Part shown: positions 1 through 44,824 of the stretch, one piece after another
Numbering within the stretch: the stretch's first letter is position 1
Layout of the letters: the number at the start of each line of letters is the position of its first letter
From: a virus
Lineage: Duplodnaviria > Heunggongvirae > Uroviricota > Caudoviricetes
Virus record (IMG/VR): IMGVR_UViG_2778261573_000004
Span: 1 to 44,824 of that record
Length of the DNA stretch: 44,824 nt
Direction: 5' to 3' (one strand)
Position numbers and translations under genes: made by a program
The notes under the pieces: model-generated
Told to the model about the DNA's origin: nothing
Databases searched by the model: none
What the model saw: the letters and a program-made list of their open reading frames with translations, nothing else

Positions 1-549
1 TCAGCTAGCTGGAAACTTTTTATACAGAGTTGAGAGCCCTACTCCATACGTTTTTGATACGCTTTGTCGTGATTCACCGGTTGCCATCCGCTCCCCCATT
101 TCCCGCCATTGCTCATCCGTGAACTTAGGCCTGCGACCACCAACTCGCCCTTTTGCCCTGGCTACGGCCAGCCCTGCTAAGGTACGTTCGCTATTAAGAT
201 CAGATTCATATTGTGCTGCGGAAAGGATGTTACGAAAGTTATAGCGGCCGCTGGCTGTTTTGAGATCCACGCCATCGGTAATACTGCGGAAGTTGATACC
301 CTTTTCCTGTAACTGCTGGAACATCAACAGCGCATGCAGAACGTTGCGGCCTATCCTGTCCAGCTTCCAGACCACCAGTTCATCCCCCGGCTGCATAGTG
401 GCGATCAGCCGTTTTAGAACCGGCCGATTCGATTTCCTCCCGCTGGCATGCTCTTCAAAAATTTTCTCACAACCCGCTGACTTGAGCGCCGTTAGTTGCA
501 ATTCAGTGTCCTGGTGGTTTGTTGATACTCGGGCATAACCGTAAATCAT
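1..549 (-). CDS. pin: Serine recombinase, DNA invertase (Pin/Gin/Hin/Cin family)
   Basis: Protein from MIYGYARVSTNHQDTELQ has the resolvase-type N-terminal catalytic Ser motif and a C-terminal HTH; ATG at 549-547 with RBS AGGAGA upstream; lies next to an invertible tail-fibre segment. The longer ORF to 708 is rejected as an upstream extension. Confidence 0.9.
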   Translation of the reverse strand: MIYGYARVSTNHQDTELQLTALKSAGCEKIFEEHASGRKSNRPVLKRLIATMQPGDELVVWKLDRIGRNVLHALLMFQQLQEKGINFRSITDGVDLKTASGRYNFRNILSAAQYESDLNSERTLAGLAVARAKGRVGGRRPKFTDEQWREMGERMATGESRQSVSKTYGVGLSTLYKKFPAS

Positions 550-608
550 GGGATTTCTCCTGTTATGAAAACAGGAGAAACGGCGAAGCATCACCAGATT
601 TTTGATGG

Positions 609-634
609 TTATAAAAAAGGTTGGTTTGGGAGAA
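609..634. other. Invertase crossover site, left copy (cix/gix-like)
   Basis: Reverse complement reads TTCTCCCAAACCAACC..., sharing 14 identical nt (TTCTCCCAAACCAA) in inverted orientation with the site at 2554-2579; both sites encode the same peptide LGLGE in the two alternative fibre reading frames. Confidence 0.75.
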
Positions 635-1075
635 GCGGCAAAACGAAATGTGGGCAACGGGGAAAACCAAATCCCTGATATGTCTTTCTGGACGGTTACT
701 GGTGGCAATGGAAATTTTGTGATTCGTCAACCTGACGGGCTAATCATTCAGATGGTTACTGTAAGTATAAGCGGTCCAGTGGCGATGAATGGAATGACTG
801 ATAATGCTTATGCCATTACAGGTTCTAATAAGTCTTATATTGCCACAGCCACATTGCCCTTTGTATTTCCTAATAAGGTGCTGGGCGTTATCCCTCTGGT
901 ATCAACAACAGCTTATGGTGGTGTATCCAGTAATATTACAGGTTCATACGCGACGGCGGTTTGTTCTTTTGCCGCTGTTAGGGGGAATAATACGATTGTG
1001 TTCAAAGTCGACAAACCACTGAATGCAGCCTTTCCTTCAGATACCAGCGTCTCAGCGTTAATCATTGGACGGTAA
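621..1075 (+). CDS. Alternative tail-fibre C-terminal variable segment (silent orientation, expressed only after inversion)
   Basis: ORF 602-1075 has no independent start context but begins with the peptide KVGLGE encoded by the crossover site; after inversion it would fuse in frame to the constant N-terminal part of the fibre gene at 2580-2850. Confidence 0.6.
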
Positions 1076-1077
1076 GA

Positions 1078-1521
1078 ATGAACTCAGTATTCTTTTCACC
1101 CGCAAGTAAAAGTTTTTATCTGCAAGAATTGTTTCCAGAATATGAGGATGCGGGAACGCTTCCTGATGATGTTATTGAAATTACCAGAGAAACATATGAG
1201 CAATTTCTTGGGCTGCATCCAGAAGGGAAAGAAATTGGCGCTGACAGTTCAGGACGGCCAATATGGATTAATTCCCCGCCGCCTTCAAAAGAGGATGAGA
1301 TGCTGGCGGCTGAAATGAAAAAGATATCTTTGGTTTCAGAAGTCAATACCTACATCAATACCCATCAGTGGCCTGGCAAAGCTGCTATTGGTCGTCTGAA
1401 AGGTTACGAGCTGGAACAATATAATTTATGGCTGGATTATCTGGACGCACTGGAACTGGTTGATACCTCCAGTGCTCCAGATATTGAATGGCCTACGCCT
1501 CCGGTAGTTCAGGCCAGATGA
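1078..1521 (+). CDS. Tail fibre assembly chaperone, alternative copy (Tfa/U-prime-like)
   Basis: 147 aa ending in the conserved Tfa-type C-terminus (IEWPTPP); immediately follows the alternative fibre segment inside the invertible region. Confidence 0.65.
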   Translation: MNSVFFSPASKSFYLQELFPEYEDAGTLPDDVIEITRETYEQFLGLHPEGKEIGADSSGRPIWINSPPPSKEDEMLAAEMKKISLVSEVNTYINTHQWPGKAAIGRLKGYELEQYNLWLDYLDALELVDTSSAPDIEWPTPPVVQAR

Positions 1522-2098
1522 CATCCGACGCGGTGCTGGTATCTGTTGCAGTCACCGCGTCAATGTAATCCAGCACAGCGTTAAGCCGGGTTGTTTCTGC
1601 CTGCGTCAGCTTCCGCCCGGCCTGCAATTTCAGCTGAATCAGACTAATGGAAGCCATAGCAGCATCAATCAGTGACTGGCGCCGTACTTCTGCCGCGTCT
1701 ACTGCGGCGTTATGCTGTGCCTCAGTATCGGTCACCCATTTCTCACCATCCCATTTATCGTATGACGTTAACGGGGCGATAGTGGTTGTATTTTCAGGGT
1801 AATCACCCGGAACTGTGATTTCTTTTGATTCTCCTGTTTCGGTGCTATAGACGATTTCACCGCGATGGTCTGGCACATATTCCCATGAGTTAAAATCTGC
1901 AGAACGGCAAATTGCATAACCAGCTTTATATGAGCCAGGAGCATCTAAACAGGAACATGCCGGGATACCGACACCCACAGCAAGATATTCAGTTGATGTG
2001 GAAATATATTCCCGTGTTTCACCATCATAATTATAAACGGTAATGTCTCCGGCCTTTGTGGCGATGAGTTCATTATTTAATACAGCTTTACTTATCAT
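1493..2098 (-). CDS. Tail fibre assembly chaperone (Tfa/U-like)
   Basis: 201 aa, C-terminal VIWPELPEA motif typical of tail fibre assembly proteins; overlaps the fibre gene stop by 4 nt; inside the invertible segment. Confidence 0.75.
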   Translation of the reverse strand: MISKAVLNNELIATKAGDITVYNYDGETREYISTSTEYLAVGVGIPACSCLDAPGSYKAGYAICRSADFNSWEYVPDHRGEIVYSTETGESKEITVPGDYPENTTTIAPLTSYDKWDGEKWVTDTEAQHNAAVDAAEVRRQSLIDAAMASISLIQLKLQAGRKLTQAETTRLNAVLDYIDAVTATDTSTASDVIWPELPEA

Positions 2099-2850
2099 GC
2101 AGCCCTCACAATATAATTAAAGGCGATGTTACGGGAGCGGGTTTCAGATGCTGTGCGAACTGAGCGAGATGCGTCGAATGTCCAGTTATAAGCGCCATAA
2201 CCCTCAATAATTTCGGTTTCCTTTAGACCTGTAGATAATACTTGCCCATGTTGACTAAATGGCCCTGAACTAAGTACGTCTCTAAAAAGCTGGGTACGCC
2301 CAAAAGAACCAACAATATTCTGAATTGCATCATTCTGTGCAGATAATAAGTTACGACCAGAGTCAATCCCGCGCCCATCATCCCAGCCACGAATAAATTC
2401 ACCGCGTAAATCTGGTAATTTTAATGTTGGGTAAGCCTTTGCCAGATTTGGGTACTTTTCAGAAGAAAATACTGCTCCGTTACATTTTAGCCACCCCGTT
2501 GGCGGAGTGGCTGAAGGCCACGGAACAGGCACACCAACCGGTAATGCAGAGCCTTCTCCCAAACCAAGGTTTGTGAGAGCCGTAGAAATCGCCGCTGCAC
2601 CATCTGATTTGATATCGGCAAATGGGTTTGCACGGCTCAGTGTGAGTTTTTGAATGGCTTTTAAAACCTGAGTCATATCGTTAATGTCGAGCGCCAATCC
2701 TGCTGACTCTACGATATGCGCTAACTCTTCCTGCATGGCATTAAACGCTGCTGCCCGCAGCCTCGTTGCGGCAATACCACCAGCAACACTTCCATCAGTA
2801 TATTTGCCATCCTGCGTTGCAGTGGCTTCGACTTGCCCGATTCGGAGCAT
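2095..2850 (-). CDS. Tail fibre protein, constant N-terminus plus currently expressed variable C-terminus with tail-collar-like motif
   Basis: 251 aa; the crossover site at 2554-2579 falls inside the gene (peptide NLGLGE); C-terminal part carries WLKCNGAVFSSEKYPNLAKAY...LPDLRGEFIRGWDDGRGID, resembling phage tail-collar fibre domains. Confidence 0.8.
   Translation of the reverse strand: MLRIGQVEATATQDGKYTDGSVAGGIAATRLRAAAFNAMQEELAHIVESAGLALDINDMTQVLKAIQKLTLSRANPFADIKSDGAAAISTALTNLGLGEGSALPVGVPVPWPSATPPTGWLKCNGAVFSSEKYPNLAKAYPTLKLPDLRGEFIRGWDDGRGIDSGRNLLSAQNDAIQNIVGSFGRTQLFRDVLSSGPFSQHGQVLSTGLKETEIIEGYGAYNWTFDASRSVRTASETRSRNIAFNYIVRAA
2554..2579. other. Invertase crossover site, right copy (cix/gix-like)
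   Basis: TTCTCCCAAACCAAGGTTTGTGAGAG, a 12-2-12 imperfect palindrome with central AA, typical of hix/gix/cix sites; inverted copy of the 609-634 site. Confidence 0.75.
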
Positions 2851-2901
2851 AGTTAATCCTCACTTAGTGTTAAGCGATAAAATCAGAGGGGGAAATATCA
2901 G

Positions 2902-3495
2902 TTATGAATAATTGAAAATGATGTTCAGATGGGATGGGGCAATTTTGTTGATTGAACACTCCAGTTGTTTATTGCCCCACGATGCGAGCGGATCTCCGCA
3001 GTAGGACGCGCCAGCAAGCGAATACTTGATCGTTGTTTGTGGCGCATTTATCCGCCAGGTAAATGGCCACTCGTCACCGTTAAGCGCATCACCGCATACT
3101 GACATGCCACTCATAGCGGGCCGGAACTGTGTGATAGTGATGGTATAACCAAGAGCTGCAGCCACCCGGATGTAATAATCGCGGTTCAGGCCGCCGGTGC
3201 TGATTAACTTTGCCACCACGGCGCGCTGGCGATCGCTGACGCCACCGGATTCACCAATCGCACAATCATCTGGTAACCCCAGAGAGCTTTCCCATTCTGA
3301 CAACATTACCGTCGCTGTAGGGGGAAAAGCACCAGTAATCAGGCTTTGCGCATCGTTGTCAGAACGCTGAAACGCGCTGCCCAGTGCCCGTAATACCGCA
3401 GCCTGTACCGTTCTTTGCGACCGGGGCCACGCCCTGCCCGTCGGTAGCAGCGCACCAAGCGCACCGGCATAATCATTTTTTGAAAAGAGGCTCAT
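2902..3495 (-). CDS. Tail protein, Mu gp48-like (DUF2313-like)
   Basis: 197 aa ORF between baseplate J and the tail fibre, the position of Mu gp48; 4-nt overlap with the upstream gene. Family assignment is from memory of this gene order and is not verified. Confidence 0.55.
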   Translation of the reverse strand: MSLFSKNDYAGALGALLPTGRAWPRSQRTVQAAVLRALGSAFQRSDNDAQSLITGAFPPTATVMLSEWESSLGLPDDCAIGESGGVSDRQRAVVAKLISTGGLNRDYYIRVAAALGYTITITQFRPAMSGMSVCGDALNGDEWPFTWRINAPQTTIKYSLAGASYCGDPLASWGNKQLECSINKIAPSHLNIIFNYS

Positions 3496-4634
3496 ACAAA
3501 ATTCACCCCGCCAAGCACCGGAATTTCGCCAACAGCAAAGGTGATATTGGCCGTCGGAGAGTTAAGAATATAGCCCGTCGTGCCGCTAACACCGCCGATA
3601 CTCCCGTTAATATCAGAGAGGTAAACTTTCCCAGAACCATCAGGGTTAGCTTCATCAAAAAACAGCGCCGTCAGCGCGTCTTTTATCCCCTGAACTGTGG
3701 TGCTGTCGGCATTTTTGATCCCAGAGATTTCAATATTGATGACTTTCTTGATCGGGGAACATACGAAAACAATGGCAGTGTCTGTCTGCTGCGGATAGAT
3801 GTGGTCGGCGACAGCGAGCTGGTCTCCGGTGGCTTTAACAGCCCCCCAGTCCTCAAGTTGGGATATTCCGTCGGTACCGACCGGAAACCCACCATTGTCA
3901 TTCCGATCACACATGATATACACGCCAACGGTCCCGGCCCCGTTCAGACGCCGCTTTACCCACGCGCGGGTGACGCCCGAAACCTCAAGCGCCCATTTTT
4001 TATAATCGGCGTCGCTTCCACCCTGAGGCGGATTCTGCCATGCCAGCAAGCCACGACTGCGAAAATCCTCTTCCGTTTCAATATCGGCTCCGCCGGTCGC
4101 AGCGGACAGTAACGTTACCTGTGGATCCACGCCAGCAATATTCGCGTCCAGGGTCATTATGGTCCCGGCATCAGCGTTACCGCGCGCGCCTCCACCCGTT
4201 ACATCACTGGTAATATCCGGCAGTATGGCCGTCACCGCGACGATACCAAATCCATCTGCCTGAATTTTAAGATCTGCATCCGTCCGGTACTGGTATCCGT
4301 CCCCGCGGTTAATGATCGAGCCAACAGGGATAATACAGTCAACACTGCCACTAGCCTGTACCGCAGGCGACTTCGCCGCTGCAGCTGGTTTTCTGAATAC
4401 CTGCTTAAGGGCCATCCACCCGGCGAGATACTCATCGGTAGAGGTAAACGGGTTTGTCTGCAGGGCAATATAGTCAAGGTAGGCGTAATGCAGATGCCCC
4501 ATCCCCGCATCCATGTCAGCCAGTACCTTCAGGTTCGCGAAGCGCAGGAGCGCACCAACATCCTCAAGCTCCGCCTGCATAAATTTCCGGTTTCCGTCGC
4601 GGAGTTCGCTCAGCGTCGGTCGTTTAAACGGCAT
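3492..4634 (-). CDS. Baseplate J-like protein (Mu gp47-like)
   Basis: Start taken at MPFKRPTLSEL (ATG 4634-4632), directly after the stop of the upstream gene; size and position match baseplate J. The 5-prime ORF extension to 4772 is rejected. Confidence 0.75.
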   Translation of the reverse strand: MPFKRPTLSELRDGNRKFMQAELEDVGALLRFANLKVLADMDAGMGHLHYAYLDYIALQTNPFTSTDEYLAGWMALKQVFRKPAAAAKSPAVQASGSVDCIIPVGSIINRGDGYQYRTDADLKIQADGFGIVAVTAILPDITSDVTGGGARGNADAGTIMTLDANIAGVDPQVTLLSAATGGADIETEEDFRSRGLLAWQNPPQGGSDADYKKWALEVSGVTRAWVKRRLNGAGTVGVYIMCDRNDNGGFPVGTDGISQLEDWGAVKATGDQLAVADHIYPQQTDTAIVFVCSPIKKVINIEISGIKNADSTTVQGIKDALTALFFDEANPDGSGKVYLSDINGSIGGVSGTTGYILNSPTANITFAVGEIPVLGGVNFV

Positions 4635-4635
4635 A

Positions 4636-5073
4636 TTAACGTTGCTCCCATATCCAGTAAAACCTGAATTCCTGCCAGTCCTTCCCCGGTGCCTGATAGC
4701 GGATAATGAGATTGAGCCGGTCAGGCAGGACGATCCTTGCAACAGGAATAACCTCGCTGACAACGCCATCAACCTTTAACCAGTTGAGCGCTTCACTCGA
4801 GTATTCCTCCGCTTTTTTTGCTACATCCGGGGTCAGTTTTTTCCGCCGTAGCAGCCACAGCCGGGATCCCAGTTGGGATTCCTCCCCGGAATCCCCCCAC
4901 CAGCCGCGGCGATCGCTATCCTCATAATTATCGTCAGCGCGCGCCAGCCTGTCGGTAAACAGGCTGTCCAGTATTGCAGTCTGTAAATCGTTCCCCGTGG
5001 TGAGTTCACCCAGCCCTTTCTGCCAGTCAGCAAACATCTCATCCACATTCCAGAATGAAGCGATGTCACTCAT
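4636..5073 (-). CDS. Baseplate protein, GP46 family (Mu gp46-like)
   Basis: 145 aa, conserved order between the gp45-like and gp47-like genes; overlapping start/stop with neighbours. Confidence 0.65.
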   Translation of the reverse strand: MSDIASFWNVDEMFADWQKGLGELTTGNDLQTAILDSLFTDRLARADDNYEDSDRRGWWGDSGEESQLGSRLWLLRRKKLTPDVAKKAEEYSSEALNWLKVDGVVSEVIPVARIVLPDRLNLIIRYQAPGKDWQEFRFYWIWEQR

Positions 5074-5654
5074 GTCACCTGATCCTCTGTTTTTTGGCTG
5101 CGGATATTGTCATTGCCACTCTGGGCATTTTTAACCACATGATCATGGTCATTATGTGCATCCCGCAGCTCTTTCAGTGTTCGGGTATTGGTTTCACAGT
5201 TATCAACAATGTCACCCGTGCACCTCAGGATCGGGGTATTTGCAAGGATCCCCTGGCTGGCATTGATGGTCACGTTAGTGGCGTTATTGACCTCAACATT
5301 CTGGCCCTTTGCATCCAGGAAGATCCCCTTCTCCGTCAGGAGAATATTAAGGCCCCACTGGTTATACATGACCGTTTCGCCCGCTTTCAGGCCTGTATGA
5401 CGGAACCCCTGATGGTTGGACGCAATTACCACCGCGCTGGAACGATCACCGCCAATAAAAGCCAGAACCACGTCAGTCCCTGACGGCAGGCCGGATGAAA
5501 AGCCAAATTCTGCCATCCGCGGAGCGCTGGCCACCTCCAGCGGAGTCTGGTACTGGATAGACTGCACCACCCCACCATCTTTCATAGCCGTGATCCGGCC
5601 AATCCCCAGCATGCCGGCGATCCTGGTCGCTGCATGTTTAAATAGTTGCTTCAT
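5070..5654 (-). CDS. Baseplate assembly protein V / spike (Mu gp45-like)
   Basis: 194 aa with a Gly/Val-rich beta-rich core; position between the gpD-like and gp46-like genes. Confidence 0.7.
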   Translation of the reverse strand: MKQLFKHAATRIAGMLGIGRITAMKDGGVVQSIQYQTPLEVASAPRMAEFGFSSGLPSGTDVVLAFIGGDRSSAVVIASNHQGFRHTGLKAGETVMYNQWGLNILLTEKGIFLDAKGQNVEVNNATNVTINASQGILANTPILRCTGDIVDNCETNTRTLKELRDAHNDHDHVVKNAQSGNDNIRSQKTEDQVT

Positions 5655-6736
5655 GTATTGAATCCCGCCAGGTTCTGGTAGAAGGCATATGGCTGAACGG
5701 AGAATGCTTCAGGCGGCATCAGCGTCATGCGTGCATGGGTGCCGTAGTCATCGCGCATATAGGTGACTTCTGCCAGTAGCAATTCAGTCTTCGGCAACCG
5801 TAAGGTGGGAAGATCAACGGGGATCAATGTGTTTGGTTCCCACAGTTTCCCGTCTTTATCCCGCCAGGAATCGATGGTTACCGAGAGCTGTTTTGAACGT
5901 CCGTACCGCCGGTTCATTTCCCAGTCGATCGCACTTTGTGCCTGTTGAGTAGCCATCAGGGTACTTTCCACAATCGATATATGTTTTCGGTACCGCATGC
6001 GGGCGGCCTCCGGATCTCTCGCCGTTGCCAGAGTCACAGCGTCATAGGCCGTATCAGGCGAATACCCTGCAATTGGAGAAACGCTCATTGATACACCGAC
6101 ATAATCTGAAAACCTGTCAGCCATCGATTTGCGGTAGTATGCCTGCTCGACATTTACCCCTTCGGCTATCCCACTTGCCGCACGACGTGTTCCCACCCGG
6201 GTCAGTAACAGGTTTCCATCGGGCTGATCGTAGTAAAGCAGAGCAGACCATCTGGCCACCCGATCGATGACTTCTTGCGGAGACTCACCCCAGTTCAGAG
6301 TGAACTGGGGTACCTTCACAAGTTCATCAACATCCGTGGTTACGGTGATGCCGTAGTAGGATGCCAGGCGAGAAGCAATTTCAAGCGCATTACTGGCATT
6401 GATGACGTTGTTAGGCCACTCGGCTGAGCAATCCACCAGGTCCTGACATTTGCTCCTGCCCGTGGCGCGGACCTCATGGCGGGAGCGCGATAGTGCGGGT
6501 TCCCAGTCATCAACATATCCCGTCAGTGTCAGATCATCTCCGATACGAACTTCACAAGACATTCCCTCTTCAACGAGTTGACGATCTTCGTTGCCAGGGA
6601 AGTAATCCATTAGCCCAAGATCGAAATCAGAGGGAAAACGCTCAATACCCCGCGTTACCCGGACAGAATCCCACCCCTCGATGATTTTGCCGTCGACCGT
6701 CAAAGAAACAACATCCAGATCGCTGTCTGCATTCAT
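5651..6736 (-). CDS. Tail protein, phage late control D-like (Mu gp44/P-like)
   Basis: 361 aa; N-terminus MNADSDLDVVSLTVDGKIIEGWDSVRVTRG is typical of gpD/gp44 baseplate hub proteins. Confidence 0.8.
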   Translation of the reverse strand: MNADSDLDVVSLTVDGKIIEGWDSVRVTRGIERFPSDFDLGLMDYFPGNEDRQLVEEGMSCEVRIGDDLTLTGYVDDWEPALSRSRHEVRATGRSKCQDLVDCSAEWPNNVINASNALEIASRLASYYGITVTTDVDELVKVPQFTLNWGESPQEVIDRVARWSALLYYDQPDGNLLLTRVGTRRAASGIAEGVNVEQAYYRKSMADRFSDYVGVSMSVSPIAGYSPDTAYDAVTLATARDPEAARMRYRKHISIVESTLMATQQAQSAIDWEMNRRYGRSKQLSVTIDSWRDKDGKLWEPNTLIPVDLPTLRLPKTELLLAEVTYMRDDYGTHARMTLMPPEAFSVQPYAFYQNLAGFNT

Positions 6737-8136
6737 TGCCTCAGTACCTTCATGGTTGTCGGCATAAACGCCGGATGCGGTACGCGCGCTTCCTGTACCA
6801 GTTCATCTGCACGGGTGGCATCCTGGTATAATCGGTTTGCCAGCGTCAGCGCCGGAAGCGGCTGAGCGGTAGTAACCTGCAGAAGCTCGCTCAGACCAGA
6901 AGCACGCTCACTCATCGTAGAAAGGAATGCCGATCTGACGGCGAGAAGCGCGTTATACATATCATCGTCCGCGCGGTCTCCAGCCAGAACCAGCGCCGTA
7001 TCAAGTTGCACAGAAACTCGTTGAGTTAACTCTTCTGCCTCGTCTGTACTGGCTGGTCTGGAGTCCGCAGCGGCACTGGTCATGGCACCAGTACATAGCA
7101 CAACAATCAGCGTGTTCATGGTCGCCGAAATCGCTTTGCTGCTGTCGGACTGCTGGTACTCCGTGCTGATTGAATTAGCCAGTTTTTCCAGCGCTGTGAT
7201 TCGGTCATTAACGCTGCCGGCGCTGTTAAGAATTGCGTTTACCACGTCGGCGACGCCCTGGACAAACTCATCAGGTGTGTTGGAGCTGCTAAGCTGGCTC
7301 GACCTGTCGGTAACATTTTTCCGGTCCATTACCGACTGGGCTGTTACCTTGTCAGCCAGTGCTCTCTCATCATCCACATCAGCAACTGACGATTTGCCAG
7401 CAACAGCAGAGGAACTACCGCCCACAGAGCCTTTACTGTAACGTCCGTACCGGGTATTCCCGAACGTGGAGTTCAGGACATTGCTGAGATTCGTGACCTG
7501 ACTGATGGTGCTGTCAACCATGTTAGTCCAGAACGTGACCGTGCCTCTGATGGTGTTTATAGCCTGTGTGACACCGCGGATTTCACTCTTAACTCTGGCA
7601 ATCGTGCTCAGCACAGCAGTGCTGACCAGTTTCAGATAGTTGGTTTTCACCGTGGCGCCTGCAACGGTACTGCCCGTGACAGCAAACACTTTAAGCCCTG
7701 ATTCAATTGCCATCAGGGTAAATTCAAATACTCGCCCGTTCTCCATCGAACCGGAAATACGCAAACCATTCTCAGGGATGGAAACCGTTAATTCGCCCAG
7801 TGTCGGATGGACAAGCGTACCGCTACCTTTTTGTTCACAGGCTTCAATCAGTGACTGGCGCTGCGTGATAGCATCGCCGCCGCCGTAAACCTGGCTGTTC
7901 TGGATCAAGAAACCGCGAATAACAAATCGCCGTGTTGCCCGCCCGATATCCTCTATCCAGGCTGTATCACGGTAGGGATATTCATGTACCGCCTGACGTC
8001 GGCCGTGGCTCCCTTCCTCAGCAACAATTGCAAATGGCACACCTCTGAATGAGCTGGGCCGTAACTGCCCCTGCCAGTCATCGCTGGTATCTCCCCCCAA
8101 AAGAGAAGTTATTGCGTCCTGGATAATTGACGGCAT
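6733..8136 (-). CDS. DNA circulation protein (Mu N/gp43-like)
   Basis: 467 aa; start ATG 8136-8134 with RBS GGAGG 4 nt upstream (the ORF track begins one codon earlier at GTG); position after the tape measure gene as in Mu. Confidence 0.7.
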   Translation of the reverse strand: MPSIIQDAITSLLGGDTSDDWQGQLRPSSFRGVPFAIVAEEGSHGRRQAVHEYPYRDTAWIEDIGRATRRFVIRGFLIQNSQVYGGGDAITQRQSLIEACEQKGSGTLVHPTLGELTVSIPENGLRISGSMENGRVFEFTLMAIESGLKVFAVTGSTVAGATVKTNYLKLVSTAVLSTIARVKSEIRGVTQAINTIRGTVTFWTNMVDSTISQVTNLSNVLNSTFGNTRYGRYSKGSVGGSSSAVAGKSSVADVDDERALADKVTAQSVMDRKNVTDRSSQLSSSNTPDEFVQGVADVVNAILNSAGSVNDRITALEKLANSISTEYQQSDSSKAISATMNTLIVVLCTGAMTSAAADSRPASTDEAEELTQRVSVQLDTALVLAGDRADDDMYNALLAVRSAFLSTMSERASGLSELLQVTTAQPLPALTLANRLYQDATRADELVQEARVPHPAFMPTTMKVLRQ

Positions 8137-8149
8137 CACGCCTCCGGAA

Positions 8150-8177
8150 ATAAAAAAACCGCCATGTCGGCGGTTTA
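8150..8177 (-). terminator. Rho-independent terminator after the small membrane ORF
   Basis: Minus-strand RNA AAACCGCCGACAUGGCGGUUU followed by UUUUUUUAUUU; perfect 5-bp GC stem, 5-nt loop. Confidence 0.7.
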
Positions 8178-8199
8178 CATATGCACTGAAATGACTTAT

Positions 8200-8448
8200 C
8201 TATTTATCGCTGGATCCATTACGGTCAAGAGATTCGGCGATCCTGTAAAGATGCTCAGTCGCCTTGAATGAGTTCATTAGGAACTCATAAAGCACACGTA
8301 AAAGCAATGCACTTACCACCGATATCGTAATCGCCGTGAAATTCATTGAGACAACAGAAAAAACGAGGAAAATGCCAATTACCAGGTAAACAAGCGCAAA
8401 AACCTTTGGAGTATAAATGGCTTTTGCTCCAAAAACTTTTTCATTCAT
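8200..8448 (-). CDS. Small hydrophobic membrane protein (cargo/moron candidate)
   Basis: 82 aa with a long hydrophobic stretch (VFALVYLVIGIFLVFSVVSMNFTAITISVVSALLL); RBS AGGAAG 5 nt before the ATG; followed by its own terminator; not part of the canonical Mu-like tail gene order. Confidence 0.55.
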   Translation of the reverse strand: MNEKVFGAKAIYTPKVFALVYLVIGIFLVFSVVSMNFTAITISVVSALLLRVLYEFLMNSFKATEHLYRIAESLDRNGSSDK

Positions 8449-8479
8449 AACTTCTTCCTTAACGAAATGACGACAGTGA

Positions 8480-17202: not shown

Positions 17203-18836
17203 TTTTCCTCCGGATCGGTAATGGTCTGGCTCGCAAACTGGTCAGCCTGTGCCCAGCTCGGAAGCGGTAATCCGCGTTTAAGACATGACTCAATTTCTCT
17301 CTGGCGCTGATCAAGCACTTCTTCCCAGTCTTCACCGACGTTTTCACCCACCTCAATCTCGAGGGTGGAAAGTCCGGCATCCAGACCAAGAATGGCGCCT
17401 TTTTTCTCTGCAACCGGATCCACCCAGCCGCGCCCTGGCCCCATCCAGCGCGCGCGAGAATACGCGGCTCTGGCGTCAACAAAATCAGGTGCGCCTGCGG
17501 GCAGGGGTAAATCCTCATTGTCGTGAACTTCTTCAACAAAGGCGGTGAGAATGGGCTGAGCGAAGCCGGTAGAAAAATCGTCCCGGCGGCGAGTCAGTGT
17601 TTTCCATGCCTCCAGCAACGAGGAGCGTGCAGAACTGTAGTTAACGTCAGACCAGTCCTGGGTGACCTGCTGTGGGGACAACCCTGTTCCTGAAGAAAAA
17701 TTACGGAGAACAGCAGATTCGAAGACTTCAAAATTGCTGTAGGGCCGCGCCGCGTTAACCGTCGTGATTTTCTCACCAGGATAAAGAATGGGCATTCGGG
17801 CACCATTCTGAAGTGTCAGACGCCGATCGTTATGGAACTCAACACGCCCGTCCTGATAAGTGCCTAACTCCGACTCGTCATAGGTCTCGCCCAGGGCAGA
17901 CTGAACCATCGCAGGGTCATAGGGTGACTCAATGTAAGCGGCGAATATGGCATTAAGAATTGCTGCCTCAAGCTCACTCTGGTCATACTTCACCAGCATT
18001 TTCAGACGCTGAATAACCGGAGTCAGGATGCCGTTACCGCGGTGCTGCGCGCCACGCTCATGATCAAAATCGTGAACCACATGCGGGCGGCCCCAGTCAG
18101 TTTCACGCGGGATACGCTGCCACGTCATGGTTTTAGCCCCGCTCCACCAGTCACCGATATGGGCCTCCCTGATGTGGTAAGCAACCGGCGCACCGTCCGC
18201 ATCAATTTCAACGCCACCACGGACATTTGGCATATCGAAATTCTGCTGAGGATTACTGAGGCGGTCAGGATCGACAATCTGTACCGTGGTGGCGTAACGC
18301 CCTCTTCCGGGACCAAGCCTGTCAGTTCTGTACTGGAGAATGGCCAGAGCATCCCCGTCAATAAGCTTGTGACGAAATCCCAGGCGCAACATCTGCGACA
18401 CGGTGAGTTTTCGTTCAACATCACAATACCGGCCAGGATCGTTACTCCAGGTCCGCCAGTGCCCGTCCAGTGCTTTTCCGTACTCTTCCGCCCAGGACGC
18501 ATCAAACGCCTTGTTTCCGGTGATCATTCTGAGAACACGGTAATCGGGTTTCATGATGGGGCGGAAGTTGGCACCAACCGCATTATCCAGCAGACGTGTG
18601 ACCGCACCGTTTGCCCAGCCGTCATTACGGACCAGATCGCGTGCGCGGGACACGATGCGATCCCGGTAAATGTTAATTTCATTGTCCGGGGACCACAGCG
18701 CGGGTTGCCAGTTCGCCAGTTGATCGCTGAAAGAGTCAGCTGCGTCATAAGGTACGCGGCTCCCCCCCACCAGCATAGAGGGACGCTGCTGTCGCAACGG
18801 CTGCCCATCAGAGCCCAGTATCTGTACTTTATTCAT
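17199..18836 (-). CDS. Portal protein, lambda gpB family
   Basis: 545 aa; size and position between gpW and the protease; lambda B-like. Confidence 0.9.
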   Translation of the reverse strand: MNKVQILGSDGQPLRQQRPSMLVGGSRVPYDAADSFSDQLANWQPALWSPDNEINIYRDRIVSRARDLVRNDGWANGAVTRLLDNAVGANFRPIMKPDYRVLRMITGNKAFDASWAEEYGKALDGHWRTWSNDPGRYCDVERKLTVSQMLRLGFRHKLIDGDALAILQYRTDRLGPGRGRYATTVQIVDPDRLSNPQQNFDMPNVRGGVEIDADGAPVAYHIREAHIGDWWSGAKTMTWQRIPRETDWGRPHVVHDFDHERGAQHRGNGILTPVIQRLKMLVKYDQSELEAAILNAIFAAYIESPYDPAMVQSALGETYDESELGTYQDGRVEFHNDRRLTLQNGARMPILYPGEKITTVNAARPYSNFEVFESAVLRNFSSGTGLSPQQVTQDWSDVNYSSARSSLLEAWKTLTRRRDDFSTGFAQPILTAFVEEVHDNEDLPLPAGAPDFVDARAAYSRARWMGPGRGWVDPVAEKKGAILGLDAGLSTLEIEVGENVGEDWEEVLDQRQREIESCLKRGLPLPSWAQADQFASQTITDPEEK

Positions 18837-19099
18837 CAGAATCTAAACCTCGCTGGTTTCCGGGGACGAGAGATAATCCCCAGTTGCGCCTGCAGAAGTT
18901 GAATCAGGGCCAGCAGATCAGCCAGGGTGCTTTGCTGATAGGACACTGATCGCGTCCCGTCTCCCTGCGTATAGGAAAACGAAACACCGTGGCTCCCGGT
19001 TGCTAAATCAATGTACGCCTGCTGAGCTTTCGCAAGCGCATCCCTGAGCTGATCGTCAGTCATTGCGCCGGCAAGCAGGCTGGTGTTCCGGTTGAACAT
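18836..19099 (-). CDS. Head-tail joining protein gpW-like
   Basis: 87 aa between terminase large subunit and portal, as in lambda. Confidence 0.7.
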   Translation of the reverse strand: MFNRNTSLLAGAMTDDQLRDALAKAQQAYIDLATGSHGVSFSYTQGDGTRSVSYQQSTLADLLALIQLLQAQLGIISRPRKPARFRF

Positions 19100-19107
19100 G
19101 ATTTTCC

Positions 19108-21237
19108 TTATTTCGGCAGGAGTTGCGATATTCGCTTACGTTTGACCGGCGCTGGTTCTTCAATAACCGCACCCGGCAGCTCGTAATTGATTTTTTCTTC
19201 CTGTCCAACTGGCGCTGGCAGGAACTTATCCGGATCGGCTTCGAGGTTGGCGGCCCGGACGTTGAGTTTTAACCCCATATGTTTGAGACCGCACAGCGCG
19301 GCATAGCTGTAAACGAGGCAGTCAAGCGCTTCGTTAGCTCGTCCTGGTATTGCTTCCCAGATACTGTACCGCTGCCCGGAAATGACTTTGTAAACCAGTC
19401 GCTCCGCCAGCAGCTGATTGAAGTACCCGAGATCGCGATCGTCAGGAAAATGCATATAACCCGCAGCGGCGGCGCCAGGTTTGGGTGGCTCAAGATGCAG
19501 GCGACCGCGTATCACGTCTTTCGCTGAGTTAACCCCCAGAATGACAGGGCGGAAACTGGCTTTGCTTTTCGATGATGGTCGTTTGGTCGGCCAGACAGGA
19601 TTGCGTTTGCCTCCCTGTGCAGACTCCCCCTTAATTGCCCAGACACGACGGCCAAGACGCTCTTTGGCGAATTCGTATACCTTCTGCGTATGGTGGCCGC
19701 CGGAGTCCATGCACGTTGCCATGATATTCAGGCCGCGCCCGTCACCACGTCGCCAGATCTGTTTCAGGTATGCATCCAGTCGCTTCCAGGGTTCTTCCGT
19801 CTCAAGGTCACCATAAATAACGTCATGCGCGACCGACCACGATTCTTCATCTCTCCCCCAGCCGGTGATCGTAATTTCGAAGCGATCGTCCTGGGTATCA
19901 ACTCCAGCTGTTAACAATGCCACCCCGTCCGGAACGACGGCCGGAAATATTTCCCGGCGCGCCAGCAGAACATCAACAGGGAGCTGTTTCCCATGATTAG
20001 GTCGGTGCGGAAGCCCCATCTGGGTATTCCACCACGCCTGTTCCTTATCCGGATCGCCCTTCGCATCGATATATTTTTTCGCAATATCCGACGGCTTATC
20101 TTTTTGCCAGGGGCTGAAAAGCTTGGATGCCTGGTACCCCGCGTGGTGGTTATCGACTGCCTCCTTTCCACAGGAGGGGCAGATTGCGCGATAGACCGCA
20201 TGCCGTTCCGACTCTGACCATTGCCAGACCTTTTCAACGCTGCCCTCGTCTGCCGCCCGCCAGGCAAGGTCATAATCCATCAGCGGTGAGTGCCGCTCCC
20301 CGCAGCACTCAAATGGGCGCGTCTGATGCCATCGAATAGTGTGCAGAGCTCTGAGGCGCTGTCCTTCGGACCAGCCACTACCACAGCATTCGCAATAGAG
20401 CATCGCCGATTTAGTCAGGTGTTTATCTCCCTCTTTCGGCCACTGAACGTGTTTGAAAAAGTCGGGGAACTGGCGGTGGCCACAGTGCGGGCAAACCACA
20501 GATGCCCGGCGCTGATCGGAGTCGGCGTAGCTGTCAGCAATGCGGCTCTCATCCTCCACCGTCGGCGAACAGGCGCGTACAGACAGCCAGGTCAGGCCAA
20601 ATGTCGCTGTACGCTCTTCGGCCAGCGCAATTGGATCGCCTTCGCGGGTTATCGGGTACTTGTCCACTTCATCCGCCAGCAGGACACGAATCGGACGACG
20701 CGCAAGGTTATCAGGGCTACCAGCACCCGCCAGCGCCAGAAATCCGCCAGTGAATGCCTTGTAAAGAATGGTTTCTTTCGAGCTTTTCTGTTTCGAATCA
20801 CCGATGATTTTACGCAGTACCGGTGTCACCCTTACCAGCGGGCTAATACGCTCTTTCGAAAACTGTTCAGCGGCTTCTTCTTTCGGCTGCAGCAGCAGTA
20901 TCGGACAAGGATCGAGGTGGGCAAAATAGCCAAAAAGGTTTTCCAGCAGTGCTGTCTTCATCAACTGGGTACAGCACATTACAGTGATGATATGAACCCC
21001 GGACTCCGTCGCGGCAAGCATCGGTCCGCGGGCAATTTCTACCGTCGATGTTTCCCAGTTTCCCGAAGTGCTCCCAGCCTCTTTTGCCAGCTTACGATAG
21101 TCATCTGCCCACTGCGGCACACTGATACGCGGCGGGGGTGTCCAGCCTTTGCGGACGCTTAATTCAAGACGCTCAATCTTCTGCCGGGTTAAACTCTGGC
21201 TCTCCGAGGACTGAGATGTGTTTGTGGACATGTTCAA
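19108..21237 (-). CDS. Terminase large subunit, lambda gpA family
   Basis: 709 aa; ATPase and nuclease regions typical of gpA; overlaps the small subunit gene. Confidence 0.95.
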   Translation of the reverse strand: MNMSTNTSQSSESQSLTRQKIERLELSVRKGWTPPPRISVPQWADDYRKLAKEAGSTSGNWETSTVEIARGPMLAATESGVHIITVMCCTQLMKTALLENLFGYFAHLDPCPILLLQPKEEAAEQFSKERISPLVRVTPVLRKIIGDSKQKSSKETILYKAFTGGFLALAGAGSPDNLARRPIRVLLADEVDKYPITREGDPIALAEERTATFGLTWLSVRACSPTVEDESRIADSYADSDQRRASVVCPHCGHRQFPDFFKHVQWPKEGDKHLTKSAMLYCECCGSGWSEGQRLRALHTIRWHQTRPFECCGERHSPLMDYDLAWRAADEGSVEKVWQWSESERHAVYRAICPSCGKEAVDNHHAGYQASKLFSPWQKDKPSDIAKKYIDAKGDPDKEQAWWNTQMGLPHRPNHGKQLPVDVLLARREIFPAVVPDGVALLTAGVDTQDDRFEITITGWGRDEESWSVAHDVIYGDLETEEPWKRLDAYLKQIWRRGDGRGLNIMATCMDSGGHHTQKVYEFAKERLGRRVWAIKGESAQGGKRNPVWPTKRPSSKSKASFRPVILGVNSAKDVIRGRLHLEPPKPGAAAAGYMHFPDDRDLGYFNQLLAERLVYKVISGQRYSIWEAIPGRANEALDCLVYSYAALCGLKHMGLKLNVRAANLEADPDKFLPAPVGQEEKINYELPGAVIEEPAPVKRKRISQLLPK

Positions 21238-21742
21238 TCAGCACCTCTGTCATCCTGTCCGCCGGTACATCCAGATCAGCAGCCATTAGCGGCGCCACCC
21301 TGGACGGCCAGTTAAGCCAGGCATCACGCTGTTGGCGAAAGGCGTTGAATAAAACCTCCTCGGCTGCTGTCAGCTCAATAAGCTGGCCGCTGTCTTTTTC
21401 ATACTGCAGCTTTGCCTGCAGGGCCATGTAATTCTCGCGGATACGTCCCGCTTCCTCTCTCGAAAGATCTGCCCCTTCAGTGAGCATTATCTGGCGGACA
21501 GTTTTATTGATTTCATCACCGTCATCATCGTTATCGCTAACGACGGGAGTTTTCTTTTTCTTCGCGTTCGAGGCGCGCGGGTCTTTGCCATCGCGGTTTT
21601 TCTTCAATGCCGCATCGCTGGCCTCTACGTCAATCAGGTCTCCGTCCATCACAATGAAGCGCCCGGCTTTAATCCACCGGCCAATTGTTTTGCGATCCAC
21701 ACCTGAATGTTGTGCGTACTGACTCTGGTTCATCGTGGTCAT
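21173..21742 (-). CDS. Terminase small subunit, Nu1-like
   Basis: 189 aa; N-terminal HTH-like segment (QSQYAQHSGVDRKTIGRWIKAG); its 3-prime end overlaps gpA and its start sits inside the cos-like repeat cluster. Confidence 0.8.
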   Translation of the reverse strand: MTTMNQSQYAQHSGVDRKTIGRWIKAGRFIVMDGDLIDVEASDAALKKNRDGKDPRASNAKKKKTPVVSDNDDDGDEINKTVRQIMLTEGADLSREEAGRIRENYMALQAKLQYEKDSGQLIELTAAEEVLFNAFRQQRDAWLNWPSRVAPLMAADLDVPADRMTEVLIEHVHKHISVLGEPEFNPAED

Positions 21743-21890
21743 GGGACATCACCTGGGACATTTTCTGGGGTGGGACATTCGCCTGGGACATTTTTGCCAT
21801 GTCCCACCAGAATGTCCCACTGGAATAAACTGGAATAGCCAGAGCTGGCGAGGTGTCCGTAATGATCGCCAGAGGTGGGACATGGGACAC
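21743..21890. repeat. Cluster of GGGACAT / ATGTCCC motifs (cosB-like terminase small-subunit binding elements)
   Basis: Eight copies in about 150 bp: GGGACAT at 21743, 21755, 21772, 21785 and 21877; ATGTCCC at 21799 and 21812; variant GGGACAC at 21884. Lies directly upstream of and overlapping the Nu1-like start. Confidence 0.6.
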
Positions 21891-22032
21891 AAATCTGAAA
21901 GTTGTAGCTAGGAAAACACCGCGGCGCGCAATGCCCGTACCTTACAAAAGTCTCAGGAAGGACCCATTTTTTTAATGGCTTCGACCATTCGCTCCGACTA
22001 TGATTATTCCTATTCAATACAAGGAGAATGTA

Positions 22033-22536
22033 ATGGGTAACAATATAATCAAAATAACTTTCGTAGCCGCAGTGCTGGCATCACCAATTGCTCATGCCCA
22101 GTGGGTAACTAATACTGAAGATGACCTTTTCTCTGGTGGTAAGAAAGCAATGATGCTTGGCGAGGTTTCATCCGACAATGGCGCCATTGTGTTTGACTGC
22201 ACTAAAGAAAAGCTATCGGCGGCATACGTTGAAATGGATAAAAGCACCGAATCACTATCAGAGGTACCAATGGACCTGATAATGAAGGTCGACGGGAATA
22301 CCGCAGTGAAGCTCGATGCTACCCTTTCAAGACGTAATGTTCAGAGCCTCCAGATTCAATCGGATGACGCGGACCAACTAAAAACAGTGCTTAAGCAGCT
22401 TCAGGGGGCGAAATCCAAAGTGTTAGTTGGTGTGCAAACAAAGGATGGCGGAAACCAGCATTCCATGTCAGCCAATGTTTCTGGATCGACAACTGCAGTA
22501 AACAGCTTCATAAAAGCTTGCGAAATTAACTTATAA
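22033..22536 (+). CDS. Secreted/periplasmic protein of unknown function (opposite-strand moron)
   Basis: RBS AAGGAGA 5 nt before ATG 22033; N-terminus MGNNIIKITFVAAVLASPIAHAQ is a classical signal peptide (AHA-Q cleavage); convergent with all flanking phage genes. Confidence 0.6.
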   Translation: MGNNIIKITFVAAVLASPIAHAQWVTNTEDDLFSGGKKAMMLGEVSSDNGAIVFDCTKEKLSAAYVEMDKSTESLSEVPMDLIMKVDGNTAVKLDATLSRRNVQSLQIQSDDADQLKTVLKQLQGAKSKVLVGVQTKDGGNQHSMSANVSGSTTAVNSFIKACEINL

Positions 22537-22546
22537 GTTACTGCTT

Positions 22547-23197
22547 TTATTTTGCCGTCCTGATGGCTTCTGCTATCGCCTGATTTAAAGCAGACGGTAG
22601 CAGTGCGTTCGCCATGGTACGGGCCCTATCCATATACCCCAGCACTGGAGTCACAGGTAGCGCATCACCAAACCGGATCAAAAGCTTTGGAGAACGCTGT
22701 TTGCGTTTCGGTCTTCGCGTCCCGTTAGCGGAACGTTTGGCCCGTCGCTTCTTAGCTTTCATCGGCTTCTTACGCTGCCAGACAGCGTTAACGCCATCAA
22801 CCTCACCTACGAATACATTTTCCTTTGCTTTAAGCTGTGAGAGCTTATTACGCGGCAGGTTGCCGTATTTATTAAGCTTTATGTCTTTCGGGTTAAGCAA
22901 AGCACTTCCATTAAGCTTGTGCTCTCCGCCGAACTCGAAGGGTTCAAGGTAACCAGCAGCAGTATCACGAACAAACACCTTCGCACGAAGGCTGTTTTTC
23001 CTGGCACCAACTGACCCAACCGATTTAACTGTAAAAGGTGTTGGATTATCCAGATTCCGCTCAAATGCTGTTTTTTGGGCCGCTTCTATCTGGCGAACCA
23101 CTTTAGTCATAGCCTGGGCAGTCGCAAACGGTATTTGCTTCTGCAGCTGTCTTAACTGACTGGAAAGGTCCTTAAGCGTTGCCATATCATTGACCAC
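22547..23197 (-). CDS. Hypothetical phage protein with Lys/Arg-rich C-terminal region
   Basis: 216 aa ORF preceded by the terminator/promoter-like region at 23200-23262; no recognisable family. Confidence 0.5.
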   Translation of the reverse strand: MVNDMATLKDLSSQLRQLQKQIPFATAQAMTKVVRQIEAAQKTAFERNLDNPTPFTVKSVGSVGARKNSLRAKVFVRDTAAGYLEPFEFGGEHKLNGSALLNPKDIKLNKYGNLPRNKLSQLKAKENVFVGEVDGVNAVWQRKKPMKAKKRRAKRSANGTRRPKRKQRSPKLLIRFGDALPVTPVLGYMDRARTMANALLPSALNQAIAEAIRTAK

Positions 23198-23239
23198 CTA
23201 GTTACAGTAATTAAGATCAGTTTGCTCATAAAGTTGACA

Positions 23240-23265
23240 ATAAAAAACCGCCCGTAGGCGGTTAG
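23240..23265 (-). terminator. Rho-independent terminator
   Basis: Minus-strand RNA AACCGCCUACGGGCGGUU followed by UUUUAUU; overlaps the stop codon of the 23262-23666 gene. Confidence 0.65.
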
Positions 23266-23666
23266 TCGAACATTTTATCAAGTTGCTTAGCTAGAGCTCG
23301 GTTAAACAGCTCCTTCGAAACTGTCATCAGCGTGCCCATACTGGCATCTTTGAATCCGGTTTTTAATGTTGCCCAAACCTCTTTGTTACGGAGAGCATCC
23401 AAGAAGTCATGCCCCATCGCGGTCAATCGCAAGGGCATTACAGCCCAGTGAGTCATTCCGTCTAAAGACTGAATAGCACCAAAGCCGGGCTCTCCATCAC
23501 TCCTGATAATCAGCCCTCTATCCTCAAGCAAACGCATATGAAACACAAATGTGTCAGTTTCACAATTGAACCCTAAATCATTTAATCGAATAATATCGGT
23601 ATCAGGTGAATCCGATGCCTCGAAAGCCTCGAGCAAACCTTTAAGGTATTCTTGATCTATTTGCAT
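23262..23666 (-). CDS. Hypothetical protein (possibly DUF2513-like)
   Basis: 134 aa, own terminator downstream; the family name is a weak recollection and is not verified. Confidence 0.45.
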   Translation of the reverse strand: MQIDQEYLKGLLEAFEASDSPDTDIIRLNDLGFNCETDTFVFHMRLLEDRGLIIRSDGEPGFGAIQSLDGMTHWAVMPLRLTAMGHDFLDALRNKEVWATLKTGFKDASMGTLMTVSKELFNRALAKQLDKMFD

Positions 23667-23698
23667 AACCCCTCCGTATGTAAAAGGTTAATTTAACA

Positions 23699-24169
23699 TC
23701 AATTTAAGCACTGCTCTTTGATGTATTCCTGCAAATATCCAACCTGTTTCGTCACTGTGACGATTCGCTCTCTGAGGGTGAAATAATCCCGTTCAGCGGA
23801 GTCAGTAAGTCGGGGGCCGGTAACATCGCCCAGGCCGCCGGTGCTGGTCGTTCCGTTCGCGGGACAGTTTGCGTTGAGCTGCAGCCGCTTACGGCCAGCA
23901 ATGACATCGCTATGCAGACGCTCAATGGTTTCTTTCGCATCAGCCAGTTCTCCGGTGTATTTGGCATCCAGTGCAGCGACATCACGCTGGCGCACCTTCA
24001 TGTCATCGATGGTATTTTTCGCAAGGCTGAGATTCTCAATTGCCTTGTCGCGCTGGTCTTTGTAGGTGATGGCGTTGTCGCGGTAGTGGTTAACGAAGAA
24101 CGCCAGCACGCCGATTACCGACACCACAATCAGTTGCAGCCAGTAACGCTTAACCAGCGCGCCAATCAT
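23699..24169 (-). CDS. i-spanin Rz (lysis cassette B)
   Basis: 156 aa with N-terminal TM helix (LQLIVVSVIGVLAFFV) and coiled-coil periplasmic domain; 4-nt overlap with the endolysin gene. Confidence 0.8.
   Translation of the reverse strand: MIGALVKRYWLQLIVVSVIGVLAFFVNHYRDNAITYKDQRDKAIENLSLAKNTIDDMKVRQRDVAALDAKYTGELADAKETIERLHSDVIAGRKRLQLNANCPANGTTSTGGLGDVTGPRLTDSAERDYFTLRERIVTVTKQVGYLQEYIKEQCLN
23752..23940 (-). CDS. o-spanin Rz1 (embedded in Rz, +1 frame)
   Basis: MRKKPLSVCIAMSLLAVSGCSS has signal peptide and lipobox LAVSGC; Pro-rich mature part; entirely embedded within the Rz ORF. Confidence 0.75.
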   Translation of the reverse strand: MRKKPLSVCIAMSLLAVSGCSSTQTVPRTERPAPAAWAMLPAPDLLTPLNGIISPSESESSQ

Positions 24170-24606
24170 GACAGGAACAGAGCCCGCTCTGCCTCCCGCC
24201 GACGTGTCAGCCCATTCAGCACCTTCCCACCAGCTTTATTCCAGCGCAGGAACTCATCGGCTGCACCAGCGTAATCTCCGGCGTTGAGTTTTCGCAGGAG
24301 AGTCGATGTCGACAATGACCGCGCACCGAGGTTATACGTGAACGACACCAGGGCATCGAATTGCCCCTGAGTCAGGCCAACTTTAACCAGTCGTGACACG
24401 TCACTTTCGTAACTGACCATTCCTGTCTTCAGCAGGCGTTCTGCCGTTTCCTGCTTAATTGTCATCCCGGCACGGATTGGTTTCCCGTCGACGGGCTGAG
24501 TCCAGCCATAACCGATCGTCCAAACGCCGACGCTGTCCTGATAGGCAGTGAGCTTGCAACCTTCGAACTCTTTGATCAGGGCAATGCCTTTATCACTGGT
24601 TTGCAT
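24166..24606 (-). CDS. Endolysin, phage lysozyme (GH24, T4/P22-type)
   Basis: 146 aa; MQTSDKGIALIKEFEGCKLTAYQDSVGVWTIGYG shows the lysozyme E...D...T catalytic spacing. Confidence 0.9.
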   Translation of the reverse strand: MQTSDKGIALIKEFEGCKLTAYQDSVGVWTIGYGWTQPVDGKPIRAGMTIKQETAERLLKTGMVSYESDVSRLVKVGLTQGQFDALVSFTYNLGARSLSTSTLLRKLNAGDYAGAADEFLRWNKAGGKVLNGLTRRREAERALFLS

Positions 24607-24910
24607 TCTTCATCCCCGTCAAGCGTTCCCAGAAATAGGTCAGAGCCACTGAACCCATCGCCCCGCTAATGCCGGACGTGACAAGGATCATGTGAAAACT
24701 CAACCCACTCTCCACGCTTATCAACCCGCCAATCAAACCGGTAAAGCCGGAGACAGCGATCTGTGCCAGCGCGTTTATCCAGCTCCATGTCGCTTTATTC
24801 TGCTTTACGTCGATCAGGTAGCGAACTAAACCGCCCCAGCATGCAATGCCGAGCAGGACTAACCAGGACAGGCCTACAATTTTGTGGTCGTCATTCATAC
24901 GCTTTGCCAT
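24593..24910 (-). CDS. Holin (lysis cassette B)
   Basis: Start at MAKRMNDD (ATG 24910-24908); multiple TM helices; overlaps the endolysin start. The longer ORF to 25102 is rejected because it runs through the terminators. Confidence 0.7.
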   Translation of the reverse strand: MAKRMNDDHKIVGLSWLVLLGIACWGGLVRYLIDVKQNKATWSWINALAQIAVSGFTGLIGGLISVESGLSFHMILVTSGISGAMGSVALTYFWERLTGMKNANQ

Positions 24911-24980
24911 ATCACCTCCGAAGGAACGGGGTGCTGTTTGTGTAGAGTGGAAGGATGCCAGGAAACAACGACCGGACATC

Positions 24981-25009
24981 GCAAATAAAAAAGCCAGCGA
25001 CAGGCTGGC
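24981..25009 (-). terminator. Rho-independent terminator (second of a tandem pair)
   Basis: Minus-strand RNA GCCAGCCUGUCGCUGGC (perfect 6-bp stem) followed by UUUUUUAUUUGC; embedded in a 16-bp direct repeat CGCAAATAAAAAAGCC also found at 25081-25096. Confidence 0.7.
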
Positions 25010-25081
25010 AATGTGAGGGTAAGGCAATGTCGGCTCTCTGGCCGAAGGGTCCCAGGTAGTGGGTTCTGTGTGCTGCGTACC

Positions 25082-25114
25082 GCAAATAAAAAAGCCCCGC
25101 ATAGGCGAGGCTGG
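25082..25114 (-). terminator. Rho-independent terminator (first of a tandem pair), after the peptidase gene
   Basis: Minus-strand RNA GCCUCGCCUAUGCGGGGC (7-bp stem, one mismatch) followed by UUUUUUAUUUGC. Confidence 0.6.
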
Positions 25115-25130
25115 AATCAGACAGGGGGGA

Positions 25131-26033
25131 TTAAGACTGGATATTCCAAATCATTGCGTTACCGTTATGATTTTCAATGATTTTTGCCAGTGGTGCTCCA
25201 CCAAAAGAATGCATGTAGCTGTGATGTATAGTCAAAACCAAATCTTGAAGTACTTGATCACTTTCAAGTTCGGTAACATTCAACCCAATTTTCTGCGCCT
25301 TATCAAAATGAATATGACGCGAGTGGGTATAGGTTGTGTGATGGTTGTTTAACTCTGAACAAACATGTGTTGCTTTTGATTCTGCCTCAGGATCATTATC
25401 AAACATGCCTGTCATAAGCCAATGCTTAACAATCTCATTTGCCCATTTGATTGCTTTCTCACACTCGCCGATGATCGTCGGGTTTAGCTTTTGAAGAATG
25501 AACTGCCACATCTGAACAGCTGCGGGATTTTGAAAAATTTCCGTCTGCGCACGATTCCATTCTTCAATGATGGCATGGGTGGAGAAACCGTTGAACTGAG
25601 GATCAATTGGGCCAATGTTGGACTGTTTACCCATGATGATTTCATTGGCACAACATGCAAGCATAGTTCCGCAGGACATTGAAATCATAGGAACAATTGC
25701 TCTGATGTTAGTTCCAAACTTCGACCTTAAGTAATGCCCGATTGATTCCAAAGCGGCAATATCACCACCTGGAGTATGAAGTATCAAATCCAACCCTTTT
25801 GATACATCTAAACCATTGATGGCTGTCATCAACCCGTTCTTATCATCATCAGTCATCTGAGTAAGATGGCGTACTTCTGCACCACCATGCTGTAACCACC
25901 CTGAGTAATATGTGATTACATTTCTTCCAGTATGATTCGAAAGTTGAGATAAGTATTTACGGCGAACCTCATCCATAGGACTTTTATGGGCGAGAGCCGT
26001 TATCTCGCCCAGTACGTCGCTCCAATTAGGCAT
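25131..26033 (-). CDS. ClpP/S49-fold serine peptidase (resembles SDH-family Clp-fold proteinases), cargo gene
   Basis: 300 aa; LILHTPGGDIAALESIGHYL and MISMSCGTMLACCANE resemble the PGG and nucleophile-Ser motifs of ClpP/SppA-fold peptidases; AT-rich codon usage unlike flanking genes; unrelated in sequence to the prohead protease at 16336-17202. Confidence 0.55.
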   Translation of the reverse strand: MPNWSDVLGEITALAHKSPMDEVRRKYLSQLSNHTGRNVITYYSGWLQHGGAEVRHLTQMTDDDKNGLMTAINGLDVSKGLDLILHTPGGDIAALESIGHYLRSKFGTNIRAIVPMISMSCGTMLACCANEIIMGKQSNIGPIDPQFNGFSTHAIIEEWNRAQTEIFQNPAAVQMWQFILQKLNPTIIGECEKAIKWANEIVKHWLMTGMFDNDPEAESKATHVCSELNNHHTTYTHSRHIHFDKAQKIGLNVTELESDQVLQDLVLTIHHSYMHSFGGAPLAKIIENHNGNAMIWNIQS

Positions 26034-26036
26034 AAA

Positions 26037-26237
26037 TCAGTACGTGTAAAGTTGATGACTTGTAGTTTGGTTTTGCTTCGATTGTGTAGCGGTACCTTGT
26101 GAGTACCAAACACCTGTGTTTCCACTCGTACTAGTTTGCTGTGCCATTACACGAGAAGCGAAGTTGTTAACAGTTTCACCAGTCAACATTTCTGCCGGTT
26201 TGATATTGTAAACATCGTAGAACTCAGCTGGGGTCAT
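26037..26237 (-). CDS. Small hydrophilic protein of unknown function, co-transcribed with the peptidase
   Basis: 66 aa, Thr/Ser/Gln-rich; strong RBS AAAGGAG 8 nt before ATG 26237; stop 3 nt before the peptidase ATG. Confidence 0.45.
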   Translation of the reverse strand: MTPAEFYDVYNIKPAEMLTGETVNNFASRVMAQQTSTSGNTGVWYSQGTATQSKQNQTTSHQLYTY

Positions 26238-26320
26238 AATGATAGCTCCTTTTATAGCGCTACATATAGTGCCTGTGCCAAGGGGGACATACTATATGTG
26301 CCATTGTTGTCATATTTAAA

Positions 26321-26345
26321 TGTGCAAAAAGCCTCAAAAGAGGCT
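26321..26345 (-). terminator. Rho-independent terminator downstream of lysis cassette A
   Basis: Minus-strand RNA GCCUCUUUUGAGGC followed by UUUUUGCACAUUU. Confidence 0.55.
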
Positions 26346-26607
26346 TGAAAAAGATGCAAAAATACTATCTATGACGTGACTATAGCTACTTACCCACAGT
26401 TTATACAAGCCAAAAATGCTAAATTCAGATAATCCTATTCGCTGAAAAACTACACAAAAGCTACGTTCATCTTGTCATTAGATAACGTCAGTAACTTTCA
26501 CTGGATCTAAGCCATTGGTGAAAAAGCTAATTGCATGATGAAGCACTGTAATGTAGCAGTTGAGGTTGTTAAATGAGAATCACCCTAACAATGTCAACGG
26601 ACATTAT

Positions 26608-27144
26608 TCATTTTCGTAACTTCTCAATCTCTCGTATACCCGCCAGGTTATTGTTGCCCTTCTCAATAACAGCCAGCAAAGGTTCAATCCAGAGGACGGC
26701 CTGGCAATACGTCATTGAGCTGGCGGCAGCGGTACTATCATCGGTTGCGTTAGTGTTCCCGGTATCGGGGTGCATTGCGCTGGCACGTAAACGGTACGCG
26801 TATTTGAGCAGCCCACCAGCGACATCAGCAGGAACAGGCAGATCACAGGTCTTTTCACGTCGGAGAATCTCCCGGTATTCGATGACAGTTTTCTCAGTAC
26901 CGGCATCGATCAGCGAGTTAAGGCGGTTGGCGTTCTCTGCTATCTGGTTAAACCGATTGAAGTTGAAAGCCTGTGTAGTTATCACCGTCGCCTGCAGCGC
27001 GTTATCATTACGTAATACCCGATTCTCACTCTGTTCTGTTTCAAGAGCTGAGCGGCTACGAACCAGTAATACGCTAAGCACTGCAATAATGATTACGACA
27101 GCCACCAGCAGAACCGCAACAATCGTAATTTTTCTGGGTTTCAT
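26608..27144 (-). CDS. i-spanin Rz-like (lysis cassette A)
   Basis: 178 aa with N-terminal TM helix (ITIVAVLLVAVVIIIAVLSVLLV) and periplasmic coiled-coil; follows the SAR endolysin with ATGA overlap. Confidence 0.7.
   Translation of the reverse strand: MKPRKITIVAVLLVAVVIIIAVLSVLLVRSRSALETEQSENRVLRNDNALQATVITTQAFNFNRFNQIAENANRLNSLIDAGTEKTVIEYREILRREKTCDLPVPADVAGGLLKYAYRLRASAMHPDTGNTNATDDSTAAASSMTYCQAVLWIEPLLAVIEKGNNNLAGIREIEKLRK
26712..26906 (-). CDS. o-spanin Rz1-like (embedded in Rz)
   Basis: Embedded +1-frame ORF with lipobox LVGCS and Pro-rich C-terminus; the true start may be the internal GTG at 26858. Confidence 0.5.
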   Translation of the reverse strand: MPVLRKLSSNTGRFSDVKRPVICLFLLMSLVGCSNTRTVYVPAQCTPIPGTLTQPMIVPLPPAQ

Positions 27145-27716
27145 CAGAATACCCCCGGAACTGATACCGGAATGCCAGGGTTAAGCGGCCCGAGTCCATC
27201 CCCCAGAACCTGAGGTTTCTCTGCCCACAGGCAAACTTCACGCTCAATCTCACGCCTCGTGATTAAACCCTTCCACTGTTTGTCACCAGCATAGATCCAG
27301 CGCCGCAGTTGTTCGCATGCGCCTTTCGAATCACCCTGGTTGATTTTTCGTAACAGTGTGGAGGTTTTGAAGTTTCCCGCGCCTACGTTATACGCAAATG
27401 AGTACAGCGCCCCTCTCATCGTTTCGGGGATCGGAGCATTGATATATGGGTTAATCTGTCGGGCGACAATATTCAGGTCTTTATCCAGCAGCGCCTGGCA
27501 CTCTGCTTTGGTGTAGGTCTTGCCGAGGATAATATCTTTACCAGTATGGCCCCAGCATACAGTCCACACTCCAACAACATCCCGATAAGGCTGATAGCGT
27601 ACACCTTCAAGGCCATCATTACCCGTTGGGCCAGTAATCAACGCCGCAGCGATAGCAATAGCGCCAGCGGGTATCGCTGCAATAACGCTATTCTTCAGCT
27701 TTGGTGGCATAGCCAT
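27144..27716 (-). CDS. SAR endolysin (phage 21 R21-like lysozyme)
   Basis: N-terminal Gly/Ala-rich signal-anchor-release domain ([19 protein letters not shown]) followed by [28 protein letters not shown], matching my recollection of the phage 21 lysozyme catalytic region. Confidence 0.85.
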
Positions 27717-27966
27717 TGCGCCGATCCTCCCGTTCTTTCCAGCGGAAATACCAGTTCACTGCACAGGTAATAACAGTGCATGCGATACCGACAATAATTG
27801 CCCAGTCGCTCAGGCTTAACCCTGCAATTCTGTCGGCCAACATCCAGGACACCTCTTTTGCTGTTTTAGCTGTTTCGGCATATGCCTTCGCTGATACACC
27901 GCAGCCGGTCAGCGTGGTTCCTGTTCCATATGAAAGTCTGCTGTAAATGGTGCTCATTCTGGTCAT
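27688..27966 (-). CDS. Pinholin (S21-like) with dual-start motif
   Basis: 92 aa; N-terminus MTRM gives two in-frame starts separated by Arg (holin/antiholin arrangement); C-terminus [13 protein letters not shown] resembles the phage 21 pinholin tail. Confidence 0.75.
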
Positions 27967-28173
27967 AGCCTCACCTCCGATTTTTCGGATGGCGCTGTGT
28001 GTGTGTTTGAAAAGGGTCAGGCTTCACGGGCTGGATTTATCAACAAAGCACGTAGCGGATGATTCCCGTGAGCCTGAAATTGATGAATATGTCTGAAATA
28101 ACTAGACCATTAGTAAAACAACTCGATAAATGTGGTTAAATGAGACTACGTTCTCACAACTTAATTAGTACCA

Positions 28174-28344
28174 ATGATTATCAAGCCCTGTCCCTACTGC
28201 GGAAAGTTAATTAACCCAGAATCACTTGTGTGTAGCCACTGCCGGATAGTGAATCCTTTTGTGAAGGCCAGCAGAAGAGAAAAAGCGAAGAATGTATTAG
28301 TAATCGCTCTCGTTGCTGCTTTTTTAATTTGGATGATTCTCTGA
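28174..28344 (+). CDS. Small zinc-ribbon membrane protein (56 aa; below the ORF-track size cut-off)
   Basis: MIIKPCPYCGKLINPESLVCSHCRIVNPF...VLVIALVAAFLIWMIL: CxxC-N9-CxxC zinc ribbon plus C-terminal TM helix. No clear RBS, so confidence is low. Confidence 0.3.
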   Translation: MIIKPCPYCGKLINPESLVCSHCRIVNPFVKASRREKAKNVLVIALVAAFLIWMIL

Positions 28345-28816
28345 GTTGCCAGTTTTCAATGAAGATAATGCGGGCAAAAAAAGCCTGCTCGGACGAACAG
28401 GCATGAAAAATAACAATACCGTCAAGGAGGTGGCGCCGGGTGCCTCCCGGTGGAACAGCCCCAGCCGACTAGTTCCGCGCAAACAAACCTGGACAAAAAA
28501 GTTTGACTGGTCGCCCCTCCGCATAGGGGGATTCACCACACTAAAAATTTAACATCTGATGAAACTCGTTTCAATGCTCTACGACGATGTGACAGGGGTA
28601 TTGATGCAATGCAAATAGACCTACTCTCGGAGCAAGGATAACAACTTTTCCGTACTCTCTTCTGTAAGTTCGAAGTGGATCAATTCTTCGCCATTCTTGA
28701 GAATGTAGAGTTCTTTACTCCCTTTATCATCAGTAGTGATATCAAGGGCATAAATATCAGGCTTGCATAGCGTAATGCCGCCTGTCGTAACTAGCGTCTT
28801 ATTAACGAGGTGACTC

Positions 28817-29092
28817 ATGGGGATACTCTCCGAACTGGATTCTTTACTGGAAAAAATCCCACTGTGGAAAAGGTTAAAAACAGTACCCGACGAAGTGGAT
28901 CGTCTCAAACAGCAGGTCGCCGAGCTTGAGGCATACATCAAATCCAGCGGTGGGGAGAAATGCCCCAGATGCTCACAGATGAGCTATAGCCTTGACCGAA
29001 CCGTAGATGACCCCGATTTCATTGGGCTGGGAGTTCAGAGAGACTATTACAAATGCTCCAGCTGTGGGTACGAAACCTTTAAACAGCGCTGA
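28817..29092 (+). CDS. Coiled-coil plus C-terminal zinc-ribbon protein
   Basis: RBS GAGGTG 5 nt before ATG 28817; CPRC...CSSC zinc ribbon; followed by terminator at 29108-29142. Its start codon overlaps a divergent minus-strand ATG (28818) of a possible 65-aa ORF at 28621-28818. Confidence 0.4.
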   Translation: MGILSELDSLLEKIPLWKRLKTVPDEVDRLKQQVAELEAYIKSSGGEKCPRCSQMSYSLDRTVDDPDFIGLGVQRDYYKCSSCGYETFKQR

Positions 29093-29107
29093 GATTGCAG
29101 AAACGAC

Positions 29108-29142
29108 AAAGCCCAAGGCGTTAACCTCGGGCTTGTATTTTT
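29108..29142. terminator. Hairpin terminator, possibly bidirectional (candidate tR-prime for the late operon)
   Basis: AAGCCCAAGGCGTTAACCTCGGGCTT followed by TGTATTTTT on the plus strand; on the minus strand the same hairpin is followed by UUGUCGUUUCUGC; about 150-180 nt downstream of the Q-like gene stop. Confidence 0.45.
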
Positions 29143-29289
29143 GCTCACTTTCGAGCCGTTACGTTGCTTTTAAAGACTGCCGCTGTCTAACTGCTTTTTA
29201 CTGATGGCTTGCCGACCAACTTTTTTCAAACTTCATGCCGCCACTTAAAGTTAAGGCAGCATATCAAAGTAGACTCAAATATGACGCAT

Positions 29290-29979
29290 TTAATCCAGTT
29301 TTGCAAGACTTGAGTCTAAATTTGTCGCCTTTTGTTGTGAACGTGATCGCGTTACCTGCAAAAGAGAATCGCTATCAAGGCGCCGCAAGGTGGTTTTCAT
29401 CTCCTCCCACCGTTCTGTAAACGTTTCTGACCAGTTCTTCGGGGTCACTCCGACCATGGCGGCAAGCTTTTGGTATTCATACGTCTCACGCCCTGCCAGC
29501 TCTGCTTTCACGTCCTGAGCCGCGAGCCAGACAAGCTTCTTCAGGCGCTCCATCGTTTTGCCGGCCACCTTCTTCGCGCCGAGCTGCTCCCGGAACTCTG
29601 CCCACGCCCATTGAGTGATTTCCACCTGATAGCACCAGCGCACGTTCTCGCTATAGTTCCATAGCAGCCACGCTTTCTGATGGTCTTCAAGCGACAGAAC
29701 AGCGCGGCGCCACGATGCGGTCCCGTACTCTACCGGGCCCACCAGCGCGATAGACGAGCCCTTAGCGCGGGACTGGTTGCCGCTCATCGGCTGGCCGTCA
29801 GGATTGACCATGCGCTGCTTATCCTTGTCGAATACCTTTTTCCGGCCCCGACTCCGCGCCGTCGCGGTGAATTGCGCGTTCTCGGCGAAAGCTACCAGCT
29901 GCCCTTTCGTCGCCCCGCTGAGGTCTGCGGTCGCCACAATGAGCTGCTGACGTACGTATTCCAGTTGCTGACTGTTCAT
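29290..29979 (-). CDS. Putative late-gene regulator / antitermination protein Q-like
   Basis: 229 aa in the canonical Q position (after rusA, before the terminator and lysis genes); assignment is mainly positional. Confidence 0.45.
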   Translation of the reverse strand: MNSQQLEYVRQQLIVATADLSGATKGQLVAFAENAQFTATARSRGRKKVFDKDKQRMVNPDGQPMSGNQSRAKGSSIALVGPVEYGTASWRRAVLSLEDHQKAWLLWNYSENVRWCYQVEITQWAWAEFREQLGAKKVAGKTMERLKKLVWLAAQDVKAELAGRETYEYQKLAAMVGVTPKNWSETFTERWEEMKTTLRRLDSDSLLQVTRSRSQQKATNLDSSLAKLD

Positions 29980-30088
29980 GCGGCTTCCTTCTGTGGCTGG
30001 TTGGTTTTGGTCTGGCTGTGCTTTGCTATTGGCGGCAGGTTGGCGCGCTTAACGCTTTCGGCCTGATATCGGGTTATCTCGTCTCTGG

Positions 30089-30448
30089 TCACGGTGCGCA
30101 CTCCCCGATAATGATCTGCCCCTTCTCTCCCCAGACCTTTGTGATGCGGCAATCCCAGATGTGAGCATCATCCTCATAAAGCGCATCCATCAGGGCTTTC
30201 AGCATGTTGTCGCAGTCTGGCTTGGCCTGGTGAGGCTTCCCGGCGAACTCCGCTCGTTTCTTCTTACTCCAGCTTGGTGGCATTGGTAGGACGAATGTCA
30301 CATGTGATCCGGATTCAGGCATGGTCAACTTGCGCAGGCGGACCTCATCGCAAAAAGCGCGGTAACGCATTACAGGTGGACGCTGCTTCCACTTATCCGC
30401 GCGGGTCATGCGAGGCTTGCCGATTGGTGTGATGTCGTAGATTTTCAT
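30089..30448 (-). CDS. rusA: Holliday junction resolvase RusA
   Basis: 119 aa; KPDCDNMLKALMDALYEDDAHIWD matches the RusA catalytic aspartate region. Confidence 0.85.
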   Translation of the reverse strand: MKIYDITPIGKPRMTRADKWKQRPPVMRYRAFCDEVRLRKLTMPESGSHVTFVLPMPPSWSKKKRAEFAGKPHQAKPDCDNMLKALMDALYEDDAHIWDCRITKVWGEKGQIIIGECAP

Positions 30449-30729
30449 GCAGGCACCACCAAGCCACGACGGGCAATCTGAATAATGGTCAGGACGATGG
30501 CGCGATCCATTAACTGGCGGCGCTCGTCACGGCTAAGCCCCTTCCCGTTATCAATCTCTGAATGGCAGGTGACACAGATAGCGGCGGTGGCGCAGTCGTC
30601 TGTCTTCATGCCAATTCCCTTACCTTCATTGCGGTGTGCTACCTGTACGCCCCACGCTCCGCAAAGGACGCATTGCTCAATCTGGCCGACTGCGGCGAGC
30701 CACTTCTTGCTGCGGTAGGTTTTACTCAT
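30445..30729 (-). CDS. DUF1364-like Cys/His-rich protein (YbcO-like)
   Basis: Start at [10 protein letters not shown]; CVLCGAW...HR...[15 protein letters not shown] Cys/His cluster; precedes rusA as ybcO does in the DLP12 prophage (from memory). Confidence 0.55.
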
Positions 30730-31390
30730 GGTCACCACCTTGCACCTGAACCAGCGTGAGGTTTCCGCAAAACACCGCTCCTGTGTCGATGTACATCTGG
30801 TTGGCATACTTCAGGGGCTGGCGCGCAGGGGTGTGGCCGAAGATAAACAGATCAGCACCGGCTATCGGCGAGACAATGCTGCCCTGAGCGTCGCTAACCC
30901 GCTCACGATTCCAGATGACCATGTCTTTCGGGACCGGCTTGTCGAACGCATATTCGTTATGCGGGTAGTCAGCGTGGCAAATTACGATTTTCCGATCGGA
31001 GGTAACCAGCTCGATGATGAGTGGTAACTCAGCTGCCTTGTGAACCAGAGCCTTAGCCAGCACCTCTTTGTCATAGTCGAGATTGAAGAACCAACCGCCA
31101 CCGTTTACCAGCCAGTGATTGACGTTTCCATGCTCTGAAAGCCCATCAACCATCATCTGCTCATGGTTACCGCGCACTGCCCTGAACCACGGCATAGTAA
31201 TCAGATCCAGGCACTCGACGTTTTCCGCGCCGCGGTCAACAAGGTCACCAACCGAGATCAGCAAATCACGCGCAGGGTCGAACGAAACCTTTTCGAGCTC
31301 ATTCATCAGCAGCGTGTAGCACCCATGCAGATCGCCGACGACGAAGATATTGCGCCAGTCAGCGCCATTAATTCGTTGATACATGCTCAT
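30722..31390 (-). CDS. Ser/Thr protein phosphatase (lambda PPase / NinI-like metallophosphoesterase)
   Basis: Start at MSMYQRI; motifs GDLHG, GDLVDRG and GNHE are diagnostic of the PPP/calcineurin-like family. Confidence 0.85.
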
Positions 31391-31557
31391 GCTGATTTTC
31401 TCCTCGCTGCGAGACGCAGCCATTTCTGATCCACCAGGCGGGCGGTGTAGTCTTTCAGGGTCGGGATATCGGACGGCTTAACCGCGGGCTTAGGCTTGCG
31501 GCGCGCCGGAACGCGAAAGATTTCGTTTGTGATGACGCGGGAAAGTGGAGTTGACAT
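31387..31557 (-). CDS. ninE: NinE-like small protein (56 aa; below the ORF-track size cut-off)
   Basis: [36 protein letters not shown] resembles lambda NinE as I recall it; start overlaps the ninB stop (TGATG) and its stop overlaps the phosphatase start (ATGA). Confidence 0.55.
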
Positions 31558-32012
31558 CAGGCCTCCTGCTTATCGCGCAGCACCTGAAATTCGCTGCTTT
31601 GAGGGATTGTGAGCACCAGGCCAAACTGAGCGCACCAGCCTTCCACCTGGCACATGAAATGGTGCATGTCGCCAGTGTCCAGATCGGACGTGTGGCGGAG
31701 TTCTAATTCAATCGTCTTAATTCCGGTGACGAAATCGGTGTACTCAACCTCTTCATAACCCAGATAAGTTTTTTTGAGGTTTCGCTTTACCCATGCAGGC
31801 GTTGCGTCAGTGCGCCCAGACTTGATCAGGTAGTCGCTTATTTCCTTGTACCAAACGTGGCTCAGACTATTTTGTGAAAGGCTTCTCTTCTCGCGCCAGT
31901 CTTTGAGTTGGAGCCGGAAGCACTCACCGTTTTCGAGAAGTGGCTTCAGATGCTGAGTGATAGCACCAAGATTTCCACGGTGTAGCTTGATGCCGTCTTT
32001 GGAGATAATCAT
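31557..32012 (-). CDS. ninB: NinB (Orf-family recombination protein)
   Basis: Start at MIISKDGIKL (ATG 32012); NinB-like size and position in the nin region. Confidence 0.75.
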   Translation of the reverse strand: MIISKDGIKLHRGNLGAITQHLKPLLENGECFRLQLKDWREKRSLSQNSLSHVWYKEISDYLIKSGRTDATPAWVKRNLKKTYLGYEEVEYTDFVTGIKTIELELRHTSDLDTGDMHHFMCQVEGWCAQFGLVLTIPQSSEFQVLRDKQEA

Positions 32013-32380
32013 ACGGCCTCCTTGACGGAAACCGCAGAATGCAGAAAATCGCAGGTGCATGTCTGCATCTGTGACAAGGCGATGAGTTCAGATTGTGGTC
32101 GCATTTAAGTCCCCTTAAATGCGCAGAAGTCTTACCGTCGGGCGTTCAACTCCGACGACGGTTAAATTATGGCTGGTTGATTATGGAAAATCAACATAAG
32201 AGAAAGGCCTTCGAAGAGGCCATTGGTGTCTTGATGCTGGTTTATAAATCTCTACCCGCCGGGATGATTCACAAAATACATTTGCAATTAGTACTTCAGG
32301 GAAGGCTGGATTTGATCTAGCTTGTTAAACAATCCGTAGATTATGATATCGGGATAAAAAACAGAAGGGATGGCCTGGTT

Positions 32381-32818
32381 ATGAATAATGGGGTGTTTAC
32401 TACCGTCATTACTGGTGTTTCAGTGTTTGTGTTGGGTCAGATATTTGTAAAATCCATGCTTGATCCTTACATTTCATTCAAGGAACATTTGGGGATGGTT
32501 TCGGCCATTCTCCTGCGTGAGCAAAATAAAATCCTTAGCATCAATGCGAAAAGCGAAGTAATAAACGAAATCAAACAGGCGTCAGCTTTGCTGTTGTCAA
32601 AATCTAATGCCATACCCTTGTATGGAATGTTGGCTACTTTACGTCTCCTTCCTCGATACAAAGATGTCCTTAAGGCCTCGTGGAATCTGAATCTTATTGC
32701 GTCTATTTTAGAAGAAGGAAGAAACACCACCCCCAAAGAAACCTATACAACTATTTCTAATTCTCTCAATGCGGTAGGCAGTAAGTTAGGGGTGGTTGTT
32801 ACATACAGACCATCTTAG
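32381..32818 (+). CDS. Membrane-anchored protein of unknown function (AT-rich opposite-strand cargo gene)
   Basis: 145 aa; N-terminal TM helix (VFTTVITGVSVFVLGQIFV); region 32100-32820 is AT-rich relative to flanks; convergent with the DUF551-like gene. Confidence 0.55.
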   Translation: MNNGVFTTVITGVSVFVLGQIFVKSMLDPYISFKEHLGMVSAILLREQNKILSINAKSEVINEIKQASALLLSKSNAIPLYGMLATLRLLPRYKDVLKASWNLNLIASILEEGRNTTPKETYTTISNSLNAVGSKLGVVVTYRPS

Positions 32819-32819
32819 A

Positions 32820-33437
32820 TCAGCAAATAATATCTTCCTGCTGCGGCGCTGCCGGCAGCGGCATCCAGTGGGTTGGGCTCCATGATGCTCCTGGTATAAT
32901 CCAGCCATCTATATCTGCATCCGGATGCCCAGGGCAATTTGTTGCCCACTTCATTGCATAGCCGCCAGGAGCTGATTGCCATGGCGCAGCAACTATCACA
33001 CCTGTTGATGGGCTTGGCATCCGCTTACTGCAAGCCACCCAACCGTCTGTCAACTCATCACTATTACTTACAGGTTCGGCCTGAAGCATGGCGGCGCGAT
33101 AGGCGTTCCAGCCGACAGCTTTTCCGTGTTCAAACGCGCTGTCAAAGTCATCATCAATTTCCATCGCAGCGGGCACAGATACCGGCGCTGGCGGGGCGGT
33201 GTAAAGCGGCGTTACTTCTCGCAGCGGGTCGGCATAAGCATTGCCACTATCGAAGCTGACGTTGTTTTTTGCCCCGCCTCCTGACAGCAACCACGCCACC
33301 GGCTCCGCTTCGAGCGATGCCAGCGCTATACGCGCCATCTCTTTGACAACGTCACAGTTTTTATTTCCTTCGCAATCATCCATCAAAAGCCAATCGTCAT
33401 TGATTATTTCTTTAATCTTATCCCGTGAAAGTTCCAT
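32820..33437 (-). CDS. DUF551-like protein
   Basis: 205 aa; C-terminal GWVACSKRMP...WATN...THWMPLPAAP resembles DUF551 domains common in lambdoid nin regions (from memory). Confidence 0.55.
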   Translation of the reverse strand: MELSRDKIKEIINDDWLLMDDCEGNKNCDVVKEMARIALASLEAEPVAWLLSGGGAKNNVSFDSGNAYADPLREVTPLYTAPPAPVSVPAAMEIDDDFDSAFEHGKAVGWNAYRAAMLQAEPVSNSDELTDGWVACSKRMPSPSTGVIVAAPWQSAPGGYAMKWATNCPGHPDADIDGWIIPGASWSPTHWMPLPAAPQQEDIIC

Positions 33438-33637
33438 TAATTCACCGCCTTAGCTTTACGCTCTGCTTCACTAAAATCCCAGTCAACACGATGCGATATT
33501 TCAATTGCCGCCCTAACGGAATGCTCAATCATGATGTCGAGCTTTTGAAGTGTCATGGCCATATTTGGATTTCGAGCCAATATTTCTGCGCGAAGAATTT
33601 GCCAGTCATTGCATGTTTCAAGTAATGAATTAGCCAT
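33437..33637 (-). CDS. Small hypothetical protein
   Basis: Start at MANSLLETCNDW (ATG 33637) directly after the upstream stop; 66 aa. Confidence 0.35.
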   Translation of the reverse strand: MANSLLETCNDWQILRAEILARNPNMAMTLQKLDIMIEHSVRAAIEISHRVDWDFSEAERKAKAVN

Positions 33638-34025
33638 TATCTTTACCCCGCGCTCCATATGCAGATAAGCACTCTTCAAATCCAGCCTGATTATCCGTTT
33701 GACCAAAACTGAAGCCATGCTGAAGACCATGACGAAATGCGCTATCTTGCAATTTATCTGCGCTATCGAGCTTCGCTTCCAGTTCAGCGATTCGCTTCTC
33801 TGCGGCTTCCAGCGATGCCAGCAGCGCCAGCACGGTGACGGGGTTGGCTGCGGCGATGAATACTGAATCGACCTTGAGGCAATGTTGTGCTACCGCTTTC
33901 ACACCAACCTTCACCTCATATCCGCGCGCACCTTTGTGTGGCTTGTAAGGCTCCCAATTCCCCCATGATGCAGCGTTTGCCGCATTGGCTGCTTCACGTA
34001 ATGCGCGTTTGTCGATGTTGCTCAT
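33630..34025 (-). CDS. Ead/Ea22-like protein
   Basis: Start at MSNIDKRALREAANAA; coiled-coil segment; early-region accessory protein type (from memory). Confidence 0.45.
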   Translation of the reverse strand: MSNIDKRALREAANAANAASWGNWEPYKPHKGARGYEVKVGVKAVAQHCLKVDSVFIAAANPVTVLALLASLEAAEKRIAELEAKLDSADKLQDSAFRHGLQHGFSFGQTDNQAGFEECLSAYGARGKDNG

Positions 34026-34366
34026 ACCCCTACCCTCCCCCAAACCATCAATACCCTTCTCATCGCCGCGCTGTTGCGGCACTCCTGGCAGATCACGTTT
34101 GCCTCTGTACGCTGCACCAGCTTCGAATTTCCCTTCGGCATAGCCGGGATTGTTTCTGGTGCGTATTTCATGCCGTAATCGGTCAGCCGATAAAGCCGCT
34201 GTCCGTGCTTGCCTTCGAACTCGATCAGGCCGTCTGCCAGCAGCGTGCTCACCGTTCCGGATATCTTTTTGGTGTCCATGCCGATAAGCCCTGCCAGTTT
34301 GGCGTTGTTCAACCCTGGGTTGTTGCGCAGGGCTGCCAGCACCTGCTCACGGATTGTTATGTTCAT
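34022..34366 (-). CDS. Putative winged-helix DNA-binding protein
   Basis: Start at MNITIREQVLAALRNNPGLNNAKLAGLIGMDTKKISGTVSTLLADGLIEF; HTH-like; ATGA overlap with the downstream gene. Confidence 0.4.
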   Translation of the reverse strand: MNITIREQVLAALRNNPGLNNAKLAGLIGMDTKKISGTVSTLLADGLIEFEGKHGQRLYRLTDYGMKYAPETIPAMPKGNSKLVQRTEANVICQECRNSAAMRRVLMVWGRVGV

Positions 34367-34367
34367 G

Positions 34368-35057
34368 TCACACCATCCCGTTCGACTTGTTGCGGTTGTA
34401 CTTGGCCAGCAGCAGCTGGATCGGCGTCGGCCCTTGCTCGGCAGCTGGTGCGGCAATAGCCCGGCGTACCGGCGGCACTGGCTTACCCTCGGTGACGCGC
34501 CTTTCCCACATGTCCAGCAGATCGCCTGCCTCGCGTGCCAGTTCACCATGCGTTAACTGGCGCTCGGTGCTGCGGTGGCGCAATTCTACGCAAATGTGGT
34601 ACATGACCGGCTGCGACCATGGAAATTGCTCGCTGGAGATGAATTCGAACGAGCGGTTACGCCAGTCCCAGTATTCGGCGATCACCTGGTCAACGTTGAC
34701 GCCCAGCGCGCCGCCGCTCTGCTTGCACCAGGCGACGAACTGGCCCGGCGACGGCAGGAATGGGCGCTCCTGGCGGCGGGCAATGCGCATGCCGGCATCG
34801 ACCTGAGCCATGGTGTGGATCCCGTTCTCCTGAAACGCCAGCAGCCACTGACGGCGGAATTCGTTCAGGTCTTCCTGGGTGCGGAAGTTCGCCATGCTGG
34901 CCGGGAACGCGGCGCGCAGCTCGTTGAACAGCTTGTTGAATACCTGCGCCACCTGCTCGACCGGCGCGCACTCCTGGTACTGCTCTGGCAGGTTATGGGC
35001 CATGCGGCTCATCTGCTCGCGGTCGTGGTTACGCATCTGCTCTGCAAGAGATTTCAT
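34368..35057 (-). CDS. P: Replication protein P (helicase loader)
   Basis: MKSLAEQMRNHDREQMSRMAHNLPEQY and RRQERPFLPSPGQFVAWC closely match lambda P (MKNIAAQMVNFDREQMRRIANNMPEQY; RRQNRPFLPSPGQFVAWC) as I recall it. Confidence 0.9.
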   Translation of the reverse strand: MKSLAEQMRNHDREQMSRMAHNLPEQYQECAPVEQVAQVFNKLFNELRAAFPASMANFRTQEDLNEFRRQWLLAFQENGIHTMAQVDAGMRIARRQERPFLPSPGQFVAWCKQSGGALGVNVDQVIAEYWDWRNRSFEFISSEQFPWSQPVMYHICVELRHRSTERQLTHGELAREAGDLLDMWERRVTEGKPVPPVRRAIAAPAAEQGPTPIQLLLAKYNRNKSNGMV

Positions 35058-35962
35058 CGGATCACCCCATAGGCCCAGTCAGTGTTGTTGAAGTCCAGAT
35101 CTGGCTTGACAGCGCGCTGCTCACCTCCGGCGTTACGCTGCATTGTCAGCTTGTCCCACTGCTTACGCAGGCTTTCGGGACTCAGGATGTTGGTCTGCCA
35201 GAAGTGGTGTTTGCTAGCCCAGTCATACAGCGCGCAGATGTCCTGGTGCGACCGGTTGTCTATCTGGCGCATCAGGCGAACAGTGTTAGACCAGGAGGTC
35301 ATGTCCGGGGCTTTGCAGGTTGGGTTAATCAGCTTCACCCTGGAGGAAATCCACTTAGCTGTCTCGAGGTCTTCAGCAGAGCCCCACTTCGCACCGGATG
35401 GTGTGTAGACCGCAGCTTCAGGATGAGTTGATAAAAATTTCTTCAGACGTGCGTCAGAGGATTCGTCAGAATTCTCGGACGAAGATCTTTTAATACTGTT
35501 CTTGTTCTTGTATTGGGTGTCTACCGTTTTCGGGAAGGTTATTCCTGATTTCGGGAAGGATTTTCCCGTTTTCGGGAATTTTCTTCCCGTTTCCGGTTTG
35601 TCTAAAATCCATGCTGAAAGGTCAGTGTTTACACCGACGATTTTCATCATGCCCTGCTTCTGTGAAAAGATGATTTTGCGTTCTGCGAGAGACTTAAGCG
35701 CGTCCGATACATGCGTATCGCTCAGGCCCGTAAGCTCGGCAATAACCGTATTTGTCACGCGGTCCTGTTTCTTGTTCCAGCCGTAGGTAAGCCAGATCAC
35801 CGCCTCAAAACATTGCCATTCCCGGCCTGACAGTCTCAGGCGAGGCTTAAGCTGTTGGATCTCGTTAGCGACCTTGGTATACCCGTTCGACAGGTCGGCC
35901 ATACGACCTCCCGGTTGTTCGGTTTTATTTGGGAAATTGATTATTTCAGCGGTGTTTGACAT
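35054..35962 (-). CDS. O: Replication initiator protein O
   Basis: Start at MSNTAEIINF (lambda O begins MTNTAKILNF); TYGWNK motif; the gene contains the iteron array. Confidence 0.9.
   Translation of the reverse strand: MSNTAEIINFPNKTEQPGGRMADLSNGYTKVANEIQQLKPRLRLSGREWQCFEAVIWLTYGWNKKQDRVTNTVIAELTGLSDTHVSDALKSLAERKIIFSQKQGMMKIVGVNTDLSAWILDKPETGRKFPKTGKSFPKSGITFPKTVDTQYKNKNSIKRSSSENSDESSDARLKKFLSTHPEAAVYTPSGAKWGSAEDLETAKWISSRVKLINPTCKAPDMTSWSNTVRLMRQIDNRSHQDICALYDWASKHHFWQTNILSPESLRKQWDKLTMQRNAGGEQRAVKPDLDFNNTDWAYGVIR
35524..35602. repeat. ori iterons (four direct repeats of about 21 bp, core TTTCGGGAA) inside the O gene, with adjacent AT-rich segment 35481-35520
   Basis: CCGTTTTCGGGAAGGTTATTCC / TGATTTCGGGAAGGATTTTCC / CGTTTTCGGGAATTTTCTTCC / CGTTTCCGGTTTGTC; encodes the repeated FPK(T/S)G linker of O; same arrangement as ori-lambda. 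Confidence 0.75.
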
Positions 35963-36047
35963 ACTTACTCCCGTTACTTGCCGTAACACAGTGTGATAAG
36001 GGCCTTTGAAGTTACCGCTTCAAGGGCTTTTTCTTTTCTTGTGCCTC

Positions 36048-36593
36048 TCATATAACCCCCAGCATCGATGTAACCATCGTCATCAGCGGTCCTACCTGCT
36101 CCGGCATGAGGCGGAACAGCGACGCTATACCCTCGCTTACCTCTTTGAGCTTCTGATGCTCTGGAGCGTCCAGCAGCACGGCCTGTTTAGCCTCGGCACA
36201 CTCTTTCATCGCAGAGGCGATCAGCGACATCGTGTCGTTCTGCTGCGCCAGACGGTTTCGGTACTCCAGCGGCAGGACCGACATGATTGCCGGGGCCAGC
36301 TGGCGAATGTTGTTGGCGGCGTATTCGGTATCGCCATCAATCCATCGAAACACTTTCTGCATCTGGCGGTGCGAGTCAGTCGGGATATCCAGACCGGTTC
36401 CGCCGGACGCCCGCCACTCTTCCACGATCAGCGCGGCGACAAATTCACGGCTTCGGCAATCAGCTGCCCAGGCGCGAACAGCAGCGCGGATCCCATCGAT
36501 GTTTAACGCCGCGGAATCAGGCTCCCGGCGATTCTGGTAAATCATCGCCGTTGGCGAAAATTTGTTACCTTGTTGATACGCAAGTGAATGCAT
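36048..36593 (-). CDS. Regulatory protein in the CII position (possibly YdaT-like)
   Basis: 181 aa immediately downstream of the Cro-like gene and upstream of O; family assignment is tentative. Confidence 0.35.
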   Translation of the reverse strand: MHSLAYQQGNKFSPTAMIYQNRREPDSAALNIDGIRAAVRAWAADCRSREFVAALIVEEWRASGGTGLDIPTDSHRQMQKVFRWIDGDTEYAANNIRQLAPAIMSVLPLEYRNRLAQQNDTMSLIASAMKECAEAKQAVLLDAPEHQKLKEVSEGIASLFRLMPEQVGPLMTMVTSMLGVI

Positions 36594-36610
36594 TGCTTTC
36601 CCTTTCGTGG

Positions 36611-36844
36611 TTAGGCCGCAGTATCACGCGGCGATGCGAATACCAGGCTTTCTTTTAGGACCGGAGCCTGGCGGTGAAAATTCTTCGTGCCTTTCTCGAT
36701 AGCAGATGCCATTTCTGGAGATGCCCGGCGATTTCCGTAGGCGATCTGGTCCAGGTAACCTGGCGTCGTGTTAGCCAACTTTGCGAGCTGCGCCCATTCG
36801 TCGGTAGTGGCGGCCTTGCGCCAGCGGTGTAGTTCAGTGCTCAT
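36611..36844 (-). CDS. cro: Cro-like HTH transcriptional regulator
   Basis: 77 aa, HTH-like segment (WAQLAKLANTTPGYLDQIAYGNRRAS); divergent from the CI gene across the operator region. Confidence 0.6.
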   Translation of the reverse strand: MSTELHRWRKAATTDEWAQLAKLANTTPGYLDQIAYGNRRASPEMASAIEKGTKNFHRQAPVLKESLVFASPRDTAA

Positions 36845-36876
36845 TGGTGTCTCCGGGTGAGTCGTTTGATTTGGAG

Positions 36877-36942
36877 TTTAGCGTTATGCTAAATACTACG
36901 CAAGCATCATTTAGCAATTTGCACATTTATCATTTTGCTAAA
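36877..36942. promoter_or_regulatory. OR-like operator cluster between cro and cI
   Basis: Perfect palindrome TTTAGCGTTATGCTAAA at 36877-36893 and near-copy TTTATCATTTTGCTAAA at 36926-36942, plus half-site TTTAGCAATTTGCA between them. Confidence 0.55.
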
Positions 36943-36960
36943 AGCAGTAACAATGCAGGT

Positions 36961-37638
36961 ATGGAAAATAAAGAAATCAGAAAAGCCAACCTGGAAGCGC
37001 TGTACGAGAAGCGTCAGCACGAGTCTGGAATGACCAAAGCGCAGTTTGCCGAGCTCATCGAGACAAGTCCGGCTGCGCTTAGCCAGCTACTGGGACCAAA
37101 CCCTCATCGCAATATCGGCGATAAGATGGCTCGCAAAATTGAAACTGCGCTTGATCTGCCTTTTGGCTGGATGGATGTTTTACACGCCAGTGAAGAACCT
37201 TCGAACGTTGCATTTCGAGGACTGAACGAGACAAAAGGAAGTTATCCTGTAATCAGCTGGGTAAGCGCGGGGCAATGGATGGAAGCTGTAGAACCTTATC
37301 ACCGAAGAGCGATAGATCGCTGGTATGACACGACTGTTGACTGCTCAGAAGATTCATTCTGGCTGGACGTTAAAGGGGATTCTATGACCTCCCCGGCTGG
37401 ACTGAGCATACCCGAGGGAGCAGCGATACTTGTTGATCCTGAAGTCGAGCCGCGCAACGGAAAGCTGGTTGTCGCGAAGCTAGAAGGCGATAACGAAGCG
37501 ACCTTTAAGAAGCTTGTAATCGATGCCGGCAGACGCTTCCTAAAGCCCCTTAACCCCGCATATCCAATGCTAGAAATTAATGGAAACTGCAAAATCATCG
37601 GCGTTGTGGTTGATGCCAAAATACTAAACATCCCATAA
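36961..37638 (+). CDS. cI: CI-type prophage repressor (HTH plus S24 LexA-like peptidase domain)
   Basis: Start at MENKEIRKANLEAL; N-terminal HTH; C-terminal VKGDSM (Ser nucleophile) and VVAKLEG (Lys) of S24 autopeptidases. Confidence 0.9.
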   Translation: MENKEIRKANLEALYEKRQHESGMTKAQFAELIETSPAALSQLLGPNPHRNIGDKMARKIETALDLPFGWMDVLHASEEPSNVAFRGLNETKGSYPVISWVSAGQWMEAVEPYHRRAIDRWYDTTVDCSEDSFWLDVKGDSMTSPAGLSIPEGAAILVDPEVEPRNGKLVVAKLEGDNEATFKKLVIDAGRRFLKPLNPAYPMLEINGNCKIIGVVVDAKILNIP

Positions 37639-37654
37639 CCTCACGCAAAACCCC

Positions 37655-37683
37655 TCAAGCCCGCCATCGCGCGGGCTTTTTTA
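37655..37683 (+). terminator. Rho-independent terminator after cI
   Basis: AGCCCGCCATCGCGCGGGCT followed by TTTTTTA. Confidence 0.65.
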
Positions 37684-37754
37684 CGTCCCGAATTCCTTCG
37701 CTGTAAATTTTTAATCGCTTATTAATCAATACGCTAAATAAAACCATTCAACAA

Positions 37755-37796
37755 TTTAGCATTTTGCTATTGCGCATAATTTAGCATCACGCTAAA
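37755..37796. promoter_or_regulatory. OL-like operator cluster downstream of cI
   Basis: Perfect palindrome TTTAGCATCACGCTAAA at 37780-37796 and near-copy TTTAGCATTTTGCTAT at 37755-37770; same consensus as the OR sites. Confidence 0.5.
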
Positions 37797-38214
37797 TTTA
37801 CCCCATCGAAACGAAACATCGACAGCTGAGCGAAGTTAGCCAGCGGCGGACAGCAAGTCGCCTGCTTTTTAACAACATGCAGATTTACAGCGTCAATGAC
37901 CTGTTAAGACCCCTACACGTAAACGTGCTGTATCACTGGGTGCGATCCGGTCGGTGAGAGAGTATCCCCGCGCGAGAGCGAGAACGGCGTGAGAACGGGC
38001 AACACTGGCAGGGAGTTGGCGCTGACCAATACAGGGAATGTTATGGGATGTGGTGAAGGGTTCATGGACGGGAATATGTCGCACGTAAAGCGGCGAGGCC
38101 CGAGGAGCTATTGCCGAAGATAAGTAGGCCGAATCGGGTCGAAATGGGTCTCCCACCTACCACATCGCCAAAGCATTTCTCCCGCATCAGCGGGTAACGA
38201 CAGAGGGTAAGGGG

Positions 38215-38511
38215 ATGATCGACGACATCAAGCGCATCGACTCAATGATAAATGCGCTTCGCAATATGAAACAGGACATCAAGCGTCAGCAGAAACTAAG
38301 TGAAATAAACAGTTTAGACCTGTCGCCGAAGCAAGCTCAAAAGCGCAATGCCGATGCTGACTGGATTGCGATGGAACAGATTAAGCGTCGGCATGAGCTG
38401 CACGCTCTGTCTGTTGAGCTTGGGTTCGCTGAGCGCCGGGAAAGTTATGCTCCATTTGAATTAACTGACGGGTGGCACCGATTCGACCACAAGCCGCGCG
38501 AACCTCAATAG
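38215..38511 (+). CDS. First early-left ORF, basic protein of unknown function (N-like position)
   Basis: 98 aa; RBS GGGTAAGGGG before ATG 38215; lies after a 400-nt untranslated leader from the OL region. Confidence 0.45.
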   Translation: MIDDIKRIDSMINALRNMKQDIKRQQKLSEINSLDLSPKQAQKRNADADWIAMEQIKRRHELHALSVELGFAERRESYAPFELTDGWHRFDHKPREPQ

Positions 38512-38667
38512 CCGCCTAACCAGCGGCTTTTTCATACCTGGAGTCATTTACGAGTGGCTCAAGTTATGACAACCGGCGGCCATCCACCGCCCATTGAAAC
38601 ACTGAATAAATGCGTTGAAGTCTTGTATTAACCGTTCCGTTCGCCGCGATAAGGCCAAGAGGAAATC

Positions 38668-38796
38668 ATGGTAAACCAGCAGCAGATCAGAGAGGCCCAA
38701 CGGCTCGCGTCGTTCGCGGTGCTCCATCGCAATGCTCCGGCGTGGGAAGAAGCAAAACGCCTTTACGCCGTCGCCATCGGGAGGACTCTTCACTGA
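38668..38796 (+). CDS. Small ORF (42 aa), translationally coupled to the next gene
   Basis: RBS AAGAGGAAA before ATG 38668; stop overlaps the next ATG (TGATG). Confidence 0.3.
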   Translation: MVNQQQIREAQRLASFAVLHRNAPAWEEAKRLYAVAIGRTLH

Positions 38797-38993
38797 TGGA
38801 AACTTTATTCGCACTCGTCCTGACCGTGGCAATGACCAACGGTGATTATCAGGATGTCATTCTCGGCGTTTACGACAGCCAGCAGGAATGCAGCCTGGCA
38901 GCTACAGAGCAGAAAGTGTCAGCTGAGTGCTGGCCGGTAGAAAGCATCATCCGCAACGGCGAGTTCCCGGCGAAATCCATCGCGCAGCAGTAA
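38796..38993 (+). CDS. Small protein with hydrophobic N-terminus (65 aa)
   Basis: METLFALVLTVAMTNGDYQ...; start inferred from coupling with the upstream ORF. Confidence 0.35.
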   Translation: METLFALVLTVAMTNGDYQDVILGVYDSQQECSLAATEQKVSAECWPVESIIRNGEFPAKSIAQQ

Positions 38994-39063
38994 CCACCCT
39001 ATTCAACCGATCGGCCTGGCATTACGCGGGCGGGATCTGCACATCCAAATTTCAGGAGAAACC

Positions 39064-40035
39064 ATGAGCGAAGTAACGGACTTAACTGTCATCGAAATCA
39101 AGCCGGAACAGGCCCCAGTGCTTTACGTAGCGGGCGGCCTTGACGCGTACCTTGAGCAAATCCGCCAGGCTGTAAACGAAGTGCCGGACCTGTCCACGAA
39201 GAAAGGCCGTGACCGTGTTGCCTCTCTGGCAGCGCAGGTGTCCCGCAGCAAGACGGCAATCGAAAAGCCGGGCCGTGAGTACCTGAAGCGCCTGAAAGAG
39301 GCTGTGCGTCCGGCTGAGGCCGAAATTAAGCGATTCGTTGATGCCTGCGACGAGCTGCGCGATGCGACCCGCCGCCCACTCACCGAATGGGAAGCCGAGC
39401 AGGAACGCATTAAGGCTGAAGAAGCCATGAACGCGATGCACGCCGAAGCGCTGGAGATGAACATCAGGTTCGATCAGGAGCTGGCTGCCAAGTTCGAAGC
39501 GGACCACGAAATGGCTCTACTGATGAACAAGGATTTTGACCGTGACCGCGAAGAGCAGCGCCGTCTGGCGGAACAGGCTCAGCGTGAACGTGATGAGCGG
39601 CTGAAACAGGAAGCGGCAGAACAAGCCCGCCGCGATGCCGAAGCGAAGCACAAAGCGGAGATTGAAGCCGCAGCGCGCCGTGAAGCCGAAGAGAAAGCCC
39701 GCGCTGAACTGGCGGAGCGCCAGCGCGTCGAAGCGGAACAGCGTGCAGCTCGCGAGAAGCAGGAAGCGGAAGCCCGGGCGGAACGCGAAAAAGCCGCGGC
39801 GGTTGAAGCCGAGCGCCTGAAGGCCAAACAGGCCGAAGATGCCCGCCTGGCCGAAGAGAAGCGCCTCGCCGATGAGCAGGCAAAGCGTGAAGCTGACGTT
39901 AAGCACCGCAAGACGGTCGGCACCAACATCGTTAACGCGCTCACCAGCCAAACCAGCTTAACCCGCGAGCAGGCTATCGAAGTGCTTACCGCTCTGAAAG
40001 ATGACCTGATCCCCTGCGCGAAAATTCATTACTGA
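39064..40035 (+). CDS. Charged coiled-coil protein with Glu/Arg/Ala-rich low-complexity core
   Basis: 323 aa; RBS GGAGAA before ATG 39064; the central region 39480-39900 is strongly biased (EAERLKAKQAEDARLAEEKR), producing open frames in all six frames. Confidence 0.55.
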   Translation: MSEVTDLTVIEIKPEQAPVLYVAGGLDAYLEQIRQAVNEVPDLSTKKGRDRVASLAAQVSRSKTAIEKPGREYLKRLKEAVRPAEAEIKRFVDACDELRDATRRPLTEWEAEQERIKAEEAMNAMHAEALEMNIRFDQELAAKFEADHEMALLMNKDFDRDREEQRRLAEQAQRERDERLKQEAAEQARRDAEAKHKAEIEAAARREAEEKARAELAERQRVEAEQRAAREKQEAEARAEREKAAAVEAERLKAKQAEDARLAEEKRLADEQAKREADVKHRKTVGTNIVNALTSQTSLTREQAIEVLTALKDDLIPCAKIHY

Positions 40036-40042
40036 GGCAACC

Positions 40043-40327
40043 ATGAACGCATACCTCACTTACGACCGCATCGAAGATCGGCGCTGGGCTGAGCAGCAGA
40101 TCACCGACGAGAAAGAGAAGTGGATCGACGACCGGGCGCAGAAAATCATCGACATGATGCCAAAAGAGCCATCCGGCCTCTTCCACTTCTCGGTCCCGAT
40201 TGACTCCAGCCCATACGAAGGGCTTCGCAGCGATAAAGCTGGCGAGGCCTACAACGATTTCATTTCGGCAGTTGCTTACGCCCAGGCGGAATACGACTGG
40301 GATCACCGTACCGGCTGCCCGTTTTAA
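40043..40327 (+). CDS. Hypothetical early protein
   Basis: 94 aa, tightly packed in the early-left operon. Confidence 0.45.
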   Translation: MNAYLTYDRIEDRRWAEQQITDEKEKWIDDRAQKIIDMMPKEPSGLFHFSVPIDSSPYEGLRSDKAGEAYNDFISAVAYAQAEYDWDHRTGCPF

Positions 40328-40338
40328 GGAGAGAGTTA

Positions 40339-40572
40339 ATGGCCCGCAGAAATTTACTCCACAAATCGAAATTAGCCGACTTTAAGGAGTGGCTCTCGAT
40401 GAACGGAATTCAGTGGAGAGATGGGAAAGGTAGTTACCAGGTGATCCAGGTGAATACGGGATGCGGCTGGACACCGATTTATGACAGCAGCAAAGAGCGA
40501 CGCGAGCATTTCACTATTCAGGATGCTCTCAGGCCTTTGGTAAACAGATTCATCAGAGAGGCTGCAAAATGA
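40339..40572 (+). CDS. Hypothetical early protein
   Basis: 77 aa, RBS AAGGAGAGAG before the ATG; 4-nt overlap with the next gene. Confidence 0.45.
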   Translation: MARRNLLHKSKLADFKEWLSMNGIQWRDGKGSYQVIQVNTGCGWTPIYDSSKERREHFTIQDALRPLVNRFIREAAK

Positions 40573-41072
40573 CAGATTCAAAAACACATTACCGCAAGGC
40601 ATTTGACTCCCCTTACCTCAGCAGCGCCGACATCGTTGAGCCAACGGTGCTGACGATCGCCCGGGCAACGTTAGAAAACGACAAAACAAAAAAATCCAAA
40701 GACGTTTTTAACACTGCTTATTTTGAAGAGCGCGAGCTGCGCCCTGGCGAAAAGCTTAAGCCGATGATTCTGAATGCCACGAACAGCAAGATGCTGAAAA
40801 GCATTACCGGATCCCCCTTCCTTGAGGATTGGGTAGGCGTGAAGGTCACTGTTTACGTCGATAAAAATGTCCGGTTCGGAAAGGAATCGGTTGAAGGTCT
40901 CCGCTTAAGCCCGGCGCGCGTCACAAAGCCGGTGCTTTCGCCGGAGAAAACGCAGGCTTGGAATAACGCTAAGGCCGCCTTCAAGCGCGATGGCAACCTT
41001 GATGCAGTGCTGGCGAGAATGGACATTTCTCCAGAGCATCGCCGCCAGCTTGAGCAGGAGTGTTCATCATGA
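40569..41072 (+). CDS. Hypothetical protein, possible partner of the exonuclease (recombination module)
   Basis: 167 aa immediately upstream of and overlapping the YqaJ-type exonuclease; function inferred from position only. Confidence 0.4.
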   Translation: MTDSKTHYRKAFDSPYLSSADIVEPTVLTIARATLENDKTKKSKDVFNTAYFEERELRPGEKLKPMILNATNSKMLKSITGSPFLEDWVGVKVTVYVDKNVRFGKESVEGLRLSPARVTKPVLSPEKTQAWNNAKAAFKRDGNLDAVLARMDISPEHRRQLEQECSS

Positions 41073-41692
41073 TCTGGCACGACGTCGAGCAAAACGGTGA
41101 AGAGTGGGACGCTCTTCGCCTGGGTAAGGCCACCGCTTCAAACTTCGGCCTGATCATGGCTAACGATGGGAAGGCTTTTGGCGAACCAGCCAAGCGTTAT
41201 GCCCTTCAATTGGCTCTTGAGCAGATTAAGGGGTGCAAGTCTGAATTTGGCTTTTCAAACGAGCACATGGAGCGCGGGCACGAACAGGAGCCAATTGCCC
41301 GCATGCTGTACGAAGAGATGAACTTCGTCGACGTGGATAACGGTGGGTTCTTTGATCACGAAACCTACGGTGACAGCCCAGACGGACTCGTTGGCCAGGA
41401 CGGGCTCGTTGAGATTAAGTCGGTCATTGCCGCCACTCACTACTCCACCCTAACCCGCGGCTCCTTCGATCCGGCATACAGATGGCAACTGGTCGGTCAC
41501 CTTGATTGCTCCGGCAGGGATTGGGTGGACTTCATCAGCTACTGCTCAGACTTCCCGGACGGTAAGCAGCTCATCGTTTATCGCCTTACAGCTGCTGAAT
41601 GTGAAACAGAAATAGCCCGGCTTCGCGCACGCAGAAATGATTTCCTCGAACTTGTTGCGGACACTAAGCGCCGCATACTGGAGCTCGAATGA
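41060..41692 (+). CDS. YqaJ-family viral recombinase exonuclease (lambda Exo-like, PD-(D/E)xK)
   Basis: 210 aa; WDALRLGKATASNFGLIM and GDSPDGLVGQDGLVEIKS match YqaJ/lambda-exonuclease active-site motifs. Confidence 0.8.
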   Translation: MFIMIWHDVEQNGEEWDALRLGKATASNFGLIMANDGKAFGEPAKRYALQLALEQIKGCKSEFGFSNEHMERGHEQEPIARMLYEEMNFVDVDNGGFFDHETYGDSPDGLVGQDGLVEIKSVIAATHYSTLTRGSFDPAYRWQLVGHLDCSGRDWVDFISYCSDFPDGKQLIVYRLTAAECETEIARLRARRNDFLELVADTKRRILELE

Positions 41693-42117
41693 AACGCACC
41701 CCCTTCTATCGCAGGCCCGGGCGAACCGGACAATTCTCCGGCCTCCGTGAGCGCGTTATCTGGATGATTCAGACGCGCGGCCGCCCGGTCACCGGTAGTG
41801 AAATCGCTGAGAAGTTTGGCGTAACGCTCATTGAGTTTAACCGGGTCGCCAACGGGATCACCCGCGGCTCCGGACAGATAGCTCAGATCGTTGAGTCGGA
41901 AAAATGGCTCAACGAGGACGGAATCTGCGACCGGACTTTCGACCTGGTCACGAAGCCGAAGGTTGTGACGCCGCAGGGCAAATCGCGCCTGTTCACCCGG
42001 CGCGCCATTGAGCAATCGCAGGAAGGTAGACGGCAGGAGTGCATAGCCCGTGCCGCCCGCCGTAGCCGCCTGATTGCTCAGGGCCTCTACATCGACGAAA
42101 TGGAGTCCATCCTATGA
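41689..42117 (+). CDS. Hypothetical protein
   Basis: 142 aa; overlapping start/stop with neighbours. Confidence 0.45.
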   Translation: MKRTPFYRRPGRTGQFSGLRERVIWMIQTRGRPVTGSEIAEKFGVTLIEFNRVANGITRGSGQIAQIVESEKWLNEDGICDRTFDLVTKPKVVTPQGKSRLFTRRAIEQSQEGRRQECIARAARRSRLIAQGLYIDEMESIL

Positions 42118-42272
42118 CTCACGCTCACGACGACATCAGGGTTGGCGCGGTGCGCCTTCCCTGGCTCAAAGAGAAAAACGGATGGTTGCTGCCGTGGGGT
42201 GAAGTCGTTACCAACCCACTGAAGGCGCAACGACTGGCTGAAGAACTTAACGAAAAGCAGGTGGCAGCATGA
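42114..42272 (+). CDS. Small ORF (52 aa; below the ORF-track size cut-off)
   Basis: ATG 42114 overlaps the upstream stop; its stop overlaps the Dam ATG (ATGA). Confidence 0.3.
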   Translation: MTHAHDDIRVGAVRLPWLKEKNGWLLPWGEVVTNPLKAQRLAEELNEKQVAA

Positions 42273-43153
42273 GATACGGCTCTGTTTGCAGTGGAGCTGC
42301 GGCGATGCCCATAGAAGAACCGGCGCTGCGCAGCTGGCAGCGCCCGTTCCTTAAATGGGCTGGCGGCAAATATTCGCTGCTGCCGGAACTGGATCGTTTG
42401 ATCCCCGCAGGTAAACGCCTTATTGAGCCTTTTGTGGGTGGCGGCTCGGTGTTCCTTAACTCAGACAAGCACGAACGCTTTCTTCTGGCTGACGTCAACG
42501 CTGACCTGATTAACCTGTATCAGATGCTGGCGGTGGTCCCCGACTCGGTGATCTATGAGGCAATGAAGGCATTCAGGCATCTGAATGATGCCGAAAACTA
42601 CACGGTAATTCGTGAAGCATTCAACGCGCAGCGGCTGGATGCGGTCGAGCGCGCAGCAGCGTTCCTTTACCTCAACCGGCACTGCTTCAACGGGCTGATC
42701 CGTTATAACCTGGACGGTTTTTTTAACGTCGGCTTTGGGAAATATAAAGCGCAATATTTCCCGGAAGAAGAGATCAGGGCATTTAAGCGGAAGGCTCACG
42801 CATGCGTATTCATGAATGCAGGCTTCAGGCGCACGCTCGCGCTGGCAGGTGATGGTGACGTCGTTTACTGCGATCCGCCTTATGAGCCGCTGCCCGGCAC
42901 CGCTGGTTTCACTAACTATGCGGCTGGTGGGTTCTCATGGGATAGCCAGGTAGAACTTACGGAAAGCTGTGTGGCAGCCCACCAGCGGGGGGCAAAAGTG
43001 GTGATCAGCAATTCTACCGCTCCGCGCGTAATTGAACTTTACGAACAGCACGGCTTCACGCTGCACCGCGTCAGTGCTCGCCGGGCTATATCCAGCAAAG
43101 GCAGTACCCGCGAAACAGCGAGTGATGTCGTAGCCACTTTGGGAGTGCAGTGA
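42269..43153 (+). CDS. dam: DNA adenine methyltransferase (Dam/D12 class N6-adenine MTase), orphan
   Basis: FVGGGSVF (AdoMet-binding FxGxG) and DPPY catalytic motif in the correct order; no adjacent restriction endonuclease. Confidence 0.9.
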   Translation: MRYGSVCSGAAAMPIEEPALRSWQRPFLKWAGGKYSLLPELDRLIPAGKRLIEPFVGGGSVFLNSDKHERFLLADVNADLINLYQMLAVVPDSVIYEAMKAFRHLNDAENYTVIREAFNAQRLDAVERAAAFLYLNRHCFNGLIRYNLDGFFNVGFGKYKAQYFPEEEIRAFKRKAHACVFMNAGFRRTLALAGDGDVVYCDPPYEPLPGTAGFTNYAAGGFSWDSQVELTESCVAAHQRGAKVVISNSTAPRVIELYEQHGFTLHRVSARRAISSKGSTRETASDVVATLGVQ

Positions 43154-43395
43154 TGATGAAGCTGATTAATCGCAGTAAGCAATCACCTATTGGTCGCCGC
43201 GCTTGCGATGTTGCGCTGGCGGCTCACTTGCAAACATATGGCGACTATGGGCGAAGCAAGATGAAAGAGACTTATACGGTGAAGGTTGAAGGCGTGAAAG
43301 TCTGGGTGGAGGTGGTGAACCGAAAGGCGAGCTACGTGGCCACAGCGATGACCGGCATGCGCCGTCTCCGCTCCCTGCCCGGGCAGGTTGGTTGA
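43150..43395 (+). CDS. Hypothetical protein
   Basis: 81 aa; overlaps the Dam stop. Confidence 0.4.
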   Translation: MMMKLINRSKQSPIGRRACDVALAAHLQTYGDYGRSKMKETYTVKVEGVKVWVEVVNRKASYVATAMTGMRRLRSLPGQVG

Positions 43396-43436
43396 AAAAG
43401 ATTTTGAATGGCCCGAACGGGCAACTGGAGAGAGCT

Positions 43437-43634
43437 ATGGATGATATTTTGGTAACGTCAGACCTGACCAGTCGCTACAAAATTTCACGCAAAACCCTTT
43501 GGTCATGGCAAAGTGCAGACACAATGCCTCGGGGCTTCGTATGCCCGTTCCCACCCCCTGACTGGCCCGGCAACCCTAACCGCTGGCGCTCTGAGTCAAT
43601 CAAAGAGTGGGAGGATAAAAAGAAGATAAATTAA
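43437..43634 (+). CDS. xis: Excisionase / AlpA-family DNA-binding protein
   Basis: Start at [10 protein letters not shown] with RBS GGAGAG; [15 protein letters not shown]...[13 protein letters not shown] resembles AlpA/Xis HTH proteins; convergent with and overlapping the integrase stop. Confidence 0.6.
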
Positions 43635-44824
43635 CTGAAGGGCTCTCCGATGATCTCTTCAAGATGGCTCTGCCAAACGCGGAGCCAGTGTTTCTGATCA
43701 TCGATATAGTCATGAAGGTTGTAATGCGCCATAACCCCCACCATCTGATGCCCGAGCAGCTTTTCAATTACGTGCGGCGGGCAACCTAACTCAGAGAGAT
43801 TTGTGGCTATCGTCCGCCTCATATCATGAAGCGACCACTCTGCCATACCTGTTCCATTCCAAATAGAACGGGCGTAATTGGATGCCACAGGTGAATGAAC
43901 GGGCGAATCTTTGATCCCGCCATCAATTTTACGTTGTGAAGTCACCAGGTGATTGGTGTTTATTTTCTTGAGGTGATTTCTGACCAGGTTAACGGCGGCG
44001 TCTGAGAGTCCCCTTCTAATATGTACCCGAGTTTTATAACTGCCCGCAGGCACGACCCACTCATTATCATCCAATCGAAACCATGATCTCTCACTAAGTC
44101 GAATCTCAGCCGTACGGCATCCGGTAAGCATAATAAATTTCACCAGGAAAACGGACTCTATCGACATATGGCTTTTCAACCACTGATAGATTTTGCGCAG
44201 ATCGTCATCGTCCATCCTGCGAGTTCTCTTTTTAGGCTTTTGCCCGACATCAGATGGCAGTAATCCCTCGAGTGGGTTTGAGGCGATCACACTTCTGTTA
44301 ACGCAGAACCTAAACGCCCGTTTGCACAGCGAAAGCATGTAATGAGCCATCACCCTGCTTTCTATAGAATCGAAGACGTTGATCCAGTGCATTTTCGCTG
44401 TGTTATCGACTTTGACATTCTTCATCGGTTCGGCGATATGTTTCTCAAACACCTGGCGATAGTAATCGACTTTAACTAGCCCGTTAGCGATACAGTGCCT
44501 TTCAATCCAGTAATTGAACGCTTCGGCAACGGACATCGCTTCCTGTCGGGTCTGCTTATCCAGCTTCACCTGCTCTCGCGGATCCAGTCCCTCAGTTAAC
44601 CAGTTTCTGAATTGTTGGCGACGCTCTCTTGCCTGGGTGATACTCATTGCAGGATAATCACCAACATTGAGTTTTACCGCTTTACCGGCCCAGCGATACC
44701 GATAGAAAAATGATATTTTTCCGGCCTGGCTGATTCTGGCGTTGAGCCCGTGCGAATCAGAAATAATCTCGATATCATCTCTTTTCTTGCCGAGCGCCTT
44801 CCTGAGCTTTGTGTCGGTGATCAT
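43631..44824 (-). CDS. int: Tyrosine integrase (phage integrase family)
   Basis: 397 aa; C-terminal catalytic region with [16 protein letters not shown] and YNLHDY (R-H-R-Y tetrad). The ATG coincides with the last base of the window, so the true N-terminus may lie outside it. Confidence 0.9.

What the first reader, a model, noticed from the sequence alone, without database searches (positions are those of the whole stretch)
32060..32820. AT-rich plus-strand insertion in the nin region encoding a membrane-anchored protein
Seen in sequence: between ninB and the DUF551-like gene (both minus strand) lies an AT-rich block transcribed in the opposite direction. It has a 145-aa protein with an N-terminal TM helix and possibly a 45-aa upstream ORF (32183-32320, weak RBS). 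Two hairpins (GCATTTAAG-N6-CTTAAATGC at about 32091-32115 and GTCGG-N10-CCGAC at about 32131-32150) precede it. The nin region is a known hotspot for accessory or abortive-infection-type genes.
Basis: partly seen in the sequence, partly recalled or inferred. Interest (0 to 1): 0.55.

Follow-up and report, generated by a model that had tools for sequence, protein, structure and literature searches.

The report
Prophage cargo gene for membrane-anchored protein
A rare, AT-rich, backwards-facing cargo gene in a lambda-like E. coli prophage encodes a small inner-membrane protein from a large family found in bacteria and archaea that nobody has characterised; its location hints at a role in blocking other phages, but that is untested.

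Summary
The core observation is real. A 145-aa ORF (32381-32818, + strand) lies in a 40% GC block between a YbcN/NinB-type gene and a DUF551 gene, both on the minus strand. It is under purifying selection (dN/dS 0.12-0.20).

It is an accessory cassette of about 612 nt (32224-32835). At least 12 of 5,426 complete E. coli genomes carry it, whereas 477 carry the adjacent backbone sequence. Relatives hold other small genes in this slot.

The protein has one N-terminal transmembrane helix and a basic helical bundle that is probably cytoplasmic (AF2 pLDDT 89). It matches PHROG 7512 (unknown function) and about 2,550 50%-identity clusters, including named archaeal, cyanobacterial, Planctomycetes and Chloroflexota members. 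It has no Pfam, NCBIfam or PADLOC model and no specific structural match.

- The two hairpins belong to the conserved minus-strand backbone, the ylcH-like small ORF and leader of ybcN/ninB. They are also present in phi80 (IR4), HK639 and K-12 DLP12, which lack the cassette.
- The 45-aa upstream ORF is not conserved.

Function is inferred only. The most likely reading is a prophage-expressed membrane protein acting in phage exclusion or abortive infection, supported by mobile-element contexts and by defence-gene neighbours of distant homologues. This is moderately interesting: a new member of a known kind (a moron).

The parts
32224..32835 (+). Extent of the accessory cassette relative to related prophages that lack it
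   Evidence: Homology to the insert-free relatives L004 and L005 ends at about 32221-32223 and resumes at 32836, inside the last codons of DUF551. Those relatives carry a 79-aa minus-strand gene here instead. GC is 0.40. There are no flanking direct or inverted repeats.
32381..32818 (+). Gene for the 145-aa bitopic membrane protein (PHROG 7512 family)
   Evidence: ORF. PHROG 7512 at E = 1.3e-57 over the full length. dN/dS is 0.12-0.20. RefSeq WP_023306327.1, 'hypothetical protein'. The exact sequence occurs on 983 contigs across Enterobacteriaceae.
32393..32449 (+). Codons for the single transmembrane helix (residues 5-23, VFTTVITGVSVFVLGQIFV), the most conserved part of the family (T8, G12, G19)
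   Evidence: Hydropathy maximum. Conserved columns in A1, A3 and A7. The AF2 model has a continuous helix over residues 3-46.
32342..32347 (+). Candidate -10 hexamer TATGAT of the cassette's own promoter (inferred)
   Evidence: The T-A-n-n-A-T positions are conserved in 14 diverged orthologous upstream regions: TATGAT, TAAAAT, TACCAT, TAGGAT, TACGAT. The consensus scan did not call it, because no good -35 is present.
32311..32323 (+). Conserved upstream block (TTnATCTnGCyT). Together with 32337-32343 it forms an imperfect inverted repeat, TGATCTA / TAGATTA. It is a possible regulator site or -35 region.
   Evidence: Alignment of orthologous upstream regions. Function is inferred only.
32365..32370 (+). 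Shine-Dalgarno-like AAGGGA, 11 nt before the ATG
   Evidence: Read directly from the sequence. Orthologues have GGTGGA, GGAGAGG or AGGTGA at the same place.
32183..32320 (+). 45-aa upstream ORF; rejected as a gene
   Evidence: Its length and sequence are not conserved, and it is absent in L046, L050 and L054. PHROG E = 0.34.
32009..32104 (-). Backbone, not cassette: ylcH-like 31-aa ORF, overlapping the ybcN start by ATGA
   Evidence: ORF. K-12 DLP12 has ylcH in the same position, overlapping ybcN by 4 nt. The peptide core SQMQ(K/T)CTC is shared. The DNA aligns.
32101..32122 (-). Backbone hairpin 1 (phi80 'IR4'). On the minus-strand RNA its loop is GGGA (Shine-Dalgarno-like) and its 3' arm holds the ylcH-like AUG.
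   Evidence: Coordinates. phi80 annotation as IR4. Conserved in 11 phages with a few compensatory changes. The K-12 and Kosakonia versions have a different stem sequence.
32137..32156 (-). Backbone hairpin 2. The stem sequence differs between phages but a hairpin is kept.
   Evidence: Alignment A2: window GTCGG/CCGAC, phi80 TCTGCCAG/CTGGCAGA, Kosakonia CCGCCGG/CCGGCGG.
32166..32194 (-). Backbone promoter-like site TTGATT-17-CATAAT pointing at ylcH-ybcN
   Evidence: Promoter scan. The hexamer positions are invariant in 13 phages while the spacer varies. Also present in K-12 DLP12.
32206..32221 (-). Backbone terminator-like hairpin GGCCTCTTCGAAGGCC followed by TTTCTCTTAT, for transcripts coming from the replication genes
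   Evidence: Terminator scan. Shared with the insert-free L004 and L005.

Best explanation
This is a moron-type accessory cassette. It comprises about 100 nt of its own upstream control region plus one gene. It has recombined into the variable slot that lies just upstream of the terminator-promoter-ylcH-ybcN/ninB boundary of a phi80/HK639-like lambdoid prophage, in the orientation opposite to the early-right operon.

Shown: the gene encodes a 145-aa bitopic membrane protein. Inferred from charge bias and domain fusions: a 4-residue tail faces outside, one transmembrane helix follows, and a basic 4-5-helix bundle sits in the cytoplasm. The transmembrane helix carries conserved small and polar residues (T8, G12, G19, Q20).

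Inferred: the gene is transcribed from its own weak sigma-70-type promoter in the lysogen. It is silenced by convergent early-right transcription when the prophage is induced. The protein acts at the inner membrane, probably as an oligomer or by binding a membrane partner through the conserved helix. Its likely role is to exclude or abort infection by other phages, in the manner of a Sie- or Abi-type membrane protein.

The cassette and protein anatomy are well supported. The anti-phage role is a minority-to-even bet.
For: Cassette status:
- GC is 0.40 against 0.52 for the window, on the opposite strand.
- It is present in at least 12 of 5,426 E. coli genomes, against 477 with the neighbouring backbone.
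- Relatives hold a 79-aa gene, theta plus a 73-aa gene, or an N15 gp45-like gene in the same slot.
- K-12 DLP12 carries ybcK, ybcL and ybcM between emrE and ylcH, at the equivalent position.
- In Enterobacter and Kosakonia prophages the gene is always 361 nt from the ninB/ybcN start and on the opposite strand.
- A conserved TAnnAT and an upstream block lie 39 nt before the ATG.

Mobility across element types:
- P1-like phage D6, between humD and phd/doc.
- Contigs of about 48 kb with IncFII RepA and ParA, probably phage-plasmids, next to HigBA.
- Contigs with sit iron-transport genes, IS1 and ParA, probably plasmids.
- An integrase-bearing element.
- A Serratia contig with RdgC, Dam, ParE and UmuDC.

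Protein:
- Purifying selection.
- The AF2 model has pLDDT 89 and pTM 0.73.
- In 117 family members the N-side flank has 0.38 K/R and the C-side flank has 2.48. The median pI of the C-terminal domain is 9.1.
- Fusions place a signal-peptide-led Peptidase_C39 domain or secreted extension before the helix, and extra transmembrane helices after the domain.

Defence hint:
- Neighbours of distant homologues hit PADLOC models: ThsA-like SIR2, PD-T4-6 kinase, MkoA, DUF4238-Pers, type II REase and MTase, and PD-Lambda-4_A.

Silencing logic:
- The stop codons of the ORF and DUF551 are 1 nt apart, or overlap by 20 nt in orthologues.
- No + strand terminator was found within 180 nt.
Against: - There are no expression data.
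- The promoter scan does not call a promoter for the gene, and the gene has no terminator of its own.
- With only about 4 residues outside the membrane, the protein cannot contact periplasmic injection machinery the way many Sie proteins are thought to.
- One distant homologue sits between housekeeping genes, pgi and rpsI.
- The defence-neighbour evidence rests on about 4 of 9 non-prophage contexts, with no background control.
Confidence: 0.42

Rival explanations
1. It is a lysogenic-conversion or host-fitness membrane protein unrelated to phage defence, for example envelope or stress tolerance, membrane organisation, or modulation of a host transporter. The prophage carries it as cargo because it benefits the lysogen.
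For: The family is very broad (2,554 clusters; named archaeal, cyanobacterial, Planctomycetes and Chloroflexota members). At least one member lies between housekeeping genes. The same DLP12 slot carries the non-defence cargo ybcL and ybcM, with emrE further upstream. There is no catalytic motif. The protein is a bitopic inner-membrane protein with a basic cytoplasmic bundle.
Against: The protein is patchy and rare among close relatives. It is repeatedly found on phages, plasmids and integrative elements, next to toxin-antitoxin and defence genes. That pattern is more typical of conflict genes than of physiology genes.
Confidence: 0.25
2. It serves the phage's own life cycle or counter-defence. 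Examples are tuning lysis timing or holin function, anchoring replication or injection at the membrane, or inhibiting a host membrane defence.
For: It is located in the early-right region of a prophage. Its membrane location resembles holin or antiholin regulators. The window has an apparently redundant lysis gene set. It is carried by several unrelated temperate phages.
Against: Its orientation is opposite to all lytic transcription, with convergent overlap. Most close relatives lack it, so it is not needed for growth. It also occurs on probable non-phage plasmids and in chromosomal islands. It does not match holin, spanin or Phage_lysis models. The predicted cytoplasmic domain argues against an i-spanin.
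Confidence: 0.15
3. It is a membrane-active toxin that stabilises the element that carries it, as an addiction or post-segregational killing module. The controlling antidote would be an antisense transcript or a neighbouring small gene.
For: It sits beside phd/doc in D6, HigBA in the probable phage-plasmids and ParE in the Serratia element. The transmembrane helix with small and polar residues is conserved, as expected for an oligomerising pore. Convergent antisense transcription is built into the locus. Some relatives have an adjacent or fused multi-TM partner.
Against: No conserved partner gene exists across contexts. At 145 aa with a folded soluble domain it is unlike type I membrane toxins. 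The upstream small ORF is not conserved. Purifying selection and a wide stand-alone distribution do not require an antidote.
Confidence: 0.1
4. It is a chance ORF in an AT-rich non-coding spacer.
For: None beyond the weak ribosome-binding site and the absence of annotation beyond 'hypothetical protein'.
Against: dN/dS is 0.12-0.20 with saturated synonymous sites. Full-length homologues extend down to about 20% identity with a conserved architecture. The AF2 model is confident.
Confidence: 0.01

Closest known systems
Morons of lambdoid phages (type example: HK97 gene 15, a superinfection-exclusion inner-membrane protein; Cumby et al. 2012, reviewed in PMC3594210)
   Same: A single extra gene with deviant base composition, inserted between genes of a conserved operon. 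It is present in some relatives only, encodes a small inner-membrane protein, and is expected to be expressed from the prophage.
   Different: There is no sequence relation: gp15 is YebO-like (PMC3594210), whereas this protein is PHROG 7512. It is oriented against the operon and lacks its own terminator. The slot is the replication/nin boundary, not the tail operon. No exclusion phenotype has been shown.
P22 SieA, T4 Imm and lactococcal Sie2009-type injection blockers (PMC10883804)
   Same: Small prophage-encoded cytoplasmic-membrane proteins that need no partner gene.
   Different: SieA is 162-164 aa with three predicted transmembrane segments (PMC10883804). Here there is one helix, and almost nothing is exposed outside the membrane. 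No Pfam match was found to any family, and there is no specific structural match.
Membrane-acting abortive-infection components (lambda RexB, SieB, 1-2 TM effectors of CBASS, Pycsar and retron systems)
   Same: Membrane anchoring with a conserved helix suited to oligomerisation, a cytoplasmic domain that could receive a signal, and carriage on prophages and in defence islands.
   Different: Those effectors work with a sensor partner (RexA, cyclase, retron RT), and none is conserved here. PADLOC hits to 2TM effectors are only marginal (E = 0.006 in 3 of 39 members).
Cargo slot upstream of ylcH-ybcN in E. coli K-12 cryptic prophage DLP12 (ybcK, ybcL and ybcM; emrE and ylcJ further upstream)
   Same: The same backbone landmark (promoter-like site, ylcH small ORF, ybcN, ninE), with non-phage cargo placed immediately upstream.
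   Different: The DLP12 cargo is co-oriented with the nin genes and encodes quite different proteins.
PHROG 7512 (phage protein family of unknown function)
   Same: Full-length HMM match at E = 1.3e-57. Homologues from D6-like and plasmid contexts match even better.
   Different: The PHROG covers only the enterobacterial phage branch. The profile search shows a much larger family outside phages.

Membership tests
Moron (Hendrix/Juhala sense) | Extra DNA present between genes that are otherwise neighbours in related phages | tested here: met
   At least 12 of 477 related E. coli regions carry it. Relatives have other small genes or none at this point.
Moron (Hendrix/Juhala sense) | Base composition different from the surrounding genome | tested here: met
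   GC is 0.401 against 0.518, in the lowest 0.45% of windows. GC3 is 0.41 against 0.51-0.60 in the neighbours.
Moron (Hendrix/Juhala sense) | Own promoter | tested here: inconclusive
   A conserved TAnnAT and an upstream block lie 39 nt before the ATG in 14 orthologues. There is no consensus -35, and the scan did not call it.
Moron (Hendrix/Juhala sense) | Own terminator | tested here: not met
   No + strand terminator-like site lies within 180 nt downstream. The stop codon is 1 nt from the convergent DUF551 stop.
Moron (Hendrix/Juhala sense) | Expressed from the repressed prophage | not testable with these tools
   Needs RNA-seq or a reporter in a lysogen.
PHROG 7512 | Significant full-length match to the family HMM | tested here: met
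   E = 1.3e-57, residues 1-143 on profile positions 1-140 of 141.
Known superinfection-exclusion proteins (gp15/YebO, SieA, SieB, Imm) | Sequence or fold homology to a characterised member | tested here: not met
   No Pfam family matched at E <= 0.1 for 39 family members. The structure searches gave only generic bundles.
Known superinfection-exclusion proteins (gp15/YebO, SieA, SieB, Imm) | Blocks infection or DNA entry of superinfecting phage | not testable with these tools
   Phage challenge is required.
Catalogued anti-phage defence systems (PADLOC-DB v2) | Match to a defence protein model | tested here: not met
   The window protein has no hits. The family has only marginal hits to TM effectors.
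i-spanin (Rz-type) | N-terminal anchor with a periplasmic coiled-coil domain, encoded in the lysis cassette with an o-spanin partner | tested here: not met
   Charge bias and fusions indicate a cytoplasmic domain. There is no Phage_lysis match. The gene is about 5 kb from the lysis genes, and RefSeq annotates a separate 'lysis protein' in the prophage's lysis cassette.
   There is no Pfam NinB hit. RefSeq calls it a YbcN family protein. YbcN is treated as an Orf-family member in PMC4118853. Orthologous slots in relatives hold PF05772 NinB.

The most novel reading that the evidence does not exclude
The 145-aa protein is the enterobacterial-prophage representative of a new, very widespread single-gene membrane immunity family. 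The family has about 2,550 clusters at 50% identity and spans bacteria and archaea. The proposed mechanism is that a cytoplasmic helical-bundle sensor, tethered by a conserved oligomerising transmembrane helix, aborts or excludes phage infection. In some lineages the sensor is fused or paired with extra transmembrane helices.
Probability: 0.25. Interest if true: 0.65.

Novelty: new member of a known kind. Interest (0 to 1): 0.36.

Why it matters
If the anti-phage reading holds, this small cassette would give a handle on a large family of membrane proteins that has no Pfam, NCBIfam or PADLOC model and moves between phages, plasmids and defence islands.

It would also mark the ylcH-ybcN/ninB boundary of lambdoid prophages as a cargo and defence slot worth mining. 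Part of the cargo that K-12 DLP12 carries next to emrE sits in the same slot.

If the reading does not hold, this remains one more uncharacterised prophage cargo gene. The main value of this check is then the correction that the hairpins and the small upstream ORF are not part of it.

Tried and rejected
- The 45-aa upstream ORF as a partner gene was rejected. It is not conserved in length, frame or sequence among orthologous cassettes.
- The hairpins as cassette regulators were rejected. They are backbone, shared with phi80, HK639, CobraSix, K-12 DLP12 and 477 E. coli genomes.
- Rfam search of 31900-32900 at E <= 1 gave nothing.
- A sigma-54 reading of CTGG-N10-GC upstream of the gene was dropped, because the GG is not conserved in orthologues.
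- A HEPN-type Rx4-6H motif was considered. The family's 'LIGLSN(S)xH' has no arginine and is absent from the window clade, so this was rejected.
- Transposon-like flanking repeats: none found.
The taxonomic spread therefore rests on source names.
- Literature searches for the protein accessions, PHROG id or phi80 IR4 found nothing relevant.
- BLASTP found no homology between the cyanobacterial 121-aa partner and the C-terminal TM extension of the 300-aa subfamily.
Full report
**What is in the sequence**

The window is a lambdoid prophage read mostly on the minus strand. It matches E. coli NCTC9040 at 100% across the region studied.

At 32381-32818 there is a + strand ORF of 145 aa. Its left neighbour is a minus-strand 151-aa gene at 31557-32012 that RefSeq calls a YbcN family protein. 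This gene has no Pfam NinB hit, but YbcN is treated as an Orf/NinB-family member in PMC4118853. The right neighbour is a DUF551 gene at 32820-33437.

The two convergent stop codons are 1 nt apart. The block 32224-32819 has GC 0.401 against 0.518 for the window, and only 0.45% of equal-sized windows are as low. The ORF's GC3 is 0.41 against 0.60 and 0.51 for its neighbours. GC skew turns positive over 32200-32500.

**It is a real gene**

Orthologues at 62-99% protein identity keep the frame and length. Nei-Gojobori dN/dS against eight of them is 0.12-0.20, with synonymous sites near saturation. The start codon and the four residues before the hydrophobic helix are conserved, and a Shine-Dalgarno-like purine run precedes the ATG in all versions.

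**It is an accessory cassette in a variable slot**

A megablast of 32020-32860 against 5,426 complete E. coli genomes found the whole segment in 12 genomes. The left 200 nt alone was found in 477.

Homology to two prophages without the insert (L004, L005) stops at about 32221-32223 and resumes at 32836, inside the last codons of DUF551. Between those points the two relatives carry a 79-aa minus-strand gene. Other phages hold different content in the slot:
- phi80 has an N15 gp45-like gene.
- HK639 and CobraSix have a theta-subunit gene plus a small unknown gene.
- In K-12 DLP12, ybcK, ybcL and ybcM lie between emrE and ylcH, at the equivalent position.

In Enterobacter and Kosakonia prophages the orthologue always sits 361 nt from the ninB/ybcN start, on the opposite strand. 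The right-hand neighbour varies. No flanking repeats suggest transposition, so recombination at module boundaries is the likely route.

**The hairpins and the small ORF are not part of it**

The two hairpins are at 32101-32122 and 32137-32156. They lie in a segment that is about 90% identical on average over 32030-32125 among 13 phages from at least three genera, while its flanks are 46-71% identical.

On the minus strand this segment reads as follows:
- a terminator-like hairpin at 32221-32206;
- a promoter-like TTGATT-17-CATAAT at 32194-32166, whose hexamers are invariant while the spacer varies;
- hairpin 2, whose stem sequence differs between phages while the hairpin is kept;
- hairpin 1, which phi80 annotates as IR4.

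On the minus-strand RNA, the loop of hairpin 1 is GGGA and its 3' arm contains the AUG of a 31-aa ORF at 32104-32009. That ORF overlaps the ybcN start by ATGA. It is the homologue of K-12 ylcH, which overlaps ybcN in the same way.

The hairpins therefore belong to the ylcH-ybcN/ninB leader, which is present whether or not the cassette is there.

The 45-aa ORF at 32183-32320 starts inside the promoter-like element. In orthologous cassettes it is 42, 34, 29 or 23 aa with unrelated sequence, or it is absent. I reject it as a gene.

**Control signals of the cassette**

Alignment of 14 diverged upstream regions shows a conserved T-A-n-n-A-T (TATGAT at 32342-32347) 39 nt before the ATG. It also shows a conserved block at 32311-32323 which, together with 32337-32343, forms an imperfect inverted repeat. 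The consensus scan does not call a promoter there, because there is no good -35. An independent promoter is therefore plausible but unproven.

There is no + strand terminator within 180 nt. In some orthologues the ORF overlaps the convergent DUF551 gene by 20 nt. The inference is that early-right transcription during induction would collide with and silence the gene, restricting its expression to lysogeny.

**The protein**

There is one hydrophobic segment, at residues 5-23. With 108 homologues, AlphaFold2 gives pLDDT 89 and pTM 0.73. The model has a long helix over residues 3-46, followed by helices at 58-77, 81-86, 93-112 and 119-136.

The transmembrane helix is the most conserved part of the protein (T8, G12, G19, with Q20 in most members), followed by K24 and P29.

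Topology evidence points to a short tail outside and the bundle in the cytoplasm:
- In 117 family members the flank before the helix has 0.38 K/R and the flank after it has 2.48. The median pI of the C-terminal domain is 9.1.
- Natural fusions put a signal-peptide-led Peptidase_C39 domain (P0207) or a secreted extension (P0116) before the helix.
- Other fusions add extra transmembrane helices after the domain (P0143, P0181, P0188, P0204 and a 300-aa subfamily).

No catalytic motif is conserved across the family.

**Family and distribution**

- The protein matches PHROG 7512, of unknown function, at E = 1.3e-57.
- Nothing in Pfam, NCBIfam or PADLOC matches it or its relatives.
- A profile search of 1.84 billion cluster representatives finds 2,554 proteins at E <= 1e-3 and 1,694 at E <= 1e-10. 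Most are 135-180 aa.
- Named sources include Archaeoglobales, Planctomycetes, Chloroflexota and Pseudanabaena.
- The exact window protein occurs on 983 contigs in E. coli, Enterobacter, Citrobacter and Salmonella.

**Contexts**

Besides the lambdoid slot, homologues sit in the following places:
- in P1-like phage D6, between humD and phd/doc;
- on contigs of about 48 kb with IncFII RepA and ParA, probably phage-plasmids, next to a divergent HTH gene and HigBA;
- on contigs with sit iron-transport genes, IS1 and ParA, probably plasmids;
- in an integrase-bearing element;
- in a Serratia contig with RdgC, Dam, ParE and UmuDC;
- beside a SIR2 protein, a Ser/Thr kinase and a 1,274-aa protein;
- near DUF4238 and Mrr-like genes;
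- next to type II restriction-modification genes and HigBA in cyanobacteria, where a 121-aa three-TM protein follows immediately;
- in one case between pgi and rpsI.

PADLOC scanning of 39 neighbour proteins gave strong hits to REase_II, MTase_II, DUF4238-Pers, PD-T4-6, ThsA-like SIR2, MkoA and PD-Lambda-4_A. No partner gene is conserved across contexts.

**Interpretation**

The anatomy fits a moron-type cargo gene encoding a bitopic inner-membrane protein with a cytoplasmic helical bundle.

The mobile-element distribution, the rarity among close relatives, the orientation against lytic transcription and the defence or toxin-antitoxin neighbours make a prophage-expressed anti-phage role the single most likely function. 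That role could be exclusion at the membrane or abortive infection through the conserved helix.

No homology, motif or experiment supports this directly. The context sample is small and has no control. I put about 0.4 on this reading. The rest is shared among a non-defence host-fitness role, a phage life-cycle or counter-defence role, and an addiction toxin.

**Verdict**

- The finding is a new member of a known kind, a prophage moron. It belongs to a large family that has no entry in the curated family databases searched (Pfam, NCBIfam, PADLOC) and only an unknown-function PHROG.
- Interest is moderate.

Noticed in passing
window 32009-32221 (minus strand): A highly conserved backbone element lies upstream of ybcN/ninB. 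It comprises a terminator-like hairpin, an invariant TTGATT-17-CATAAT promoter-like site, two hairpins, and a 31-aa ylcH-like ORF overlapping ybcN by ATGA. The phi80 'IR4' hairpin holds that ORF's Shine-Dalgarno sequence in its loop and its AUG in the 3' arm. The segment 32030-32125 is about 90% identical across 13 phages, including ones where ybcN is replaced by a true NinB. No Rfam or Pfam family matches it.
   Followed up: partly
window 25131-26237 (minus strand): A second AT-rich block (GC 0.39-0.42) holds a 300-aa ClpP-like SDH-type serine protease (PF01972, E = 8e-23) and a 66-aa ORF. This may be another cargo or defence-type insertion.
   Followed up: partly
window 24166-25102 and 27144-27966: There appear to be two sets of lysis genes. 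A LydA-type holin plus a lysozyme-like ORF lie at 24166-25102. A second holin/lysozyme/Rz set lies at 26608-27966.
   Followed up: no
L063 6458-6823; L068 6445-6810: In two cyanobacterial contexts the family gene is immediately followed by a conserved 121-aa three-TM protein, overlapping or abutting it. This suggests a two-gene membrane module in that lineage.
   Followed up: partly
proteins P0330, P0335, P0357, P0376, P0378, P0204 (about 300 aa); P0207 (359 aa): Fusion variants of the family exist. One subfamily has about four extra C-terminal transmembrane helices. One protein has an N-terminal signal sequence plus a Peptidase_C39-like domain ahead of the family's helix.
   Followed up: partly
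window 32313-32343: An imperfect inverted repeat, TGATCTA ... TAGATTA (TAATC...GATTA in orthologues), brackets the putative promoter of the cassette and overlaps its -10. It may be an operator for an unknown regulator.
   Followed up: no
window 32820-32835: The right junction of the cassette lies inside the last codons of the DUF551 gene, so the insertion changed that protein's C-terminus. In Enterobacter orthologues the two convergent ORFs overlap by 20 nt.
   Followed up: partly
L017/L018 (Kosakonia cowanii) 3375-4447: The cassette and the conserved leader sit next to tail or baseplate-type genes (SLT, Dit-like) instead of ninB. This suggests a rearranged or degraded prophage that kept the cassette.
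   Followed up: no
window 32610-32625 and 32717-32734 (minus strand): The region 31900-33000 has four minus-strand terminator-like sites, against 0.9 +/- 1.1 expected by shuffling. Two of them lie inside the cassette ORF, where they could attenuate early-right read-through towards the nin genes and Q.
   Followed up: no

What the first reader, a model, noticed from the sequence alone, without database searches (positions are those of the whole stretch)
35481..35602. ori-lambda-like origin inside the O gene
Seen in sequence: four about 21-bp direct repeats with core TTTCGGGAA followed (in the O coding direction) by an AT-rich 40-bp segment; the repeats encode the repeated FPK(T/S)G linker of O. 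Established knowledge: lambda O binds iterons within its own gene. This pinpoints the replication origin of this prophage.
Basis: partly seen in the sequence, partly recalled or inferred. Interest (0 to 1): 0.35.

Follow-up and report, generated by a model that had tools for sequence, protein, structure and literature searches.

The report
Known phage phi80 replication origin

Summary
On the minus strand, inside a lambda-O-like gene (35054-35962), there are four 16-bp dyad-symmetric sites, consensus TTCCCGAAAACGGGAA. They are spaced exactly 21 bp apart, at 35584-35599, 35563-35578, 35542-35557 and 35521-35536. A 37-bp stretch of 66% A+T follows (35484-35520), then a palindrome shared with lambda (35453-35480).

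The O gene is 100% identical to phage phi80 gene 15. GenBank JX871397 already annotates four gp15-binding sites at these positions.

New support found here:
- Across 37 diverged relatives, synonymous third-codon positions are nearly frozen over the origin (0.10 bits of entropy, against 0.94 in the N-terminal domain).
- The sites go with the O N-terminal domain. A Klebsiella phage that shares only the C-terminal half has unrelated repeats.
- A Morganella relative changed both arms of its sites symmetrically.

A lambda-P-like gene follows O. The most likely mechanism is the lambda one: O dimers on the iterons, melting of the AT-rich tract, and DnaB loading through P.

Verdict: interpretation supported, already known, low interest. 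Origin firing in this particular mosaic prophage is inferred, not shown.

The parts
35054..35962 (-). Initiator gene: lambda O homologue, equal to phi80 gene 15 (302 aa). The N-terminal winged-helix-type DNA-binding domain is about aa 1-120, the origin-encoded linker about aa 121-168, and the C-terminal domain shared with lambda follows.
   Evidence: Pfam Phage_rep_O 6.3e-25 over aa 29-127. 39% identity to lambda O over the full length. 100% DNA identity to phi80 X13065 and JX871397, where the ATG start maps to 35962. The mechanical ORF list extends to a GTG at 35989.
35584..35599 (-). Iteron 1, AAACCGGAAACGGGAA. The left arm is degenerate (AAACCG) and the right arm is perfect.
   Evidence: It overlaps the gp15 protein_bind feature of JX871397, which maps to 35584-35598. 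The same sequence or AAACCGAAAACGGGAA is found in most of the 37 relatives.
35563..35578 (-). Iteron 2, TTCCCGAAAACGGGAA, a perfect dyad (TTCCCG-AAAA-CGGGAA).
   Evidence: The gp15 protein_bind feature maps to 35563-35578.
35542..35557 (-). Iteron 3, TTCCCGAAATCAGGAA.
   Evidence: The gp15 protein_bind feature maps to 35542-35557.
35521..35536 (-). Iteron 4, TTCCCGAAAACGGTAG. The right arm is degenerate (CGGTAG). This iteron is next to the AT-rich tract.
   Evidence: The gp15 protein_bind feature maps to 35522-35536.
35484..35520 (-). AT-rich tract with an A-rich O-sense strand; the presumed site of initial strand opening.
   Evidence: 66% A+T and 53% A on the O-sense strand. Least stable 30-bp duplex within the O-P genes and top 0.18% of the window. 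It aligns with the lambda AT-rich region, 78% A+T. Synonymous sites are frozen across relatives.
35453..35480 (-). Conserved origin palindrome with an EcoRI site, GTCCGAGAATTC-TGAC-GAATCCTCTGAC (10 of 12 arm positions complementary). It is nearly identical in lambda.
   Evidence: Alignment to lambda. Arm count. Window 35453-35483 (query positions 400-430) matches lambda-type phages at 100% identity (H19-H25). It is also conserved in a Klebsiella phage with unrelated iterons. Synonymous sites are largely frozen up to about codon 168.
34368..35057 (-). Lambda-P homologue, equal to phi80 gene 14 (229 aa); the presumed DnaB helicase loader recruited by the O C-terminal domain. It overlaps the O stop codon by 4 bp.
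   Evidence: Pfam Phage_lambda_P 1.9e-49. Annotated as 'replication initiation protein 14; similar to lambda P' in JX871397.

Best explanation
Window 35453-35599 (minus strand) is the phi80-type lambdoid replication origin. It lies in the linker-coding part of the initiator gene O (phi80 gene 15).

Proposed mechanism, by homology with ori-lambda:
- After repressor loss, rightward transcription from pR expresses O and P and passes through the origin.
- Dimers of the O N-terminal winged-helix domain bind the four dyad sites TTCCCG-AAAA-CGGGAA. The sites are spaced exactly two helical turns apart, so all dimers sit on one face of the DNA and form an O-some.
- The strain from this complex opens the adjacent AT-rich tract.
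- The O C-terminal domain recruits the P-DnaB complex, host chaperones release P, and DnaB starts bidirectional theta replication.

Shown here: the anatomy, identity to the annotated phi80 origin, DNA-level purifying selection confined to the origin, and change of the site sequence together with the N-terminal domain. Inferred: physical binding, melting, helicase loading, and firing in this particular prophage.
For: (1) The O gene is 100% identical to phi80, and 34368-36050 matches at 1679 of 1683 bases. JX871397 annotates four gp15 protein-binding sites that map to 35522-35598.

(2) The parts lie in the same order as in the annotated ori-lambda: four iterons, an AT-rich tract, then a palindrome, all inside O. 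The iteron cores are visibly homologous: phi80 TTCCCGAAAACGGGAA against lambda TCCCTCAAAACGAGGGA.

(3) O and P are clear family members, and O is 39% identical to lambda O over its full length.

(4) In 37 non-redundant relatives (under 97% nucleotide identity; N-domain 78-100% amino-acid identity), synonymous third-position entropy is 0.94 bits in codons 1-119 but 0.10 in codons 120-150. At four-fold-degenerate codons the values are 1.10 and 0.07. Entropy stays low to about codon 168, which corresponds to window 35459-35602.

(5) In all relatives the four sites keep exact 21-bp phasing. The 16-bp sites, including the central AAAA, are conserved, while the 5-bp spacers vary.

(6) Specificity follows the N-terminal domain. 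Klebsiella phage ST16-OXA48phi5.2 shares the O C-terminal half (80% amino-acid identity from residue 152), the AT-rich tract and the palindrome. Its N-terminal domain is unrelated and its repeats are unrelated (CATGTGCGG type, 12-bp period).

(7) A Morganella relative changed both arms symmetrically, to TTACCG...CGGTAA, across all four sites (in iterons 2 and 3 on both arms), as expected for recognition by a dimer.

(8) The AT-rich tract is the least stable duplex within the O-P genes.
Against: No experiment on this element is available. O binding, melting and initiation are inferred from lambda and from the phi80 annotation.

I could not read the primary phi80 origin papers, so I cannot say whether gp15 binding was ever footprinted or was assigned by homology.

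The AT-rich tract is only 66% A+T, against 78% in lambda.

The outer arms of iterons 1 and 4 are degenerate.

An alternative pairing of half-sites (CGGGAA-N5-TTCCCG, three sites) is also dyad-symmetric, so sequence alone does not fix which arms one dimer contacts.
Confidence: 0.93

Rival explanations
1. The 21-bp periodicity is only a by-product of a 7-residue repeat (FPKTGKx) in a flexible protein linker. The DNA itself would have no cis-acting role.
For: The repeats are in frame and encode KPETGRK/FPKTGKS/FPKSGIT/FPKTVDT.
Against: Four-fold-degenerate third positions inside the repeats are almost invariant (0.07 bits, against 1.10 in the N-terminal domain), which protein selection cannot explain. 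Each unit is a DNA palindrome, a property with no meaning for a peptide. The encoded amino acids vary (K/E, T/S, F/L) while the DNA arms stay fixed, and the Morganella lineage changed both arms symmetrically. The homologous sites in lambda are annotated as O-binding iterons.
Confidence: 0.02
2. The sites do bind O, but in this mosaic or possibly defective prophage the origin is not used. Replication would start elsewhere or not at all, and the sites would act only in O titration or incompatibility.
For: The window is a mosaic: the phi80 early region is joined to an unrelated contractile-tail late region. Prophage viability is untested. Lambda iterons carried on plasmids are reported to inhibit lambda-type replication (PMC3349717).
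Against: O, P, the CI-like repressor, the cro-like gene and the integrase are all intact open reading frames. The O-P-ori module is essentially identical to that of viable phi80, HK225 and mEp237. None of the genes examined in the window looked like another initiator, but the window was not screened systematically.
Confidence: 0.05

Closest known systems
ori of phage phi80 (gene 15/gene 14 replication module; GenBank X13065, JX871397/NC_021190); the same module occurs in HK225 and mEp237
   Same: The DNA is identical: 936 of 936 bases over the O region and 1679 of 1683 over 34368-36050. The four annotated gp15 binding sites fall on the same bases.
   Different: Nothing differs in the origin itself. 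The surrounding genome differs: window 1-25 kb has no phi80 match and encodes a contractile tail. This is therefore the phi80 replication module in another mosaic prophage. The same 181-bp origin segment is present in 126 of 5426 complete E. coli genomes.
ori-lambda (four 18-bp iterons ITN1-4, a 38-40-bp AT-rich region and a palindrome, inside gene O)
   Same: Same position inside a homologous O gene, four dyad iterons, and the same order of AT-rich tract and near-identical palindrome. A P gene lies downstream. The iteron cores are homologous (TCCC..AAAAC..GGGA).
   Different: The arm sequence differs (TTCCCG/CGGGAA against TCCCTC/GAGGGA), so specificity should differ. Phi80 spacing is a strict 21 bp, against 20, 24 and 23 bp in lambda. 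The AT-rich tract is 66% A+T against 78%. The O proteins are 39% identical overall; the N-terminal half is visibly the less conserved part of the alignment.
Origins of Stx phages 933W and P27
   Same: Lambdoid O-gene-embedded origin with iterons and an AT-rich tract (PMC7466680).
   Different: Those origins have six lambda-type iterons, and their O proteins are close to lambda O. This one has four phi80-type iterons. One relative, L089, has five through a 21-bp duplication.
Iteron-type plasmid origins (for example the F plasmid with RepE)
   Same: Directly repeated initiator-binding sites.
   Different: Not examined here beyond paper titles and abstracts. From general knowledge, those origins are not embedded in the initiator's coding sequence, their Rep proteins are unrelated to O, and helicase loading uses host DnaA/DnaC rather than a P protein.

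Membership tests
Lambdoid O/P-type replication origin (ori-lambda family) | The origin lies inside the initiator (O) gene, in the segment between the N-terminal DNA-binding domain and the C-terminal domain. | tested here: met
   The sites occupy codons 122-147 of a 302-codon O homologue. Pfam Phage_rep_O covers aa 29-127. The position matches lambda in the alignment.
Lambdoid O/P-type replication origin (ori-lambda family) | An array of about four dyad-symmetric initiator-binding iterons. | tested here: met
   Four 16-bp dyad sites at exact 21-bp spacing. They are annotated as gp15 binding sites in phi80.
Lambdoid O/P-type replication origin (ori-lambda family) | An AT-rich, easily melted tract directly downstream of the last iteron in the direction of O transcription. 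| tested here: met
   35484-35520 is 66% A+T and is the least stable duplex in the O-P genes. It is weaker than lambda's (78%).
Lambdoid O/P-type replication origin (ori-lambda family) | A conserved palindrome to the right of the AT-rich tract. | tested here: met
   35453-35480 is nearly identical to lambda.
Lambdoid O/P-type replication origin (ori-lambda family) | Initiator homologous to lambda O, with a lambda-P-type helicase loader encoded immediately downstream. | tested here: met
   Phage_rep_O 6e-25, Phage_lambda_P 2e-49, and 39% identity to lambda O.
Lambdoid O/P-type replication origin (ori-lambda family) | Iteron sequence specific to, and evolving together with, the O N-terminal domain. 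| tested here: met
   The 37 non-redundant relatives with the phi80-type N-terminal domain that were examined keep phi80-type sites. A Klebsiella phage with the same C-terminal domain but an unrelated N-terminal domain has unrelated repeats.
Lambdoid O/P-type replication origin (ori-lambda family) | The DNA sequence is under selection beyond its coding role (cis-acting element). | tested here: met
   Third-position entropy is 0.10 bits over the origin against 0.94 in the N-terminal domain.
Lambdoid O/P-type replication origin (ori-lambda family) | Physical binding of the initiator to the iterons, and O-dependent unwinding of the AT-rich tract. | not testable with these tools
   This needs EMSA or footprinting and a permanganate or P1 nuclease assay with gp15.
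Lambdoid O/P-type replication origin (ori-lambda family) | Replication actually initiates at this site in vivo. | not testable with these tools
   This needs marker-frequency analysis, 2D gels or a plasmid replication assay.
ori-phi80 specifically | Sequence identity with the phi80 gene 15 origin segment. | tested here: met
   100% identity over 936 bp to X13065 and JX871397.

The most novel reading that the evidence does not exclude
The phi80-type origin may not work as 'four independent dimer sites' in the way the lambda origin does. Its eight half-sites alternate in orientation at a strict 10-11-bp spacing, so neighbouring arms of adjacent iterons also form a dyad (CGGGAA-N5-TTCCCG). gp15 could therefore assemble as a continuous, register-ambiguous filament on one face of the DNA. 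The two degenerate outer arms, conserved in most relatives, would mark the ends of the filament. The Morganella variant would then be a natural switch of origin specificity: arms TTACCG/CGGTAA, together with S81N and D87N in the putative recognition helix.
Probability: 0.1. Interest if true: 0.3.

Novelty: already known. Interest (0 to 1): 0.08.

Why it matters
It matters little for discovery. Lambdoid origins inside the O gene are textbook material, and this exact sequence is already annotated in the phi80 GenBank record. From my own memory, not verified here, the phi80 origin was sequenced in 1979 (Grosschedl & Hobom, Nature 277:621; Moore et al., CSH Symp 43:155). Both papers are cited by title in PMC3349717.

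The practical value is for annotation. It places the origin of this mosaic prophage at about 35.45-35.60 kb and shows that the phi80 replication module travels between otherwise unrelated phage genomes.

The comparative data collected here are a clean illustration of a cis element hidden in coding sequence, and could serve as a positive control for scans of this kind. They include the frozen synonymous sites, the modular exchange of the N-terminal domain together with its iterons, a five-iteron variant and a symmetric arm variant.

Tried and rejected
(1) Alternative register. My first reading of the repeats was three palindromes, CGGGAA-N5-TTCCCG. I rejected it as the primary unit for three reasons. 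Across relatives the AAAA centre is conserved while the 5-bp segments vary. The TTCCCG-AAAA-CGGGAA register aligns with lambda's TCCCTC-AAAA-CGAGGGA. It is also the register annotated in phi80. Sequence alone does not formally exclude the other register.

(2) 'The window is phage phi80 itself.' Rejected: window 1-25 kb has no phi80 match, and only about 30.7-44.8 kb matches, at about 96% identity.

(3) Literature. The phi80/Lula genome paper and Grosschedl & Hobom 1979 are not held in the library. Text searches found no open paper describing the phi80 iterons. The claim of prior description therefore rests on the GenBank annotation, the cited titles and my own memory.

(4) Solved structures. 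There is no solved structure of an O-type N-terminal domain. The only hit is weak (E = 0.009) and is to a metal-dependent transcriptional regulator, over residues 52-108. From general knowledge that family has a winged-helix DNA-binding domain, which fits an HTH-type domain here but proves nothing.

(5) Other iteron-like sites in the window. Only 31924-31939 was found, with 3 mismatches, which is at chance level.

(6) Rfam found nothing in or beside the origin. The oop-like M3 RNA annotated in phi80 is not recovered at the gathering threshold.

(7) I did not use the large protein-database searches or structure prediction. The answer did not depend on them.

Full report
**1. What is in the sequence**

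The finding lies inside a minus-strand ORF. The mechanical ORF list gives 35054-35989; the start annotated in phi80 maps to 35962. A second minus-strand ORF, 34368-35057, follows and overlaps its stop codon.

Read on the coding strand, the segment holds four 16-bp sites at an exact 21-bp period:
- Iteron 1: AAACCGGAAACGGGAA (35599..35584)
- Iteron 2: TTCCCGAAAACGGGAA (35578..35563)
- Iteron 3: TTCCCGAAATCAGGAA (35557..35542)
- Iteron 4: TTCCCGAAAACGGTAG (35536..35521)

Each site is a dyad, TTCCCG-AAAA-CGGGAA. The 5-bp spacers between them are GAAAA, AATCC and TAACC.

In the fourth repeat it matches only 5 of 9 bases, although that repeat's other arm is perfect. The 16-mer with up to 3 mismatches gives 4 hits against 0.38 expected from shuffles; three are these sites. 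Iteron 1 is too degenerate for that search to find.

In the O direction a 37-bp tract follows, ACACCCAATACAAGAACAAGAACAGTATTAAAAGATC (35520..35484). Measured over 35484-35521, it is 66% A+T and 53% A on the sense strand, against 48% A+T for the window. It is the least stable 30-bp duplex within the two replication genes and ranks in the top 0.18% of the whole window.

Next comes GTCCGAGAATTC-TGAC-GAATCCTCTGAC (35480..35453), a palindrome with 10 of 12 arm positions complementary.

The repeats translate to KPETGRK-FPKTGKS-FPKSGIT-FPKTVDT.

**2. What the genes are**

- The ORF matches Pfam Phage_rep_O (6e-25, aa 29-127). The downstream ORF matches Phage_lambda_P (2e-49).
- The O-like protein aligns with lambda O end to end at 39% identity.
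- Upstream on the same strand lie a cro-like HTH gene and a 181-aa ORF. A divergent LexA/S24-type repressor sits opposite. This is the lambdoid immunity and replication layout.

**3. Identity with a known phage**

The O region is 100% identical (936 of 936 bases) to phage phi80 (X13065, JX871397/NC_021190). It is 99.7-99.8% identical to HK225 and mEp237. Window 34368-36050 matches phi80 at 1679 of 1683 positions without gaps.

JX871397 annotates gene 15 ('similar to lambda O'), gene 14 ('similar to lambda P') and four protein_bind features labelled gp15. With the offset of 33553 these map to window 35522-35536, 35542-35557, 35563-35578 and 35584-35598. Those are the four sites above. The element is therefore already annotated in a public record.

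From memory, the phi80 origin was sequenced and compared with lambda in 1979 (Grosschedl & Hobom; Moore et al.). Those titles appear in the reference list of PMC3349717. I could not open the papers themselves.

**4. Comparison with ori-lambda**

The lambda record annotates four 18-bp iterons at 39034-39118, with start-to-start spacing of 20, 24 and 23 bp, all inside gene O. An AT-rich tract and a palindrome follow them.

The alignment places the phi80-type sites on the lambda iterons (TCCCTCAAAACGAGGGA) and the two AT-rich tracts on each other. It shows a nearly identical palindrome (TTCGTC[C/A]GAGAATTCTG[A/G]CGAATCCTCTGAC).

The differences are the arm sequence, the strict 21-bp phasing, and a less AT-rich tract (66% against 78%).

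**5. New tests of the cis-acting role**

I collected 27 loci from one-genome-per-species bacterial assemblies, spanning Enterobacter, Citrobacter, Klebsiella, Pectobacterium, Xenorhabdus, Morganella and others, plus 80 viral contigs that encode the phi80-type N-terminal domain. After removing sequences at 97% nucleotide identity or above, 37 remained, with N-domain amino-acid identity of 78-100%.

- (a) At codons whose amino acid is conserved, third-position entropy averages 0.94 bits in codons 1-119 but 0.10 in codons 120-150. For four-fold-degenerate codons the values are 1.10 and 0.07. Near-invariance continues through the AT-rich tract and the palindrome to about codon 168. The DNA-level constraint therefore covers about 35459-35602, which is the origin and little else.
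- (b) Every relative keeps four sites in exact 21-bp register. Arms and the central AAAA are conserved, and spacers vary.
- (c) The Morganella morganii locus carries TTACCG...CGGTAA arms across all four sites, on both arms in iterons 2 and 3. This symmetric C-to-A/G-to-T change is expected for a dimer recognising a dyad. It comes with lineage-specific substitutions S81N and D87N in the putative recognition helix, and Q101R. This is a single lineage, so the link is anecdotal.
- (d) Klebsiella phage ST16-OXA48phi5.2 has an O protein 80% identical from residue 152 onward but with an unrelated N-terminal domain. It keeps the AT-rich tract and the palindrome, but in place of the phi80 sites it has CATGTGCGG-type repeats with a 12-bp period. 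Phages PHB10 and Meifeng, which share the N-terminal half, keep phi80-type sites.

The sites therefore follow the DNA-binding domain, and the exchange point lies at the AT-rich tract and palindrome. From prior knowledge, this is the classical modular design of O.

**6. Mechanism**

The mechanism is that of lambda, by homology:
- O dimers bind the iterons.
- The nucleoprotein complex destabilises the AT-rich tract.
- The O C-terminal domain brings in P-DnaB.
- Host chaperones release the helicase.

[quoted passage not shown] It also reports that two iterons plus the AT-rich tract suffice for unwinding in lambda. For the element in this window these steps are inferred, not shown.

**7. Rival readings**

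- A purely protein-coding repeat is excluded by the frozen synonymous sites and by the DNA dyad symmetry.
- Non-use of the origin in this mosaic prophage cannot be excluded without experiments. It is unlikely, because all module genes are intact and essentially identical to those of viable phages.
- The alternative half-site pairing (CGGGAA-N5-TTCCCG) is disfavoured by the conservation pattern and by homology with lambda, but it is not formally excluded.

**8. Context**

The window is not phi80. Coordinates 1-25 kb do not match it. That part encodes a large terminase, portal, major head protein, tail sheath, tape-measure and baseplate proteins, which indicates a contractile tail. Roughly 30.7-44.8 kb is about 96% identical to the phi80 early region, through to the integrase.

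The 181-bp origin segment occurs in 126 of 5426 complete E. coli genomes, including DH5alpha.

**9. Verdict**

The element is already known and annotated as the phi80 origin, so interest is low.
- the dyad nature and correct register of the sites;
- the conserved palindrome at 35453-35480 as part of the origin;
- that the host element is a mosaic and not phi80.

Noticed in passing
window 1-25000 versus 30700-44824: The prophage is a mosaic. About 30.7-44.8 kb is about 96% identical to the phi80 early region (integrase, recombination, immunity and replication genes). In contrast, 1-25 kb has no phi80 match and encodes a contractile-tail virion: sheath 11205-12707, tape measure 8480-10408, baseplate 3492-8139, large terminase 19108-21237.
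   Followed up: partly
window 28372-28568 (-): Rfam hit to the gammaproteobacterial sRNA STnc100 (84.5 bits against a gathering score of 47; E = 9e-17). It was the only Rfam family found in the window.
   Followed up: no
window 36048-36593 (-): A 181-aa ORF lies between the cro-like gene and O. The phi80 record annotates a 180-aa 'CII decision making protein' at this position. The ORF carries a Pfam YdaT_toxin domain (8.8e-28) and so does not resemble lambda's small CII. The older record X13065 calls only a 132-aa cII.
   Followed up: no
window 35973-36032 (+): The phi80 record annotates 'M3 RNA, homolog of lambda oop RNA' here, antisense and just upstream of the O start codon. Rfam did not detect it at the gathering threshold. 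The mechanical ORF list starts O at GTG 35989, but the annotated ATG is at 35962.
   Followed up: partly
L089 (IMGVR_UViG_3300013612_000006), match at 1201-1701: A natural five-iteron variant. Iteron 3 plus its spacer is duplicated exactly (21 bp), which adds one FPKSGIT unit to O.
   Followed up: partly
L031 (Morganella morganii H1r, NZ_AYMP01000027.1), match at 1004-1486: The iteron arms read TTACCG/CGGTAA instead of TTCCCG/CGGGAA across all four sites, a symmetric change. O carries lineage-specific substitutions S81N and D87N in the putative recognition helix, and Q101R. This may be a natural switch of origin specificity.
   Followed up: partly
L032 (Kluyvera genomosp. 3 YDC799, CP022114.1), match at 1201-1676: A 1-bp deletion inside iteron 2 shifts the O reading frame, with stop codons soon after. 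This looks like a decaying prophage in which the origin and the initiator were damaged by the same event.
   Followed up: no
L006 (Klebsiella phage ST16-OXA48phi5.2) 1250-1405: This O gene shares only its C-terminal half, the AT-rich tract and the palindrome with the window. Its presumed iterons form two clusters of CATGTGCGG-type repeats with a 12-bp period, encoding an 'AAHE/AAHD'-like peptide repeat.
   Followed up: partly
L004 (phage PHB10); E. coli W619 (hit H55): The phi80-type N-terminal domain and iterons are also found joined to other C-terminal O segments (for example ...SRNSDESRNQKTQKFLSRHPEAA...). In these cases the downstream partner is not annotated as P: 'replication protein' in PHB10 and 'ATP-binding protein' in E. 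coli W619. The origin-binding module therefore seems to combine with different partner genes.
   Followed up: no

What the first reader, a model, noticed from the sequence alone, without database searches (positions are those of the whole stretch)
36845..37810. Immunity region with the same operator palindrome on both sides of cI
Seen in sequence: perfect 17-bp palindromes TTTAGC-N5-GCTAAA at 36877-36893 (between cro and cI) and 37780-37796 (downstream of cI), each accompanied by near-copies. This mirrors lambda OR/OL and defines the immunity specificity of this phage. The consensus itself is worth recording because it predicts which heteroimmune phages would be repressed.
Basis: partly seen in the sequence, partly recalled or inferred. 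Interest (0 to 1): 0.4.

Follow-up and report, generated by a model that had tools for sequence, protein, structure and literature searches.

The report
Operators of a lambdoid immunity switch
The repeated TTTAGC-N5-GCTAAA sites are real and are very probably the repressor/Cro operators on both sides of the cI gene of a phi80-like E. coli prophage, which makes this an ordinary lambda-style genetic switch whose DNA specificity has not been described before.

Summary
TTTAGC-N5-GCTAAA occurs with perfect arms at 36877-36893 and 37780-37796 (0.01 expected by chance). Four degenerate copies lie beside them, giving three sites between cro and cI (OR) and three after the cI terminator (OL).

- cI (36961-37638) is an HTH plus S24 autocleaving repressor. 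It aligns over its full length with lambda cI.
- cro (36844-36611) is divergent.
- OR1 and OL1 each sit between a -35 TTGCGY and a -10 TAAAYT. The OL1 -10 aligns with the annotated pL -10 of phi80, and 99.7% identity to phi80 (nutL, N) begins there.
- In 160 loci chosen by protein homology, every repressor with this N-terminal domain (57-100% identity; 113/113) has the site 84 nt before its ATG. Of 47 repressors with the same C-terminal domain but another N-terminal domain, none do.
- Arms, promoter hexamers and spacing are conserved while the centres and the DNA between sites drift.

The cassette (36620-37797) replaces phi80's immunity region exactly. It is rare in E. coli (27 of 5426 genomes) but also found in Klebsiella, Enterobacter, Pantoea, Atlantibacter and Biostraticola. 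I found no characterised phage or paper with this operator.

Verdict: a new member of a known kind, of modest interest. Binding has not been tested.

The parts
36611..36844 (-). cro: 77-aa HTH protein, first gene of the pR operon
   Evidence: ORF. Pfam HTH_3 E 0.0026. PHROG 35 'transcriptional repressor'. Residues G29-G37 (GYLDQIAYG) are invariant in lineages down to 57% identity. GGAG lies 6 nt before the ATG.
36875..36903 (-). Predicted pR: -35 TTGCGT (36903..36898), 17-nt spacer, -10 TAAACT (36880..36875)
   Evidence: Read. It mirrors pL (TTGCGC-17-TAAATT). The TTG of the -35 and the T6 of the -10, both outside the operator arms, are invariant in 16 lineages. The strict consensus scan did not report it, because it matches only 7 of 12 positions.
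36877..36893 (.). OR1: TTTAGC GTTAT GCTAAA, perfect arms, inside the pR core (centre about -17)
   Evidence: Present 84 nt before the cI ATG in 80/80 and 33/33 protein-selected loci.
36910..36926 (.). OR2: TTTAGC AATTT GCACAT, good left arm and poor right arm; centre at -43 from the predicted pRM start
   Evidence: 3 mismatches. ATTTAGC is invariant and TGCAyAT largely conserved in 16 lineages, although neither was used to select them.
36926..36942 (.). OR3: TTTATC ATTTT GCTAAA (1 mismatch); overlaps OR2 by 1 bp and covers the pRM -35 and spacer
   Evidence: Found at -35 from the cI ATG in all 113 protein-selected loci of this N-terminal-domain family.
36926..36954 (+). Predicted pRM: weak -35 TTTATC (36926-31), 17-nt spacer, -10 AACAAT (36949-54). 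The predicted start is the A of the cI ATG, giving a leaderless mRNA.
   Evidence: Read. Across 16 lineages only A2 and T6 of the hexamer are invariant, with A4, A5 and the G at -14 conserved in at least 80%. The ATG follows 7 nt after the hexamer in every lineage. P22's annotated PRM start lies 4 nt before c2.
36961..37638 (+). cI: 225-aa repressor with an HTH N-terminal domain and an S24 autocleavage domain (A103-G104, S141, K183/K184)
   Evidence: Pfam Peptidase_S24 1.9e-29 and HTH_3 8.8e-5. Lambda cI 3bdn E 5e-32 over residues 10-218. 63% identical to P22 C2, almost all of it in the C-terminal domain.
37657..37684 (+). Intrinsic terminator after cI
   Evidence: 8-bp stem, 6 G-C pairs, T-run. 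RNA fold -16 kcal/mol, z -3.2.
37722..37738 (.). OL3: TTAATC AATAC GCTAAA (2 mismatches)
   Evidence: (T/A)AATCA-N4-GCTAAA is conserved 33 bp from OL2 in 23 lineages.
37755..37771 (.). OL2: TTTAGC ATTTT GCTATT (2 mismatches); its right arm runs into the pL -35
   Evidence: ATTTAGCATTTTGCTATTG is nearly invariant in 23 lineages, although it was not used to select them.
37770..37798 (+). Predicted pL: -35 TTGCGC (37770-75), 17-nt spacer, -10 TAAATT (37793-98)
   Evidence: The -10 aligns base for base with the annotated pL -10 of phi80. TTG of the -35 and the TT after OL1 are invariant in 23 lineages.
37780..37796 (.). OL1: TTTAGC ATCAC GCTAAA, perfect arms, inside the pL core (centre about -17)
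   Evidence: In promoter orientation it is 16/17 identical to OR1 (TTTAGCATAACGCTAAA). A perfect site lies downstream of cI in 79/80 and 29/33 protein-selected loci.
36620..37797 (.). The exchangeable immunity cassette (cro-OR-cI-terminator-OL), heterologous to phi80
   Evidence: Local blastn against phi80: 34326-36299 at 97.5%, 36571-36619 at 96%, 37798-38663 at 99.7%, and nothing in between.
37798..38511 (+). phi80-type pL transcript: leader with nutL (boxA about 37863-37871, core about 37916-37927) and N (38215-38511, 98 aa)
   Evidence: 99.6% identical to phi80. Features mapped from the phi80 annotation by the offset 35297.

Best explanation
The six TTTAGC-N5-GCTAAA-type sites are the operators of a lambda-type lysis/lysogeny switch carried by a phi80/HK225-like prophage.

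Inferred mechanism:
- In the lysogen, CI dimers read the two 6-bp arms with the helix-turn-helix of their N-terminal domain.
- The two perfect sites, OR1 and OL1, lie between the -35 and -10 of pR and pL. Bound CI therefore excludes RNA polymerase. This silences cro/cII-like/O/P on one side and N plus the recombination and integration genes on the other.
- The weaker OR2 is centred 43 bp before the cI start codon, next to a poor -35. That is the position from which lambda CI activates PRM.
- OR3 covers the pRM -35 and spacer, so it would shut off cI at high repressor concentration or when Cro binds.
- cI mRNA made from pRM would be leaderless.
- SOS-activated RecA would trigger self-cleavage at A103-G104 by S141 and K183 or K184 (the lambda K192 equivalent), and so induce the prophage.

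Shown here: the sites, their number, spacing and conservation; the domain make-up of CI and Cro; the junctions with phi80; and the co-variation of the operator with the N-terminal domain.

Inferred only: binding, the promoters and their start sites, activation from OR2, cooperativity or looping, and induction.
For: (1) Statistics: 2 perfect sites against 0.01 expected, and 5 of the 7 matches at up to 2 mismatches fall in two stretches of 66 and 75 bp.

(2) Genes: cI has HTH_3 plus Peptidase_S24 and aligns with full-length lambda cI at E 5e-32, including the Ala-Gly cleavage site, the GDSM serine and the FKKL lysine. A small HTH cro is divergent, followed by a YdaT-type cII-like gene and an O-like gene.

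(3) Promoter context: OR1 and OL1 sit in near-identical cores, TTGCGT-17-TAAACT and TTGCGC-17-TAAATT. The latter -10 aligns with phi80's annotated pL -10, and phi80 nutL and N follow at 99.6-99.7% identity.

(4) Conservation: in 16 OR and 23 OL lineages the arms, the TTG of both -35 elements, A2 and T6 of the pRM -10, and the spacings are conserved. The spacings are 33 and 16 bp in OR, 33 and 25 bp in OL, and 84 nt from OR1 to the ATG. The central 5 bp and the DNA between sites vary.

(5) Co-variation: among loci picked by protein homology, 80/80 (cI 82-100% identical) and 33/33 (N-terminal domain 57-61% identical) carry the site at -84, and 79/80 and 29/33 have a perfect site downstream of cI. 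Of 47 loci with the same C-terminal domain (80-99% identical) but another N-terminal domain, none has a site with up to 1 mismatch in the 130 bp upstream of cI.

(6) The OL sites keep the same sequence although different C-terminal domains and 0.7-2.2 kb of unrelated cargo genes separate them from the N-terminal-domain coding part in other lineages.
Against: - There are no binding data of any kind.
- The strict sigma-70 scan found no promoter in 36550-38300, because the predicted pR and pL match only 7 of 12 consensus positions.
- OR is physically adjacent to the N-terminal-domain coding sequence and to cro. Co-inheritance alone would therefore give part of the co-variation, and it cannot separate CI binding from Cro binding.
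- The first family scan selected on the operator itself. Only the protein-selected sets are unbiased, and their members are phylogenetically related.
- OR2 and OR3 overlap by 1 bp (16 bp centre to centre), unlike lambda. Simultaneous occupancy and lambda-like logic are therefore not assured.
- CI residues at the positions aligned with lambda Q44, S45 and G46 vary between lineages (P/A, A/S, A/Q/T/P) without any change in the operator arms. The mode of recognition is therefore unknown.
- BLASTP finds no similarity between Cro and the CI N-terminal domain, and the profile comparison is weak at 9% probability.
Confidence: 0.85

Rival explanations
1. The dyads are Cro-only sites, or sites for another phage or host regulator, and CI recognises a different, unrecognised sequence.
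For: Cro's putative recognition helix (GYLDQIAYG) is strictly invariant across lineages with the same operator. In contrast, the CI positions aligned with lambda Q44, S45 and G46 vary. cro is always linked to the sites, so the co-variation does not separate the two proteins.
Against: No other repeated dyad is present in either intergenic region. The sites at pL lie on the far side of cI and its cargo genes, yet they still follow the CI N-terminal-domain family. In every characterised lambdoid switch, CI and Cro share operators (established knowledge: lambda, 434, P22). CI residues S36, S41, Q42 and R50-N51-x-G53-D54 are invariant. The sequence is unlike the LexA or CRP consensus sites (my knowledge).
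Confidence: 0.05
2. The repeats are conserved because they are promoter sequence (AT-rich -10-like TAAA and TTTA elements) or recent common descent, not because a protein reads a dyad.
For: GCTAAAyT overlaps the predicted -10 hexamers of pR and pL. Many loci are near-identical copies of one cassette.
Against: Both arms of each dyad are conserved, including the arm distal to the -10. OL3, OR2 and OR3 are not in pR or pL cores. Across lineages whose CI and Cro have diverged to 53-60% identity, the arms are invariant while the 5 central bases and the spacers between sites change. The dyad disappears completely when the N-terminal domain is replaced.
Confidence: 0.03
3. The operators are real, but the switch logic differs from lambda. 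OR holds only two independently usable positions: OR1, and a composite 33-bp element TTTAGCAA-N17-TTGCTAAA at 36910-36942. Occupancy of OR2 and OR3 is mutually exclusive or involves a single higher-order complex, and there is no lambda-like pairwise OR1-OR2 cooperativity.
For: OR2 and OR3 share a base and lie 16 bp (about 1.5 turns) apart. Their inner arms are the degenerate ones (GCACAT and TTTATC) and their outer arms are perfect. The OR1-OR2 spacing is 33 bp, whereas OL1-OL2 is 25 bp. This geometry is invariant in all lineages.
Against: Nothing tested here bears on occupancy. OR2 centred at -43 and OR3 over the -35 and spacer reproduce the functional layout of lambda PRM. 33 bp is about 3 helical turns, which lambda CI cooperativity tolerates (established knowledge: Hochschild and Ptashne 1986).
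Confidence: 0.15

Closest known systems
Phage lambda immunity region (cI, cro, OR1-3, OL1-3, PR, PRM, PL)
   Same: It has a divergent cI and cro. There are three 17-bp dyad sites between them and three more at pL on the other side of cI. The strongest sites lie in the pR and pL cores, and a site is centred about -43 from pRM. The cI message is predicted to be leaderless. The repressor is an HTH plus S24 protein that aligns with lambda cI over its full length. pL drives an N antiterminator.
   Different: The operator sequence is unrelated to lambda's (TATCACCGCCAGTGGTA type, my knowledge). Site spacings are 33 and 16 bp (OR) and 25 and 33 bp (OL), against about 24 and 23 bp, and OR2 and OR3 overlap by 1 bp. 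OL lies only 0.9 kb from OR and there is no rexAB. The cII-position gene is of the YdaT type. The residues aligned with lambda Q44 and S45 are small and variable.
P22 C2 / phage 21 cI repressors (immC of P22, imm21)
   Same: These are the closest characterised proteins, at 63-64% identity over residues 18-225. Nearly all of the identity lies in the linker and C-terminal domain, from about residue 92. Helix 3 has a similar outline, S-x-x-A-[IL]-S-Q. The outer TTTA...TAAA of the operator is shared.
   Different: The N-terminal domain is essentially unrelated. P22 operators are ATTTAAG-N4-CTTAAAT, read from the annotated C2 sites. None is present here, and there is no TTTAGC dyad in P22's OR or OL.
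Phage phi80 immunity region
   Same: The flanks are the same at 96-99.7% identity: pL -10 onward, nutL and N on one side; the cro-cII spacer, the C-terminal part of cII, and genes 15 and 14 on the other. The layout is the same, with three CI sites in OR and three in OL.
   Different: phi80's cro, cI, gene 40A and its 19-bp operators (AATCAACA type) are replaced by the 1.18-kb cassette 36620-37797.
Klebsiella phages KO-TP1 (PQ571297) and vB_Kpn_Chronis (MN013086)
   Same: These are the only deposited phage genomes with this OR. Their cI proteins are 95% and 84% identical, and the same six sites are seen in KO-TP1.
   Different: The hosts and the rest of the genomes differ. The operators are not annotated. 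KO-TP1's cI is annotated from an ATG inside OR1. I found no functional study.

Membership tests
Lambda-type (lambdoid) immunity region | Divergently transcribed repressor (HTH plus S24) and small HTH cro gene | tested here: met
Lambda-type (lambdoid) immunity region | Several related dyad-symmetric sites in the cI-cro intergenic region (OR) | tested here: met
   Three sites at 36877, 36910 and 36926, conserved in 16 lineages.
Lambda-type (lambdoid) immunity region | A second cluster of the same sites (OL) at the leftward early promoter beyond cI | tested here: met
   Three sites at 37722, 37755 and 37780. The -10 aligns with phi80's annotated pL -10. Conserved in 23 lineages.
Lambda-type (lambdoid) immunity region | Operators overlap the -35 and -10 elements of pR, pL and pRM | tested here: inconclusive
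   The hexamers are predicted by position, by homology to phi80 pL and by their conservation pattern. The strict consensus scan found none, and no start sites have been mapped.
Lambda-type (lambdoid) immunity region | Operator sequence co-varies with the repressor's DNA-binding domain (immunity specificity) | tested here: met
   113/113 loci with this N-terminal-domain family against 0/47 with the same C-terminal domain and another N-terminal domain.
Lambda-type (lambdoid) immunity region | Repressor and Cro bind the sites and confer immunity to superinfection | not testable with these tools
   This needs EMSA or footprinting and cross-immunity plating.
Lambda-type (lambdoid) immunity region | pL transcript carries nutL and an N-type antiterminator | tested here: met
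   99.6% identical to phi80 nutL and N.
LexA/cI/UmuD S24 self-cleaving proteins | Ala-Gly cleavage site plus Ser/Lys dyad in an S24 domain | tested here: met
   Peptidase_S24 E 1.9e-29. A103-G104, S141 (GDSM) and K183/K184 (FKKL) align with lambda A111-G112, S149 and K192 (the lambda numbering is from my knowledge).
P22 / phage 21 immunity specificity | C2-type N-terminal domain and ATTTAAG-N4-CTTAAAT operators | tested here: not met
   Only the C-terminal domain is homologous. P22's operator sequences differ from those in the window.
phi80 immunity specificity | phi80 cI and cro and the 19-bp AATCAACA-type operators | tested here: not met
   There is no similarity between 36620 and 37797, and the phi80 operators differ.

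The most novel reading that the evidence does not exclude
This is one unusually broad immunity group. Repressors whose DNA-binding domains have diverged to 53-60% identity, and which carry different residues at the positions aligned with lambda's base-contacting Q44 and S45, all read identical operator arms in phages of at least six genera of Enterobacterales. If so, recognition would rest on non-canonical contacts: the invariant S36, S41, Q42, the R50-N51-x-G53-D54 loop and the MExKxxRKxNL N-terminal arm. The invariant 1-bp overlap of OR2 and OR3 would give a switch whose pRM activation and repression are mutually exclusive, rather than lambda-like.
Probability: 0.2. Interest if true: 0.45.

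Novelty: new member of a known kind. Interest (0 to 1): 0.3.

Why it matters
The result gives a precise, testable operator consensus (TTTAGC-N5-GCTAAA) and a full regulatory map for an immunity type that no deposited or published phage study describes. It predicts homo-immunity among a set of prophages and temperate phages of Escherichia, Klebsiella, Enterobacter, Pantoea, Atlantibacter and Biostraticola. It also corrects a repressor start annotated inside the operator.

The cassette is a clean natural example of immunity-module exchange, with junctions at the pL -10 and just after the cro stop codon. The repressor/operator pair could serve as an orthogonal part for synthetic circuits. None of this changes how such switches are understood.

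Tried and rejected
- **Strict promoter scan of 36550-38300:** no hits. The promoters therefore rest on position, phi80 homology and conservation.
- **Rfam at permissive threshold over 36000-39500:** only sub-threshold chance hits, so no known RNA element explains the region.
- **Literature search for the four 17-mers:** no paper. Papers naming vB_Kpn_Chronis or KO-TP1 are genome announcements and surveys. PDB codes 7NKV, 8C3K and 8C7K gave no paper.
- **PDB search with the CI N-terminal domain alone:** only a weak hit to an unnamed phage CI (7nkv, E 0.018). Cro gave only E 0.3 hits. No solved close relative is available to model DNA contacts.
- **BLASTP of Cro against the CI N-terminal domain:** nothing. 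hhalign reproduces the by-eye HTH register at only 9% probability, so 'similar recognition helices' remains a weak suggestion.
- **NCBIfam:** gives no specific name.
- **Considered and rejected:** P22/21 or phi80 immunity (operators differ), LexA or CRP boxes (no resemblance, my knowledge), and the upstream in-frame ATG 36886 or TTG 36844 as the cI start (that frame is closed in relatives).
- **Deliberately not run:** structure prediction and the 5.8-billion-protein search, because they would not decide binding.
Full report
**Observation**

TTTAGCGTTATGCTAAA lies at 36877-36893 and TTTAGCATCACGCTAAA at 37780-37796. The pattern TTTAGC-N5-GCTAAA occurs twice without mismatch, against 0.01 expected from dinucleotide-preserving shuffles.

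With up to two mismatches there are 7 matches against 1.65 expected. Five of them lie in the two short non-coding stretches on either side of one gene. At three mismatches the window-wide count equals chance. The sixth copy (36910-36926, TTTAGCAATTTGCACAT) therefore rests on comparative evidence given below. Only the 6-bp arms are symmetric.

**Genes**

- The ORF from ATG 36961 to 37638 (+) encodes a 225-aa protein with Peptidase_S24 (E 1.9e-29) and HTH_3 (E 8.8e-5) domains.
- It aligns with full-length lambda cI (3bdn) at E 5e-32. The alignment includes the Ala-Gly cleavage site (A103-G104), the GDSM serine (S141) and the FKKL lysines (K183, K184).
- Divergent from it, 36844-36611 (-) encodes a 77-aa weak HTH_3 protein (PHROG 35, 'transcriptional repressor'). 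It is followed by a YdaT-type 'CII-like' gene and an O-like replication gene.
- After cI comes a strong intrinsic terminator at 37657-37684, then the second site cluster.
- Next is a 410-nt leader and a 98-aa ORF that is phi80 N.

The cI start needs a comment. An in-frame ATG lies inside the first palindrome (36886), and GenBank uses its equivalent for Klebsiella phage KO-TP1. That frame runs into TAA or TAG within five codons in diverged relatives, and all relatives begin MENK/MESK at the downstream ATG.

**Anatomy of the sites**

OR holds three sites:
- OR1, 36877-93, perfect arms.
- OR2, 36910-26, left arm perfect and right arm GCACAT.
- OR3, 36926-42, TTTATC...GCTAAA.

OL holds three sites:
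- OL3, 37722-38.
- OL2, 37755-71.
- OL1, 37780-96, perfect arms.

Centre-to-centre spacings are 33 and 16 bp in OR and 33 and 25 bp in OL. Pooling the 12 half-sites gives T10 T11 T10 A11 G10 C12 out of 12.

Read in the direction of the adjacent early gene, OR1 and OL1 are 16/17 identical (TTTAGCATAACGCTAAA and TTTAGCATCACGCTAAA). They sit in near-identical cores, TTGCGT-17 nt-TAAACT toward cro and TTGCGC-17 nt-TAAATT toward N.

The simple consensus scan did not call these promoters, because they match only 7 of 12 positions. However, the TAAATT aligns base for base with the -10 annotated for pL in phi80 (TTTAAT, followed by the same ...CCATCGAAACGAAACATCG).

Upstream of cI, a hexamer AACAAT (36949-54) ends 6 nt before the ATG. 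A weak -35 TTTATC, which is the left arm of OR3, lies 17 nt upstream of it. If this is pRM, three things follow:
- The cI message is leaderless, as for lambda PRM (established knowledge). P22's annotated PRM start is 4 nt before c2.
- OR2 is centred at -43, the position from which lambda CI activates PRM (established knowledge).
- OR3 covers the -35 and spacer.

**Mosaic context**

The window is a phi80/HK225-like prophage: 36% of its last 24.8 kb matches phi80 at 96%. A local comparison with phi80 gives 97.5% identity over 34326-36299 (the C-terminal part of cII, and genes 15 and 14), 96% over 36571-36619 (the cro-cII spacer) and 99.7% over 37798-38663 (pL -10, nutL, N, tL1). There is no similarity in between.

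The segment 36620-37797 (cro, OR, cI, terminator, OL) is therefore a heterologous immunity cassette. It is set precisely between the end of cro and the -10 of pL. phi80's own operators are of a different type, AATCAACA.

**Relatives selected by the operator**

A scan of IMG/VR for TTTAGCATNACGCTAAA returned at least 119 loci. Ninety-four of them encode both a cro and a cI homologue, and the typical pair of hits lies 903 bp apart, as in the window.

In these loci the CI N-terminal domain ranges from 53 to 100% identity and Cro from 57 to 100%. OR2, OR3, OL2 and OL3 were not part of the search pattern, yet they are retained with the same spacing while the DNA between them diverges. This set is biased for OR1 and OL1, so two unbiased sets were made.

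**Relatives selected by protein**

- Eighty loci were chosen only by homology to the window's CI (82-100% identity). All have perfect arms 84 nt before the ATG and the OR3-type site at -35. Seventy-nine have a perfect site downstream of cI, and the one exception has only 380 bp of downstream sequence. The central 5 bp vary (OL1: ATCAC, ATAAC, GACAC, AACAC, ATCGC, ATTGC; OR1: GTTAT, TTTAT, ATTAT) while the arms never do.
- Eighty loci were chosen by homology to a diverged CI (L008 type). They split cleanly into two groups. The 33 whose N-terminal domain belongs to this family (57-61% identical to the window's) all have the -84 site (31 perfect, 2 with one mismatch) and the -35 site, and 29 have a perfect site downstream. 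The 47 that share the same C-terminal domain (80-99% identical) but carry lambda-like, 434-like or other N-terminal domains have no site with up to one mismatch in the 130 bp upstream of cI and no perfect site in the up to 3.4 kb scanned downstream.

The operator therefore follows the DNA-binding domain and not the oligomerisation/cleavage domain. OL follows it even across swapped C-terminal domains and 0.7-2.2 kb of unrelated cargo genes. Members of each set are related by descent and OR is adjacent to the N-terminal-domain coding sequence, so these counts are not independent trials. The OL result is the more telling one.

**Conservation profile**

Sixteen OR lineages less than 90% identical were compared. 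The invariant columns are OR1, the CAA that is the TTG of the pR -35, the A that is T6 of the pR -10, ATTTAGC of OR2, ATTTATC and TGCTAAA of OR3, and A2 and T6 of the pRM -10. The hexamer's A4 and A5 and the G at -14 are conserved in at least 80% of lineages. The spacers and the 6 nt before the ATG are free.

Twenty-three OL lineages were compared in the same way. ATTTAGCATTTTGCTATTG (OL2 plus the TTG of the pL -35), AATCA...GCTAAA (OL3) and the TT completing the pL -10 are conserved, and the spacers are free. This is the pattern expected of operators interleaved with promoters.

**Proteins**

Invariant CI residues across nine diverse N-terminal domains include M1, E2, K4, R7, N10, L11, K26, A27, F29, A30, S36, S41, Q42, R50, N51, G53, D54 and A57-E61.

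In the HMMER alignment to lambda cI, P37, A38 and A39 fall opposite Q44, S45 and G46, and S41 and Q42 fall opposite G48 and A49. Q44 and S45 are lambda's main base-contacting residues (my knowledge). Here those positions are small and vary between lineages (P/A, A/S, A/Q/T/P) without any operator change. How the arms are read is therefore open.

Cro's GYLDQIAYG is invariant. A resemblance between CI E-T-S-P-A-A-L-S-Q-L and Cro N-T-T-P-G-Y-L-D-Q-I is visible by eye. hhalign reproduces the register, but only at 9% probability, and BLASTP sees nothing.

The closest characterised proteins are P22 C2 and phage 21 cI (63-64% identity). The identity is almost entirely in the C-terminal domain, and P22's operators, ATTTAAG-N4-CTTAAAT, are different.

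**Distribution and prior knowledge**

- The cassette is in 27 of 5426 complete E. coli genomes, always chromosomal.
- Among one-genome-per-species representatives, the exact OR layout occurs in two Pantoea, three Enterobacter, Atlantibacter hermannii and Biostraticola tofi. Each has a MENK... cI at the expected distance and a second perfect site downstream.
- Among 50,697 deposited phage genomes, only Klebsiella phages KO-TP1 and vB_Kpn_Chronis share the OR.
- No paper in the searchable library contains the 17-mers. The papers naming those phages are genome announcements or surveys.

**Verdict**

This is a lambda-type immunity region with tripartite OR and OL, whose operator consensus is TTTAGC-N5-GCTAAA.

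It is a new, uncharacterised specificity within a thoroughly known kind of system, inserted as a cassette into a phi80-like prophage. Binding, start sites, activation from OR2 and cross-immunity are inferred and not shown. Two features are mildly unusual: the invariant 1-bp overlap of OR2 and OR3, and the constancy of the operator across repressors that differ at canonical recognition positions. Both are worth a bench test, but neither makes this more than a modestly interesting finding.

Noticed in passing
window 36886 (ATG inside OR1); L002 2317-3069 (KO-TP1 cI as deposited): GenBank annotates KO-TP1's repressor from the ATG that lies inside the OR1 palindrome, adding 25 aa. The window has the same in-frame ATG, and also a 264-aa TTG ORF from 36844. 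In diverged relatives that frame hits TAA or TAG within five codons, so the real start is the MENK ATG (36961).
   Followed up: yes
L008, L017, L028, L036, L055, L068, L079, L081, L085, L101, L104 (between cI and OL): In other lineages of this immunity group, 0.7-2.2 kb of unrelated cargo genes sit between cI and OL. They include lipoprotein-like proteins, two-gene cassettes, and single 294-aa and 351-aa ORFs. This is the slot occupied by rexAB in lambda and 40A in phi80. The window has no cargo there. Their functions were not examined.
   Followed up: partly
window 37805-38214: A leader of about 410 nt with no ORF lies between pL and N. It is 99.6% identical to phi80. The stretch 37863-38179 is 95% identical to many Stx2a-converting phages, in which nothing is annotated. 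A hairpin plus T-run at 37845-37871 overlaps the phi80-annotated nutL boxA.
   Followed up: no
window 37705-37715: An A/T block (AAATTTTTAAT; AAAAAT(A/T)AAT in relatives) just upstream of OL3 is conserved across 23 OL lineages, although it is not an operator copy. Its function is unknown.
   Followed up: no
window 36620 and 37797/37798: The junctions of the immunity cassette with phi80-type DNA fall immediately after the cro stop codon and exactly at the pL -10. The N-terminal half of the cII-like gene (36300-36570) is also diverged from phi80.
   Followed up: yes
E. coli complete genomes: One of the 27 E. coli genomes that carry the cassette holds it at two places, which may mean two homo-immune prophages in one cell. 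The genome was not identified or examined.
   Followed up: no
L241-L289: One C-terminal domain type (80-99% identical) is combined with at least five unrelated N-terminal HTH domains in IMG/VR contigs. This shows frequent domain shuffling at the repressor linker.
   Followed up: partly

What the first reader, a model, noticed from the sequence alone, without database searches (positions are those of the whole stretch)
37800..38214. 400-nt untranslated, GC-rich leader downstream of the OL-like operators
Seen in sequence: no ORF with a credible start or RBS between the OL sites and the first early-left gene at 38215; the only ORF here (37893-38156, minus strand) is antisense and lacks an RBS. 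The segment contains a hairpin followed by T5 (about 37843-37872) and a GC-rich stretch unlike the flanks. Inference: this is where nut-type or put-type antitermination RNA elements, or an sRNA, would lie; no obvious N homologue was recognised.
Basis: inference. Interest (0 to 1): 0.4.

Follow-up and report, generated by a model that had tools for sequence, protein, structure and literature searches.

The report
Structured antitermination leader RNA after pL
The "empty" 400 bases are the untranslated early-left leader of a phi80-type prophage. They hold a Nus-factor site (boxA) followed by a conserved four-helix RNA that more than 100 related phages, including outbreak Shiga-toxin phages, carry where others have an N protein or a put RNA.

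Summary
Window 37798-38540 is 99.7% identical to phage phi80 from the pL -10 box onwards. The interval is therefore the phi80 pL leader, whose records annotate nutL, and the gene at 38215 is the one named N.

No protein is encoded in the interval. It is not a credible terminator.

- **Domain 1 (37888-38024).** A four-helix junction directly after boxA. Across 82 distinct homologues, 96% of cells are paired and 17 of 39 pairs show compensatory changes. No Rfam family matches it.
- **Domain 2 (38036-38178).** The long-stem "N-leader" structure that lambda, HK97 and P22-type phages carry just upstream of N.

Comparative surprise: of 99 distinct phage contexts with domain 1, one has an arginine-rich N and about nine have the phi80 "N". 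Conversely, phi80-"N" homologues often sit behind a true N or behind a put-like RNA. BoxA plus domain 1 therefore looks like a third interchangeable early-antitermination cassette. Whether it needs the 98-aa protein is unresolved.

The locus is known; the structure and its distribution appear undescribed.

The parts
37721..37798 (+). OL-type operators and the pL promoter. Candidate -35 TTGCGC at 37770-37775; -10 TAAATT at 37793-37798. Transcription should start near 37805.
   Evidence: Repeats and inverted repeats AATTTAGC-N5-GCTAAATT. The -10 coincides with the annotated phi80 pL -10 by coordinate transfer. The sequence upstream of 37798 is not phi80.
37805..38214 (+). Untranslated pL leader, about 410 nt.
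   Evidence: 99.5% identical to the phi80 pL-N leader. No ORF is under coding constraint. The + strand folds better than shuffles (z = -1.86); the - strand does not (z = +0.71).
37845..37862 (+).
   Evidence: Found; no more stable than shuffles. A hairpin of different sequence occupies the same place in PA2 and Edno5. This gives an rrn-like hairpin-then-boxA order, which is suggestive only.
   Evidence: Annotated as nutL boxA in phi80. One mismatch to TGCTCTTTAACAA. Differs from the GYTCTTTAANA consensus (PMC5725501) only at position 4. It is the only such site in the window. It is kept in essentially all 82 homologues.
37888..38024 (+). Domain 1: a conserved four-helix-junction RNA. Closing helices are P0 (37888-96 / 38016-24), P1 (37900-06 / 38006-12) and P1b (CCC 37911-13 / GGG 37997-99).
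   Evidence: RNAalifold consensus. 96.3% of cells paired; 17 of 39 pairs changed on both sides against 8.2 +/- 1.6 in shuffles and 2-9 in slid controls. Covariance model R1 scores 212 bits, and this is the only copy in the window. Coordinates.
37916..37927 (+). P2: CACG-UAAA-CGUG, the 'nut core' of the phi80 annotation. A boxB-like hairpin with an A-rich loop.
   Evidence: Annotation. Two of its 4 pairs show compensatory changes (A-U/G-C in 13 sequences, G-C/A-U in 8). The loop varies: UAAA, AAAA, AGAAA, CAAA.
37933..37957 (+). P3: a 9-bp hairpin, the most sequence-conserved part.
   Evidence: C-G to U-A compensation in the PA2 group. Its invariance is partly forced by the search pattern. It is also kept in Edno5, which BLAST found, and in L275, which the model found.
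37967..37989 (+). P4: an outer stem plus an inner CGC-GAGA-GCG hairpin capped by a GNRA tetraloop. This is the variable arm.
   Evidence: In other lineages it is replaced by CCC-GAGA-GGG, CUGU-GACA-ACAG or CUGU-GAUA-ACAG with the pairing kept.
38036..38178 (+). Domain 2: 'N-leader' structure closed by a basal stem of about 17-19 bp (38036-54 / 38159-78).
   Evidence: Fold z = -2.43. Six pairs covary, with up to 14 of 28 sequences changed on both sides. 91% identical to the segment just upstream of HK97 N. It lies directly 5' of arginine-rich N genes of several types. Lambda has the same arms and architecture.
38181..38214 (+). Small hairpin CCCGC-AUCA-GCGGG followed by the Shine-Dalgarno stretch GAGGGUAAGGGG. 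A portable 'gene-start cassette'.
   Evidence: Fold. The same 30-50 nt precede unrelated genes in HK225 (twice), KO-TP1, HK639 and many IMG/VR loci.
38215..38511 (+). 98-aa gene named N in phi80. It has no N-terminal arginine-rich motif and forms an orphan family.
   Evidence: Annotated N in M11919, X13065 and JX871397. No Pfam hit. PHROG 25091, 'unknown function'.
38510..38532 (+). tL1A, an intrinsic terminator directly after the gene. This is the first barrier the leader-modified polymerase must pass.
   Evidence: Annotated in phi80. Found by the scan. Hairpin z = -3.6.

Best explanation
The interval is the untranslated leader of the early-left (pL) transcript of a phi80-type prophage. It is built from exchangeable RNA modules.

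**Proposed mechanism**
1. About 60 nt after the start, boxA is transcribed and recruits the host NusB/NusE(S10) pair. This step is inferred from the sequence match and from established boxA biology.
2. The next 137 nt fold into a four-helix junction, domain 1. The fold is shown here by covariation.
3. Tethered to the polymerase next to boxA, domain 1 completes a termination-resistant elongation complex. That complex reads through tL1A (38510-38532) and later early-left terminators. This step is inferred from position, from the phi80 'nutL' annotation that spans it, and from its interchangeability with put RNA and with N+nut modules.
4. Domain 2 is the lambda/HK97-type N-leader structure. Its long basal stem ends about 35 nt before the start codon. 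It probably governs processing and translation of the first gene, as the RNase III-sensitive stem does for lambda N. This step is inferred by homology and analogy.

**The phage partner**
In phi80 the reported phage partner is the 98-aa 'N'. The comparative data here suggest that the RNA cassette does not generally depend on that protein.
For: **Identity with phi80**
- The window matches the phi80 pL-nutL-N-tL1 region and carries its annotation.

**BoxA**
- BoxA is near-consensus and is the only one in the window.
- It is conserved in all lineages.

**Domain 1**
- The structure is supported by covariation: 0 of 500 shuffles reach the observed values, and slid controls score far lower.
- There is one copy per phage, always directly after boxA.

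**Same slot as other antitermination modules**
- HK639 shares the flanking segments but has an annotated putL-like antiterminator RNA in between.
- Loci with the identical 98-aa gene carry that put-type leader instead of domain 1.
- Of 100 loci fetched for carrying domain 2, most of them with an arginine-rich N, only 6 also have domain 1.

**A terminator to overcome**
- A strong intrinsic terminator follows the first gene.
- In N-less Stx phages the IsrK terminator follows the leader.

**Domain 2**
- Covariation supports the stem, and the segment is shared with lambda, HK97 and P22-type N leaders.
Against:
- The experimental papers behind the phi80 annotation (Tanaka & Matsushiro 1985; Rotman et al. 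2012) are not in the held library and could not be read.
- No second copy (nutR or putR equivalent) exists in the pR operon. This is unlike both the lambda N and the HK022 put systems.
- BoxA carries T instead of C at consensus position 4. Changes at that position (C4A, and C4T together with T6C) inactivated the suhB boxA.
- P3's invariance is partly an artefact of how the homologues were collected.
- BoxA can also mediate repression rather than antitermination, as at suhB (PMC5725501).
Confidence: 0.68

Rival explanations
1. Classical N-dependent nutL, as annotated. Only boxA and the small P2 hairpin ('nut core') matter. The 98-aa phi80 N binds P2 as lambda N binds boxB. The rest of domain 1 is scaffold or irrelevant.
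For: - The feature tables of M11919 and JX871397 name N, nutL boxA and nutL core.
- P2 is a covarying hairpin with an A-rich loop.
- The 98-aa gene occupies the N slot behind the N-leader structure.
Against: - The protein has no arginine-rich motif and no relation to known N families.
- Only about 9 of 99 distinct domain-1 contexts encode it.
- Of 37 loci fetched with its homologues (35 distinct upstream contexts), 22 lack domain 1.
- 11 of the 35 contexts lie behind a true arginine-rich N in the same operon, and several others behind a put-like RNA.
- The whole 137-nt junction is conserved with compensation, not just P2.
- No nutR exists.
Confidence: 0.3
2. The leader regulates only the first gene and not transcription elongation. 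Domains 1 and 2 would set mRNA processing, stability or translation: RNase III cleavage, occlusion of the ribosome-binding site, or boxA/Nus-mediated translational repression as at suhB.
For: - Domain 2 matches the lambda-type N-leader stem.
- BoxA/Nus complexes can repress translation (PMC5725501).
Against: - Domain 1 is followed by many unrelated first genes. In many loci it is joined directly to a different ribosome-binding site without domain 2.
- It replaces put or N+nut modules.
- In the window it lies 190 nt from the start codon.
Confidence: 0.12
3. Domain 1 is a sensor (riboswitch-like or protein-binding) that gates early-left transcription in response to a host signal.
For: - It is a multi-helix junction with invariant joining strands and a GNRA-capped arm, as in many ligand-binding RNAs.
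Against: - No expression platform is evident, meaning no alternative terminator or anti-terminator pairing after it.
- It has a constant partnership with boxA.
- No Rfam riboswitch match was found even at E <= 10.
Confidence: 0.07
4. The hairpin plus T5 (37845-37872) is an intrinsic attenuator that stops pL transcripts early unless modified.
For: - The terminator scan lists it.
Against: - Its stability equals that of shuffles.
- It has an 8-nt loop and only 5 bp, and the U-run starts after a UGC spacer.
- The U-run is boxA and is interrupted in relatives.
Confidence: 0.04
5. A small protein or a stand-alone sRNA gene is hidden in the interval.
For: - An 87-aa antisense ORF exists here and an 88-aa counterpart exists in PA2.
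Against: - There is no codon-position bias in substitutions, and the indels are not multiples of three.
- The ORF is truncated in TL-2011c, and it has no family hit.
- The - strand is not structured.
- There is no internal promoter or terminator.
Confidence: 0.02

Closest known systems
Phage phi80 pL-nutL-N-tL1 region (GenBank M11919, X13065, JX871397)
   Same: The same DNA: 99.5-99.7% identity from the pL -10 box through N and tL1A. The annotated boxA, nut core, N and tL1A all map into the window.
   Different: - The window has a different immunity region upstream of 37798: a different cI and operators, closest to Klebsiella phage KO-TP1.
- The records annotate only a 9-nt boxA and a 12-nt 'core'. 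They do not show the 137-nt junction or the N-leader stem.
Lambda nut sites (boxA + boxB, N protein, Nus factors)
   Same: - A promoter-proximal boxA followed by structured RNA in the pL leader.
- A terminator soon after the first gene.
- The lambda-type long stem before the first gene.
   Different: - The 15-nt boxB hairpin is replaced by a 137-nt four-helix junction.
- No arginine-rich N is present.
- There is a single site with no nutR.
- BoxA is closer to the rrn type than to lambda's CGCTCTTA.
HK022/HK639 put RNAs (protein-independent antiterminator RNAs)
   Same: - They occupy the same slot just after pL, between the same flanking segments as in HK639.
- Most carriers of domain 1 lack any recognisable N.
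   Different: - put is about 70 nt, has two stem-loops, occurs at both pL and pR, and needs no boxA (PMC9378689).
- Domain 1 is 137 nt, has four helices, occurs at pL only and is always behind boxA.
- There is no sequence or model similarity.
rrn operon antitermination leader (boxB hairpin - boxA - boxC with Nus factors, S4 and SuhB)
   Same: - BoxA is near-identical, and exact (TGCTCTTTAACAA) in the Stx-phage copies.
- A hairpin may sit just 5' of boxA.
- No phage protein is needed in principle.
   Different: - It lies in a phage mRNA leader, not an rRNA operon.
- It is followed by a large junction RNA that has no rrn counterpart.
- rrn-type complexes are known to counter Rho-dependent termination (abstracts), whereas tL1A is intrinsic.
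Lambda N-leader RNase III-sensitive stem (established knowledge; not read here)
   Same: - Domain 2 has the same position, a long basal stem enclosing branches.
- Through HK97 it shares the same arm sequences, CUUUGGGGUGUG / CACACCACCAAAG.
   Different: - The interior differs from lambda's.
- Cleavage by RNase III is untested.
- Here it precedes a non-arginine-rich 98-aa gene.

Membership tests
Lambda-type nut site | boxA sequence able to bind NusB/NusE | tested here: met
   GCTTTTTAACA matches GYTCTTTAANA except at position 4 (T for C). 25 of 82 homologues have C at that position (18 GCTCTTTAACAA, 6 in a CTTCTTTAACAA context, 1 GTTCTTTAACAA). Binding itself was not tested.
Lambda-type nut site | boxB: a short hairpin with a GNRA-like pentaloop a few nt after boxA | tested here: not met
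   The nearest candidate, P2, has 4 bp and a UAAA tetraloop. It starts 41 nt after boxA ends and is one arm of a 137-nt junction.
Lambda-type nut site | A cognate N protein with an N-terminal arginine-rich motif encoded in the operon | tested here: not met
   The 98-aa protein has no Pfam hit, falls in PHROG 25091 (unknown function) and has at most 5 R/K in any 15 residues of its first 40. tblastn with 11 N types finds none in the window's family of contexts, except in the Edno5 lineage.
Lambda-type nut site | A second site (nutR) in the pR operon | tested here: not met
   There is no second boxA, P2-like hairpin or model hit in the window. None is annotated in phi80.
Lambda-type nut site | N-dependent read-through of downstream terminators | not testable with these tools
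   This is asserted by the phi80 record names. The primary papers are not held.
HK022-type put RNA | About 70 nt folding into two stem-loops | tested here: not met
   137 nt with four helices around a junction. Definition from PMC9378689.
HK022-type put RNA | Copies downstream of both pL and pR | tested here: not met
   One copy per window or locus.
HK022-type put RNA | Similarity to known put sequences | tested here: not met
   There is no BLAST or model match to the HK639 putL-like region.
HK022-type put RNA | Acts without a phage-encoded protein | tested here: inconclusive
   About 89 of 99 contexts lack both the phi80 'N' and any arginine-rich N. 85 of 99 lack any R/K-rich candidate in 2.5 kb. 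An unrecognised protein cannot be excluded.
rrn-type antitermination signal | Consensus boxA | tested here: met
   One mismatch here; exact in the Stx-phage copies.
rrn-type antitermination signal | Hairpin (boxB) 5' of boxA and boxC 3' of it | tested here: inconclusive
   A hairpin precedes boxA in three lineages with different sequences, but it is no more stable than shuffles in the window. boxC was not examined.
Lambda N-leader RNase III stem | A long basal duplex immediately upstream of the first-gene ribosome-binding site, shared with N leaders | tested here: met
   The stem has 17-19 bp, and 6 pairs across the structure covary. The same segment lies directly 5' of HK97-, P22- and other N genes. 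Lambda's arms and architecture match.
Lambda N-leader RNase III stem | Cleavage by RNase III | not testable with these tools
Any Rfam family | Score at or above the gathering threshold | tested here: not met
   Nothing reaches the gathering threshold in the leader. The best sub-threshold hits are chance-level or lie outside it.

The most novel reading that the evidence does not exclude
BoxA plus the 137-nt four-helix RNA is a third, previously unrecognised class of lambdoid early-antitermination device. It would be an RNA cassette that works with host Nus factors and RNA polymerase alone, with no phage N protein.

It would be interchangeable with the N+nut and put modules. It is carried by more than 100 enterobacterial phages, including the Stx2a phages of the O104:H4 and O103:H25 outbreak strains.

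A corollary is that the 98-aa phi80 'N' is not the RNA's cognate antiterminator but a passenger early gene.
Probability: 0.38. Interest if true: 0.8.

Novelty: new variant of a known kind. Interest (0 to 1): 0.58.

Why it matters
- **A possible third solution to early antitermination.** Early antitermination decides whether a lambdoid prophage can run its lytic programme. Two solutions are textbook: N protein with nut sites, and put RNA. A covarying junction RNA welded to a ribosomal-type boxA, found where those modules otherwise sit and mostly without any N, would be a third.
- **It is directly testable.** Reporter fusions and purified transcription systems would settle it.
- **Medical relevance.** The same element heads the early-left operon of Stx2a phages from major outbreak lineages (TL-2011c, P13374/O104:H4, PA2, ArgO145). 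In these phages control of induction bears on toxin release.
- **Annotation.** It flags that the name 'N' for the phi80 98-aa protein family may be misleading in genome annotation.

Tried and rejected
- **Rfam.** The scan of the window at gathering threshold, and of the leader at E <= 10, found nothing credible in the leader. The Trp-leader hit is the cI terminator, the AgvB hit (18 bits against 56) lies in the operators, and the bxd_1 hit is eukaryotic.
- **Coding hypotheses.** These were rejected.
- **Second (nutR-like) copy.** None was found with a boxA pattern, a P2 pattern or the covariance model with filters off.
- **First pattern scan.** My pattern did not match the window itself because of an alignment gap. 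It still yielded the divergent Edno5-like homologues plus 6 false loci, which were discarded.
- **Literature.** No held paper describes the phi80 nutL or this RNA. Rotman 2012, King 2011 and Tanaka & Matsushiro 1985 are not in the library.
- **Similarity to put.** None was found.
- **Hairpin-T5 as a terminator.** Rejected.

Full report
**What the sequence is**

Window 37798-38540 is 99.7% identical to phage phi80 (JX871397, M11919, X13065), starting exactly at the pL -10 box. Transferring the phi80 annotation by coordinates gives:

| Feature | Window coordinates |
|---|---|
| pL -10 | 37793-37798 |
| 'nutL boxA' | 37863-37871 |
| 'nutL core' | 37916-37927 |
| 'nutL regulatory signal' (278 bp, M11919) | 37826-38103 |
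| gene N (98 aa) | 38215-38511 |
| terminator tL1A | 38510-38532 |

Upstream of 37798 the window is not phi80. The repressor (36958-37638; HTH + S24 peptidase), its terminator and the AATTTAGC/GCTAAATT operators belong to another immunity type. The closest match is Klebsiella phage KO-TP1.

**Check of the observation**

The interval has no gene.
- Only short ORFs occur. The 87-aa antisense ORF has no family match.
- In 82 distinct homologues the variable columns fall evenly over its codon positions (27/28/27). The element length changes in steps that are not multiples of three.

The 'hairpin + T5' exists but is not a credible terminator.
- The hairpin is no more stable than shuffled sequence (z = -0.06).
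- The T-run is the centre of boxA, TGCTTTTTAACAA.
- Relatives keep boxA but break the T-run (TGCTCTTTAACAA).

The 'GC-rich' impression is modest. The leader is 55% GC against 52% for the window, and it contrasts only with the 29% GC operators.

**Anatomy of the leader**

The + strand folds better than shuffles (z = -1.86); the - strand does not (z = +0.71). BLAST shows that the leader is a mosaic of modules shared separately with other phages.

| Segment | Window coordinates | Shared with |
|---|---|---|
| A | 37798-37848 | HK225, KO-TP1, HK639 |
| boxA + domain 1 | 37863 to about 38050 | Stx phages PA2, ArgO145, TL-2011c, the O104:H4-type phages, HK225, KO-TP1, Edwardsiella phage Edno5 |
| Domain 2 | 38044-38173 | HK97, 933W-like phages, phi24B |
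| Hairpin + Shine-Dalgarno cassette | 38164-38214 | Reused before unrelated genes |

**Domain 1 is a real structured RNA**

Pattern scans retrieved 9 bacterial genome loci (Enterobacter, Kluyvera, Escherichia) and more than 119 IMG/VR contigs, plus divergent Edno5-like copies. This gave 82 distinct sequences (alignment A2).

RNAalifold and a curated structure give helices P0, P1 and P1b closing a junction with hairpins P2, P3 and P4. The pair counts were:

| Measure | Observed | Controls |
|---|---|---|
| Cells forming standard pairs | 96.3% | 27-42% when partners are slid |
| Pairs (of 39) with changes on both sides | 17 | 8.2 +/- 1.6 in shuffles (0 of 500 reach it); 2-9 when slid |
| Covariation score | 0.141 | at most 0.036 when slid |

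- P4 is swapped between lineages for different GNRA-capped hairpins with the pairing kept.
- **Caveat:** P3 was fixed by the search pattern. Its conservation is independent only in Edno5, found by BLAST, and in L275, found by the model.
- A covariance model (R1) finds exactly one copy in the window (212 bits; the next hit is 10 bits). It also finds one copy per related locus.
- No Rfam family matches.

**BoxA**

The window has the only match in 44.8 kb to the GYTCTTTAANA consensus of Baniulyte et al. (PMC5725501), allowing Y at position 4. Among the 82 distinct homologues:
- 48 have GCTTTTTAACAA;
- 18 have GCTCTTTAACAA, the exact ribosomal type;
- 7 more have C at position 4 in a slightly different context.

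**Domain 2**

The basal stem (38036-54 / 38159-78) is supported by covariation in 28 sequences. The same segment lies directly upstream of arginine-rich N genes of the HK97, P22-like and other types in about 100 loci. Lambda's own N leader has the same arms and branched architecture.

From established knowledge, that lambda structure is the RNase III-sensitive element that controls N translation. I did not read the primary papers here.

**Who travels with whom**

This is the informative part.

*Contexts that carry domain 1* (99 distinct contexts; median 7.3 kb of downstream sequence):
- 1 encodes an arginine-rich N (the Edno5 lineage).
- About 9 encode the phi80 98-aa protein.
- Only 14 have any ORF with an R/K-rich N-terminus, and most of those look spurious.
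- The first gene after the leader is highly variable.

*Loci that carry a homologue of the 98-aa protein* (37 loci, 35 distinct upstream contexts):
- 15 loci have domain 1.
- 11 contexts have a true arginine-rich N just upstream in the same operon, for example a lambda-type N at 67% identity in L274. They include Erwinia phage 59, whose annotators noted an N-like protein.
- Several have the HK639 leader with its annotated putL-like RNA. These include three loci whose protein is 100% identical to the window's.

*Loci selected for domain 2* (100 loci, mostly with an arginine-rich N): only 6 have domain 1.

The 98-aa protein is an orphan family (no Pfam hit; PHROG 25091, 'unknown function').

In summary, boxA+domain 1, N+nut and put are alternative occupants of one slot. 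The 98-aa gene behaves like a passenger.

**N-less Stx phages**

In PA2 and TL-2011c the order is as follows:
1. A promoter-like site.
2. An exact boxA.
3. Domain 1, and in PA2 also domain 2.
4. An IsrK sRNA gene with its own promoter and a strong terminator.
5. A C4 antisense RNA.
6. An Rha/antirepressor-type gene.

No N-like ORF is present. A terminator therefore sits in the path of pL transcription with no N available.

**Interpretation**

Shown:
- the locus identity;
- the absence of coding;
- boxA;
- the two RNA structures;
- their distribution.

Inferred:
- boxA recruits NusB/E;
- domain 1 completes a termination-resistant complex that passes tL1A;
- domain 2 controls processing and translation of the first gene.

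Whether the 98-aa protein is required is open. The record names say so, while the comparative data argue against an obligate partnership. I estimate about 0.4 that the cassette is N-independent.

Features that fit neither known system are the single copy (no nutR/putR) and the T at boxA position 4.

**Verdict**

The detail is partly wrong: the hairpin-T5 reading, the GC claim, and the failure to recognise the gene named N.

The locus itself has been known since 1985. The four-helix RNA, its covariation and its mutual exclusivity with N and put were not found in Rfam or in the searchable literature. The key older papers could not be read, so I claim novelty only as a new variant of the nut/put kind.

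Noticed in passing
window 28372-28568 (-): Full-length match to Rfam STnc100, a gammaproteobacterial (prophage-associated) sRNA: 84.5 bits against a gathering score of 47.
   Followed up: no
L285, L291, L292, L274, L278, L281-L283, L286/L293 (about 300-1000 nt upstream of the match at 3001): Homologues of the phi80 98-aa 'N' lie downstream of genuine arginine-rich N genes in the same operon. In L261, L263 and L266 an identical copy follows the HK639 put-type leader. The name 'N' for this family (PHROG 25091) may be a misnomer that annotation propagates.
   Followed up: partly
L005 1763-1838 and 1863-1950; L004 1868-1943 and 1968-2055: Stx2a phages TL-2011c and PA2 carry an IsrK sRNA (RF01394) with its own promoter-like site and terminator. 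A C4 antisense RNA (RF01695) follows, between the leader and an Rha/antirepressor-type gene. This is a P1/P7 immI-like arrangement inside the early-left operon.
   Followed up: partly
L005 2786-2869: Match to Rfam sRNA-Xcc1 (79.6 bits) downstream of the Rha gene in TL-2011c.
   Followed up: no
window 38164-38214; L007 1719-1747 and 1953-1976; many L26x-L28x loci just before position 3001: A 30-50 nt cassette (..UUUCUCCCGCAUCAGCGGGUAAC.ACAGAGGGUAAG..AUG) recurs in front of unrelated early genes, twice within HK225. It looks like a portable junction and ribosome-binding sequence at mosaic boundaries.
   Followed up: partly
window 38066-38098 and the interior of domain 2: The interior of the N-leader structure is almost invariant in sequence across phages with different N genes. 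A 33-nt exact pattern hit more than 119 IMG/VR contigs. This is more conservation than a mere RNase III duplex would need, and its specific role is unexplained.
   Followed up: partly
window 35900-37800: The prophage is a hybrid. The cII/O-side DNA is 98.8% HK225-like. The cro-cI-operator region is closest (89%) to Klebsiella phage KO-TP1. From the pL -10 box onwards it is phi80. The phi80 M3 (oop-like) RNA region is probably present near 35900-36000.
   Followed up: no
L270 2420-2598: A degenerate copy of domain 1 in which boxA and the 5' strands of P0/P1 are replaced (112 bits). It appears to be a recombination scar, still upstream of a phi80-'N' homologue.
   Followed up: no
window 38796-38993 (+): A small early-left gene with a DUF1482 domain (E = 2.5e-24). 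It overlaps the stop codon of the preceding 42-aa ORF.
   Followed up: no

What the first reader, a model, noticed from the sequence alone, without database searches (positions are those of the whole stretch)
42114..43395. Orphan Dam-type adenine methyltransferase in the early-left operon
Seen in sequence: FxGxG and DPPY motifs, no neighbouring endonuclease; flanked by small overlapping ORFs. Established knowledge: phage-encoded orphan Dam methylases can protect phage DNA from restriction and alter host gene regulation in lysogens.
Basis: partly seen in the sequence, partly recalled or inferred. Interest (0 to 1): 0.35.

Follow-up and report, generated by a model that had tools for sequence, protein, structure and literature searches.

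The report
Intact phi80-type prophage Dam methylase
This is an ordinary, already-annotated phage gene for a GATC-type DNA adenine methylase with no partner restriction enzyme: the intact version of a gene that is broken in the laboratory phage phi80, and itself a trimmed-down remnant of a larger two-in-one cytosine-plus-adenine methylase.

Summary
The stated span 42114-43395 holds three 4-bp-overlapping + strand ORFs: DUF1317 (42114-42272), a 294-aa Dam-family methyltransferase (42269-43153) and DUF4060 (43150-43395). The methylase matches Pfam PF02086 at E 8.6e-58 and is 47% identical to E. coli Dam. Its predicted fold matches E. coli Dam (TM 0.91-0.92).

No endonuclease lies next to it, here or in 35 related loci. 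It sits about 4.5 kb downstream of the cI repressor in an unbroken leftward gene array ending in xis.

It is the intact ortholog of phi80 damL, annotated as a frameshifted pseudogene. The window has T7 where phi80 has T8. T8 occurs only in phi80 and laboratory strains, so there is no sign of phase variation. Dam-domain dN/dS is about 0.10, so the gene is maintained.

New detail: the first 9 codons are a relic of a C5-cytosine methyltransferase. Relatives encode 610-856-aa C5::Dam fusions, and at least six different in-frame collapses to Dam-only exist.

The exact protein is already in NCBI as E. coli "DNA adenine methylase". Verdict: real, ordinary and known; low interest.

The parts
42114..42272 (+). 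DUF1317 small ORF (52 aa), the family of lambda orf60a. Its stop overlaps the dam start (ATGA). It is the conserved upstream neighbour of the methyltransferase.
   Evidence: PF07026 E 5.3e-20; phrog_1998 E 1.9e-29. It lies directly upstream of the MTase in nearly all related loci with enough flank. In VT2-Sakai the DUF1317 gene is annotated as similar to lambda orf60a.
42269..43153 (+). Orphan Dam-family N6-adenine DNA methyltransferase, 294 aa, predicted target GATC. It is the intact ortholog of phi80 damL.
   Evidence: PF02086 E 8.6e-58; TIGR00571 265 bits; E. coli Dam PDB 2g1p E 2.7e-67; 47% identity over 261 aligned residues. AlphaFold model pLDDT 80.7, with E. coli Dam as best PDB match at TM 0.91-0.92. 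98% identical to the phi80 damL reading frames. dN/dS about 0.10.
42269..42295 (+). Codons 1-9 (MRYGSVCSG): relic of the N-terminus and motif I of a C5-cytosine methyltransferase, joined in frame to the inter-domain linker (codons 10-24, nt 42296-42340).
   Evidence: The full-length relatives begin MRYGSVCSGIEAAS... and carry PF00145. Aligned with E. coli MB06022, the window lacks about 1.4 kb. Residues 1-17 of the model have pLDDT below 50.
42431..42445 (+). Motif I, F55-V-G-G-G59 (FxGxG, AdoMet binding).
   Evidence: Read directly from the sequence. Aligns with F35-x-G37-x-G39 of E. coli Dam. Invariant in 41 homologs.
42686..42748 (+). DNA-recognition hairpin region (F140 to K160). It contains the equivalents of the E. 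coli Dam residues Y119(F), N120, L122, R124, N126, N132, P134(G), R137(K), Y138 and K139.
   Evidence: Pairwise mapping; residue roles from PMC4417163. Gly at the P134 position in 114 of 122 clade members.
42718..42724 (+). T7 homopolymer (GGT TTT TTT, Gly-Phe-Phe). This is the site of the +1 T frameshift (T8) that makes phi80 damL a pseudogene.
   Evidence: Alignment with phi80. T7 in 33 of 35 IMG/VR contigs. In complete E. coli genomes 16 carry T7 and 59 carry T8; the 59 are almost all named laboratory strains.
42872..42883 (+). Motif IV, D202-P-P-Y205 (catalytic DPPY).
   Evidence: Read directly from the sequence. Aligns with D181-P-P-Y184 of E. coli Dam. Invariant in 41 homologs.
43150..43395 (+). 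DUF4060 small ORF (81 aa, GTG start overlapping the dam stop). It is the conserved downstream neighbour and its function is unknown.
   Evidence: PF13269 E 1.4e-37; phrog_1852. It lies directly downstream of the MTase in all related loci with enough flank. It also occurs without dam in mEp237, HK225 and mEpX1.
43437..43634 (+). xis (excisionase), the last gene of the leftward array. The mechanical ORF starts at TTG 43392, but the family match begins at Met16 (ATG 43437).
   Evidence: phrog_1553 excisionase E 1.4e-33 over residues 16-79. The phi80 xis is annotated with the same extent.
43631..44824 (-). phi80-type tyrosine integrase (context only; marks the prophage end).
   Evidence: PF13356 and PF00589; 99-100% identical to the phi80, mEp237 and HK225 int.
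43665..43687 (+). Terminator-like hairpin inside int on the leftward-transcript strand. It corresponds to the 'putative leftward transcription terminator' annotated in phi80.
   Evidence: Consensus scan; phi80 annotation. It is a consensus match only.

Best explanation
The gene at 42269-43153 encodes an active, solitary Dam-family DNA methyltransferase that transfers a methyl group from AdoMet to N6 of the adenine in GATC. It is the intact form of phi80 damL. It lies near the distal end of the leftward (pL-type) early operon of a mosaic phi80/HK225-like prophage and is translationally coupled to its neighbours through 4-bp stop/start overlaps. It should therefore be silent in the lysogen and made after induction or infection, together with the gam, exonuclease and xis functions. 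The most likely job is to top up GATC methylation on rapidly replicating phage DNA, which the scarce host Dam cannot keep fully methylated. Progeny genomes would then be uniformly methylated, resistant to nucleases that cut un- or hemimethylated GATC, and independent of the Dam status of the host. In evolutionary terms it is a reduced form of a bifunctional enzyme. An in-frame deletion of about 1.4 kb removed the C5-cytosine methyltransferase domain of a C5::Dam fusion and kept its start codon, ribosome-binding context and first 9 codons. Shown here: family, fold, motifs, synteny, lack of a restriction partner, purifying selection and the deletion origin. Inferred: GATC specificity, the timing of expression and the biological benefit.
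For: Family and fold: PF02086 E 8.6e-58; TIGR00571 265 bits against a cut-off of 114.85. Best solved relatives are E. coli Dam (E about 3e-67), DpnM and T4 Dam, all GATC enzymes. The AlphaFold model (pLDDT 80.7) superposes on E. coli Dam at TM 0.91-0.92 and rmsd 2.0-2.7 A. Active-site and recognition residues: FxGxG, D54, DPPY, K9, N120, L122, R124 and Y138 equivalents are all conserved, with roles taken from PMC4417163. Maintained by selection: 28 unique Dam-domain alleles give a median dN/dS of 0.10 at mean dS 0.12. Orphan status: DUF1317-MTase-DUF4060 without a nuclease in all related loci. Operon position: cI on the same strand upstream, no sigma-70-like site on the + strand between cI and the end of xis, and 4-bp overlaps from 41689 to 43634. 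Ortholog: 96.8% nucleotide identity to the phi80 damL-xis-int region, where damL is annotated as a frameshifted pseudogene. Deletion origin: 610-, 761- and 856-aa relatives carry PF00145 plus PF02086 and start MRYGSVCSGIEAAS; PHROG 116 (779 positions) is matched only at 511-778. The phage does not avoid GATC: 197 sites, observed/expected 0.82, similar to other 4-bp palindromes. Prophage-borne Dam homologs assigned GATC specificity are documented in E. coli (M.EcoGV; PMC6602927). A prophage Dam homolog was transcribed at significantly lower levels than dam in a lysogen (M.EcoMIV; PMC4659465).
Against: No activity or specificity data exist for this clade in anything I could read. Two DNA-contact residues differ from E. 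coli Dam: Y119 is Phe, and P134, which contacts the third base pair, is Gly. Specificity could therefore be relaxed or shifted. The gene scores below the cut-off of the housekeeping-Dam equivalog model (271.6 against 441 bits). The benefit to a phage whose usual hosts are already Dam+ is not demonstrated. phi80 propagates well with the gene broken, so it is dispensable in the laboratory. The promoter scan is a simple consensus search and cannot exclude a weak internal promoter.
Confidence: 0.75

Rival explanations
1. Pro-recombination, anti-mismatch-repair role. The phage Dam rapidly converts un- or hemimethylated GATC to fully methylated sites, which MutH cannot nick. Heteroduplex and recombination intermediates made by the neighbouring gam, exonuclease and annealing-protein module would then not be cut or corrected by host MutHLS. 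The enzyme is the same as in the best explanation; only the selected benefit differs.
For: The gene always lies immediately distal to the recombination genes. In Salmonella phage SEN34 the order is gam-recT-exo-dam. In the window and in phi80 only one or two small ORFs intervene. The cassette travels with three different recombination modules: YqaJ type, lambda Exo with Bet or RecT, and others. That fully methylated GATC resists MutH is established knowledge and was not tested here.
Against: This is purely positional evidence. mEp237, HK225 and mEpX1 carry recombination modules and the same DUF4060-xis-int genes but no dam, so the link is not obligatory. No experiment is available.
Confidence: 0.25
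2. Lysogenic-conversion role. The methylase is expressed from the prophage and changes host gene regulation or virulence through extra GATC methylation.
For: Dam methylation controls pap, agn43 and other loci in E. coli (PMC6602927 discussion). Overproduced Dam is known to perturb such switches (established knowledge).
Against: The gene lies in the repressor-controlled leftward operon and the consensus scan found no promoter-like site upstream. About 99.9% of GATC sites are already methylated in E. coli (PMC6602927). A prophage Dam homolog in ST131 was transcribed at significantly lower levels than dam and judged inactive in the lysogen (PMC4659465).
Confidence: 0.1
3. Changed or relaxed specificity. 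Because the clade carries Gly at the P134 position and Phe at the Y119 position, the enzyme may methylate GATC-like sites such as GANC or GAT-N, and so protect against a wider set of nucleases.
For: Gly at the P134 position in 114 of 122 clade members, against Pro in E. coli Dam. L122 and P134 contact the third base pair in E. coli Dam (PMC4417163).
Against: R124, the main determinant of the fourth base pair, and N120, L122, K9 and Y138 are all conserved. P134 makes only a van der Waals contact, and Tyr to Phe keeps the intercalating aromatic ring. All the closest solved relatives are GATC enzymes.
Confidence: 0.1
4. Phase-variable (contingency) methylase. The T7 tract would switch the gene ON and OFF by slipped-strand mispairing, as the phi80 GenBank note hints.
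For: phi80 differs from the window by one extra T in this tract, and the phi80 annotation mentions potential slipped-strand synthesis.
Against: T8 is confined to phi80 itself. Two of 35 IMG/VR contigs have T8, and both have phi80-identical Dam-domain sequence. The 59 complete E. coli genomes with T8 are almost all named laboratory phi80-carrying strains such as DH5alpha, DH10B, TOP10 and JM83. All 16 other E. coli genomes have T7, and no T6 or T9 was seen. The tract is T7 in 27 other distinct alleles that differ by mean dS 0.12. Seven-base runs are not unusual: there are nine in the window.
Confidence: 0.03
5. Decaying relic. After losing the C5 domain the remaining ORF is non-functional, as in phi80.
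For: phi80 tolerates a frameshift. The N-terminus is a leftover and is predicted to be disordered.
Against: dN/dS is about 0.10 across 28 alleles, including deletion-type ones. All catalytic motifs are intact. The frame is intact in every allele recovered outside the phi80/laboratory-strain lineage. Two exceptions need noting: L028 carries only the C-terminal part of the domain behind an unrelated N-terminus, and one T8 genome (TSW4848-W1) is recorded as derived from a lake isolate.
Confidence: 0.05

Closest known systems
phi80 (Lula) damL, locus PHI80_34, GenBank JX871397
   Same: Ortholog at the same position, between the 142-aa ORF and DUF1317 on one side and DUF4060-xis-int on the other. 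About 97-98% amino-acid identity and the same C5-relic N-terminus MRYGSVCSGAAAMPIEEP.
   Different: phi80 has T8 instead of T7 at window 42718-42724, which shifts the frame; it is annotated as a pseudogene. The window allele is intact. The DUF1317 region just upstream is diverged (69% amino-acid identity), which indicates a recombination junction there.
E. coli K-12 Dam (M.EcoKDam; PDB 2g1p, 2ore, 4rtj and others)
   Same: Same family (PF02086, TIGR00571), same alpha-type motif order and 47% identity. Same fold (TM 0.91-0.92). The AdoMet, catalytic and most GATC-contact residues are conserved.
   Different: It is not the housekeeping ortholog: it scores below the NF008152 equivalog cut-off. 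Y119 is Phe, P134 is Gly and R137 is Lys. It has an extra 23-residue N-terminal leader derived from another enzyme. It is phage-borne and in a repressor-controlled operon.
Prophage C5-cytosine::Dam fusion methyltransferases (PHROG 116; e.g. WP_447312971.1 of E. coli MB06022, 761 aa; 610- and 856-aa forms in IMG/VR prophages)
   Same: Same locus, same start codon and first 9 residues, same linker, and a 96-99% identical Dam domain.
   Different: The window lacks the whole C5 domain (residues 10-476 of the 761-aa form), so it can only make m6A. The domain is missing in frame, not disrupted.
Phage P1 Dmt (bifunctional Dam plus C5 methyltransferase)
   Same: It is also a phage enzyme that joins a D12-class Dam domain to a C5-cytosine domain. 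A gene annotated dmt in Escherichia phage vB_EcoM-Ro157c2YLVW is 48.6% identical to the window protein over residues 5-291.
   Different: From my own knowledge (Lobocka et al. 2004, not checked here), P1 Dmt has the Dam domain at the N-terminus and the C5 domain at the C-terminus, the opposite order. It would therefore be an independent fusion.
M.EcoVT2Dam of Stx2 phages VT2-Sakai and 933W
   Same: A solitary phage-encoded adenine methylase of a lambdoid E. coli prophage, with GATC as its reported target (PMC6602927).
   Different: It belongs to a different family (PF05869, 175 aa) and lies in the nin region of the rightward operon, not the leftward one. The resemblance is functional only.

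Membership tests
Dam family, D12-class N6-adenine DNA methyltransferase (PF02086 / TIGR00571) | Profile match above the curated cut-offs over the full domain | tested here: met
   PF02086: 196.5 bits against a cut-off of 22, profile positions 1-253 of 253. TIGR00571: 265.2 bits against a cut-off of 114.85.
Dam family, D12-class N6-adenine DNA methyltransferase (PF02086 / TIGR00571) | AdoMet-binding motif I (FxGxG) lying N-terminal to catalytic motif IV (DPPY), i.e. alpha-group order | tested here: met
   F55-V-G-G-G59 and D202-P-P-Y205, both invariant in 41 homologs.
Dam family, D12-class N6-adenine DNA methyltransferase (PF02086 / TIGR00571) | Dam fold (catalytic Rossmann-like domain plus helical DNA-binding domain with a recognition hairpin) | tested here: met
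   AlphaFold model with pLDDT 80.7 and pTM 0.81. The best PDB matches are E. coli Dam (TM 0.91-0.92, rmsd 2.0-2.7 A), then DpnM and T4 Dam.
GATC-specific Dam enzymes | Base-contact residues of E. coli Dam: K9, N120, L122, R124, Y138 | tested here: met
   K29, N141, L143, R145 and Y159 are conserved. Their roles are taken from PMC4417163.
GATC-specific Dam enzymes | Intercalating Y119 and third-base-pair contact P134 | tested here: not met
   Y119 is Phe140, a conservative aromatic change. P134 is Gly155, and Gly occupies this position in 114 of 122 clade members. The consequence for specificity is unknown.
GATC-specific Dam enzymes | Demonstrated m6A at GATC | not testable with these tools
   This needs expression in a dam- host followed by DpnI/MboI digestion or a SMRT/nanopore methylome.
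Housekeeping Dam ortholog (NCBIfam NF008152 equivalog) | Score above the equivalog cut-off | tested here: not met
   271.6 bits against a cut-off of 441. It is a paralogous phage lineage, not the chromosomal dam.
Orphan (solitary) methyltransferase | No cognate restriction endonuclease in the same locus | tested here: met
   The neighbours are DUF1317, DUF4060, xis, int, a 142-aa protein of unknown function and a YqaJ recombination exonuclease. The arrangement is the same in 35 IMG/VR loci and the E. coli genomes examined.
phi80 damL ortholog group | Same genomic position and near-identical sequence | tested here: met
   96.8% nucleotide identity over 41688-44824 and the same flanking genes.
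Bifunctional C5-cytosine::Dam methyltransferase (PHROG 116 architecture) | Presence of the C5-cytosine domain (PF00145) | tested here: not met
   There is no PF00145 hit in the window protein and only the first 9 residues remain. PHROG 116 is matched only at positions 511-778 of 779. Relatives carry PF00145 plus PF02086.
Phase-variable methyltransferase (phasevarion type) | Repeat-tract length polymorphism among closely related strains | tested here: not met
   The tract is T7 everywhere except the single phi80/laboratory lineage, which has T8. No other lengths were seen.
Small phage Dam family PF05869 (M.EcoVT2Dam type) | PF05869 profile match | tested here: not met
   The window protein hits only PF02086. 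VT2-Sakai orf32 hits PF05869 at E 6e-65.

The most novel reading that the evidence does not exclude
The Dam-only gene may be one of at least six independent in-frame collapses of a bifunctional C5-cytosine::Dam prophage methyltransferase. All of them keep the original start codon and the Dam domain, which is under strong purifying selection. The most novel reading not excluded is this: modification-dependent (Type IV, McrBC-like) restriction of m5C-marked phage DNA repeatedly prunes the cytosine module, while the adenine module is kept for a phage-specific purpose tied to the adjacent recombination genes, such as shielding recombination intermediates from MutH. This would be a natural record of an arms race written into one gene's domain architecture.
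Probability: 0.25. Interest if true: 0.45.

Novelty: already known. Interest (0 to 1): 0.18.

Why it matters
As it stands it matters little. Solitary Dam homologs are common in enterobacterial prophages. This exact protein is already deposited and correctly named, and its phi80 counterpart has a gene name.

Two small points are useful:
- The damL frameshift of phi80, carried by DH5alpha, DH10B, TOP10, JM83 and similar strains, is specific to that laboratory lineage. Apart from one truncated IMG/VR copy (L028), every copy recovered from IMG/VR contigs and non-laboratory E. coli genomes is intact and under selection. Conclusions drawn from phi80 about the dispensability of damL therefore need not hold in nature.
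- The locus shows a graded series from 856-aa C5::Dam fusions to Dam-only genes, with several different in-frame junctions. This is a ready-made system for asking why phages keep adenine methylation but shed cytosine methylation.

Tried and rejected
- **Phase variation at the T7 tract.** I scanned IMG/VR with a gapped pattern and all complete E. coli genomes with T7 and T8 probes. Rejected: T8 occurs only in phi80 and laboratory strains.
- **GATC avoidance or enrichment in the window as a clue to function**. GATC observed/expected is 0.82, in the middle of the range for 4-bp palindromes, so it is uninformative.
- **An own promoter for dam.** The consensus scan found no promoter-like site on the + strand anywhere between cI and the end of xis. 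This is weak negative evidence.
- **A structured RNA in the region.** The Rfam gathering scan found nothing in 42114-43395.
- **The antisense ORF 42461-42799 (112 aa).** It has no support. The strong purifying selection fits the + frame.
- **M.EcoVT2Dam as the closest characterised relative.** Rejected: it belongs to a different Pfam family and a different operon.
- **The phi80 genome paper (J Bacteriol 2012) and Fang et al. 2012 (M.EcoGV).** Neither is held in the library, so the full damL note and the M.EcoGV data could not be read.
- **A remark in PMC13449921 that deleting damL altered a BamHI pattern**. The cited work (PMC9764419) describes inserting a cos site next to the damL pseudogene. 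This is not evidence of methylase activity.
- **The exact deletion breakpoint and any microhomology.** These could not be fixed because the linker region is too variable between the window and the available full-length relatives.
Full report
**1. What is at the coordinates**

The stated span 42114-43395 contains three + strand ORFs that overlap by 4 bp at each junction:
- 42114-42272: 52 aa, DUF1317/PF07026, E 5e-20.
- 42269-43153: 294 aa, the methyltransferase.
- 43150-43395: 81 aa, DUF4060/PF13269, E 1e-37.

Only the middle ORF is the methyltransferase. It matches the D12-class N6-adenine DNA methyltransferase profile PF02086 end to end (E 8.6e-58, 196.5 bits against a cut-off of 22). It also matches NCBIfam TIGR00571 'dam' (265 bits against 114.85). 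FVGGG is at residues 55-59 (nt 42431-42445) and DPPY is at residues 202-205 (nt 42872-42883).

**2. Family, fold and likely chemistry**

The closest solved structures by sequence are E. coli Dam (E about 3e-67), DpnM of the DpnII system (1.5e-46) and T4 Dam (about 1e-17). All three are GATC enzymes. Identity to E. coli Dam is 47% over 261 aligned residues.

An AlphaFold model built on 41 homologs has mean pLDDT 80.7 and pTM 0.81. It superposes on E. coli Dam with target-normalised TM 0.91-0.92 and rmsd 2.0-2.7 A, followed by DpnM and T4 Dam.

I mapped the E. coli Dam residues whose roles are described in PMC4417163 onto the window protein:
- Conserved: K9, W10, F35/G37/G39, D54, N120, L122, R124, N126, N132, Y138 and D181-P-P-Y184.
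- Changed: Y119 (the intercalating residue) is Phe, P134 (van der Waals contact to the third base pair) is Gly, and R137 is Lys.

Gly at the P134 position is a clade signature, found in 114 of 122 homologs. GATC is therefore the best prediction, but the third-base-pair contact differs, so I rate specificity as inferred, not shown. The protein scores below the cut-off of the housekeeping-Dam equivalog model NF008152 (271.6 against 441 bits). It belongs to a phage lineage of the Dam family and is not a copy of the chromosomal dam gene.

**3. Context: solitary, in the leftward early operon**

The window is a mosaic lambdoid prophage.
- The early region is about 96% identical to HK225 and phi80.
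- The late region has no close nucleotide relative among isolated phages.
- The right end is a phi80-type DUF4060-xis-int module.

A cI-type repressor (HTH_3 + Peptidase_S24) lies at 36961-37638 on the + strand, with a cro-sized ORF on the opposite strand. From there a same-strand array runs through homologs of phi80 agt and gamL, a YqaJ-type exonuclease, a 142-aa ORF, DUF1317, dam and DUF4060 to xis.

From 41689 to 43634 every stop overlaps the next start (ATGA, GTGA, TTGA). The dam start is preceded by AGGTGG. The consensus scan found no sigma-70-like site on the + strand between cI and the end of xis. It did find a terminator-like hairpin at 43665-43687, which matches the leftward terminator annotated in phi80.

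There is no endonuclease gene next to dam. tblastn of the window's proteins against 35 IMG/VR contigs, phi80 and E. coli MB06022 finds the same DUF1317-methylase-DUF4060 cassette wherever enough flank is held. The cassette sits next to several different integrases and recombination modules and never has a restriction gene. In Salmonella phage SEN34 the order is gam-recT-exo-dam-DUF4060. mEp237 has recE-recT-DUF4060-xis-int with no dam. The methylase is thus an optional module between the recombination genes and DUF4060.

**4. Relation to phi80**

The region 41688-44824 is 96.8% identical to phi80. In phi80 the homologous gene is named damL and annotated as a pseudogene disrupted by a frameshift, with a note about possible slipped-strand synthesis. 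The alignment shows the cause: phi80 has T8 where the window has T7, at 42718-42724 in GGT TTT TTT (Gly-Phe-Phe).

I tested whether this tract is a contingency switch.
- In IMG/VR, 33 of 35 contigs have T7. The two with T8 have Dam-domain sequence identical to phi80.
- Among 5,426 complete E. coli genomes, 75 carry the site. Of these, 59 have T8, almost all of them named laboratory strains such as DH5alpha, DH10B, TOP10, JM83, XL10 and EPI300. One (TSW4848-W1) is recorded as derived from a lake isolate.
- The other 16 genomes, from cattle, humans, food, frogs and water among other sources, have T7. No other length occurs.

The frameshift is therefore a single event in the laboratory phi80 lineage, and phase variation is rejected. 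Across 28 distinct alleles of the Dam domain, the median pairwise dN/dS is 0.10 at mean dS 0.12. Outside the laboratory lineage the gene is maintained by purifying selection.

**5. An unexpected origin**

Many close homologs (72-97% identity) carry a C5-cytosine methyltransferase domain (PF00145) in front of the Dam domain.

The complete form in E. coli MB06022 is 761 aa. It starts MRYGSVCSGIEAASVAW and contains the PCQ and ENV motifs. It reaches ...GNSMAVPVMRWIGERIAAALPVEAPAPHNWQRPFLKWAGGKY, where the C5 domain passes through the linker into the Dam domain. IMG/VR prophages carry 610-aa and 856-aa versions at the same locus. PHROG 116, a 779-position profile, is matched by the window protein only at positions 511-778.

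The window protein begins MRYGSVCSG|AAAMPIEEPALRSWQRPFLKW. That is the first nine residues of the C5 enzyme, half of its AdoMet motif I, joined in frame to the inter-domain linker. Aligned with MB06022, the window lacks about 1.4 kb. phi80 has the identical junction. Residues 1-17 are predicted to be disordered.

Other relatives show different in-frame junctions that keep the same start:
- MRYGSVCSGIGG|RIATVLP
- MKYGSVCSGIEAA|IPVEEP
- MRYGSVCSGIEAASVA|AALPIEEP
- MRYGSVCSG|NATSLPIEEP
- MKCGSVDIGIEAATVA|SELAPR

Still others have unrelated short N-termini (MNYGFVNVCVEQ..., MSYCAEISRQ...). Loss of the cytosine module with retention of the adenine module has therefore happened repeatedly.

In complete E. 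coli genomes the window-type junction occurs in the 59 laboratory strains and in two natural isolates. Four natural isolates carry full fusions.

Deletion is more parsimonious than insertion, because the retained nine residues are a fragment of a C5 motif with no role in a Dam enzyme. A plausible driver is restriction of m5C-marked DNA by McrBC-type enzymes, whose properties are reviewed in PMC12707154. This is inference only.

**6. How it most likely works**

- **Shown:** family, fold, catalytic and most recognition residues, solitary status, operon position, selection and origin.
- **Inferred:** the enzyme methylates GATC. It is made only after induction or infection, because it lies in the repressor-controlled leftward operon and has no detectable promoter of its own.
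- **Supporting literature:** a prophage Dam homolog in E. coli ST131 was transcribed at significantly lower levels than dam in the lysogen and judged inactive (PMC4659465). E. coli already methylates about 99.9% of its GATC sites (PMC6602927). A regulatory effect in lysogens is therefore unlikely.
- **Best-supported benefit:** topping up methylation of fast-replicating phage DNA, so that progeny are uniformly methylated and protected from nucleases acting on unmethylated or hemimethylated GATC.
- **Attractive alternative:** protection of recombination intermediates from MutH, suggested by the constant position next to gam, exo and the annealing protein.

The phage does not avoid GATC. It has 197 sites, with observed/expected 0.82, typical of 4-bp palindromes here.

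**7. Comparison with what is known, and verdict**

- The exact 294-aa protein is already in NCBI as E. coli 'DNA adenine methylase' on 27 contigs.
- The phi80 ortholog has a gene name.
- Prophage Dam homologs assigned GATC specificity, such as M.EcoGV, are documented (PMC6602927).
- M.EcoVT2Dam of Stx phages is only a functional analogue: PF05869, 175 aa, in the nin region.
- Phage P1 Dmt also joins Dam and C5 domains but, to my knowledge, in the opposite order. That point was not checked here.

The finding is real and correctly interpreted, but it is ordinary and already known. The added value of this second look is threefold. The phi80 frameshift is a laboratory-lineage event rather than a switch. 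The gene is under selection outside that lineage. It is a reduced derivative of a bifunctional methyltransferase that has been reduced several times independently.

Interest is 0.18. The most novel reading not excluded is that Type IV restriction drives recurrent loss of the cytosine module while Dam is kept for a recombination-linked role. I give that a probability of about 0.25 and an interest of about 0.45 if true.

Noticed in passing
window 42269-42340; L037:3582-5867; L004, L006, L008, L018, L030, L031, L035, L036: The dam ORF starts with the first 9 codons of a C5-cytosine methyltransferase (MRYGSVCSG). Relatives at the same locus are 610-, 761- and 856-aa C5::Dam fusions. At least six different in-frame deletion junctions that keep this start exist among the homologs.
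   Followed up: yes
window 42718-42724 versus L001 (phi80) 5025-5032: The tract is T7 in the window and T8 in phi80, and T8 is the damL frameshift. T8 is found only in phi80 and laboratory E. coli strains (59 complete genomes). T7 is found in all 16 other E. coli genomes and in 33 of 35 IMG/VR contigs.
   Followed up: yes
window 42731-42733 (Gly155): The residue equivalent to P134 of E. coli Dam, a contact to the third base pair of GATC, is Gly in 114 of 122 members of this phage clade. Y119 is Phe. Specificity could be subtly different; this was not tested.
   Followed up: partly
window 40569-41692: The recombination module differs from that of phi80. In place of RecT plus lambda-type Exo there is a 167-aa protein with no Pfam or NCBIfam hit (phrog_21613, unknown function), followed by and overlapping a YqaJ-type exonuclease. 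The 167-aa protein sits where a single-strand annealing protein would be expected. The same pair occurs in IMG/VR locus L007.
   Followed up: partly
window 28372-28568 (-): Full-length Rfam match to the gammaproteobacterial sRNA STnc100 (RF02076), 84.5 bits against a gathering score of 47, in the rightward early/nin part of the prophage.
   Followed up: no
window 1-24900: The late (structural) half has no close nucleotide relative among isolated phages; only about 1.2 kb of tail-fibre-assembly genes matches, at about 90%. The early region is about 96% identical to HK225 and phi80. The prophage is a mosaic that shares only its control, recombination and integration end with phi80.
   Followed up: partly
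window 43150-43395 and 42114-42272: DUF1317 and DUF4060 flank the methylase in nearly all of the related loci, next to several different integrase types. DUF4060 also occurs without dam in mEp237, HK225 and mEpX1. Neither has a known function.
   Followed up: partly
E. coli 23AR0998, NZ_CM132249.1 near 2687858 (hit H242): In this human isolate the window-type dam gene is annotated next to a DGQHR domain-containing protein instead of DUF1317. This may be a different neighbour of interest for DNA-modification systems.
   Followed up: no
window 42700-42724 (+): The T7 tract is preceded by a weak hairpin (CCGTTATAACCTGGACGG) and was flagged as terminator-like by the consensus scan. With 5 pairs, only 3 of them G-C, and a site count no higher than in shuffled sequence, it is probably chance.
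   Followed up: no
literature: PMC13449921 versus PMC9764419: A 2026 paper states that deleting phi80 damL altered a BamHI pattern and suggests methylase activity. The cited work describes inserting a cos site beside the damL pseudogene, and phi80 damL is frameshifted. This should not be taken as evidence of activity.
   Followed up: partly
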